DNA from: Octopus vulgaris
Lineage: Eukaryota
Direction of reading: 5' to 3'
NCBI GenBank assembly: GCA_951406725.2
Contig: OX597832.1
Span: 44,578,001 to 44,642,000, forward strand
Length of the DNA: 64,000 nucleotides
The notes under the pieces were generated by a model. It did no database searches and was not told the DNA's origin. It was given only the letters and a program-made list of their open reading frames with translations. How positions within the stretch are numbered: position 1 is the stretch's first letter; the number at the start of each line of letters is the position of its first letter. Of the stretch, positions 1-64,000 are shown one piece after another. The translations under genes and the position numbers were made by a program.

Positions 1-627
1 GGCTGCATCTTACCTGTTTGAACATAAAACAGGTAGAATATTTTGGCTGAATATGGACAGTTTAGATGCTAAAGAGACTTTATAACAGAGTGATAGATAC
101 ATTGGTTTTACTGCAGAATTAGGTGTCCATAGATTCCGTACATCTATTAATCTGCTATAAAGAAGTTGATGGTTTGGTGATGAAAAATAATACATTGCAA
201 ATCAAACACTTCCATTAATGAAACGCATCTTTTATCTTTTACTTGTTTCAGTCATTAGACTGTGGCCATGCTGGGGCACTGCATTGAAGAACTTATTAGC
301 CAAAGTACACTTTTGATTTTTAAAAGCCAGGTATGTATTCTTTTGATCTCTTTTGCTGAACTGCTAAGTTATGGGTATGTAAACACACCAAACACCAGTT
401 GTTTAGTGGTTGTGAGGGACAAACACACACATCACTGGCTTCTTGCACTTTCCACCTACCAAATCCATTCATGTGACTTTGAAAAGTTAAAGTCAATTAT
501 ATCAATGTCAGGGCATATCTTGTTGATCTCAGAAAAGGATGAGAGAAAAAGTTGACTGGGAACAAAAGATTGTAATAGAGAAGACTTAAAATACTACCAG
601 ATATTTTGTTTAATACTGAGCTTTTAA

Positions 628-662
<35 letters not shown>

Positions 663-690
663 TGTGTGTGTACATGTGTGTATTTCTGTG

Positions 691-723
<33 letters not shown>

Positions 724-1464
724 ATGCATACACATACATGCATACATACAGTGGTAGGAAAAATGAAACAATGCATGAGTATATATATTTTGTTTATTTT
801 TAATCTTCAGAATTTACAAAGTGATTCAACGACCCAAAGTTTCATGCATGGCACTTGTCGGTGCCACGCATGAAACTTCTGGCACTTCGGCCAATTAAAA
901 AAACCCTCTTTCAATTAAAAAAGATAATAAAATATATAAATACATGTGCATAGATATATATAAATATATATATATATATATACACACATACACATATATA
1001 TGCACAGATATATATATATATATCTTATGATACACACATATATATATATTATAAGATTTTAAGTTGGTAATAGCATCTTTTGGTGTTTATTTTTCCAGCA
1101 CATGGAAAGGCTTATAGCCAACCTCTTGTTATAATAACTAATATATATACACACACACATATATATATATATACACACATATGTGCCGGTGGCACGTAAA
1201 AAGCACCCACTACACTCTTGGAGTGGTTGGCGTTAGGAAGGGCATCCAACTGTAGAAACTATGCCAAACCAAGATTGGAGCCTGGTGTAGCCATCTGGTT
1301 CACCAGCCCTCAGTCAAAATCGTCCAACCCATGCTAGCATGGAAAGCAGACGTTAAACGATGATGATGATGATGATGATACATACATATATATACACACA
1401 CACATCCATACCTAAACACACACACACATATATGTACATATATATGTGTGTGTATGTATATATA

Positions 1465-1504
<40 letters not shown>

Positions 1505-2169
1505 AATAGTTCATTTTATGTATTTAATGTATATATAGAAATAAAAACAGTTTTATGTTAACAGATCTCAAATAGTAGTTAGCAAAATTTGTAATAGCAA
1601 CACATCAAATGTTTGGGCGCATGCTTGAATGGATTAAAAGAAAACCAATAGATTATGGAAACCATATTTTGGAAAAACCTGAAAGGTAGAAAAATTGCAA
1701 AGTGTAATATTTGCATACCATACATACATACATGGCGTATTTATGAATGACTCACAGTGTGTTGTGTGTGTGTCTGTGTGTGTGTGTGTGTGTTTTAGTG
1801 ATAATGTCAAAAAGGGGGGAAAAAAAGAAGAACAAAAAGACAAAAACACTTTTATGTGACTAAAGTTTGGAAATATCTTAATGGGGAAAAAGAAAATAAA
1901 TAAAATTCTCGAAAATTTTAATTTCGTAATCAATCTCTGTCTTTGAAATATTGGTAATATTTGTGAACGAAATAAATGTAGCATGCAAAATAAAATATGG
2001 TTTAAGAATAAAAAGAAAAAGAAAAAACAAAAAAAAAATGGGAAAGAAAAGAAAAGAAATTCTATTATCACCTCCATTAAAATATGGCATGTGGACCACA
2101 TAAATCCAGAAGTTTCTTTTGATGGCTACAATGAATTAGTAATATATATATACACAGACACATACATAT

Positions 2170-2238
<69 letters not shown>

Positions 2239-2321
2239 TATATACATATACATATATATACATATATATATACATACATATATACATACATATATACATA
2301 CATATATATATACATATATAC

Positions 2322-2352
<31 letters not shown>

Positions 2353-2365
2353 CATATATATATAC

Positions 2366-2396
<31 letters not shown>

Positions 2397-2471
2397 CATA
2401 TATACATACATATATATATACATATATACATATATATATACATATATATATATATATACATATATATATAC

Positions 2472-2502
<31 letters not shown>

Positions 2503-2530
2503 CATATATATATACATATATATATACATA

Positions 2531-4954
2531 TCTCATGGATCTCATCCATAATGTGAAAGTGACACCGACACTACTCTCGGATCACAACATGGTAGAGCTG
2601 ACCATGTACGGGCCAAAAGAGAGCACGGACATGCAGCCTACAAGAAACCCTCAAAATCTTTCCAGCTTGAACTACCATAAGGCAAACTGGAAACAAATTG
2701 AGAAAGAGATCCTCAAACAAAACTGGCCTGAATGTCTCTCCTCGCCAGACATCGACGTGAAACTTCAACAATTCATGTCTGTAATGCAAGCCATATGCTA
2801 CAAATGTGTCCCAGAGAGAAAGGCCACTGTACACAAGAACAAAATCCCCAGAGAGAGGAAAATTTTAATGAGACGGCGTACGAAATTTTCAAATCGCCTA
2901 AACAAACAGATTGAAAGCAGTGAAAAGTCCCGCCTAAAAATAAAACTGTTGGAAATCGAAAAATGTCTGCAACTCTCCCATGAAAAAGAAAGAGCAGACA
3001 AAGAAGCCTGGGCTATAGAAAACATAAAATCTAACCCCAGAGCTTTCTACAGGTATGCCAAAGAAACAGCTACAGTGCACTGTAGAATAGGGCCACTCCT
3101 CGAAAAGGATGGCACACTTACAGGAAAACCAATGAGGGTAAGTGAAATACTGAATGAGCAATTCAAGAGTGTTTTCACTCCACCCCTTGGGCATCTCCAA
3201 ATCACCAATCCAACTGACTTTTTTACCACTGCAGATATAAAATCAGAGGCGGCGACGATAGATTACATCGATATAAATGAAGACGATGTAACCAAGGCTA
3301 TAGATGAAATGAAAACAGACTCAGCTACTGGCCCCGATGGATTCCCGGCAATCCTCCTAAAAGCATGTAAGAGAGTCCTAGCAAGACCACTGCAGTTCCT
3401 CTTTCAGAGCTTCCTTGCAGCTGGCAAACTTCCAGGAAAACTGAAGGAAGGTAAAATATGCCCCATTCATAAAGGAGGTAGCAGAGCGGAAGCCAAGAAC
3501 TATAGACCTATCTCTCTGACCTCACACATCAGCAAGGTCATGGAACGAATAGTCAGAAGGAAGCTGATCACCTTCCTTGAAGAGAATGACTTGCTGCCCG
3601 ACACCCAACATGGTTTCCGGCCAGGGAGAAGCTGTTTAACTCAGCTCCTACAACACTATGACTGGGTGCTGAAACGGCTGCTCAACCACTCAAATGTGGA
3701 AGTGATATATCTCGACTTTGCAAAGGCCTTTGATAAAGTCGATCATGGAATGATATGTCACAAACTGCGTGATCTCAACATAGTTGGAAAACTGGGAGAA
3801 TGGCTTCATGACTTTCTGAAGGATAGAAGTCAGGTGGTAGTAGCCAATGGGGCCACCTCCATTAACACACAAATAGTGAGCGGTGTTCCGCAGGGCACTG
3901 TTCTGGGACCACTACTGTTCATAATGGCTCTCTCAGACATGCCCTCAGCCACGCAGAGAGCCACGATCACAAGTTATGCAGATGATACAAAAGTTTCACA
4001 GGCAATACAGAACCCTGAGGACACTAAACACCTGCAATGTGAGCTGGACGAAATATACAAGTGGGCTGAAAAGAATAGCATGCAGTTCAATGCTGGAAAG
4101 TTTCAAGCTTTATACTATCAGCATGCAAAACTGAATGCAATACCCAATGAATACACTGGACCCGGAGGGATTGCAATCCCAGAGGCACAATCAGTGCGTG
4201 ACCTGGGTATTCACATGAGTGATGACGCGACCTTTCATGTACATGTTGCTAAACTGACAATGAAATGTAGACGGCTGGCTGGATGGATTCTTAGAACCTT
4301 TAGAACAAGAGAACAAGAAACCATGATGGTCCTCTGGAAGACACTTGTCCTAAGCCACTTTGACTATTGCTCTCAGCTATGGTCACCAACCAGTGTCAAG
4401 TTGATCACAGAACTTGAGGCGATCCAACGAAGCTACACAAAGAAGATAGCCTCTATGCAGAATGTAAGCTACTGGGAAAGACTCAAGAGATTAAAATTAT
4501 ATTCCCTGGAGCGTAGGCGGGAAAGATATGCCATAATATACATCTGGAAGATCCTGGAGGGAAGTGTCCTGAACTTTGGCATCGAGAGTTACGCAAATGC
4601 CAGAACTGGGCGCCACTGCGTGGTGCCTAGGACTCCAAACCTGCCATCAAGATGTAGGACAAGATACTGTGATAGCCTGGGCTTCCGAGGCCCACAGCTC
4701 TTCAATATCCTCCCGAAGAACCTGAGAGACCTGCATGGGGTGGATACAGATGTCTTTAAAATGAAGCTGGATCTCTTCCTGTCAGGTGTCCCAGATGAAC
4801 CAACTTCATGGCAGGAGGGGCAGATGAGGGCAGCTGCATCGAACTCTCTCATGCACCAAATAGCAGTTGCTAGAAAGCCTCCATGAAGTGAAACCAAGTA
4901 GCAACACCAAATGGCGGTGCCCCAGCATGGCCACAGCTCATAAGCTGAAACTAG

Positions 4955-4985
<31 letters not shown>
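2531..4985 (+). mobile_element. 5'-truncated CR1-group non-LTR retrotransposon (LINE)
   Basis: Endonuclease C-terminus (SDH), full RT domain, short 3'UTR with stem-loop, (AATC)n tail; flanked by (TA)n arrays. Confidence 0.92.
2535..4886 (+). CDS. LINE ORF2, partial (APE end plus reverse transcriptase), about 783 aa uninterrupted
   Basis: Motifs [55 protein letters not shown]; the ORF-track extension from 1983 is microsatellite read-through. Confidence 0.92.
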
Positions 4986-5155
4986 CATATATATATACAT
5001 ATATACATATATATATACATATATATACACATATATACATATATATATACATATATATACATATATATATATATATGATATAATATATATATATATAATA
5101 TAATATATATATATATATAATATAATATATATATATATATAATATAATATTATAT

Positions 5156-5187
<32 letters not shown>

Positions 5188-5205
5188 ATATAATATTATA
5201 TATAT

Positions 5206-5381
<176 letters not shown>

Positions 5382-5607
5382 ATGTTTGTGGCTGGGTGCT
5401 TTGGAAACCTGGGTACTATAAGCTTCGACACACGTCTGTGTAGTTAACGAATCGGCTCTGAAAGTACATAGTTCCCACCTCAGTCCCACCACATAGCACT
5501 TTTATAAAATGTCTCTTACCATTGCATCAGATTTATCAATACCTTGTAACTGAGATTGAATAGATGAAAACTGTACAGAAGCTCATCATATATATATATA
5601 TACATAC

Positions 5608-5679
<72 letters not shown>

Positions 5680-5840
5680 TTATTTGCTTATGTCTCATAA
5701 ATTAATAGCTTGACAAACAGAGATTGATAACTTAAGTGTCAAAGTTAAAATATATCCTAGGGTAAATATTATCAACTAAACTCTTGAAAGCGGTTTCCCT
5801 CATGGTCATAATCCATATGCATATTATATATATATATATA

Positions 5841-6250
5841 GGCGCAGGAGTGGCTGTGTGGTAAGTAGCTTGCTAAACAACCACATGGTTCTGGGTTCAG
5901 TCCCACTGCGTGGCATCTTGGGCAAGTGTCTTCTGCTATAGCCCCGGGCCGACCAATGCCTTGTGAGTGGATTTGGTAGACGGAAACTGAAAAGAAGCCC
6001 GTCGTATATATGTATATATATATATATGTATGTGTGTGTTTGTGTGTCTGTGTTTGTCCCCCTAGCATTGCTTGACAACCGATGCTGGTGTGTTTACATC
6101 CCCGTCACTTAGCGGTTCGGCAAAAGAGACCGATAGAATAAGTACTGGGCTTACAAAGAATAAGTCTTGGGGTCGATTTGCTCGACTAAAAGGTGGTGCT
6201 CCAGCATGGCCGCAGTCAAATGACTGAAACAAGTAAAAGAGTAAAAAGAG
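5841..6250 (+). mobile_element. tRNA-derived SINE family A, full length
   Basis: A box TGGCTGTGTGG, B box GGTTCAGTCCC, CORE-like CTTGGGCAAGT, internal (TA)/(TG) tract, CR1-like tail ending (GTAAAAGA)n. Confidence 0.85.
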
Positions 6251-6257
6251 AGAGTAT

Positions 6258-6360
<103 letters not shown>

Positions 6361-6365
6361 CATAC

Positions 6366-6416
<51 letters not shown>

Positions 6417-6417
<1 letters not shown>

Positions 6418-6490
6418 TTAGGGAATATAATTCCAAACTTACAGGGGAAAATTCAATTTAGAACTACTAAATCAAGTTTCACAAAATATT
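6417..6490 (+). repeat. short repeat family adjoining (TA)n arrays
   Basis: ATTAGGGAAT..TCCAAACTTACAGGGAAAA..; copies near 12555-12640(-), 33590-33660(-), 38865-38930(+). Confidence 0.7.
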
Positions 6491-6495
6491 ATATA

Positions 6496-6549
<54 letters not shown>

Positions 6550-6686
6550 CATCATTTTGTATATTACCTAATCATTGGTTTATGTTTTTATCTCATATTT
6601 AATTTTTTCTATAGGATGTAATTTTTTTCTATATTGTATAATTTAATTTTTTCATTGTTGAATTGATAAAAGGTGCTTTTTTTCTA

Positions 6687-6727
<41 letters not shown>

Positions 6728-7005
6728 AAATGCCTACATCCCTAATATTTTGACATCTCTAGGCAATGTAAGTTGGATTAACTTTTGACCATAGGCTGAA
6801 ACAGCTGTAAGAAGTAGTCTTTGAATTTCAATATTTTATAATATGACTTTTAAAATCTGTATTTGTATTATTATCTTACCTATTGATTTATATAATATTT
6901 TGTTTGCTTTTGATGTTCTCATTTGTTAAATGAATAAATAATGTAACATTGTAATATCCATAAGTTGATGAACAAACTAAATTTGTTTCTCCGTTTTCTT
7001 ATTTG

Positions 7006-7048
<43 letters not shown>

Positions 7049-7102
7049 GATATATACATTACGAGTCGAGGCAAATATCAACAGCTGACCGGTGTCTGCT
7101 AG

Positions 7103-7147
7103 TCTAGGCCGACGAAGGACAATCATCCTGAAACACGTGTCCCTAGA
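7103..7147 (+). ncRNA. minimal hammerhead motif, U4C core variant
   Basis: TCTAGG-CCGACGA-AGGA-CAATCA-TCCT-GAAA-CACGTG-TC-CCTAGA. Confidence 0.7.
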
Positions 7148-8539
7148 TGCAGCCCGGGCGGCTGGAGGTATTTGTCTCCCCTTCGTAAATGTATACAAGG
7201 ACACAGGAAAAATGTGTCAAAGCCATCAGGAGGCGTCGATGCTTCCTAGGGCTATACAGTCACGTTCGTGTTAGATTGACAGTATACAACCATTCTATCG
7301 CCCCACCACCGTGCATGTCTCTACGAGAAATTTAGTATTTCTGATATATATATATAGTTGTCTGAGAATCCATAAGTCAATACAGTGAGTATATTGAGAG
7401 TTGCCAAGTGTATTAAATAATGGCCCAGTTATCCAACATCCATTATGAGACCAGTTGGTAAGATTAGCTACAATGGTTCTAAAATACTGTATACTTTTAT
7501 ATATATGCATGTGTATGTGTGTGTTTTTGTGTCTGTGTTTGTCCCTCACTACACTGCTTGACCCTGAGTAAGCTGGAAGGCTGTACCAGGCTACTGCCTT
7601 ACAATGATGATGATGGTGGCTGTGGTGACGAGGAGATAGAGGAGGAGGAGGAGAAGAAGAAGAAGAAGAAGAAGAAGACGAATAATAATAATAATAATAA
7701 TAATAATCCTTATTTTACAAGATTGAAAGAGTAATTCCATCTTTGGAGCAGAGGTGATCTGAATGGCTAAGGGCCAATTAGAAGGTAACACTAAAACATT
7801 CAAGTAAAACTAAACAGTTTAAAAAGTTTACAGACTCAACCTGCAAAAGACAACAGCAAAATCTCCTTTTAAATCATATTCTATTGTTTAAACAGAAAAA
7901 TTATTTTCCTCTATATACCCCCCCCCCTCTTGCCAAAAATATAATAACGGTCATCATTGCAATGTCTTTGATTAATATCTTGTTCGATCAAGGCTGACCT
8001 GCAACTAAACAATATTTATAGTATTTTGATACAGTCAGGAACACTTTACTACTAATTCCTCACTATGATGTAGGTTATCTAAATCAGAAAATATTCACAG
8101 ATAGATAGATATTTCTTTCCTTAACTATGCACCACCTTCACACAACTACACACAGACACACGCACACACACACACTATAAATCTATTTTCTTGGCTTGAG
8201 TTTCCTCAACCAACTGGAACAAACTCAACAGAGCAGGTTCTTGTATGGACAATTAAAAAAAAATCCCATTATATTAAAATGAACCATTCTAAAACAAAAC
8301 AAAACAAAAAACCCCACGAAAATACAAAACCAAAAACACATGAAACCTGCCGCCATTTCTTTCAGAGTTTCCCAATGACTTAGTTATTCAACAACATGTT
8401 TTATCATTTACTGATATTTATGGGAATCCGTCCTTTTATTGCTAAATTACCTAATAAACCATGCCTATTCTCTGAAACCGATTTTCTTTAAGAGGAAATA
8501 ACCAAAAAAAGGAAAGTATGTACTCATTATAATTTTCAT

Positions 8540-9871
<1,332 letters not shown>

Positions 9872-10442
9872 TTCTATTATCAAAGAAAATCTCAAGAGAA
9901 CCCATAACTTCCTTCATTTGCAAAATCAATAATCCTGGAGAGAATTATTTTGCTGTTATTTTAAACACCTTGAGTCATCTTAAGTCTTAAGTGAAAAGAC
10001 TAATATATGTAAACAGGTCAGAGAAACGAGAGAATATATATATTAAACATAAAATATCAATAAATTAAAATACATGAAAATATTATTAGAATGGTGAGTG
10101 CTGTGGAACTGAGATAAACTGTCAGGGAGACAATTCTATGGACTGAACCAGATGAGATTCTTTTATTTTAGATTGGTAAATGGAAGTCATGAATATCCCT
10201 GTCTGGTTCCTTTTTATCATAATTTTTTTCTTCATTTTCTTCCATTAAATCTAAATGTTATTTCCATTTATATTTGTCCCAGTTCCTGGACACCTAGACA
10301 GGCGCCATGATGTGGCACCATCCTGATCATCATTTACATTATTTAGATTTGACGGATATTTGTCCTCATCTTGTTTGTTGTTAACATGTTTTGGCTGATG
10401 TACTATCCACATGTGTGTATGCATGTATGTATGTATGTAGAG

Positions 10443-10485
<43 letters not shown>

Positions 10486-11663
10486 TAGATAGATAGATAG
10501 ACAGATAGATAGATAGACAGACAGATAAATACACATATGGATAAATAGATACCTCGATAAACAGATACACTCACACACACACAGAGGCTTCTGAAGGTTT
10601 CCATCTAAATTACTACAAAGCTTTGGACTATAATGAAAGAAATTTGTGTAAGGTATCACACAGGACTGAACCCAAGCCCAAATGGCTGTGAAGTCATCAT
10701 CATCATCATCATCATCATCGTCGTCGTCATTTAATATTCACTTTCCATGCTTTCCATGGGTTGGACGATTTGACTGAGGGTTGGCGAACCAGATGGCTGC
10801 ACCAGGCTCCAATCTTGATCTGGCAGAGTTTCTACAGCTGGATGCCCTTCCTAATGCCAACCACTCCGAGAGTGTAGTGGGTGCTTTTTACGTGCAGAGT
10901 GGATGCGAACTTATTATCTATACAGCTTGAATTAGAGTTTAAACATAGGTATAAATAACATTTAAATATCAGCTTTACCTCATGTAAAGCACAAATGACC
11001 AGTAATGGCAAAATCTTGATTCAAAGAGTATATAATAATCACATAAGCAACAAGATTTTCCAAAGAAAATTTGGTATATGGAAGAGAAAAAGATCACATA
11101 TGTAGTAGGTAAATTATTAATACATTTTACAAAGACATTATCTGAAACAGAAATAAAATGTTTAGTTTGAATCTAAGAGAAATCATACATTATGTTATTA
11201 AAATTCATAAATACTTTACATTTAACTGTACAACAAAAGAATATTGACTTCTGTGCTTAGAATTTCTGAAATTAATCTGGAAAAGGTTAAATGAAACATT
11301 GGTCAGAAAAACATCGCAAAAACCTAAAGATCACACAATGTTTGGCAAAAGATATTTTTACATGAATAGGATTAAGTTAAACATCTGTCTAGCAGTGAAA
11401 TAAAAATAATTTCAAAGTTCAGTGACCTACCTGCAACCTGTGAAACATTTAGGTGAAGAGACAAAGTAATTGTCTTATAAGCCATTATAAGTTGCCGGAT
11501 AACAGCTGAAGGTTTAGTCTTTGGGTAGAGAGTAGTTCAAGACGATGACGTATTGGAATGGTTACTTGTCTGATGCCTTATATAAAACTCATGGGAGATC
11601 TTTGAGCCAAGTACAGCAAGATTAATTAACCCTTTAGCATTCAGACTCCTCTGTCAAATATAA

Positions 11664-11990
11664 CTGGTACTCTGTTGGTTATGATAACGAGGGTTCCTGT
11701 TGACCTGATCGATGGAACAACCTGCTCTTGAAATTAAAATGCAAGTGGCTGAGTATTCCACAGACATGTGTCCCCTTAATGTAGTTCTCAGGGAGATTCA
11801 GCATGACACAGAATGTGACAAGTCTGGCCCTTTCGAAATACAGATACTACTAATTTTTGGCAGCTGAGTTGACTGGAGCAATGTGAAATAAAGTGTCTTG
11901 CTCAAGGACACAATGTGTTGCTAGGAATTGAACTCCTGACCTTATGATTGTAAGCCAAACACCCTAACCACTAAGCCATGCACCTTCACT
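11664..11990 (-). mobile_element. tRNA-derived SINE nested in a piggyBac-type MITE
   Basis: tRNA-like head at the 11990 end; 14-bp target duplication TCTGTCAAATATAA at 11650-11663 and 11991-12004. Confidence 0.8.
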
Positions 11991-12362
11991 TCTGTCAAAT
12001 ATAATGTTTATCTATTCACATTAAATTAATCATGCATTATCTTATAGCTTCAAAATTTCAATGATGTGACTGTTTATTTTCAGAATGACATTGTAGGAAA
12101 GAAGTGAGAAGTCTGATCTGACCAGTTTGAAGATAAAAATGGGAAAATATTTGGGCCTGATATGGCTGGTTTAAATGCTAGAAGATTAAGCATCAACAAG
12201 TTATGCAGTACCATCACAGTTTTATAGATGCCAAATTTACCATTCCATGGTATAGGACTATTGATATTTTAGAACCTTATTGTATTTTGTCAGTTGTAAG
12301 TTTTTGTTGAAGAAATGAATGAGTTGTAGGTTTTTAGACTCAATAAATAAATAATAATCGTA

Positions 12363-12393
<31 letters not shown>

Positions 12394-12454
12394 CAATGGA
12401 CTTCCACACAATTTCCATGTATCATATTCCTTCAAAAGGCATTGGTTGGCATGG

Positions 12455-12504
<50 letters not shown>

Positions 12505-12635
12505 ATTAGAAAAAAAACACCTTTTATCAATTCTAATTTTTTATATATATATTATATAGTGTGAAATTTGATTTAGTATTTCTAAATTGAATTTTTTTTT
12601 TTTTTCCTTGTAAGTTTGGATTTTATTCCTTCAAA

Positions 12636-12686
<51 letters not shown>

Positions 12687-12768
12687 AGTAGAAGACACTT
12701 ACCAAAGTGCCATACAGAAGGAATGAACTTGAAACTATGTGATCGCAAAGTGAGTTTCCTAACTTCAC

Positions 12769-12825
<57 letters not shown>

Positions 12826-12846
12826 AATATATAAATACATACATGC

Positions 12847-12879
<33 letters not shown>

Positions 12880-12978
12880 AATATATACTAATACACCTGT
12901 TTGTTTTGTACACCACCTGTCTTCGTCTTTTGTTTTTCTCGTAAACTTACCCTATATATATATATATAAATACATATA

Positions 12979-13021
<43 letters not shown>

Positions 13022-13026
13022 GTATA

Positions 13027-13415
13027 CTCTTACTCTTTACTCTTTTACTTGTTTCAGTCATTTGACTGCGGCCATGCTGGAGCACCGCCTTTAGTCGAGC
13101 AACTCGACCCCGGGACTTATTCTTTGTAAGCCCAGTACTTATTCTATCGGTCTCTTTTTGCCGAACCGCTAAGTGACGGGGACATAAACACACCAGCATC
13201 AGTTGTCAAACAATGCTAGGGGGACAAACACACACACATATATATATATACATATATATACGACAGGCTTCTTTCAGTTTCCATCTACCAAATCCATTCA
13301 CAAGGCATTGGTCGGCCCGGGGCTATAGCAGAAGACACTTGCCCAAGATGCCACGCAGTAGGACTGAACCCGGAACCATGTGGTTGGTTAGCAAGCTACT
13401 TACCACACAGCCACT
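13027..13415 (-). mobile_element. SINE family A copy
   Basis: Near-identical reverse complement of 5841-6250. Confidence 0.85.
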
Positions 13416-15532
13416 CCAATATTAATTAGAAAACCGTAGGTGAAATAAGAAACAAATATGAAAGATTACAATGCAATAAAGGTATTTTTATTTGCCCATT
13501 CCAACATACATTTACAGGTATTGATTAAGGAGGGAATAAACGAAGCTTTTTCCACCTCAGATGCTACGTTGCCGTTATATAAGAGTCATGCAGAAATTAT
13601 TAATAATAAGGAAACAACGAAAAAAATTATAAAAAAAAGAAAGACAAACAAACCAACGAATGAAATAAATGAAAGTAAAAAAAAAAGAAAATTTTGAGCA
13701 CATGTATGAAAAAAAAAAACAGACAACAACAATAAAAAAAAAAGTAATAAATAAAGGACAGCCCAAATATTGATGCCATAAAATAATCGGTAACTTGCTG
13801 ATAAGCAATGTAGTATGTCATGAGAATCTTGGGAAAGCTATCTGATGTCATAGTATGCATGAGTGCAAAAATAATTTCAGAAGAAAATATTACCAGAGAT
13901 TACTAACAAAAATAGAAGACAATTTTTTTTTTTTGCTTGTTTCCAATATATAAATATCAACTGTTACAAATACTCAACAAAATGAAGCAAAATGATAGAC
14001 AATCTAGAACAGTAGTTCTCAAATGGGTTCCATGTAAGATTTTGTTAAAATTTATATGCAATAAACTGGTTAAACTTTTACAGTACACTAAATATTTTAG
14101 CAATTATTTTAATACAATTCCTGGTAACTGATATTTAATTATAAATACATAGTAGGATTTCTTAAGCCCTGAATAGCTATGAGGGTCCATTCATGTAAAA
14201 TAGGAATCAAAGGGGGTCATAGGTAAAAAAAAAAAAAAGGCTAAGCGCTGATCAAAAACATTGGTTCCAAAACTACAAATGTAAATCTTAGAATATGTAA
14301 GAAAAGTCTTATATTTAATTTATTTTATTATTTTTAATCAGCAGAAGTTATGAAGTGACTCAAGGGTTGAGAATATCGTGGACGGCACTTATCAAATTTT
14401 TGGGTCACTTTATAAGTTTTGCTAATTAAAATAACATCTTCAAATTCTTGTACAGGGCCAGTGATTTTGCAGGGTGGAGTAAGTTGATTACATCGACTCC
14501 AGAGCACAATTGGTACCTATTTTATCGACCCTGAAGGGACGAAAGGCAAAGTTGACCTCAGTGGTGTTTGAACTTAGAATGTAAAGCTGAAGGAAATGCT
14601 AAGCATTTTGTCTGGCATAGTAATGGTTCTACCATTTCACTGCCTTCTTTTGAGTAAAATAAAATATATTTACTCATGTACTGAGTTTTGTTTATCTTGT
14701 TCTACCAAATCTATATTTAATCTATAAATATGAACAAGACATGTCAAAATGATAAGACCAACTGAAGAAATTTACAAAGCTTAACTAATTATTACACTAA
14801 TTATTATGTTAACTATAATCTTTTCTACTCTGGGCACAAGGCCCAAAATTCTTGGGGACGGGGCTAATCGGTTAGATCGACCTCAGTACGCAACTGGTAC
14901 TTAATTTATCAACCCCGAAAGGATGAAAGACAAAGTCGACTTTGGCGGAATTTGAACTCAGAATGTAAAGACAGACGAAATAGGCATTTCGCCCGGCATA
15001 CTAACTATTCAGCCAGCTTGCCATCTTACAATGTTAACTATAATAAGAACAATATAACTAGATGTGTATAGAGGCTTTAAGTGACTGATTGGACTATAAA
15101 TTATATACTGTAGGACAGACAGGATCCAGGCTTTGCTGAGGTGGATGGTGAAGGAAGGCAAAAGGAAAAGGAAACAAAAAGAACAAATAAGAATAAAGAT
15201 AGGCAGGTAGAATTAGATGTGGGCTTAATTCCAGTCTGCAAATGATTGAGAAAGCCACAGAAATGGAAACATACCACTGATATATCGCTATTTTTTTTCT
15301 CCAATTCATGTAATAATAAATTAATATGATCAATTTAAAATAACAAAACTTTGGATACCAGTAAAACACAAGAAATAAATATAAAAAATAAAGCCATATG
15401 TGAAAGAACAATAATTCTAAAAAATGGTTCACTGGCATATCCTAATGGGAATACTCAGAGTGTACAACTAATGTCCTACTGAGTATATTGTTTGTACAAT
15501 GGACATTGTTACAGAGACTGTACACAATTTTA

Positions 15533-15710
15533 ACAACTGACATGTCCAAATGAGAAAATTCAGAGCAGATAGCTGAAATATCCTAGTGAGTATACCATTT
15601 ATACTCAGTTGACATACTCCCTTTGTACAACTGACATGTCCTGGTGAGAAAACTCAGAGTGGACAGCAGAAATGTTATAAGGAGTATACCATCAATACTC
15701 AGTTTGCATA
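15533..15710. repeat. degenerate tandem duplication of about 94 bp
   Basis: ACAACTGACATGTCC..TGAGAAAA.TCAGAG..GAGTATACCAT..ATACTCAGTT occurs twice, with related words at 15450-15490. Confidence 0.7.
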
Positions 15711-17020
15711 ACTAATACAATCCAATGTTTCTTTGGATGTAACTTTTTTGATTTGTTTAAGAACAAGTTAATGTTATTTTCAATTAGCATAAATTACATT
15801 TTTTGTTTACCTTACTCTAAAAGTCATCACTAAGCACTTGGCCTAGTGGTTAGGGTGTGGCACTCATGATCTAGTGATCGTGAATTCAATTTCCAGGTCA
15901 TGCAGTGTATCGTGTTCTTGAGCAGCCCTAACTAAAAGAACTATGATCAGAGGTTTTTGGCCTTAACAAGCTCCTCCTTTTAGGCACAATCCATCTACAA
16001 CTACTCTATCTAATGCATCACTTAATTTCATGTCCCTCTGCGGGAGGGAGTATGGTAGAATCATTGGTGCGTTGGCAAAGATGTTTTTGGTATATCTTCT
16101 GGCTCTCTACATTCTGAGTTCAAATCCCACCTGCCTGGAGAAGGCAACAGAAAACCAAACCACTCCAGAATTCATTCCGGGTCTAGTGATAGTAGCCAAA
16201 GTTTCAGAGGGAGAGGGATAAGTAGATTACATCAACCCCCAGTGTGCAACAGGTACTTATTTCATCAACCCCAAAAGAATGAAAGGTAAAGTTAATCCTG
16301 GCAGCATTTGAACTCAGAATGTAAAGATGGATGAGATATCATTAAACATTTTGTTCAGCATGGGCAGGAATGATTCTGCCAGCTTGCTGCCTTAATAACG
16401 ATAATAATAATAATAATAATTACTATTATTATTTTACTGTTATGTGTAATTTTTTCTTCCCCTTCATTAAAATGGTCAATTTGGTTACAGATGGACATGT
16501 TAATTAAACATCAATAGACATAAGAGTTGCAATAATAGTTCTGTTGATATTTTACTTTCGATTCTAATGAGAAGCTATATTCCATTATTATCCGGAGTAA
16601 ATCTAAGCTATCTTTTGTAATAATAAGATGGCTTTTGCAGCGTTAGAAATAGCAGATAAAAGGCAACTGAATATTAAGAATGCTTCTTAAGTCTAAATAA
16701 ATACAATTAATTTTGTTATCTTAGCGAGTGAAGGATTAATTAACAACACATAAAGGTAATGAGATTCTGAAATTTCATGTAACGATTGTGCTAAGAATAA
16801 TATAACAGAGTCTATCTAAAAATCTAAGTGTTTATAATCTATAGATGCAAGCATGGCTGTGTGGTTGAGAGGCTTCCCAACCATGAGGTTTTGGTTTCAG
16901 TTCCACTCTGCAGCACCTTGAGCAACTATAGCCCCAGGCTGACCAAAGCTTTTGTTAGTGGATTTGGTAGATGGAAACTGAAACTAAACCTGTAGTATAC
17001 TTGGTATATTTAGTATATAA

Positions 17021-17230
17021 GGCAGCGAGTAGGCAGAAATGCGTAGCCGTATTTCGTCTGTTGTTACGTTCCGAGTTCAAATTCTGCCGAGGTCGACTTT
17101 GCCTTTCATCCTTTTGGGGTCGATAAATTAAGTACCAGTTACGCACTGGGGTTGATGTAATCGACTTAATCCCTTTGTCTGTCTTTATTTGTCCCCTCTG
17201 TGTTTAGCCGCTTGTGGGTAGTAAAGAAAT
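17021..17230 (+). mobile_element. SINE family C
   Basis: B box GAGTTCAAATTC plus GCCTTTCATCCTTTCGGGGTCGATAAATTAAGTACCAG body; relatives near 14450-14645, 14820-15030, 16190-16390, 26800-27010, 32530-32730, 51840-52050 (minus) and 56960-57180 (plus). Confidence 0.75.
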
Positions 17231-17679
17231 ATATATTTGGGTGTGTACATTTATTCATACCTATTTCTTTATTGACATCATGTAATAACTGTAACTGAGC
17301 ATCACTGTCATACAAGTGGTGTTGTTTGCTTCCTGTCTTACAGAAAGAAAAAACAAACATGTCTAGCTATGGGGAAATATTACCTTGCTTGGAAACAGGC
17401 TGATAACAAGAAGGGTATCTGGTTGTTGAAAAACCTGCCTCAACAAGTTCCATCTGACCCATGCAAGCCTGGAAAAGTTGACATTAAACAATGATGATAT
17501 TTCTCCTCAGTTGTATATAGAATTATTCATGAGCAAGTTTTAATCTCCTAAAATTCTAGAATGGCGTAGAAATATCAGGTTTTGAATCTAGAAAAATTCC
17601 AAAACAGAATATGAATATTAATATTAAAAAAAAAAAAAAGAAAAGAAAAAGAAAAAAGGCCAGTATTTTAACTGATTTA

Positions 17680-18025
17680 CTCTCTCTTTTACTCTTTTAC
17701 TTGTTTCAGTCATTTGGCTGCGGCCATGCTGGAGCACCGCCTTTAGTCGAGCAAATCGACCCCGGGACTTATTCTTTTGTAAGCCTAGTACTTATTCTAT
17801 CGATCTCTTTTGCCGAACCGCTAAGTGACGGGGACGTAAACACACCAGCAGCAGTTGTCAAGCAATGCTAGAGGGACAAACACACATATATATATATATA
17901 TACATATATATGATGGGCTTCTTTCAGTTTCCGTCATCTACCAAATCCACTCACAAGGCATTGGTCGGCCCGGGGCTATAGCAGAAGACACTTGTCCAAG
18001 ATGCCATGCACACAGCCACTCCTAC
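17680..18025 (-). mobile_element. SINE family A copy with head deletion
   Basis: Matches 5841-6250 with part of the tRNA head missing. Confidence 0.8.
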
Positions 18026-18660
18026 TTCTAATAATAGTTTACCTATACAAAACCAAATATTTCTAATTCAAGTCACCAACAGGAGAGGAATTTTAGCTAA
18101 TATGGCTCTGCTATGACCAGCTTTCATGTTACCTAGTTAAAATGCATGGAGTTATGAAAATATATATTTTCAATGCTTTATCCTTCTATAAAACAATCTT
18201 TACAGGCTGAACAGCATTTTAAAAATTTGCAATTTAAAATCTATAAAACTGACAGCCAGTTGCCAGAGGAGACAAACAGCATTTTAGCTTTATCATTCTA
18301 TCCCAAATACATATACACATGTGCTACATATATTCTGTATATGCGTGTGTATTGTAAATATATATTACATACACATCTACATTTTTTAAACAATGTGAAA
18401 TGTGCTCATAAAAAGAGACCATATATGAAAAATAACAAAATGTGAGAACTAAATTCTAAGTTTTATTTTTTATACATGTTTAGTCTTTATATCAAGCAAC
18501 TCCAAGTTTGTTTAAATACACTGCAAATATGTGTGTGTATGTGTGTTTGCAAATAAAATTAATGTAAGCTCACACACATGTATATATTACACACTGTGCA
18601 TGTATGTGTATGTGCGGGTGTATCTATATCTATTTATATAGCATATATCTTGTATATGGT

Positions 18661-18966
18661 GGAGGCGCAATGGCCCAGTGGTTAGGGCAGCGGACTCGCA
18701 GTCGTAGGATCACGGTTTCGATTCCCAGACTGGGCGTTGTGAGTGTTTATTGAGCGAAAACACCTAAAGCTCCACGAGGCTCCGGCAGGGGGTGGTGGTG
18801 ATCCCTGCTGTACTCTTTCGCCACAACTTTCTCTCCCTCTTTCTTCTGTTGGCCTGCTCGCTTAGCCAGCGGGGTGGCGTCATTTGAAGGCTAAAAACAA
18901 TGCGAACGCATTGTGACCAGCGATGTGTAACAACATCTGATGGTCTGGTCTGGTCGGTCACGTGAT
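18661..18966 (+). mobile_element. tRNA-derived SINE family B
   Basis: Head GGAGGCGCAATGGCCCAGTGGTTAGGGCAGCGGAC...GGTTTCGATTCCC; ends (GGTC)n-CACGTGAT. Confidence 0.8.
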
Positions 18967-20051
18967 ATCTTGTATATATGACCTATATTGTTGTTTTGTT
19001 TCAAAGCAGCCCTAACTGAAAGAGCTATGATCAGAGGTTCTCGGCCTTCGCAAGCTCTTCCTTTCAGGCACAATGCATCTACAACTACTCTATCTAATGC
19101 ATCATTCCATTGTATATTTTCTTCTTTTGTAAGACTTATGTGATTTTGAGTTTTCTGTCAGGCCAAGCAGCAATGTAGAGGTTATCCTTTAGCTTCATAC
19201 AGACATACATACATATATCTGATGATATAGTTTAATCCTACATACCCATGAAACTAAATTGTATGGAGCTGAGTCAAACTTATTAAAATATATACGTAAC
19301 TCCAACCAAATGTATTGAGTGCTACATTCTTTTATTTGTTCATACTCATTTGTGTGTGAGTATATATATATATATCATCATCATCATCATCATCATTTAG
19401 CATCCGCTTTCCATGCTAACATGGGTTGGACGGTTCAACTGGGGTCTGGGAAGCCAGAAGGCTGCACCAGGCCCAGTCTGATCTGGCGATGTTTCTACGG
19501 CTGGATGCCCTTCCTAATGCCAACCACTCCATGAGTGTAGTGGGTGCTTTTTACGTGCCAGATGGGACTTGCAAACGGCCACGGTCGGATGGTGCTTTTT
19601 ACATGCCACCGGCACAGGGGCCAGGTGAGGCTGGCAACGGCCAAGATCAGATGGTGCCTTTTACGTGCCACCGGCACACCCACACACACATATATAAATA
19701 TCATTATTATTTACGTAATATAGTCTCATGGCAGCCATGTCTGATGATTACCATTTTTACCTCTACATTTCTGAAAGCATTTTAGCACGAAACCATTTCG
19801 TAACATTAATTGGCTGTCATGAGACTATAACATTATATAAATAAAAATATACCCAGTCTGTTCCCTAACTGATGAAAATCTATATAAATTGACACTTAAC
19901 TGGAAGTTCTTGCGAGATTCTCAAGGGGAAAGAACTCTCTTCCCTCATAACTGGGTTTTGAAAGTAGAATTAGAATGTCTTAACTTTAATCTCAAACACA
20001 TCTCAAAGTATTTTTCAGTAATATAAGAAACTAACATAAAAGGAGTATTAA

Positions 20052-20273
20052 ACTTTTCGTTACCGTATTTATTTTGAGATGCTCTGTGTTTCTTTCAAAT
20101 AATTTTAAATATAACAAAGAATTTAGTAAAAGAACTTAGTTATCATTCAGCTAGTGTTGGGAACATAAATTGTGACTAAGGTTTGGTGGAAGATTTTAAT
20201 TCAGAACTTATGAAAGTAAGACATTTGTACTACAGAGCCAGAGGCGGTTTTGGCCGGGTTGTTATCAAAAGGG
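20052..20273. mobile_element. piggyBac-type MITE, family 1 copy
   Basis: Reverse complement of 29534-29753, flanked by TTAA. Confidence 0.8.
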
Positions 20274-20369
20274 TTAAAAATACTCTACTGAAATGAGACG
20301 TAGTATTTGATTACTAATTACCTTACAAATACACAGTAGTTTTAATTCAATAATTAGGATTGGTAGTCT

Positions 20370-20750
20370 TTTCTTTCCTTTACTTGTTTGAGTCATTAGA
20401 CTGCAGCCAAGCAGGGCACCACCTTGAAAAATTTTTAATCAAATGAATCAACCTTAGTACTTAATTGTCTTTTTTTTCAAGTCTGGAACTTATTCTATTG
20501 GTCTCTTTTGCTGAACTGCTAAGTTATGGGGATTCAAACACACCAACACCAGTTGTCAAGTGGCGATTGGGGGGGGGGACTAATACACATGATGGGCTTC
20601 TTTCAATTTCCGTCTACCAAATTCACTCACAAGGCTTTGGTTGGCCTGAGGTTATAGTAGAAGACACTTGCCCAAGGTGCCATGCAATGGGACTGAACCT
20701 GGAACCATGTGGTTGGGAAGCAAACTTATCACACAGTCACGGTTGTACCT
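20370..20750 (-). mobile_element. SINE family A, diverged copy
   Basis: Same head, body and tail order with more substitutions; partial relatives at 235-480, 16845-17000 and 31915-32065. Confidence 0.7.
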
Positions 20751-22229
20751 ATAGTAATTAAAAATGTTGATTATAAGCAATATCTCAATATATCTCAGAG
20801 AGAAAGGAGTGGGGATGGTAGAATCAAGAGGTCATCAGATAAAATATCCTGTAATATTTAGTGTTGTACCTTTAGAGTTCAAATCTTGAAGTCTGTTTAA
20901 TCTTTTTTTTCCTTCTGCAGCCAATTAAATAAGCATCAGAGGTCAAATAATTTAACATACCTTTGCTAACAAAAGTTGTGGCTTTCTGCTAAAGTTAGAG
21001 ATCAATATTGTATATAAAAGTAGGGCAGTAGAGGTGGCCAAAACAATAGAGTGTGCGGTTGAATCTGTTTTACTGTAGCTAGTTCAATAGTTCACTGTTG
21101 CAAGTTCAGATTGTGATAGAACTGACAAGTCCATTCATTCTTTTAGACAAAATAAGTATCAGCAACAAAGTGGAATCAATTTATTCAACAATAACCATCT
21201 TTTATAAATGTTGGCCCTATGTCTAGTGAAATGAAATCAATATTATCTTAGTTTTTCACAATATTTCCACACAAACCGTATGTGGTAAATAGCAGCATTT
21301 ACTGCATAAAGCTGTCTCTATATATCAATGGTTTGTTTTATCTACGTTCTCTTTACAAAGATAACTTATATGCAAAAGCTATTAGGGGAAGGGGTAAGCT
21401 AGTACATCAGTTCAGACCCCATGAATATCTGACAGAGCAACCCTTGCCTAAATTAAAAAAAAAAATTCTCCTGGCCACCTTGAATTTCGAGAAGCTGCTT
21501 ACTCAGGGATAAGAAGCTAGGGCAAAAGTGCAGTTTCCCTTCTTGCAAAATTTCTCTTGGAGGTCTTGCCTATACATATTGAATACAACAAAAAATGGAA
21601 GCTAAGCCCTCAATGAGCCTTATCTGCCTCCTGGTTTCGATATCAAAAACGGTCATTTAACTTATAATTTATTGCTAATGCTTTTGGAAAAACAAATGGC
21701 TTCCCTAAAAATCAGCCTTAATAACTATTAGAAAAAGTGCAGATAAAGCACTCCATAGTATGTAAATTTTTGCTGTGACATTATGACAGAATGATGAAAA
21801 GCAGCATCAAGATATCATCATGAAAAGCAGCATCAAGTTATCATTAAGCTAGAGTTGGGAACATAAATTGTGACTAAGGTTTGGTGGAAAATTTTAATTC
21901 AATACTTATGAAAACAAGACATTTGTACTACAGAGCCAGAGGCGGTTTTGGCCGGGTTGGTATGAAAAGGGTTGGGAACAAAAATCTATCAATCATAGGG
22001 ACTACAACGTTAACATCTTTATTTATGATGGCTAACAACAATTTATCAATACCTTCTAGTGAAGCAGCTCCGATCTATTTGACTATGCCTGGATATAAAA
22101 TACTTTAATGATGATTGTCTACTAAGTGGCTGGGGTAAAATAAAATAAAATAAATAAATATAAAGCAAAGCAAAATTATAATGAAATTATTAAGTTTTAA
22201 CAGATTAGAATTTGTTTTCTACAACAAAC

Positions 22230-22235
22230 TTTATT
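22230..22235 (-). terminator. candidate distal Rab6 polyadenylation signal
   Basis: AATAAA at the end of a long U-rich, UTR-like minus-strand stretch with U-rich sequence downstream. Confidence 0.3.
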
Positions 22236-23450
22236 ACAGTTAAGACCAAAATATTGGTAAGTTATAATAATGTTCAACAGAATAACATTTTTTTTTTTAC
22301 TTTGAAATAAATTAAAAAATTGACAATGCAATTATAATTCCAATGCCTCGGTGGTAATAATTCAAAGTAATGTACAAAAATAATAGAGGGGAAGGAGAAC
22401 CGTTCTAGATAAATAAAGTTTTGTCAAAAAACCCCACTTAACTCCCGACCAAGTTATTTTGTTTTGAGAAATAAAATAATATGAATAAACTGAACTATTA
22501 AATAAAACTAAAATATGAATTCTACATTTACCCAAAGTACCAAAGTAAAAAAATAAAAACAAAATGCTAAAAATGCCAGAAATGTTTTTTTTTTTGTTAA
22601 ATATATAAAAAGGACAATTTAAAAAAAAAAAGCATTTAAAAATAAAAATAAATAACCAACTGTCCAAAAATAAGAATTTATTATAAAATTTCTGAAAACA
22701 CTTATGCTTCTATAGGGGACAATTCATTTTTTACATTAAACAAAACAAAACAAAAAAACAAACAAACAAAAAACAAACAAGCATAATATTCACATTACCT
22801 GAGATACATACATACATATACACAGAAGTCTAAGTTTACCTTACATATAAATCGAAATGGTCAGTTAGCACAGAAGTAGAAACAGCAAGAAATATGTAAG
22901 CCTGTCTTAAAGAGGCATCTCAAAGCAAATTCAATTATAAATAATAGCTTATGATACATCTATGTTAAAAAATCCTTAGACGGATATAAAAAAAAAAGCA
23001 GAAAGTTGATATCTGTAGGACTCAAACCATACACCTTCACACCTTCTGTAACTCCATGTATTATAAACTATTATTTGTAGCTGAATTTGCTTTGAGATAC
23101 ATCGTTTATAAAGATTTGTTTAACTAATCTATTGGTTGAAAATATTTAGACACTGAATATTTTCAGTGAAGCATCTGAAAATGACTCAATGAAAATTTGG
23201 AACTGTGAAAGTCCATATTTATATTTCCCATTACTTTTAACACTAAAATAATTCCATATCAAAAGTAATGCTACTGGTAGTATTTCTCTGCAGATCGTCC
23301 AATGATATATGTATATGGATGGGCAGACCCTGAAGCAATTTGAACTAACAAGATGAATGTTTAAGTATCAAACTTGATATCGCAAAGCATTTAGTGTAAC
23401 CCTGCTCTCTCCTCTGACTATCACACATCCACAACAATCTAATATCTTGA

Positions 23451-23483
<33 letters not shown>

Positions 23484-24614
23484 TGCTACAACTATGAACA
23501 GTACATTTGCTGTTAACTGTGTTTCTTGTGCAGAATGAAGACTGAGATTTCTTACCAGAGAGGATATGAGGAACTGTAAACGGTTGTCTTCCATAAGGGT
23601 ATACTTATAAATGAGTGAATGGAAACAAATCCAAGTGGAATTGTCCTCCAAATAGGTTAAACTTACACTAACAGCCTTAAACAATCCTTATTCAGGGACG
23701 TTTTGAGCGGGATGGGCTACTCAACCTGAAGAAAATTCTAACTGGGCCCCACCTGCAAGGTCATGCGCTGTTTATCTTGATATGAGATTACCATGTTGCG
23801 CACATATGGTTGTGATGCATGTGCCTAGTGTACCCTTATCAGGCGGGTAGTCATGATGGGTATATTGGGCTTCGTATATTTTACCCCAGTGTCACTTTGA
23901 TGGCATGCATTGTACTCTCTCACTCAATAATAATAATAATAATAATAATGATAGTAATAGTAGTAATAATAGTAGTTGTTGTTATTATTATTATTATTAT
24001 TAGCAGTGGATTGCCAGAATTGTTAGAGCATCACACAAAATGCCTAGCAGTATTTGTTCCAGTTCTTTACATTCTGAGTTCAAATCCCACCAGGTTCACC
24101 TTTTGCTTTTAGTCCTTTTGGGTGCAATGACATGCCATTCCAATACAGAGATGGATCTAATCAACCAACCAATCAGCCTTATCACACTCCAAATTTCTAG
24201 CCTTTTGCTTATATTATTATTATTATTATTATTATTATTAGCTAAAAGAAATTTCTTAGTGAATTAGATTATATAAGATGCACTAATTCAACTGAAATAA
24301 AGTTTAAGACAAAAGAATGGCTCAAGGCTAAGATTTTTCTGTTTTTTTCTTTTGTTTTTAATTAGGATCGCTGAAAGCCAAAAAACAAAACATTCCCAAG
24401 AGAAATAGACCAATTAACATAAATGAGAAAATAAGATCAATTAAACATAATTATGCAAGGAGTTGAAAAAACAAAACAAAAAAAAAACTAAACAAGATAA
24501 TTTCTGGTCCAAACCTGTTTGTGTTCAAGACTGGTGACATTCCGGACACACAGACACACACACACACACAAAAAAGAGAAAGATATAGTTCTAGAAGGAA
24601 AAGAAAGTTGATGT

Positions 24615-24620
24615 TTTATT
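24615..24620 (-). terminator. candidate proximal Rab6 polyadenylation signal
   Basis: AATAAA on the minus strand about 710 nt after the stop, followed by a GU-rich tract (24570-24546). Confidence 0.4.
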
Positions 24621-24642
24621 TGACATCATCATCATCATTATC

Positions 24643-24673
<31 letters not shown>

Positions 24674-25331
24674 GACATATTAAGTTATATTGGATTTTTA
24701 TACAATTACCAAGTTTTCTAAGGAGAAAAAAAAAATTTAAAAAAAAAAGCACTGTGCCTCACAAAAGCAAAAACAACAAAGCATCCAAAATAATAGACAA
24801 AAAAAAAAGACACAACCTGTCCCCCCCCCACGCACTAAAAAAAAAAGGAGAAAATCAAACAAAAAAAAAAAAATTATAACAACATACACATATACACACA
24901 TTCAAATTGAATCAGCCATGGCAACAAGTTCATTAATGTATTTTCGATTCTGAAGGGTTAGCTACAGAGGTAAAGTCAACCTTGAGTCTGATATGGCTGT
25001 TGGTTTGTTTATATTCATTTTTTTTTTCCTCTCACAGAACTCTTCTTTAAAAAAAAAGTATAGTCAGATGACAGACATATTCAGACAATGAATGTTCTGA
25101 TGCTTTTGTATTTTTTTTTTATTCATTTTATTTTATTTTATTTCTCATTTTTTTTTTTTTTGAAATTTTTATTAATATTTTTTTTTCTATACATATTTCC
25201 CCATTTGCATTATTCCGTAATAATAAAATGTTTTTTTCTTTCTCTCATTTTTTGTTTGTTTTGTTTTGTTTTTTCTTTTCTTTTTTTTCTTTTTGATACT
25301 CAACAAGGGATGAATTATTTGTATTATTACA

Positions 25332-25399
25332 TCAACAACTACAGCTGCCTTCTTGCGTTTGAGGCTCGGCTGGCGTCTCCTTCAACTTTACCTCTGTCA
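25332..25399 (-). CDS. RAB6: Rab6 terminal coding exon with CXC geranylgeranylation motif
   Basis: Reads ctctcag|(M)TEVKLKETPAEPQTQEGSCSC*; phase 1 matches the previous exon; ends CSC like other Rab6 proteins. Confidence 0.93.
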
Positions 25400-26297
25400 C
25401 TGAGAGCAACGGTTAAGGAAAAAAAAAAAAACACAAAAAATTCAACATTACAAAACTAATAACCAAACTGACAAGCAGCTTTTGACAAATAAATGGACAT
25501 GCACATGCTGTTAGATTTTTTCACTATTTTTTCTTTTACATTTGCTAATTCACAGAAAGCCAATCTAAGAATTTTGGCATAAGAAGCCAGTGCAGTTAGT
25601 GTTGCATTTGAGCTGTTAAAGACGACAAACTGGAAGGATAACACAAGCAGGGAAGGAGGTAGGGAATGAGCAAGTGATCTCAAGATAGACACAACAAGGA
25701 GAAAGAGTCAGTGTGGCTGAAGAAAAAACAGAAAAAGCATGCATTACCAATAGCTTCTGAGTGAGAATTTGGAATTTGGATACGGGTAGCAGTTACAAAA
25801 TTACAGAAATGGCAGAAGAGGCTGAGGGCAGACATAACTTATTAACGATCACGATGATCAAAGAGTTTTCACTGAGCGTGAAGTGGATGGTTTAGTTCAG
25901 ACGGGTCTCGTAAAATTAGTGGCGGCACACTCTTTGAATATGCAAAATAATTCTATACATCAAGATAGATTAAAAAAAAAGATAAATGAATAAACGGATA
26001 CAAAAAAAAACAAAAAAAAAGATAAATCAAAATAATTTTCGGTAATAATAAGTTAATTATAAATCAATAATCCTTCAAAGGAACGGTTTGCATATGTGTA
26101 GATGAGATCATTTTAATATTGGAGAATGTATGGAAGGAACGATGACAATAGGGAAAGGATTTAGACTACACAAAGAAGTTTCAATGATTAAATATGAAAT
26201 GCTGTAAAAGTTTTAATGAGAGAAAGAGGAGAGAGAGAGAGAGGGAGGAGAGAAGAGATAGAAAAGATACACATAAATACACACATATTTATATAAA

Positions 26298-26601
26298 TCA
26301 CGTGATCACATGACCGACCAGACCATCAGATGTTGTTACACATCGCTGGTCACAATGCGTTCGCATTGTTTTAACCTTCGAATGACGCCACCCCGCTGGC
26401 TAAGCGAGCAGGCCAACAGAAGAAAGAGTGGGAGAAAGAGTGGTGAAAGAGTACAGCAGGGATTGCCACACCCTGCCGGAGCCTCGTGGAGCTTTTAGGT
26501 GTTTTTGCTCAATAAACACACACAACACCCGGCCTGGGAATCGAAACCGCGATCCTACGACCACGAGTCCGCTGCCCTAACCACTGGGCCATTGCGCCTC
26601 C
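26298..26601 (-). mobile_element. SINE family B copy
   Basis: Reverse complement of 18661-18966 at high identity. Confidence 0.8.
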
Positions 26602-29533
26602 ATTTATATAAATATAGGTGCAAATGTGGCTGTGTGATAAGAAGTTTACTTTTCAACCTCATGGTTCCGGGTTCAATCCCACTGTGTGACACTTTGGGCA
26701 GGTGTCTTCTACTACAGCCAGACTAATGAAAAGGAGGGAGAGAGGAACTAGAGAACTGGCCCAAATGTTTACAACAGTAGACTCTGCTAAAGGTAACCTA
26801 TTTCTTTATTACCCACAAGGGGCTAAACATAGAGGGGACAAACAAGGACAGACGTAGGTATTATGTCGATTACATCGACCCCAGTGTGTAACTGGTACTT
26901 AATTTATCGACCCCCGAAAGGATGAAAGGCAAAGTCGACCTCGGCGGAATTTGAACTCACAACGTAACGGCAGACGAAGTACCGCAAAGCATTTCGCCCG
27001 GTGTGCTAACCAAGGACCAACCCATGCCAGGTTTTGAACTTAAAATGCAATGAATCAGAATAAATACTGCAAGCCTTATTGTCTGATGCTCTATCAATTC
27101 TACCAGTCCATTAGTCCTAGAGTGGTACTTATTTTTCCCCATCCTTCCAGGATGGAAAGTAAAATTGACCTTGGTGAGATTTGAACTCAGAATGTAAAGA
27201 GTTGGAGCTGAAAGCGCAATGCATTCAGTTAGACACTAACGTATCTGCCTGCCCTAAACTGTTACTTAATTTTTTTCAACCCTGAAAGGATGAAAGGCAA
27301 AGGTGACATAGGTAGGATTTGAACTCTGAATGCTGGAATAAATGCCATAAGGCATTTCCTCTAATGCTCCACTCACTCTGCCCATTTTACCACCCATAAA
27401 AGTATATTGTCAATTTTCACAAAATAACGAGAATAATATTGGTAATTCAGCAAAGGCAAAGATAAAAGAGACAGGTGAGTAACATTTATGGGAAAACATA
27501 GAGAGTTTTAGAGGTGCATTTGATATTTTTGCAAAGGTAGTAACAGTTTGTCAATTGGTAAATTATATTTTAACCTTTATACTAAAAGTAACAGACAAGT
27601 TGACTATTCTATCTTGACACAAGCCGACTGATCGATTCTTAGAAGAGCAATATGTGCTTTTATGTATTGCCATAAAAGCATGAAACATCTAGATGAGATT
27701 CAACTAAGTAATAATTTTGACTACGTTAACTCAACGATGAAATGGAATGAAATAAATTCAGTTAGTTCAAACTCAGATACTAATTAATGTCAATGAATTC
27801 AAATATTAACACACTTATTAATGAAATATACTTTCCTTTTGGGTATTTCAATAATTGTCACCACATAAAACATTTCAATATATAGTATGATGATGATGAT
27901 GATGAAGTATGACTAATCATCATCATCATCGTTTAGCGTCCGCTTTCCATGCTGGCATGGGTCGGATGGTTCAACTGGAGTCTGGGAAGCCAGAAGGCTG
28001 CACCAGGCCCAGTCTGATCTGGCAGTGTTTATACAGCTGGATGCCCTTCCTAACGCCAACCACTCCGTGAGTGTAGTGGGTGATTTTTACGTGCCAGATG
28101 AGGTTGGGAAATGGCCACGATCAGATGGTGTTTTGTACGTGCCACCGGCACGGAGGCCAGGCGAGGCTGGCAACGGCCATGATTGGATGGTGCTTTTTAT
28201 GTGCCACCGGCACGGAGGCCAGTTACAAAAAAAAATAAATAAGTAAATAAAAACATAAATGTTAGTTTTGTAGAAGTTCAAAAATTTTAGAAAAGTTTTT
28301 TTTTTTGTTTTCTAGAAATTTCCTAATCCTGGCACTAAAAATAGTGGCTTGGATATTTTCTAAATATTTTCCAGAACTTATGTATTTGTTGTCCACTGGA
28401 CTGTTGATAGCTTTTAGATAATAATTTGTGCCAAGATATCTTTAGTTTTTGTTTATATCAGCATTGCCAATGATGGAAATGTGGTTGGAGGAATATCACA
28501 GATATTGTTTTATATGTAAGATATATATGTAGGCCATGAGCAAAAAAAAAAAAAAAAAAAAAAAAAACCAACAAAATTATAGAATGCAGTAATACTCCTG
28601 CAAATGGGACAGTGTTGCTGCTTTTACGTACACAAAAATTCTGAGCTGCATCCAGAGAAAGATCACTCAAATTGGTTGGCATTCAATCACTAACAGACAT
28701 TCCAAACTTCTGGTCTACAGGCTTGTTACTTCCTCTCTCTATCATCACTACAAGGGAGCTGGCTGGTCTCATACCTTGACCATTCAAGCACCCTCGAGTC
28801 ACTTTTCTTATCACCTCTCATCACTATTATTGCATCCAACACCACTGACCTGCCACGAACAAAAAACCACTATACCCAGTTCTTTCTCCTGAAAATATCT
28901 AGAATCTTGTCCTTGCTTATAATTTTTTGATTGTTGCCAGAGCAACAAGCTGGCCTCCATGCCGGTGGTACATGAAAAAACATTCGAGCAAGGTCGTTGC
29001 CAGTGCCGCTGGACTGGCTCCTGTGCAGGTGGCACATAAAAAGCACCATTTGAGCATGGCTGTTGCCAGTACCGCCTGACTGGCCCCTGTGCCGGTGGCA
29101 CGTAAAAGCACCCACTACACTCTCGGAGTGGTTGGCATTAGGAAGGGCATCCAGCTGTAGAAACTCTGCCAGGTCAGATTGGAGCCTGGTGCAGCCATCT
29201 GGTTTGCAAGACAGCAGTCAAATTGTCCAACCCATGCCAGCATGGAAAGAGGACGTTAAATGATGACAATGATGATGTGTTATATCTGCATCAGTTCAAA
29301 TGAAACACCAACAACATCATGCACACCTGCATCACAGGACCTGCAAATGATGTGGTGCAGCACCTTCTTCCAGACTCAGCTAGTAAATACTGGCCCACCA
29401 GTTGAAGGAAGTTGTTGTCCAACTATATATCTACAAGTCGGCCCTAATCAAGCAGAGTATGATCAAAAACATTTTAATAAATGACCACCCTGTCTTTTTA
29501 GAGCATTCCCTTACATGTCTTTTCCTTATTTAA

Positions 29534-29753
29534 CCCTTTTGTTACTAACCCGGCCAAAACCAGCTCTGGCTCTGTGGTAAAATGTCTTGTTTTCATAAAT
29601 TTTGAATTAAAATCTTCCACCAAACCTTAGTCACAATTTATGTTCCTAACACTAGCTTAATGATAACTAAGTTATTTTACTAAATTCTTTGTCGTATTTA
29701 AAATAATTGAAAGAAACACAGAGCATCTCAAAATAAATACAGTAACGAAAGGG
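29534..29753. mobile_element. piggyBac-type MITE, family 1
   Basis: TTAA|CCCTTTTGTTACT...AGTAACGAAAGGG|TTAA; inverted copy at 20052-20273, partial at 21838-21974. Confidence 0.85.
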
Positions 29754-30249
29754 TTAAGATGGTAAGGAAGAATTTGAGGAAGATTTTGCTGGAACCCCTA
29801 GCAGGATAAGCTGCCACACAGAGGCTTCATTGTTGGTTTTAAGTATTTTGTTGTGTCACTAAGTAAGACAATTCTATGTGCAGCTGTGTTCTTTACTGAG
29901 AGGAAGAGATGCCAGACATTCTGGAAATATTCCTAGACAATTACTGACTCACATACTGACATTCCTCTGCTTTTATTCTTCACCGGACACTAAAGGAAAC
30001 CCCAATCCCCATCAGAAACATAGAAATGTGTTTAGTTAACCTAACAAAATGGCACCTAAACAAAGGAATAACTGAATGGGGACTGTATATATGCACACTA
30101 TCGCATAAGAATATTGATAATTTGCAAGAATGCGGAGAGAAAAAGAGAAACTGTTGGTGATCAGGAAGACGAGACAGAAAGAAGAAAGCAGAATAAAAAA
30201 GCAGGAGACAGAGAGAGAGAGAGAAAAAAAGAGTGAAAATGGGATATGG

Positions 30250-30294
<45 letters not shown>

Positions 30295-31025
30295 CATGTC
30301 TGTCTAGTGGTATGAGAGATGAATATATTTAACCACTTGACGTCCTTATGATTACAGCTGTTTCGCAACCCTCTTCATGTAGTAATAATTTCAGTGTGAA
30401 AGAAATGATGTTTAGATGTTTGCATTAATATGCATTATACAATTGTATGTTCACAAAACCAATGCAAATAAAGAAAGCTAGTTCATCAGATTATCAGAAC
30501 ATCATGGTTCCGTCAATGATTCAAAGAAGTGGGCGTGGGTGGGTGGGGGTGACATGATATAGGAGGAATGAAAAGGGGTTAAGAACAAGTGGACAGATGT
30601 GTAGATATTGTAATGAATCATGTTCATATCAGATATACTGCGAAATAAGTTAACGCTGACGAACCATTCTCTTGCTACCTGACCAGCATTACAAAGAAAA
30701 AAAAAAAAGCAAAATGTACTTCCTCATTCACAAGCCAGATTTTCAGTAGTTGCAAGGAATTACCAATATGGATAGGTTGAGAGAGAGAAACTTTTTCCTA
30801 TTTTATTTCATTTCAAACAACACAACAAAACCATGATATATGAGAAAATCACAATGTCAATATGCTAATTTGGCTGGGAGGCCAAATGAAATGAGTCAAT
30901 ATGTAAGTCACAGGCAATTTCTATGGCTCCACCTCTTTGGACTGAAGTTTATCTGTGTTGGGGACTAATAAATCAATCTTGTGGCACTGTGTTAGCTATA
31001 TATATACATATATATATACACATAC

Positions 31026-31061
<36 letters not shown>

Positions 31062-31113
31062 GTATATATATATATGTATATATATATATTATGTATATAT
31101 ATATATATGTATG

Positions 31114-31188
<75 letters not shown>

Positions 31189-31205
31189 GTGTGTGTGTAT
31201 ATATA

Positions 31206-31250
<45 letters not shown>

Positions 31251-33169
31251 GTATATATATATAAAAGTATATATATATATATATGTATGCATGTGTGTGT
31301 GTGTGTGTGAGAGAGAGCATGGAAAGCAGATGTGAAATGATATATATGTATATAATGAGAGAGAGAGATCAAATTCTAGCAAGACCACCTAGCAAAATAT
31401 TGAACAGCATTTCCTATTTCGGTAAGTCTGAATAAAACAAATTCTGTCGAAGCTCATTCAATTAAATTCAGATTCCACACTTAACACAGATTCCGCAAAC
31501 TCCGAAAACAGCATTATTTTATTACTACAAATTACATGGAAATATATAATTACAGCATGCTGAGAAGGCAACGGAACGGAGAGTGGTGGTGATGGTGACC
31601 TGTAAGAAGTGGAAGGCATGATAAGTAACAATGAGGATATGGAAGGTGTCATCACCATCATCGTTTTAACATCCAGTTTTCCATGCTTGCACGGGTGAGA
31701 TGGAATTTATCAAGAGGAAATTTTCTACAGTTGGATGCCCTTCCTATCGGCAACCCTCACCTGCTTACAAGCCAGGTAGTATTTTCCCATGGCCACATAC
31801 AGATTATGTGGAAGACTGGAAATGAACACTCCCGCTTGTATGATGGTGATGCTCATTTACACCATCACAGTGTCTAGATAAGGGTACACACATACAGACA
31901 TGCATAAATGGTGAGAATCTTTCAGTTTCCGTCTACCAAATCCACTTCCAAGGCTTTGGTCAGCATGAGACTATAGTAGAAGACACTGGCCCAAGATGCC
32001 TAGCAATGGGACTGAACCAAAGACCACAAGACTGGGAATCAAGCTTCTCAACCATACAGCCATGCTTGTGTATGATTTATTTCACATATAGGTCATCATC
32101 ATCATCGTTTAATGTCCGCTTTCCATGCTAGCATGGGTTGGACGGTTCAACTGGGGTTTGGGAAGCCAGAAGGCTGCATCAGGCCCAGTCTGATCTGGCA
32201 GTGTTTCTACGGCTGGATGCCCTTCCTAATGCCAACCACTCCGTGAGTGTAGTGGGTGCTTTTTACGTGCCACCGGCACAGGTGCCAGACGGGGCTGGCA
32301 AACGGCCACGGTCGGATGGTGCTTTTTACGTGCCACCAAAGGGAAAAACATTCACGGGGGAGGTAGATCATAGTTGACAGTATCATCCCCAATACTCGAC
32401 TGCTACTCATTTTATGAGTCCCTGGAAGGAGGAAAGACAAAGTTGATCTCAGTGGAAATTGAAACCAGAACATGAAGGGAAGTAACTATGTAATGCAAAA
32501 GATTTTTTGTTTGTAATGCTCTATGTAATAATAGGCACACAGTCTGAAATGTCAGGGAGAGGGGTTAGTCAATATACTGACCCCAGTACATGAGCAGGTA
32601 ATTTCTTTTATCAACCCTGAAAGGATGAAAGACAAAGATAACCTTAACGGGATTTGAACTCAGAACATAGACATAACGAATACTGCAAGGCAATTTTTCT
32701 GACACCTTTTATCTTACCAATTCACTGCCTTAATAATCATAATAGTAAATTTTTTCTAACATTGGCACAAGGCCAAATAATTTACAGGTGGAATATATAA
32801 ACACTGATGCAGACCCACACTGCACCCCTCTCTCTCTCACCATGTGTGTGTATGGCTTGCACTCCCAGCCAGTGGAGTGGAATCATTTGAAAGCTACATG
32901 ATGCAAAGTGCATTGTGACCAGCAATTTATAACATCAGATAGTCTGGTTGATCATGTGATCAATATATATATTACTTATTATATTATATTTATCATTCAT
33001 TTTATACTTTTTGAAAATATATATATAAGAATATTTAAATGGATGAATGAATTATCCTTTGTTTACCGTTAACATGGAAAATTCAATAAACAGTTACCAT
33101 GGATGAAGCGACCAATTCAAAGGTAGAAACTCCAGGTTAATGTGCAGTAATTTGTGTATTATAAATAAA

Positions 33170-33462
33170 TAAATAAATGGAGTTGAATGAAGATGTTATT
33201 AAAATTCTTTTACTTTCAACATATGTTTCGAAGACAACATGGTATTATTCCAAAGGAATAAACGGTGTAAAATGTAATCTTCTCATCAGGAAAGAAAAAG
33301 AGCCTATCTCAACAACAAGACATTATAACAATTACGTTGACTCTGATGAGAAGATTGCATTTTACACCGTTTATTCCTTTGGAATAATACCATGTTGTCT
33401 TCGAAACATATGTTGAAAGTAAAAGAATTTTAATAACATCTTCGTTCAACTCCATTTATTTA
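33170..33462. repeat. long inverted repeat, about 120-bp arms with 53-nt spacer
   Basis: 33170-33289 versus 33343-33462, two mismatches seen. Confidence 0.95.
33206..33301 (-). ncRNA. type I hammerhead ribozyme motif (Penelope-type), canonical core
   Basis: CTTTTTCTTTC-CTGATGA-GAAGA..TCTTC-GAAA-CATATG-TT-GAAAGTAAAAG; stems I and II pair and stem III is palindromic. Confidence 0.75.
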
Positions 33463-33856
33463 CTTATATATATTATATATTATATTAATTATATATATTA
33501 TTTGTTATTTATGTATTGGTTTATGTCTATCGCAGTTTGAGTTGCCTAATAGTGGTTTTATCTCTAATTCATATTTTATATATATATACTGTTAAATTTG
33601 ATTTAATACTAAATTGAATTTTTCCCTGTAAGTTTGGAGTTATACTTCCTAATATTATTATTATATATATACACACACACCCAAGGTGCTGCACTATGCA
33701 ACTGAACTCCAAACTACTTGGTTGCAAAGCAAACTACTAAACTACATAGCCATGCCTGTGCACATTATACACACACACACATTATATATATATATACATT
33801 ATGGAGATGTACTTGCATAGCAAGTGATTTGATCTGAGATCGTGTGCTGAAACGAA

Positions 33857-34082
33857 AACAATTGCAGCGTGGAAGGTGTTTGTAAGCCATTTAAGAAACA
33901 CACAAAAGCCGTTCGATTCACTCCAACATTTAAGTTTAATTTGTCAAAATATTTTCATCGCTTTAAGACAGCGACCTGTTCACTGACAAAAATCTGTGCT
34001 GCATCTTAAATGTTGAAGTCAATCGAACAGCTTTTGTGTGTTTCTTAAATGGCTTACAAACACCTTCCACGCTGCAATTGTT
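33857..34082. repeat. inverted repeat, about 78-bp arms
   Basis: 33857-33934 versus 34005-34082 with few mismatches. Confidence 0.93.
33940..33990 (-). ncRNA. minimal hammerhead-like motif, G3-C8 core variant
   Basis: TTTGTCA-GTGAACA-G-GTCGCT-GTCTTAA-AGCGAT-GAAA-ATAT-TT-TGACAAA. Confidence 0.6.
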
Positions 34083-35306
34083 ATATATATATATATATAT
34101 ATAATAGTTTTAAATTTCTTTCATATGTTATACACACACATAAAATCATGGTTTAATTAAAAGGTAGCATCAGTGACTGTGACTTTTGCAGGGCCTCTAA
34201 AACTAGTTAAGCTTGATATGGTTGATGTTCAACTCGATGCTTTGGAGAAGAAAGGATTGTGAAAGTTAATTACTATATGACCTCTGGTTAGAGTGAGACA
34301 ATGGGCATGATGAGAGGAAATGAGATGAGTGTGTCAGATGGAGGTGGGCACAAAGCTAACAAGTTCAGAGAAGCAAAGGCTGTTGTAGTAGTTGTAGACT
34401 AAGCAGAAAGAGTTCCACATCATTATTATTATTATTATTATTATTATTTTTATAACAAACGGATTTACTATGGCATCCTAAAGGAATACATGTATTTCAT
34501 TTTATAAAATATCGCTTGAAATATTCCACTTTGGGAAAAAAAACAAAAAAAACATTTTCAAACTTGATCACATAGAAACTGCGGTGATGGAGTACTTGAA
34601 GACATTCCGATGGAAAGGGTTTCATAAAAAACCTAGCATTTATATGTAAATTCCTAACTAGATAATGCAAATATTTGTTTTCAAACTTAACAATAGTTCG
34701 TTTCAAAACACACATCAAATATTGCTTTGCATAATTGTAGAATTCCCCACAGTATACACATGAATAAAAAAAAGATTTATGTGTATGTATTTATGTGTGT
34801 GTGTGTATGTATGTGTGTATATATATATATATATAATCAAAAGAAGCAACAAGGATATCCTAGGTAGTGTAGTACAATTGTTTCATACTATTTCATTTTG
34901 TTAAACACTGTATTACATCAGTTTTAAAATGTCGAGCAATCTTCAGCCACATATAGTATATATATATATATATACTTCTAATATAAGGATAAAATTTTAT
35001 TAAAAAATTTTATCAGTGGCCGGCATATGAAAAATACCTTTTAAGGTGAAAATTATAAATACAATTATAAATAAGGGCAAAAAGAAAAAATGTCTTTGTC
35101 AATATGTCGAAAAATATTTTTCAGCATATTGACAAAGGAAATATTTTAATTTTGCCCTTTATATATATTTAGATAGGTAGATAGATAAACACCAGTTTGA
35201 GGTGTTCTTAATACAAATATCATTACAGATGGATAGTTTTCTTAATATATCAATCATTCCTAATCAACAAGAGGGAAGTGTATCTATTTTGTCCATCTGT
35301 GTTTTA

Positions 35307-35519
35307 CAAGGGGTGGGGTGTTGAAAAGTTCCTGGCTTCGGGGAAACGAAAATATCGGAGGATTAGTTAATTATGATTTTATTAAACATATTCCCCTCTG
35401 ATATTCACACATTTGGTCCTTCAGTTTTTCTAGGCCCTGTTAAAGAACTCGGAAGGTTGGGCCCCCGACTAGGCCTTTTGCAATACCCTAAAAGCCAGCA
35501 ACCTTCCAGCACTCCCTTG
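35307..35519. mobile_element. mariner-derived MITE
   Basis: TA-flanked with imperfect TIRs (CAAGGG..GTGTTGAAAAGTTCCTGGCTT). Confidence 0.65.
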
Positions 35520-35746
35520 TACACATGCTTTTCAATGCTAGCATGGTGATTCATTTGAGGTAGGATTTTATGGCTAGATGCTGTTCCTGTTGCCAAATCT
35601 TACCTGTTTTTCTAGTGAGAGATACTTTTTATTTCACAGATGTTTGAACAACACAGCAGCTCTGCAATAATGTCAAACATTAGCAGTGCTTTGCCCCAGC
35701 AGTGATGAACAAGGAATATATGTGACGCACATTTGTGTATATGCAT

Positions 35747-36075
35747 ACATCATCATCATCATCATTTAACGTCCGCTTTCCATGCTGGCATGGGTTGGAC
35801 GGTTCGACTGGGGTCTGGGAAGCCAGGAGGCTGCACCAGGCCCAGTCTGATCTGGCAGTGTTTCTACAGCTGGATGCCCTTCCTAACACCAACCACTCCG
35901 TGAGTGTAGCGGGTGCTTTTTACGTGCCACTGGCACAGGTGCCAGGCAAGGCTGGCAACGGCCATGATCGGTTGGTGCTTTTTACGTGCCACTGGCACGG
36001 AGGCAAGTCAGGGTGGCACTGGCAATGGCCACGTTCGGATGATTCTTTTATGTGCCACCGGCACTGGTATCACAA
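35747..36075 (-). mobile_element. (GAT)n-tailed non-autonomous retroelement family D, representative copy
   Basis: GGCGTTAGGAAGGGCATCCAGC motif and (GAT)n tail; other copies at about 1183-1378(+), 10694-10895, 19374-19677, 27918-28222, 28955-29277(+), 32093-32337, 41262-41575, 52076-52420, 55322-55515. Confidence 0.8.
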
Positions 36076-38141
36076 CTACGATTTTCATTGATTTTTAAGT
36101 GATTTCGATTTACATATATATATATATATACAATAGGCATCTTGCAGCTTTCATCTACAAGATTCCTCCTCATGGAATCAGCCAATTTGATGCAATAGTA
36201 GATAACACCTTAGGCGCAACATGGAACAAAATCCCAAATCCTGTTGTTATGAAGCAAACCTCTTAACCACACAGTCATATATAATAACGAACTTATTGTG
36301 TCCAGTGCTCAGGTGCACTACAATTCACCAGGAAAGGTAGACAAAAGTGCACAAACAGTATATAAAATATGCACAAGAAGTGAACTGTGACTGAGTCATT
36401 ACAGAGATTTGTAGTTATACTTAAGTTAAATTACGTGGTATAATGAGTAAACAACTAGACTGATCCAAGACAATAAAATAGTGTATGTCTTGGTTCAACT
36501 CAGTAATCTCCTGACTAGATTATTAATTAAGCTGCTTTCATCTATTAAATAAATCTATTAACACAAACACACAAGTTTACAAAGTCGAAAGAGCTCGGAA
36601 TTAGTGAAGGTGTATTTAACGAGTTGCAGATGATAGAAGCTATTGCAAAAGTGAAACACAACAAAAGCTAAAGGTGCTCTTTGGACTGTATCTACATTTG
36701 CTATTTTTTGATGGGGACAGTGGTGACAGGGTTTCACTCGTCTTAGTTTAATGTGGATTCTGTGGTGACAATATCAAACCAAATGAATTGTTGAACAAGA
36801 GACAGTGACGCTCTGTTGCCAGCATCTACAAGCTGTTCACCCTTACAGTAGACACAGTCCAAACAACATGTCTAATATATATTGCTAAATTATTGCAGAG
36901 AGAAGCAATTACATGCACATGCTGCTAATATGGCACAAGATAAATTGCATCTAAAAGAGATTAAACATTGTCAGACAAACGCGCATAATTCAACAGTGCT
37001 GATTGATTATAAGGGAAGGTATACTTTGATTATACAAGGTTTGAAGCAACAGAAGGCTCCCACATTACTAACAGCTAGCTAAAGTGAAAAATGGAGTTTT
37101 ACTATTATATCAAACTTAACACTTAAAGACAATTGCTCTCAATGATTTTTAACTAAAACAAGAAGAAGTAAAAAAACAAAGCTGAACATGGCGAAATTTG
37201 GACTTGAAACATCTGATCAAGCTCTCGAATCCAATGCTTTTATTTACGTAGTAACATCTGGCCAAGTTACCTTGATAATACTAATAATATTTCAGCTGCT
37301 GTTGGTCAGGAAGATATTAAAAAAAAAACAAGATTAAAAAAAAGAAAAAGAAAAAAAAAAGAATTGGACATTGAATGTAACTATTTTAGAATATGACTGT
37401 TCCAAGTTCAAATTATGCATGAATCAACTTTGTCTTCTATCTCCCTGAAGTCCCCAAAAAATTAAGCACCAACAATATATATATATATATATATATATTT
37501 ATTTTTTTTTTGAGTCACATTCAATCCTCTATATTTCTACCTGTACGAAATTTCACTTGTGCCTGATCAAAAGAAATCAGTATTTTAATTGTTAATTTTT
37601 TTTTTTGTGTGAAAGGAAACAATTACAATGTAAAATAATCTGTGTTAACTGAAATACAACATCGAATTGATTTATAACAACACAAATGTATGCTTTTTTT
37701 TTTTCCCTTTTTTTTGGTAACAGTGACAAACTTACTATCAGATAACAAAAATCACAAAAAAAAAGTCAAACTCAGGTAAACATTACATTTCTTCAATGGC
37801 CACCATGTTATCTCTTCCTACTCCCAAACTCTCTTCATTTAGTACAATTAGTACAAAACAAGATTATAGACAGTTTGTAGACAGGTAAGATTTCTTTGAT
37901 CACATCAAATTAGCATGCTACTTCTTAACGAGAAATCATCCCCCTATTTTTATTGCATACACTTTCTCTTTCTCATCTCTCTTATAAACACACACACACT
38001 CAAGCACTGACAAGGTAAGGTACTTAAAGATTCGTTAAGGGAATTTCTAAGGAAGCTAAGACCGAAAATGTAGTCGCAACAGGTATGCACCCAAGAAATT
38101 CATGATCAAAAAGTAAATATTTCTCATATTACATCCTAATG

Positions 38142-38342
38142 CAGTGCTTTTCAACCTTTTTGCTGGAGTGGAACCCCAAGGAAACATTCCACTGGCTTGA
38201 GGAACCCCTGTGCAATAATTTAATAGTCTTATGCACACATATCTGCACAGGAGAATTATAAATTACTGCCGATTTTAGCAGTTTTGTAACTTCTTGAGGA
38301 ACCCCTGCACTGTACTGGCGGAACCCTGGTTGAAAACCACTG
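38142..38342. mobile_element. hAT (Charlie-like) MITE
   Basis: TIRs CAGTGCTTTTCAACC / GGTTGAAAACCACTG; perfect 8-bp TSD TCCTAATG. Confidence 0.9.
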
Positions 38343-38807
38343 TCCTAATGTCTTAAAAAAGGAAACAAGCCTAAAAAGAAAGCACCTGCCCCCAGTGGTT
38401 AAGGCTAGACTGCTTTTCACCACAGATTTACTTGATAAGGGCTGACCTGGGACTAAACAACTCTAATCGCTATTAAACTATTCACTGGCTTATCAATCTT
38501 TTGTTATTTCAAAAGATGCACGATCTAGGAAAAATGCTATTCACTTGATTATACAGTGCAAAAATGACAACGCCAGTTACCTTCACCTCTTTTTACTATC
38601 ACCATTTACTGTGAGAAAGTCTGGTCTTATGTTAGGCACATAAAACAATACTAGGCTAATGTCTTAGCTTGGTGTCTTTTGTTATTAATTCAGTGGAATG
38701 TCTGGTCTGAATTAAATCAGAAAGACATTATTTAACATTATTTGTTGCAAAGAAAACCCACTGGAAAATGAGATTTTTAGCTGCAATATATACATACATA
38801 TACATAC

Positions 38808-38857
<50 letters not shown>

Positions 38858-38959
38858 ATAAATATTAGGGAATAAATCCAAACTTACAGGGAAAAATCAG
38901 ATTTAGGATTGAATCCAATTTTATAGTAAAATATTATATTATATTTTGTCTCTAATTTA

Positions 38960-39008
<49 letters not shown>

Positions 39009-42000
39009 GTATATATATATATGTCTGCCTGTCTCACTCTCTCTCACACAATCCCCATTGTTTTGACATTCATTTTTCCATGCTTATAAGGACTGGACAA
39101 AATTTGTTAAGTTAGATTTTCTATGACTGGATGCTTTTCCTGTTGTCAACCCTTGCCTGATTCCAAGTAAGGTGATATTTCCTCATGGCAAGACATGTTT
39201 TCACAGAAGATTGGAAATGAAGGTGCATGATGGTGATGCTGGTTTACAACTATCACACAATGCTAATGCAAGGGGACAATGATGCATATATATCTACACA
39301 CACACACACATGCATATACACATATACAAATATAAACACACATATACACACACGTGTGTGTGTGTATGTATATATATATATATATATATATCTGTGTGTG
39401 TTAGAGGACTACAGTAGAAGACACCACTCACCCAAGATGCTATGCAGTGGGATTGAACCTGAAACCATATGATTGGAAAGCAAACTTCTAATCACAAAGC
39501 CATCCCTGCAACTATGATATGTGCGCGTGTGTTTTAGAAAATTTGCTTGTCAGTGGTCAAAAAGATTGTGGACCTTTTTGGCAGCTGAGTGGGGTATATT
39601 TTGAAAACTAGATTTGGATGTTGCAAATTTTGATGCTTTTATTTAATATAATATACATTACTTGCATAAAAGTCTTCAAGTTTAGGTTAGGTTTTGTTAG
39701 CATTTACCATATAACGATTTAAAGCAGACACTGTACATGCATGCATGTGTGTGTGTGCATGGTAATCTGCAAATCCAGAATCCATAAATGAGAACCAAAG
39801 ATATGTAGGGTGAATTAACAATCCCAGCTGTTGTATCTGACAGTGTTTGTATATGTGCTGTGTGTGCAATGGAAAAAAAAAAACGATATACACACACACA
39901 CACACACACATACTCATGTATGTATACATACATACATACATACATACACATATATAGCGTTATGTAAATCAATGAGCACAAAAAGGGTTGAGGAGATGGC
40001 ATTGCGGTCGGGGATATCGACATACTTTGAATATCTAAAAGAAATGGTTAGTTAAGATAATTGCCAACAGGTTTTAAAAAAATTTTTTTTGAAAATTAAG
40101 TTAATGACGACATATAGTGGAGCAAAACGTAAAAATTTCAGTTTTTTCATTTTTTTTCTATTATCATCATCATCATCATAATTATTATTATTATTTATAC
40201 TGTTTTGCTAAAGGCACCCAAAAATGCATCAAGTCGACCACAGAAAAGCTGTTAAGAAACTACAGTGATGTAATAGTAACACATGGCAATGTAACAAACA
40301 CTGCTCAAATATAAAATAACACAAGAATAGTAAAAGATAACAGCTATGGCATATCTTAGTATGATTTTTTTTTCTCTCTCTTTTCACTTCAGTCTGCAAA
40401 CCAAAGGAAATTAGTGAAAGTAAAGGTATCATTGTCATAAACAAATTGTACGCGTGTATATATGAGTGTGCGATTAAATATATATATATATAAGGAGCAG
40501 ATATAAAACACTTGCCTTAGTCCAAAGTGGTGTACAAAATTAGAAATGAATTAATAGATAATAGAAAACAGAAAAAAAAACAACAACAACAAAGAAACAT
40601 ATAATAGAGAGCAAGTATTCATATTATATGTTTTTAGTATGAAGTGTTTATAATAAGATAAACGACCAATTATTGATGACACACATGTAATGTTGCAACA
40701 AGATAGCATGGAGGGAAGAAGATTAGCTGCATACAAATAAGTTACACAAGCCAAACTATAAAGGACTGATGGATGGAACGGAGGAACAAAGAGGGGGGGG
40801 GGTAAGGCATGAGCGGTGCAAAGTTAATAATTATTTCAACAACAAAAGGAGGGGGAGATCTGTGAGGTGTGTGGGGGGTAGAGTGGAAATCATAAAATAA
40901 ATAAAAGGACAAAATAAATCAGACATAACAGCTGTTTCGGGGAGATTTGATTTGTAAATCATTCATACAAGAATCTGCATTCTGTAATTATCGTCTTTTT
41001 TGCTTATTGGTAACATGAAAAAAAAAAAAAAAAGTGCTCAACTATTTACACCTGAGTTTTACCAAACCCACCCACAAAATTTTAATGAGTAGCTCTCCAG
41101 TCCTTAGATATCTCTCTTAGACGTGACGAACATATAATATCTGATTACAGTAATACGTGAAATACCTACTAGCTGAAACGGTGTTGCTGTTCCGGAATAA
41201 TTCAGCCCTGGTCCAGTAAACTTATGATCAAGGGCATCTTGTTATTTAGGATCACATTATCCATCATCATCATCATCATCATCGTTTACCGTCCGCTTTC
41301 CATGCTGGCATGGGTTGGATGGTTTGACCGGGGTCCGGGAAGCCAGAAGGCTGCACCAAGACTCCAGTCTGATCTGGCAGTGTTTCTACAGCCGGATGCC
41401 CTTCCTAACGTCAACCACACCGTGAGTGTAGTGGGTACTTTTTATGTGCCAGGCAAGGCTGGCAACGGTCACGATCGGTTGGTGCTTTTTATGTGCCACC
41501 AGCATGGAAGCCAGTCAAGGCGGTGCTGGCAATGGCCAAGTTCGGATGGTGCTTTTTACGTGCCACCGGCACAGGGATTACATTTACAATTTCCATTGAT
41601 TTTTGATGTTGATGTACTTGACTCAATAGGTCTCCTCAAGCACAGGGTCGAAACGGTGTTTCTTTAATTGCCACCTGCACAGGAGTCAGTCCAGCGGCAC
41701 TGGCAACTGCCAGGTGCCAGTCATAGGATTGGTTCAATTTCGATTCCGATTTTGATTTCACTTGCCCCAACAGGTGGAGATTTGACTGCTATTCTAGTAA
41801 GTTGACAGAACACATAGATGCCTCCCCCACAGGCCCCTGAAACACTGTAGACAATGAAGGTGTAAAGAATATTAAGATATTTCACAAAATATTAATTAAC
41901 TAAGGAATCTAAAAACACAGATACAATTGCTTAATGTATCACATGCTTATACTTTAGTCTTTGTTCTTCACTGCTTTTAAAAGTTTTGCCATTGCTTAAA

Positions 42001-43342
42001 TGGTGCCAGAAATTTGGACATTTGCATGAATTGTTGGAGCAAATGTTTTAGTAAAAGATATTGATCTTATTGCCAACTTCTCGACTATAAAACAAGAGTG
42101 CTGCCATGCATAGTTACAACAGAATGAAACAGAGCCAAAGTAAAATAAATAAATTAATCAATAACAGTGTGACGTTGTCAAAGAATCCGCAGCAAAGTAA
42201 AATGAAAAGTGAGAGAGTGTATCTCCCTTTGGTGTCTGAAAAAACTATACATTTGATTACACAATCTGACAACTAATTTTTTACACTTATTTCTATAACA
42301 AACTAAGGGATGTCTAGAGAATTTACCAGACGAAATATCAAGTCAGCTGAAAAAAAAAGTCAATTTGAAAAGATAGTTATGTCAAATAGTATAAAATTTA
42401 TGTTGTTGAATTAAAGCCACTAACATATTCAAAGCAATTCAAACTCTCAGGCAGAAAATGAAGTTAATATATGTCCATGAATGAAAGAGTATATCAGAAC
42501 AAGATTCCTCAGTCTTTTAAACATGTCTAAATAAAGAATTTATACAAGCAAAAGAGAAAAACTAGAAATATAGGACAAAGGTAAAAACGACAAGACAAAA
42601 GACCCAAAATAGATAGCATGTATGATGGATAATTGAAAAGAATTAAGAATTCTTTATGTATAAATTCTTTGTGTTCAGCCTGTAACAGCTGCAGTGGACA
42701 GTAATGGAGGCTAGCTTAGAAGAATATAATTTAATATTCTACAACAGCTTGAATATAGATGGCAAAAAGCAGTAAAATATGATAGGAAACTAGTACAAAG
42801 AATTTCTAAGAATTTCTAAGTTCCAGGTCTTGTCAGGACTCTTAGTTATAGAAATCAAACCATCAGATTTAGATCATTAATCATACAGAGAAGCAAGATG
42901 ACTAGCAAGTTTCTTATGGATGAAGAAATGGCTTCAGGGATATTTGCGAAGAATATGAAGGATAGCTGTGGAAGAAACAACAAATATATCTGTTTCATAT
43001 TTACAGATAAAAAGATCTCGGTTTTCTTTCTGAATAAGTTATAACAGTTACAGTATAATAAACTATCATACACCTTCAGGAAATTAAAACTTATCAGTAA
43101 TCAGAGTATATAGATAGACATATTAAAACTACTAAGTCTCTCTAAAGGAGATTACGGCAGCGTTACTGAATATTAATAGTTATCGCCATACTAATATGGC
43201 AGTCTATAAATAAAAGATTAAAGCTGTCGCTGATTAGCTCCAAGAGGCCACCGCCTCTAGCTAGCTATATGACACACGAACCTGCGTCCATTACAACCTT
43301 CGAACAGGGGAGGTCAGCCGCTTCACCTTGCTAGTCATACAT

Positions 43343-43383
43343 CTGCAGACATGTTTCAGGGTTGTTGCCCTTTATCAATGCAG
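43343..43383 (-). ncRNA. minimal hammerhead motif, U3-A8 core variant
   Basis: CTGCA-TTGATAA-AGGG-CAACAA-CCCT-GAAA-CATG-TC-TGCAG. Confidence 0.7.
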
Positions 43384-43951
43384 CGTAGTCAGAACCAGCA
43401 GGTGTCGCTACAGACCGTCTGTTCGAAGAGTATATAGAATTCTATTTAAATTACTCTGACTTTCTTTAAGAGAAAAACAACAAACAAACAACACCCTAAT
43501 TCAGACAAGCATGAAGCAAGAGATTGAAGTGAAGATCATTTTACTCCCATTGAGACAGACATTCCTAAAGAGGTTTTGTATTCTACCAATGTAGAAATGA
43601 AACAGATTCAATGCTATGAAACATATACAGGAATAGCAAAGAACATTTTCCTAACAGAATGCCATATACAAGCTTGATGCTACACAAGTTTACTTCAAAT
43701 ACACAACATTTTTCAGTGCAACGTATGTAATCAAGAAGAATTTCCCTTTCCGACAATATTACGATAGTTTATCTTTTGTGAGTGGGATTTTCTTTTGTAA
43801 ATACTTTTCCCTATTCTGAGAGTCGATCTATTTTGATAGATTATTCTAGTCAGCCCAACAATGAGTACCTCAATAACCCATGACCTTTAATGGTCAGAAT
43901 GATCAGTACTTTATACTTAGTAACCTTAGTTTAGTCAAAATGTATCAAACC

Positions 43952-43994
<43 letters not shown>

Positions 43995-44150
43995 CATATA
44001 TATATATAAAAACCCCACCAATATATCACTTGATAGTAGCTGTAAAGGAGCTAAAAAATAGGAAATTTTATACACATCTGTATATATATATATCTATATA
44101 TATATATTATATACATACACACACATGTGCACATATGTATACAAGTGTGT

Positions 44151-44189
<39 letters not shown>

Positions 44190-44262
44190 CAGATGTGTAT
44201 ATGTGTGCATGTGTATAAAATATGAGCATACATGCGCACATATATGTATACAAGTGTGTATG

Positions 44263-44303
<41 letters not shown>

Positions 44304-44826
44304 GTGTGCACATATATGTATATATATGGATATACATATGTAATTTTTAAAGGTAGGCTAGGAGTAACTTTCTTTCTTAATTATCTACTTAAATTATAAT
44401 CATACAACTTGATGAGTCAATAATTTCTACTCTTGAACATGAAAAAAAAAAAAAAAAAAATTAACATTGAAATAACCTTAAAGAAAACCTGTTGTAATTA
44501 TAATTAGCCGTAACGATTACAAGGCAAAAACTGAACAGGAGAAAAAAAAAATCAATGAGAATATGACCAGTAATGACACACGAGATTAGCTTAGTGCCTT
44601 AGGTGAAGAAACACTAGAAACTATCTATGTTTCTCCGCTTGTATAGAAACTATATATATTTCTGTTGCTGGCGAGAAAACTTGACCTGTACTTTTACATT
44701 CAACCCACCCAGATTTAGTCAAGATTCTCACTGGAACACAGTAAACAAATGTTTAAGAGTGCAGAATTTCAATTCAGTGTATATCTTTTATAGCAAGTTG
44801 TTTACAACCTCTGATCAATATGTCTC

Positions 44827-44870
<44 letters not shown>

Positions 44871-45372
44871 CATATATATACATATATAAAAGATATATAT
44901 ATATACATATATAAAAGATATATATATATATACATATATAAAAGATCTATATATATACATATATAAAAGATATATATATATACATATATAAAAGATATAT
45001 ATATATATACATATATACACATATATACATATACATATATATATATACACACATATATATACATATATAAATATACATATATATATATACATATATAAAT
45101 ATATACATATATATATACATATATAAATATATATACATATATATATATATATACATATATAAATGTATACATATATATATATATAAATATATACATAAAT
45201 ATATAAATATATACATATATATATACATATATAAATATATATACATATACATATATATATACATATATAAATGTATACATATATATATATATAAATAAAT
45301 ATATACATATATATATATATATATACATAAATATATACATAAATATATATATATATATATATATATACATAA

Positions 45373-45422
<50 letters not shown>

Positions 45423-45946
45423 TACACACACACACATATATATATAAAAGATATATATATATATATATCTTTCTATATATATATATATAAAAAACAAATT
45501 GATTTAGGATTAAGAAACGAAGACAGAATTAATTTTGAGTGGTAGGCTTGACCTGTTGCCTGGTTTGGCATCTTTACCATTTAGGCCCTTGAATGCTTTC
45601 GTCAGACACCGTTCTGTTGCAAGCATTTGGGCCAGGTCTCCAGGGTGAGGATGACTGCCTCCTGCCAGTCTCAAAATCCCCGACAAAGGTCATCAGTGCA
45701 ACATTTCCTTCTCTGTCTTAGTTTGGAAACAGTCAGTCATAATAACAGCGATACACGGTGTCTATCGTTTACTACATAACTAGCAGATTACTAGTAAGTA
45801 ACGCTAATACCAAAGTAGGATGGAAACATAAAAATATAGGCTTCGTACACAAGATTTTTATTTACATGAGAAAGACAGGAAGAAAAAGCAACTGTTTTAT
45901 ATATATATAATTACTATTGTATACAGGCATAGACACAGACACACAG

Positions 45947-45983
<37 letters not shown>

Positions 45984-46004
45984 CACACACAAATGTTTGT
46001 GTGG

Positions 46005-46039
<35 letters not shown>

Positions 46040-46238
46040 CTCACTACCGTACAAAATTCTGGTGCATCTGACTTAAGTACCATATTCATTTGAATCTAAA
46101 TTTTGCTGAACTTATATATATATATATACACATACATACACAAATGTTTGTTTGTATATACATATATATATATATACATGCACACACAAATGTTTGTGCG
46201 TATATACATATATATATATACACACACAAATTTCTCTG

Positions 46239-46288
<50 letters not shown>

Positions 46289-47751
46289 TACACACACACA
46301 CAAATGTTAGCAGAAGATTGTAGTTTTTAATCAAATTAAAAGGGAGAATTCAACAAAGGAGGGAGAATCAGTCGCCATTAAAACCATTCGCTGAAGAAGC
46401 CCAGAGGGAGCGTGTGAACAAATGGAAGCTTTTCACAGTAAATGAACACAAGCACAAGACAAGACAGCAACAACAAATGTAGCAGGGGAATTATTAATAA
46501 AAAAAAAAAAAAAAATTCACGAAACATTAACCCTGCCCCCTCCATCAAAAAACAAAATAAAAAAAAAAAAAGCAAAGAACAAAAACAAAAAAGAAGTGAG
46601 AATTAAAACAATTCAACAATGAAATAATTACAAAAATATAAAAAGAACGAAGAGCGATTCTTGTTAATCTGGGGGTTTGTTTTAATCGTAGGTGAGTGAT
46701 TTAAAAACTGTCAGCCAAAGTGTTACTGTTTTGTTTTTTGTAAGGTAGAGTGGAATGAGTGGTTAAGATGCAACGGCAAGCGACAACAATAACGAGCACA
46801 CGGTTCGTTTAATTTCCGAATCCTGTTTTGGCTTTGATACAACATGCGTTTTGCTTTATTTGACTGGAATATATATATACACAGACACGTTCCTGAAATT
46901 CATATCTACATCTTTATCTGTATATTTACCTTCTCTAGGATGTTACTAATTGATTTGAGAACTTTATATTATTGGAAAACCTATATGGAATTAGCTGAAG
47001 ATTACTTGACATACTATATCTGCTGTAATACTTACAGCTTTTAATAAAATGTTATAGTATGAAACAATTGTACTAAATTACCGGATCCATTCTTGTTGCT
47101 TATTTTTTGATATATACACAGACACTATATACATTTGTAAACACCAATTTAGGAACTAAAAGAAACGAAGAAGAAACAATTCCTTGACAAGAATTGAACC
47201 ATGCATCACTTGCTTACTCAGTAAATGTGTAACTGGTTATACTGACAACATTCAGATACATGGTTCTAATCCCACCATTGGATTTGTTGGCTTTCAATTG
47301 CAGATTAATGTTTACAAGCGTATTAAGTTGATATTAAAATTCATATATATACATATGTATATATATATACACACACATGTATGTATATGTATCATCATCA
47401 TCCTTTAATGTCCGTTTTCCATGCCTGCATGGTATGTGTGTGTGTGTGTGTGTATATATATAAGTAATTTTTATGCATAGTTATATATGAAAGCAGTCAC
47501 GCACCAATTGAATGACCACTCGATGCATTTAACTAGCAGAGCATCGCATTTACTTTTAGAAGGAAAAGTTGATAGTGACTTCAAAGAGAAAATTTGAAGT
47601 CACTATCAACCTTTCCCTTGTAAAAGTAAATATATGGTTTGCTTTCCATTACAGTAATAAGATGTAGCTATTTATAACCAAGTTGTCAAGCTCATTAAAT
47701 CGAAAGATGCTGGTGACAGTATATGAATCAATGAGCCTTCACGTATATATA

Positions 47752-47804
<53 letters not shown>

Positions 47805-47881
47805 ATATATGTATGTGTGTGTGTGTATATATGTATATATATATATATGTGTGTATATATATATGTGTGTGTGTATATATG

Positions 47882-47976
<95 letters not shown>

Positions 47977-49351
47977 GTATATATATATATATGTATATAT
48001 ATATATGTATATATATATATATGTATGTATATATACATACACACACACAGGTGTATGATTAAAAGTGTGTGTGTGTACCTGTACTCTATTAACATCAATA
48101 CATACAGGTAAAAACACATGTAAATCAGCTTAGAAATTACTGGAAGACGTAGATCTGCACATTGCGAAAACTTGCTTTATAAAGAGAAATAAAATAATAA
48201 TAAGAACTACGCTAAATGTCTCTTCAACGAGAGAAATCAGCTTATCTAAACTCATTTTTAGCAAGAATGGCATTCTGTTGCAACACTGCACAACTCAGAC
48301 ACCCTCTGTAAATAGAGATAGTAATTGTGAAATGTTCTTTAAATTCTGACTAATTGCTTGACCTTCTGCAAGCCAGACATATTGATGTAATATAGCTTCA
48401 TATTTGACTTGGGTAGTTTTTTTGAAACAATAAAACATCCAAATGGAGACAACACAGATTACGTATACGCTATGAGTAATACGAAGAGGCAGGAGCATAG
48501 TGATGTTGGAGAGTAGGTAATGAGATTTTGTAAGGCAAAAAAAAAAAAAAAAGAATTTTTTTTAAATATCTTCGATAAAAATAATTTTTTTTTTTTTACT
48601 TTTTAGTTTAAAATATTTTTTAATGCTTTTTATAAATATTTGTTAACACATTTGATACTAATCTGCATCAGACTGGTTTTTTAAAAATTTTAATTTGAAA
48701 TAGAAAAATCATCCATTTTAAACAGTTCATATTTAAAACCCTCTCCTTGTAATTTCATGTAAGAATTCTTTGCCAGTTTATGTTCCAAATACTAGTTTAA
48801 TAACGACAAATTTAGATTATTTTAATAAATTTTTCCTACTTTGCAAGATAGTCTGAAATAACTTAGGAAGGGTATTCCATTAGAAATATGGCCACCAAAA
48901 GGTTAATCATGTTTAGTGTAGAATAATGGATTAAATGGCTTCTCTAGTGATTCTCAATGATGGAGGAGAATTCCATTTGGTTGGTCAATGGAGTTACCTA
49001 CATATTCAATTCTATGGCTGAGTACTCCACAGACAACTGTCCCTCTAATGTAATCCTCTACCAGAATCAACATAATGCAAAGTGAGATAAGGCTGACCCT
49101 TTAATTAACAGGCACAGGCCATCTAACAACTTTCCACACAGGTTCCCTCTGTCTAATTTCATAAGGCCTAGCTTGACCAATGGTCGTGGTGACACACACA
49201 TACATATGAATGGTATATTATACACGTATAAAATTTTACTCTAGAATGCTGAACTTATACCAATTTGGATGGAACGCGTAACAAGCACTTCAGCAGAGCC
49301 AGTTACCATTTGTCCCATGTATTTATCAAGATTAGCTGAAGTTAAGTTTAA

Positions 49352-49572
49352 CCCTTAAGTGTTTAAACCGGCCATATCCGGCCAAAATATTCTACCTATT
49401 TTATGTTCAAAAGTAGTCAGATATGGTCATTCATAGCTACCCTATTGTGTCATTTTAAAAATAAACAATCACATCATTGAAATCTTGAAGCCATGAAATG
49501 ATGCAAGATTAATTTTACATGGTGTGAATATATAAGCTTTACATTTGACAGAATAATCTGAATGCTAAAGGG
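49352..49572. mobile_element. piggyBac-type MITE, family 2
   Basis: TTAA|CCCTT...AAAGGG|TTAA; relatives at 11630-12185 (interrupted) and 1-77 (partial). Confidence 0.8.
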
Positions 49573-51184
49573 TTAAGAATTGCACTATACTTTGCTATCA
49601 TTATTACTACTTTTTTCAGAACGTCATTAATCCCCAACAGCTGGATGCTTTTCTGGCTGCCAACTCTTTTCGGTTTCCAAGGAAAGCAATATTTCTCTGA
49701 ACACAAGAGCTTCTTTCAGTATACTTGGAACTTAGCTCTATATCCCACAAAATATATAACAGAATAGATGCTAGCATTAAAAATAATCACATTTAGTGAA
49801 TGCCATAGCCTCCTAGGTCAAATGGAACGGTTTAAAATTGTGTTCATCAGTGTATCTAGGGCACACCAGCTTAGCATAGTTCACCCCTGTGCTAACTATT
49901 ACCCACAGGAGGAGCTGAAACAAGGACCGCAAAATAACGAAACCCTGCAATTTTAGATCACTGCTTATGCATCACTCTGTAATGCCTACTAATAAAATAG
50001 GAGAACCGAAATTGACAAGTAAAGTTTCTTAGTCATAGATGCAATACCAAATTACTGACTATTCAGTCTGATATGCTAACAACTTGGTCATCTGTGGTTT
50101 TCCGATTAGATTATACCATACCACCACTATAGAGATCTAATTATGCAGACCAAAGCCAGGTAACAACTTTGACCAATTACGAAGGACTTGTACACTACCT
50201 CCTATTTCATTTGTCTTTATACTTCCTCTTAACTATCAATGTCATCATCATCATCATTGTTTAACATCCACCTTCCATGCTGGCATGGGTTGGACAGTTT
50301 GACAGGAGCTGGCCGGGCATGAGCCAGCACCTGACTTCTGTCTGTTTTGGCATGGTTTTTAACAGTCGAATGCCCTTCATAATAGCGACCACCCAGCAGA
50401 GTGGACAATGTGTATCTTAACTACAGCAACGAACCAATCAGCGTTCTGAGACTTACTCCAGATATGTCCTAAATGAGCAGACCTATGATCATAGACACCC
50501 CAACCACGACAATCTAGCCTTGTAAATTTGCTACTAAATGTGTTATTCTTATATTAAGTTTGTCAGTGTGTTTTGAAGAAAATTTGGCTGTTCGCCCCAC
50601 CCCCATCCAACAGGTTGAGTAACAATATAGCGGTTCCTCTTATGAAGTGATGGTCTACATAATCAGTAAGGTGGATGATGAGGAATTGGTAATGGAATCA
50701 CAGACTTACACTCAAGCATCTACAGTAATGGCAATATAATTCTTATAACTATATACATCATACAATATTGCAATAAGCAATGTCTCATTAACAGAACTTC
50801 ATTACTTGAATAACAGGCCTAAACCATTTCTGGCTCTTAAGAGTCACCAGGATGATAAATCACCAGTGATTCCTTGTGGAATATCAAAACCATTTTGTAT
50901 GGTACTTAAATGTTACTGCCTGCTCATTTAAAGCATTTCTACAACTATCTATCAAAGAAATGCAATTAATATATCAATTAATCACCACTGGTTACATAAT
51001 ATTGCAAAAGCAGATCAACAGATTTTGTTATCTTGATAACATAACTTGAGCTAGGGATGTTTATATCAAAAGTCTTGCATCAAGTGTAAGAAAACGATAG
51101 ACAGAAGTTTAAGGTTTTGGCACACTCTAGTATCACGAAAAGGGAAGGACATACAGAATACTGTAATCCCGAATATCTACCACA

Positions 51185-51730
51185 AGGTCCAGTTCTTGGT
51201 GAGGTGTGATGGCTTGTGTGCCTCAATGACTTCAAGAAGCTATGCCAGTGAAGTGCAAACTCTTTATAGAGCCACTCATGCTGGATGGGGTCAAGAGATA
51301 GAAGCCAGCCTAATATGGACCACTTTTTCCCAGAAGTAAAAATGGGTTTTGCATAGGACAAACAGCCTTATCTAGAAAAAAAGAAAAAGTTACTGGAGCA
51401 TTGATGACAGACAATTCAAAACCAACAAGGCCTGCAAGAGGAAGGCCTTTTGTCAGGGAAATATCTGATGCAGTGCAGTAAAAACCAAATGGAAGGATAG
51501 GCTACTCCATAAGGAAATCCATATGCTGCATTACACATCAGGTTCTGGCCTGGAATCCACAAAGGAGGCAGAAGACGGGATACCCATAAGATAGTTGGAG
51601 GTGGGATACTGAGGCAGGGTCGGAAAAGCAGAGATCCAACTGGAGAGACAGTCCAGAGTTGACTGAGAACAGTGGAGAAAAGTTGTTGATGGCCTGTGCT
51701 CCATAGGGAATGAAGAGGTTAAGTAAGTAA
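51185..51730 (+). mobile_element. degenerate RTE LINE pieces
   Basis: Decayed C-terminal WIGH..LRK..WNPQ.RRR.P-like coding sequence, short (GTAA)n tail, RTE-5'UTR-like upstream segment. Confidence 0.55.
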
Positions 51731-53582
51731 ATATCAGCTATATAATGACCAAGAGAAAGCCAGGATGGTCATGATGGGAATGTGTTTGATCACAGGTTTT
51801 CTCGATAAGGGCTGACCAGAGGCAAAATAACAACAATAATCCTTCATACTATAGGTATAAGGCTAGAAATTTGCAGGGAGGAGGTAAGTCGATCACACTG
51901 ACCATAGTACTTAACTGGTACTTGATTTATTGGCCCTGAAAGGATGAAAGGTAAAGTTGACCCCAGCAGCATTTGAACTCAGAACGTAAAGTCGAACAAA
52001 ATGCCGCTAAGCATTTTGTTAGGCGTGCTAACAATTTTGCCAGCTCGTTGCCTTAACAACAACAACAACAACAATCATCATCATCATCGTTTAACATCCG
52101 TTCTCCATGCTCGCATGGGTTGGACGGTTCGACCGGGGATCTGGGAAGCCAGAAGGCTGCACCAGGCTCAGTCTGATCTGGCAGTGTTTCTAAAGCTGGA
52201 TTCCCTTCCTAACGCCAACCACTCCGTGAGTGTAGTGGGTGCTTTTTACGTGCCACCGGCACAGGTGCCAGGCAAGGCTGGCAATGGCCACGATCGGATT
52301 GGTGCATTTTATGTGACACCGGCATGGAAGCCAGTCAAGGCGGCGCTGGCATTGGCCATGATTCGGATAGTGCTTTTTATGTGCCACCGGCACGGAAGCC
52401 AGTCTAGGCGGCGCTGGCAAATATTGAAAAATTATTTTAAAATAACAATCCAAGCATAGACTCTATCGGTACTGGACTACACTATTGAGTCAATGAGTTA
52501 TCCAGATTAGTCTCCAGTTCAGATTAGTCTCCATCACGGACTTGGAGTTTTCCTTTGTATTGATCAACATGTAGAGAAAAGAAAATCTTGCGCTGAGATG
52601 TCTTAGCTTGATTGTGGAAAGGAGTGCGTCTAAGTCTGTGACATTTAATTTTTTCAGAATTTATTGGTTCTTAATGAACAGTTCAAACCACTTTGATGTA
52701 TTGATAGCAATATAATTATTAAAAACTAATGAACAGATCACACAATGGATAAGATAGACTATCTGGAAGGCTTTGATGAGAGAGAGAGAAGGAAGGAAGG
52801 TGGGTGTATTATTTAGTGAAACTTCTATCAAAACTGAATTGATTTCAAAAGGTGTTAACGTAGAATAGATGAATTTAAGAACAATGCGTTATTAAATATC
52901 TTTCCATCTTGAACGCAGCATACATTTGTTGCCTTATTTGTCAACGTATGCTAATGAAAGCGATTAAAATCTCGTGTCCAACTGAACGAATGATGATATC
53001 TTAAATTATTCTGTTCTTATTATTCCTTAACAAAAGGCTAACACCTTCTTTAAAAAAAAAAAAAGAAAAAAAGCCATGGAAATATAAAAGTTACTTGGAA
53101 ACAGCAGAGATCAAAAAGAAATGATGAAAGAATTAAATTAAGTTGGATAAATTTTAAGCAAAAAAAAATTAATTAATTAAAAAAAAAAGCCCTGAATTTC
53201 TGTTGAAGGTTTACACACTAAGAACAGTGGTTACAATGGTTTACCATTGTAACTATTATGGATGGTAATGCATAACATGTGTGTGTGTGTGTGTGTGTTA
53301 ACTATTGTGGATTCTTCCTTATTATGATACATAAAAGGTAAAAATGAATAACTCAACGGAAAAGTGAATAAAAATGGAAACAAACGTAAAAAAAAAATAC
53401 AATAAGAACGGAAAGCATGCAATGGAAATGAAATATGTTAGGAGAATGGAATTGTAAAATCACAACAGCTCCAAGAAAACATTGAGGGTGGTTGAGGGAA
53501 GAATGGGCGAGGGAACAGAACTATCAGCCACTGATGCAAGGTGAAGATAACAAAAAGAGTTACAGAAAGCAGTTATATTTTA

Positions 53583-53592
53583 GCAAGGATAC
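53583..53592 (-). promoter_or_regulatory. second candidate U12 5' splice site
   Basis: GTATCCTTGCT, identical over 11 nt to the main donor, 125 nt downstream. Confidence 0.55.
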
Positions 53593-53717
53593 ACAGAGGC
53601 AAAAGAAGAGGCGAGAGGGAGGGAGGGAAAGGGAAGCGAGAAATATGTGGTCCATGTGAAACGAAAATGAACAATAATAAATTTGAAGCTTTGCTGAAAT
53701 ATTTGAAGCAAGGATAC

Positions 53718-53781
53718 TTTCTCCTGGTTTCTTGGTTTCCTGCTCCATTCCAGGTAATGCAGCAGCCACTCGACGGAACAG
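53718..53781 (-). CDS. RAB6: Rab6 penultimate coding exon
   Basis: Reads tttttcag|LFRRVAAALPGMEQETKKPGE+A|gtatccttg; 64 bp; ends in phase 1. Confidence 0.96.
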
Positions 53782-54159
53782 CTGAAAAACAAGAAAGATG
53801 GGAGATGGATCTTAAGTTTACTTACAACCAAAGTCAAATATTGATTTTGTTTTGGCTAGATAGAAGGCTGAATTTTGGAAAGGAGTATAGTCGACTGGAA
53901 TCAGGAGATATTTATTGATTTTGGAAATATTAAGAAAAAAGAAAGAAAAAAGAGCCAGTCTGGATTTAAACTCACTTCAATGGAATATTGATCTAAATCT
54001 TCTTAAGTATCCAGTCTTCCATCCCACAATCCTGACCGGAGGTGTTTTACTATTCTGACTAAACTTTACTAAATCAGATATTAAACATTAGAGAACAGTA
54101 GATATTTCCCTTTCTCTTTGTTCATTTTCTCCAAGTTTAAGAAAAAAAAAACTTTATAT

Positions 54160-54350
54160 AAGATAACATCCATGGAATAAGCTGCCAGATGAGATAGTGA
54201 AGATGCCGACGACCGCTTGGTTCAAAGTCTCTCTTGGCCAGAAATGGCCGGAACTCTTTGCATGAACACCCTCCCTGTACATAACTCCATGTCCCCCTAC
54301 ATGGCCTTGCTTTTTGCTTTTTTGAGCCAAAAAATTAACTTAACTTAAAC
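54160..54350 (+). mobile_element. CR1-like LINE 3' end fragment
   Basis: PWNKLPDEIVKMPTTAWFKVSL; (TTAAC)n tail. Confidence 0.65.
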
Positions 54351-54611
54351 ATGAATATTTCTACTTATTCACAGACTGAAATTTGGGGGTGAGAATCCTT
54401 TATAGGGGTTCAATCCATTTCAAAATATTAGAACTCAAAATGAAATACTGAAGCAATGATGGTAGGGGCTCAAACTGACATGGAATAAACAATGTTGCTT
54501 ATGCTGGTGTTATGATAAATACATTAGGCAGTCAATGATAGGAAGAACAACAGCTACATAACCATCATCGAGTCTATACCCTCATTCAAGTTGAATGGGC
54601 CTTCTTCAGCA

Positions 54612-54800
54612 CAGTATCTTCTGCTCTGGAAGCCATCTGCTAGCGATACCAGAGGGCGCACACTCTCCTACCCTGATGTAATCTCCAGGGATACAGGCAT
54701 CCAGCAACAGGACCTCTGTAATGCTATGATGGACCGTGAAGTCTGGTGTAACATAGTAAATTCCATTGTCTCGACCACGGTCGAACAATAATGATGATGA
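54612..54800 (+). mobile_element. RTE/RTE-X-like LINE 3' end
   Basis: LLLWKP..RGRTLSYPDVISRDTG..DL.NAMMDREVW; (TGA)n tail; abuts a decayed minus-strand LINE piece at 54800-55320. Confidence 0.65.
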
Positions 54801-55738
54801 TCTTGCCGTCTGTTGCAGTTAAAATAATCTCTTTCATGAGGTTTTCCCTATTTCCTCCTGTCTTCCTCTTCAGCAAATTCCTTTCAGACCGGATCTTCTC
54901 TGATTTCTTTACAACCAACTGCTATCCACCATGTACATCACATGTCTGTACCAGTTCAGTTTTCTTTAGCACACTACGTCCTATTTGTCTTACATCCAGT
55001 TTTTTCCAACTCATTTGCCCTCCACCATCATGCACACTAATCTTATCCATCCACTGGAACACACTTGTTCATTTCTTTCACAGCCTTCTACAGATCGTTT
55101 GTGATCAATGTCTGGAATTCACTGCCATGCAGTATTACATTTCCCACCTGAGTGTTTTCCAATCTACCATCAACCCAGAGAAAGAATCTCTTTGTTGCCA
55201 GCAGAAGCAATAGCTCTCTGAACTTTTTCTAACCCATTTTTACACTGATTGTGGAACACCCTCCTTCACTGTGTATTGGATCACCTGGGTAACAGAAGCT
55301 ATTGGCTACTTGTAGCAAGCTTTCCATGGGTTGGACGATTTTGACTGAGGGCTGGCGAACCAGATGGCTGCACCAGGCTTCAATCTTGATCTGGCAGAGT
55401 TTCTACAGCTGGATGCCCTTCCTAACGCCAACCACTCTGAGAGTGTAGTGGGTGCCTTTTATGTGCCACCGGCACAGGGTCCAGTGAAGCGACGTTGGTA
55501 ACGATCACGCTCGAAGTTATATACAATTAAATTTTCCAGTTTGATTTAATGCATTAAAATAAAACATTACTGACATTTGAAAAGCAACGACAACAACTGA
55601 ATATTAAGAATTAGTTAAAGTGCAATCAGAAATAAATTTTCTCCAGCAAGAACATTCAACAACAATGGTGGGCTAAAAGTATGAAGAAAGGAAACCGACA
55701 GTTTGTGAGGAAAAGGAAACTGACAGTTTGTGAGGTTA

Positions 55739-55942
<204 letters not shown>

Positions 55943-58454
55943 TTAAAAAAAGTAAAACAAAGGTCAATCACAAAGATGTTATTTTAATTTGTTGTGATTC
56001 TGTACACACACACACACACACACACAAACCTATATGGAAGATGTACAAACATGTCAAATTTACTTATTTCTCTGTAGATTAAAAAAATTATGAATAGCCT
56101 TAATTCCTTAATTGATGTTCAATCCTTACTGGGGTTTCATCAGGTGTCTTCATCACTAAACCAATCTCAGAGAAACAAGTTGCCAATCCAGTACCCAGGA
56201 GCTACCAATTTGCATATTGTATGTATGTATGTCATCGTTTAACATCTGCCTTCCATGCTGGCATGGGTTGGATGGTTTGACAAGGGCTGACCAGGTACAA
56301 GATTACTTCATGCTATTGTACCTGTTTTGGCATGGTTCTTACAGCTGGATGCCCTTTCTATCACCAACCACCCCAAAAGGTGGACTGAGCGCTTTTTACA
56401 TGGCAACAGCACAGGAAAGGTCAGTTTTGGCATGGTTTTTACAGCTAGATGCCCTTCCAAATGCCAACCACTTCAAAGTCTGAACTGGATGCTTTTTTAC
56501 ATGGCACCAGCACGATCAAGTAACTTGCAAGATTTGTACTAGATCTTAAGCTGACATTAAAACAAAAGAAAAAAAAAGAAAGTCTCACACTACAGCTGTA
56601 ACAGTAATGATTACATATGAGTTAACACATTAACAAGTTGGGTTATATTCTATGTGAACCCATTCTCATTCCATTACATAAGGCAGAAAATATTTGAGCT
56701 ACTGTGTATCTGATTATATTCTTTTGTAAAATGTGTTTTTTTTTTTTTGCAATTCCTGTTAATTTTTACAACCAAGATGAATACTAATAATTACTAAGAA
56801 GCTAAATAAGGATTTGAACTCCAGAACAGTAAGAAAGTAAACGATGTAAATTAATTATTACTTTCTGCATGAACTTGGCAGTTACTGGAAATATAGAATG
56901 TAATTAATAAGGGACAGCAAAACAATTTATCACTAATTAATATTACATAGAACTAAAGTGGAGAGCTGGCAGAATCGTTAGCACACCAGGTAGATTGCTT
57001 AGCAACATTTCATCAGTCTTTACATTCTGAGTTCAAATTTCACTGAGGTCGATTTTGCCTTTCATCCTTGGGGGGGGGGGGGGTCGATAAAATAAGTACT
57101 ACTTGAGCACTGGGGGTCAATGTAATCGACTCACCCCACTCCCCTGAAATTGCTGGCCTCATGTCAAAATTTGAAACCAATATTTCAGAGAACTTACATT
57201 CCTAATGACCTTGAGAAGTCACCCAAACCTATCCCTTCTACTTTAAGTCTCAGGTCTGGTACCTACGTAGGAAATCATTATCTTACTACTTTTTGAAGGC
57301 AAAGTCAAACTCTTCCACACACTGAAACTGTTTTCCTAATCATAAATAATGCTTTTCAGAAAGCCAGCCATCTCAAGACTTATTTTATTTCTCATTAAAA
57401 TAACCTTGTTCTTCACAACTATGACAGAAATAATTACTATTTTTCTCTCTTTTGAATTGAATAATTTTGATTCATTAAAGCTAAAGTAGAAGAAAATACT
57501 TTCCCACTTAATTATTCTTGGGGAATATATATATAGTCATGCTAGAACACTCATGGAAATTTATTATAAATTTAGAATCTAAAAATCTAATGAGTACAGT
57601 TTGTTTATAGAGTAGAAGAAAGAAAAGAAATGTATTGTTATTGGGAAATGTTGGTTTTTAATAAAAGGTTACACCTCTGCACTTCACCTTTGTTAAAGGT
57701 GGTGATTCTTTTGCCTAATCTGAAAAATTTATTGGAATTATTGATTAGAAATTTATGGTTTGCAATCTTAATTTTAGTCAAAGATAGAGACTGTTTAAAT
57801 TTAAGATATTTTTAAGATATAAGTTTCAAGCAACAATCTTCAAAAGGAGAGTAGAAGGAAAAAAAAAGACTGAATGCTGCAGGTTATTTTTCCCCCATGA
57901 TAAATTACTATTATTTCTAGATGAAGTATTTTCAGGAATTTTTCTTAACATAATTTCCATAATAAAGAATACTATCCTTCAAAACCTAATAGACCATTGC
58001 TGTCATTCTATAATAAAAGTACAGTATTTATCACTGTGTTATATATAATACATGAAATTTAAGAATTTAGAGGAAAGAACAGCAAACAATGCTATAATAA
58101 TAACAATAATAATAATAATAATAATAACTGCCATTGATCCAGTACTTGACTGGTACTTTATTTTATAGACCCTGGAAAGATGAAAGACAAAGTAGACCAG
58201 AGCAGGATTTGAAGTCAATTTTGCCTGATGCCCTAACAATTCTGCCATTCCACTCTCCCCTTTTGCTTAGTGGAATTTCTTGCGGCCTTATGTTCTGTGT
58301 TCAAATGCTGTCAAGGTCAACCTTGCTTTTCACTGTTTCAAGGTCAATAAAATAAGTATCCGTTGAGCACCAGGGTCAATGAAATTAACTAGCTCTCTCC
58401 CCACAAAATTTCAGGCTTTGTGCCTTTAGTAGAAAGGATTATTATTATTATTAT

Positions 58455-58790
58455 TTTATGTTTGACTTTTGCTTTAAATTTGTACAAGTTTTTTTTGGCT
58501 CCAAGTCTCATCCAGAGACAAGTTGGAAGTTCATGTTGGTGTTATGCCTAAGGTGCCATATATTTGCTTTGTACATAGTGTTGTTCTAGAGAATGCTTAA
58601 GAAACCATAAGAAAATTATGTTTGTTTTAAAACTTGAGATTACATAGAAAGTATTTTGCGTAGGATATGAGCAGTTCCCATGAGCACTATCTTTTGAATT
58701 CCTGCCATTTTGGGGTTTCCTGGTATCTGAGCTAGGTAGCCATCAGCCCCTTTTGCTATCATTCCCAGGGCACCTATGACAACAACAATT
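58455..58790 (-). mobile_element. R4/Dong-like (RLE-type) non-LTR 3' fragment in (TAA)n
   Basis: VVVIGALGMIAKGADGYLAQIPGNPKMAGIQKIVLMGTAHILRKILSM*; TAA repeats on both sides. Confidence 0.75.
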
Positions 58791-59681
58791 ATTATTATTA
58801 TTATTATTTTGCAAAATCAATAGTTTTTAATAAGCTTTCACTGGATTTTTAGAGCAGCTTACACTTGCAAGCTGCAATTTTTGTAAGAGTTATTTAAACA
58901 GATAATATTTTACTAATGCAACTGACAAACTCATTAAAATGTAGGTGTTCACAGAGTGAGCCAAAATACGTTCGATAGATAGTTCTTCAGCTATTCTATT
59001 GTACTTTGCACAAAAGATAAAGCCTTTTATTTTTAATTTCTAATAACTGTACTTGTAGTTTAGATCACCTATATCGCTTGCTCGTATTGTGTGTATGTGT
59101 GTATATATATTGATTTTTCTCTTCTTATCGCATCTCGTCCTAGTCTAAAACAAAGTGTGTTTAGGAATATAAAAATACAAATAAATAAACAAACAAAAAA
59201 TCACCAACATGAAAATGAAATTGTGCCAATGGGAGCAAACTAGCAAACAACCAGTTACATCCAGTACATATGTTCTAATTCATCTTTACAGGAAATCTTT
59301 TTGAATGCAACAAGTGGTCTCTGGTTCTATTAGATACGATAATTGTCAGGAGATTCAAAAGATCAAATATCTTTAAATCTACTTCGACAGTTGAATACTT
59401 ATGTTCATTTGTGAGCAGCCGCATCTAATTCGAAGAGATATAACACAATTATTTCAACCACAATAGCTGAACGACGTCCCGTGTATGTGTGCTATAGAAA
59501 TATATTCCAGTCTGCGAGCGACAGCATCAGAAAATGACAAATCTGCTAAGAGCAATTGAACTAACAAACTGGCTTTGTTTTGAATGCAATCAGTGAATTT
59601 CATTGGGAAGGGAAAAATCACCTGCCAAACTAGATCAAGTCACAGTTATCAGTTCAAATTATATAGGATAGTCAACGTATA

Positions 59682-60103
59682 GGCGCAGGAGTGGCTGTGT
59701 GGTAAATAGCTTGCTTACCAACCACATGGTTCTGGGTTCAGTCCCACTGCATGGCATCTTGGGCAAGTGTCTTCTGCTAAAGCCCCGGGCTGACCAATGC
59801 CTTGTGAGTGGATTTGGTAGACGGAAACTGAAAGAAGCCTGTCGTATATATGTATATATATATATAGGTGTGTGTGTGTATATGTTTTGTGTGTCTGTGT
59901 TTGTCCCCCTAGCATTGCTTGACAACCGATGCTGGTGTGTTTACGTCCCCGTCACTTAGCGGTTCGGCAAAAAGAGACCGATAGAATAAGTACTGGGCTT
60001 ACAAAAAGAATAAGTCCCGGGGGTCGATTTGCTCGACTAAACGCGGTGCTCCAGCATGGCTGCAGTCAAATGACTGAAACAAGTAAAAGAATAAAAGAGA
60101 GTA
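59682..60103 (+). mobile_element. SINE family A copy in a Rab6 intron
   Basis: Near-identical to 5841-6250. Confidence 0.85.
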
Positions 60104-60274
60104 AAGAGTATAATCTCAAACAGTTGTGAAGAGTACAGTTTATTACTCGCGATAGTGTTTCGCATCTTGTTTTGTAATATAATGTTAAGCTTTGCATAAA
60201 TCAAAAAAACACTCTGCATCACGACAAGATATAAATTAAGATAAACAAACGAAGAATTTCAAAATGTCTTTTTA

Positions 60275-60472
<198 letters not shown>

Positions 60473-60952
60473 TTAATAAAAGTATACGTGTGTATTTTTT
60501 TTAATGGTTATAATAACTGTACTATGGATGCGAAAACCAAACTCTTTAGTGAAACTTTCATGCCTTTTTCATTAGTAAAACAATCTCTTAAAAGCCAATT
60601 AGGTGTTAAAGCTGAAATGAAGACTGGATGTAATAAATAAACAATCGATTCAAAACTAAAATTATCTTAATTCATACATCACTGTTGTGTCATAAATTAC
60701 ACAGCTCTTAATGGTAAAAAAAGAAAGAAAAAGTATTGATTTATTGATCCTAGAAACAAAATAATTGTAATATTGTTGAAGTAATTACCAAAAATTAAAT
60801 TTACAAATAACATGAGACAAAAAAATAAATAAATAAATGAAAGAATTTCTTTTCCCCTCGTCATCTTCCTCCCTCAGTCTAAGAGCAATACCATTTATAT
60901 ATGTTGACAGCAAAGCCTCCAAATAATGCGATATCAATGTCAAGGTTATTTA

Positions 60953-61135
<183 letters not shown>

Positions 61136-61460
61136 CTAAAGTGATAAGGAGAAAGTGGTCTTTCCTTCCAATCAATATGTTGACTAATTAATTTTTTTTA
61201 TCCTCTCTCACCAGTGCCCCACTTCCTTTCCTTTCCTTGAAGAAGGTCCTAAATCCGAAGCATGAAGACATGCCTTATTTATTTCAAGTGTTCCCGTATC
61301 TTCCGGCATCTTACAGTATGTAGTGTAAAAATTCAAATTTCATCGCTGTCTTTCCAAATCTTGCAGCATTTCCCAAGCAATTATTGGTCCTCCAAAATCA
61401 TTTTGGTGTATAAGTTGACATAGCTTTTTTAGGCTGTAAATTTTGATCTGAAAATTCTAA

Positions 61461-61745
61461 ATGCCTGCTGGAAATTCAGTAATTTCAGAGAATTTCTATG
61501 ACTTCACCAGCCCCAATTTCTGGCCTCCTAATTTCCCCAATAGTAATCCCATTAATTACTGTATGGTGGGGAGCACGGTTGAGAAAGACACCAACCACTC
61601 TGCTTGCAGCACCAAGGCTGAGCTGGAGGCCAAAATCAAGGAAGTGTTCAAAGATCTCTCCAGAGACACGGTGAGATACATATGTGCTGGGTTCTGGAGC
61701 TGTTTCGAGGCCATGGTGGAAGCTCAGGTCAGCTACTTTGAGTAA
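61461..61745 (+). mobile_element. Tc1/mariner transposase C-terminal remnant
   Basis: FWPPNFPNSNPINY resembles WPPNSPDLNPLDY; followed by a typical C-terminal segment ending YFE. Confidence 0.8.
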
Positions 61746-63509
61746 ACTTTTATCTCCCAGCCACAATCTAGTTGATATGCTGATATTTTTTAATTAAAAA
61801 AAAATTACTTATTTTTGGATGGGATATTGTTTTCTTTTTCTTTTATGCAAACTGTCGAATTACAATGACAGAATTAACATAGATGCTAAGGGAGCCTTTA
61901 TACTGTTGTTTGACCTGCCAGAAATAGCAGTCAAATGTCACTGGAAGCAAGTTCTTCAACCCAGTTGTGTTTCATTATGCTGCACCAGGAAATTCTATCC
62001 TCCATTTCCTCAGGAAGGTCCTCAATTTCATCCTCTACTAGGGTGTGGAAGTTTTTAAAACAATCCATTTTAATGTTCAGCACAACAGAAATGAGCAGCA
62101 AAACTGACAAATTACTTTAGAATAAGCAGGACACATTGGACATTGTACTCTTAGATATATTACACCTGAATAAAATGAGGGCCTCGAACAGAACATTCAT
62201 GATCACAATCTATCTGATCCTTCAATGCTTACACTAAAATAAAATAAACCATCGTTCAAAAAATTGCCATTACTATTATTTGATACATCAGTCCTCTGCC
62301 AGTTAAAGTCTTTTGCTTTATTTTCATTTCTAATATCTTTGGGACAGACATAAAAACTATAGCTTCCTATTTTCCTGTTCAGGAAAAATCTTAATTTTCA
62401 ATTATTTTCTTAATGATCAAACTTTATTTCTTTCGTTCTTATTGCTTTAAATATTTATAAATTAAAAACCACAATAACCAGTCCAACAGACAACACAGCA
62501 CAACAGTACAAGTTGTTTGCTTGTAATATAAATTCCTATTAAATAAACATATAGGAGTATAATAAAAATTGGAATCATTTAAAATTTATTAAAAAACAGA
62601 AAACATTGGCGTAATTCGTTTTTTTTTTTTTAAAGCTATAAGTTTATTCCATTTTTCGATTTCATTCGTTATTCAGCTGAAAGCTAATCATACCAGTAGA
62701 AAATTGAACTGGTTTCCAAGGATACGACAAAAATTGAAGTATTTTTGGATTAAATGAATAGAATAAGCACCTTTATGTGGAAAGAATCAGAAAAATTTCT
62801 GGAGTAAAAAGAGGCAAAACTGAACTTGTTCATTCACTGTGTCACTCTACAATTCAAATACAAAGTCAATGAATGGACTTTCTCATAATCAACAGCTAAT
62901 TTATCCCTATTGACCTCAACTAATAAAGAAACAGAGGAACTGTGACATTCATAGCTCCCATACTAAGGGTGGCAAGTTCAGATTACCAGAAATTAACTTT
63001 TGCTCTATTGGCAAACAATGATTTCTATGATAGACACAAGGTCACTTATTATAGAGCAAAGAAATGTAACAAGTGAAACTTGGCCAGTGTTTATTTTATG
63101 AACCCAAGAAAAAATGAAAGGCAGAACCAATATCACTGAAATTTGATCACAAAATGTAAAGGGATGTAACTAGATACCATAAGACATTTTGTCGACCATT
63201 CTACCAATTTGTTTAATCCACCACCCTTCATCACCATCTTCATCATCATGCTTGCATGGATGGAATTTGTTGAAGAAGATTTTCTATAGCCAGAAGCCCT
63301 TCTTGCTAGCTATCACCTGTTTCCAAGTAAGGCAATTTTCCCCCATGGTTGGATGTGTTTTCATTGAAGATTGGGAACAAAGGGCCCTGCTTGTTATCAT
63401 GGCTGCAGTCAAATGACTGAAACAAGTAAAAGAATAAAAAAATGTAAAGAAAGCAAGAAGTGGGGAAAGAGGAATGGTATGAACTGGCAGACATATATAT
63501 ATATATATA

Positions 63510-63689
63510 TAGGGAGAGTTTACGAAAAACACAAAAGACGAAGTCAGGTGGTATACAAAACAAACAGATGTCTTAGTATAATGCTCAGGAATAGAAAAAG
63601 TCTTTTACGTTTCGAGCCTACGCTCTTCTACAAAAAGGGACACAGAAAAATCAAGGAGAGAAAAAAGTGTGTGTAGTGGCTATATGTGT

Positions 63690-63729
<40 letters not shown>

Positions 63730-63900
63730 AGGGAGAGTTTACGAAAAAAACAAAAGACGAAGACAGGTGGTATACAAAACAAACAGATGTCTTAGTATAA
63801 CGCTCAGGAATAGAAAAAGTCTTTTACGTTTCGAGCCTACACTCTTCTACAGAAAGGGACACAGAGAAAAACAAGGAGAGAAAAAAATGTGTAGTGGCTA
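63510..63900 (-). repeat. tandem pair of about 170-bp Penelope pLTR-like units
   Basis: Two copies separated by TA/TG tract, each with a degenerate hammerhead-like motif; an opposite-orientation piece lies at 12885-12953. Confidence 0.75.
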
Positions 63901-63945
63901 ACGATCTATCATGGCAACTGACTCGGACAGAAGTAAAGATGACCC

Positions 63946-63988
<43 letters not shown>

Positions 63989-64000
63989 GAGGAACAAGAA

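Follow-up and report, generated by a model that had tools for sequence, protein, structure and literature searches.

Rab proteins that end in CXC are doubly geranylgeranylated by RabGGTase through REP, and the tail variants of KRAS and CDC42 arise from an exon layout with major-class introns. Minor-class introns are on record for Rab6: supplement rows of PMC6717393 list RAB6A and RAB6B of human and mouse and human RAB41 as minor-intron genes. In MAPK8/9 and TMEM87A/B mutually exclusive exons lie around a minor intron and give productive, tissue-specific isoforms, according to the available excerpts of PMC8329584 and PMC6717393. A 2012 review, in the part available, treats alternative U12 acceptors as possibly errors and says that U12 introns are almost never alternatively spliced (PMC3584512), and excerpts of a 2021 review describe the regulated cases as U12/U2 competitions (PMC8329584). 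Our literature search, which was partial and left subscription papers and supplements largely outside, returned no account of a Rab6 with a minor or U12 intron or of the two-exon layout described below. Here we analyzed a stretch of 64,000 nt from Octopus vulgaris (contig OX597832.1, positions 44,578,001 to 44,642,000; 'the window'), for which a first-pass annotation had proposed that two U12 donors could swap the tail of Rab6.

The Rab6 gene and its U12-type intron

With identity to the annotated protein as the test, the gene on the minus strand of the window is Octopus Rab6: its five-exon chain, when translated, equals residues 62-208 of Octopus sinensis Rab6 (XP_029648288.1) with zero differences, which upholds the name given to it earlier. 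Genome-wide, we found a single Rab6 locus. The features of the gene are the following (window positions, except for exon C).

60961..61066, minus strand: Rab6 coding exon, U2-type borders, matches the XP_029648288.1 chain
60276..60387, minus strand: Rab6 coding exon, U2-type borders
55811..55904, minus strand: Rab6 coding exon, U2-type borders
53718..53781, minus strand: penultimate Rab6 exon, 64 nt, phase-1 end, LFRRVAAALPGMEQETKKPGE
53707..53717, minus strand: donor 1, U12-type 5' splice site GTATCCTTGCT, common to both last exons
25400..25420, minus strand: last exon B, U12-type branch site TTCCTTAAC (A at -14) with AG acceptor
25332..25399, minus strand: last exon B, coding part, (M)TEVKLKETPAEPQTQEGSCSC*
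1..25331, minus strand: 3' UTR of exon B and remainder of the longer intron
G000:C19:44576557 (L002 1565-1498), 1,444 nt past the left window edge: last exon C, (N)IELKPPEPSVDPSDPDAGCSC*, with branch site TTCCTTGAC, A at -17

The constitutive acceptor of the penultimate exon is 53782, and an unspliced read-through from this exon into the intron ends ...YNCFL*, with no prenylation motif. The annotated O. sinensis isoform X2 (XP_036367218.1, P0006), a protein of 190 aa that ends ...KKPGESIEL* and has no cysteines, looks like a mix of read-through (S) and exon C (IEL) at its end; no exon matching this end was found in the window or in L002, L026 or L027, and the isoform is possibly an assembly or annotation error. 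The window also holds a third GTATCCTT at 62718-62725 (minus strand), reading GTATCCTTG, within an upstream Rab6 intron; it is within chance expectation, and no exon was seen beside it.

Donor 1 and the second copy discussed below both match the U12 5' site RTATCCTT as GTATCCTTGCT, with G instead of T at +9. U12 branch sites (TTCCTTRAC) are expected roughly 10-20 nt ahead of the acceptor, and we observed the branch A at -14 for exon B and at -17 for exon C. We further collected 46 Rab6 loci from metagenome contigs, in 9 of which RTATCCT lies at the same phase-1 position as donor 1; the other 37, which were excluded from the count of second donors, have no RTATCCT 40-110 nt behind the exon start and are spliced, have lost the intron or carry a variant donor. 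Judged by its 5' site, its branch sites and this shared position, the intron after donor 1 is U12-type, in agreement with the minor-class assignment made earlier, and splicing at either acceptor would be carried out by the minor spliceosome. One component of it is encoded in the genome, with five U11 snRNA matches above the Rfam cut-off. These matches are located on contigs C3, C15, C17 and C18 (L003-L005), and two of them are near-identical copies on different contigs.

Judging from translations alone, the Rab6 intron seems to have changed to a U2-like donor (read-through SK, CK or CE) in some animals (L037, L038, L053, L055, L065 and L071), seems to have a variant donor (SIF) in L029, L043, L045, L046 and L052, and seems lost in L036, L048 and L051, where the acceptor lies upstream and the tail is continuous. 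Loci of these three kinds would make up a natural series of minor-intron fates. In the window, the first ~25 bases of the intron (53693-53717, minus strand) seem conserved past the U12 consensus, the read-through of the intron start being SILASNIS here and SILLSNHS or SILLSNYS in four cephalopod-like ORFs. Such a conserved start could be an element for the choice of the last exon.

Two last exons behind one donor

The intron from donor 1 to exon B measures 28,318 nt and that to exon C 55,160 nt, the two exons lying 27 kb apart. Exon C, which is outside the window and absent from the first-pass annotation, was located in the same genome at 100% identity and has an AG acceptor; within the window, tblastn found no tail C. 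AATAAA signals are present 3' of exon B (25173-25123). Joined to exon B or to exon C, donor 1 keeps the reading frame and both products end CSC*. The same two tails are found in the cephalopod Rab6 cluster after ...KKPGE, one reading MTEVK...CSC (B) and the other NIELK...CSC (C): tail B, MTEVKLKETPAEPQTQEGSCSC, occurs in O. sinensis (P0004) and in similar form in Sepia (P0008), and tail C, NIELKPPEPSVDPSDPDAGCSC, in O. bimaculoides (P0007) and Argonauta (P0009). Two squid-like proteins, P0003 with tail C and P0011 with tail B, are identical over residues 1-186, and their source contigs, of at most 1,136 and 3,524 nt, are shorter than the unspliced gene, so that splicing likely yields the two forms within a single squid-like lineage. 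Between Octopus and the squid-like proteins tail C is identical in 22 of 22 residues and tail B in 18 of 22. C-like tails, known from proteins alone, were also observed in the gastropods Babylonia and Littorina and in Priapulus, each annotated as isoform X2.

From these sequences, one U12 donor and two U12-type last exons would give two alternative CXC tails, and we consider the two-last-exon layout, taken by itself, very probable. The idea that the gene swaps its hypervariable tails is borne out, as both tails occur in proteins, but the swap would run through two acceptors and last exons instead of the twin donors put forward earlier. No other CXC exon was found behind 8 further U12-like branch sites in the window, and the 20 kb past exon C hold no U12-like branch site and gave no further CXC exon. 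Three other animals also have last exons of the B type (M...CXC) preceded by U12 branch sites, at +1709 (L035), +1246 (L039) and +495 (L042) from the donor, which makes these introns far shorter than the 28 kb of Octopus. Behind the stop of exon C (L002 1497-480, minus strand) long AT/GT dinucleotide runs dominate ~1 kb.

A second copy of the U12 donor

The candidate second donor and the sequence around it comprise three features in the window.

53582..53592, minus strand: donor 2, second GTATCCTTGCT, head of unit 2, putative
53593..53717, minus strand: unit 1 (125 nt) of a likely tandem duplication, now decayed; putative exon extension, ends TGC CTC TGT
53465..53592, minus strand: unit 2 (about 128 nt) of the same likely duplication, with a CTGT end like that of unit 1

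What had been described here at the level of the letters was confirmed throughout. GTATCCTTGCT occurs on the minus strand at 53717 and at 53592, the starts lying 125 nt apart, and the two donors are identical from +1 to +11. Use of the second would give an exon of 189 nt (63 codons, phase 0), of which 64 nt reach to donor 1. The 125 nt in between are 74% pyrimidine and open in frame, being stop-free in all three frames. The extension ends TGC CTC TGT and exon B starts TGA, which creates an immediate stop, ...KKPGESILASNISAKLQIYYCSFSFHMDHIFLASLSLPPSRLFFCLC*. By conceptual splicing, the hypothetical protein from donor 2 and exon B has 228 aa and ends ...RLFFCLC*, so the C-terminal CXC that marks a RabGGTase substrate, CSC in the two regular products, would be retained as CLC. 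With exon C instead, use of donor 2 would shift the frame, and the product would lack CXC. The GRAVY value of the CLC tail is +0.85, compared with -0.88 and -0.75 for the CSC tails, and the CLC tail looks like a translated pyrimidine-rich intron.

We compared the two units in several ways. The alignment pairs 111 bases, 85 of them identical, and contains 31 internal gap positions. At gap costs of -4/-1, unit 2 outscores 6,366 of 6,366 window segments when the first 8 or 11 nt are removed, and 3 of the 6,366 reach its score when 19 nt are removed. With the motif removed and the same gap costs it ranks above all 155-157 composition-matched segments, and it stays within the top 0-2.5% of 155-160 such segments in every setting tried. 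The similarity is reached by 2-48 of 1000 shuffles in three of four scoring schemes; in the strict local scheme with the motif removed it is reached by 253-374 of 1000 and is not significant. Tandem Repeats Finder reported no array for the duplication, and in a sliding test a segment 60 nt further scored equal to the in-register one (26 versus 26). The unit before donor 2 scores 51.5 against intron unit 2 and -16.5 against the exon. Taken together, the alignments suggest that donor 2 heads the second copy of a head-to-tail duplication which began at the donor and has since decayed; we hold this to be likely, not certain. The breakpoint would coincide with the donor itself, and for that the duplication offers no explanation. 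From the CTGT at the end of both units, the last Cys codon is probably older than the duplication. Inside unit 1, GCTTCAAAT occurs twice, 20 nt apart (53680-53709, minus strand), a further sign of micro-duplication.

Donor 2 might also be a chance match in a pyrimidine-rich intron, with the similarity of the units as low-complexity noise. The 8-mer of GTATCCTTGCT is indeed not enriched in the window (3 observed, 2.36 expected), and 8-mer pairs spaced 105-130 nt number 99 genome-wide compared with 200 in the reversed control, many of them in tandem repeats; the missing array and the non-significant strict local alignment point the same way. However, from the composition another copy is expected no more than 200 nt from a given donor in 0.36% of cases (p = 0.0036) for 8 nt and in 0.004% (4e-5) for 11 nt, from which we conclude that a second copy beside a given donor needs a cause. 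Together with a motif-masked similarity at or near the top of the 6,366 segments and the like ends of the units, this makes a chance origin highly unlikely.

Coincidences in favor of a third tail, and their weight

If donor 2 were used and selected, Octopus would make a third, lineage-specific Rab6 of 228 aa whose hydrophobic 42-residue CLC tail would be prenylated and targeted differently. The open frame, to which the first-pass annotation drew attention, carries little weight in this question: the 125 nt are open in 33% of shuffles and in 16% of intron windows, read-through ORFs of 23-115 codons lie behind the same donor in relatives, and since all three frames are free of stops, the openness of this one is uninformative and no sign of selection. 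The CXC is a different matter. An open frame together with CXC occurs in 0.03% of shuffles and in 0.13% of 11,874 intron windows, to which a further 1-in-3 must be added for phase. The CXC end in the right phase is a real coincidence that favors the earlier proposal and is its strongest point. A perfect 11-nt donor and a phase 0 that meets the TGA exactly add to it, and with the stop in the last exon nonsense-mediated decay would not be expected. Two U12 donors sharing one acceptor do exist in MAPK8/9 and TMEM87, as far as the available excerpts of PMC8329584 and PMC6717393 go. Against selection stand, besides the three open frames, the intron-like character of the tail with its high GRAVY value, the frameshift and loss of CXC with exon C, and the shared CTGT, by which the last Cys codon was probably present before the duplication.

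The comparison with relatives also speaks against a selected third tail. Of the 9 metagenome loci with the donor, one has just 96 nt downstream; the other 8 extend 200 nt or more past the donor, and two of them (L035 and L040) look like near relatives. None of the 8 has a second RTATCCT within 200 nt, and the nearest lie at +1198 and +1810. Three cephalopod-like read-through ORFs span the position (P0001, P0002 and P0017; P0013, with 23 codons, ends short of it and was left out), and none of the three can encode a second GTATCCTT in any frame or has a CXC there, although two could encode ATATCCTT further down. These DNA comparisons covered distant relatives. Protein searches with the extension, which gave 3, 2 and 5 matches from collections that miss rare isoforms, returned no CLC-tailed protein: the matches are genomic read-through ORFs of other species, a Rab6 of the ordinary kind, and two proteins (P0019 and P0020) that are repetitive and unrelated and were rejected. 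A CLC tail is likewise absent from all 10 proteins in the cephalopod Rab6 cluster. In the relatives compared, the search for the second donor and the CXC came out against the proposal (0 of 3 read-throughs, and no second donor at any of the 8 metagenome loci). A tail swap by the twin donors finds no support in this evidence: donor 2 fits a decayed duplication, is absent in the relatives compared, and its product was not found in proteins. With the coincidences on one side and these results on the other, we regard a used and selected donor 2 as unlikely.

A third role could be played without splicing. Donor 2 might bind U11 as a decoy or USSE-like enhancer that defines the long intron, suppresses intronic polyadenylation or biases the choice between exons B and C. 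The first 11 nt have stayed identical while the rest of the copy decayed, in SNRNP48 and RNPC3 a tandem of U12 5' sites works as an enhancer that binds U11 (excerpts of PMC3584512, PMC8329584 and PMC5473595), and polyadenylation-like hexamers are found at 52665 and 52649. But an 8-mer would survive by chance at this divergence in about 1/5 to 1/3 of cases, as a rough estimate, and relatives make both tails with no detectable second GT donor. Furthermore, USSE sites are deeply conserved and neither is a donor, whereas here donor 1 is real and the pair is seen at 0 of 8 other loci. A decoy function is quite unlikely in our view. Between the donors two AGs, at +23 and +28, follow poor pyrimidine tracts, and the acceptor at 53782 would be a possible target of the USSE type. 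A JNK-like alternative exon starting at these AGs was considered and rejected, as the acceptors are weak and the product would drop the conserved LFRRVAAAL segment.

Discussion

The explanation that we favor, and hold to be reasonably probable, is that one conserved U12 donor serves two last exons and two CXC tails, and that donor 2 is the remnant of a duplication and at most a minor cryptic site. In this scheme U11/U12 would join donor 53717 to exon B across 28.3 kb, and polyadenylation after B would end the transcript; on read-through past B, the same donor would be joined to exon C across 55.2 kb. Both predicted proteins have 208 aa and the same G domain, differ in the last 22 residues only, and would be geranylgeranylated on CSC. 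For tails this short, disorder is to be expected. After the Octopus line left the relatives compared, the first ~125 nt of the intron would have been duplicated head to tail and then decayed. Some splicing may be diverted to the U11 site carried along in the copy; joined to exon B this site would yield a by-product ending in CLC and joined to exon C a frameshifted one, neither of them with a selected role.

Two observations count against the duplication remnant as a full account. A neutral copy does not predict an open frame with CXC (0.03-0.13%, with the 1-in-3 for phase) in a gene where CXC matters, and with the donors identical from +1 to +11 the sequence gives no bar to the use of donor 2. 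The corresponding arrangement, two U12 donors by two U12 acceptors up to 55 kb apart, with a third, hydrophobic and prenylatable CLC tail born from the intron and productive only with exon B, appears doubtful to us. Should donor 2 be in use, intron DNA would have given rise to a prenylated tail, which would be a rare event; if it is neutral, it shows tolerance of a copied U11 site. In either case it is of less weight than the two-exon layout. With one donor facing two full U12 acceptors, the locus would be a clean natural test of 3' site choice by the minor spliceosome and of its coupling to polyadenylation. Two forms of Rab6 that differ only in a 22-residue tail would allow a direct test of the role of the tail in localization and effector choice, in an animal with one Rab6.

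A known counterpart is the minor intron of RAB6A and RAB6B in human and mouse and of human RAB41, which, like that of Octopus, has an GTATCCTT donor after an exonic A and a U12 branch site (supplement rows of PMC6717393). From phase 1 and the 9 metagenome loci we infer that the Octopus intron is homologous in position to it. The introns listed for these genes span 258-14,009 nt, compared with 28 and 55 kb in Octopus, and each gene is entered with a single intron; of the eight supplement files three name Rab6, and none of these shows another last exon or donor (PMC6717393). Alternative U12 3' splice sites as in THOC2 and TCTN1 resemble Octopus in that one U12 donor meets several acceptors (available part of PMC11039992). 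Unlike in such cases, the Octopus acceptors have their own branch sites, lie 27 kb apart and each open a conserved coding last exon.

MAPK8/9 (JNK) and TMEM87A/B come near to the idea of twin donors in that two U12 5' sites can join one U12 acceptor (excerpts of PMC8329584 and PMC6717393). In these excerpts, each donor closes its own exon with its own U2 acceptor, whereas donor 2 in Octopus would lengthen the same exon, and we found no second related coding exon before it (51.5 versus -16.5). The switch supported in Octopus is on the acceptor side, unlike the donor-side switch described there. The USSE of SNRNP48 and RNPC3 shares with the Octopus pair two U12 5' consensus sites in tandem, but there neither site is a donor, the sites activate a U2 acceptor that lies upstream, and their conservation extends from plants to animals, according to excerpts of PMC3584512, PMC8329584 and PMC5473595. 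In Octopus one site is a true donor, the two are 125 nt apart and the pair is not conserved, so the comparison with USSE made in the first-pass annotation fails on two features: donor 1 gives annotated proteins, and the pair is missing from the 8 loci and the 3 read-throughs. In protein design parallels, as far as the texts available on them extend, are KRAS4A/4B and CDC42/CDC42b, where, as in Octopus Rab6, one small-GTPase G domain receives two alternative lipidated tails by splicing; those are Ras and Rho family proteins with CaaX tails, and the Octopus protein is a Rab with CXC and a minor-class intron. Set beside these systems, the sequences make the twin donor a probable scar of a duplication restricted to one lineage, and suggest that the conserved tail switch probably runs via two minor-class acceptors.
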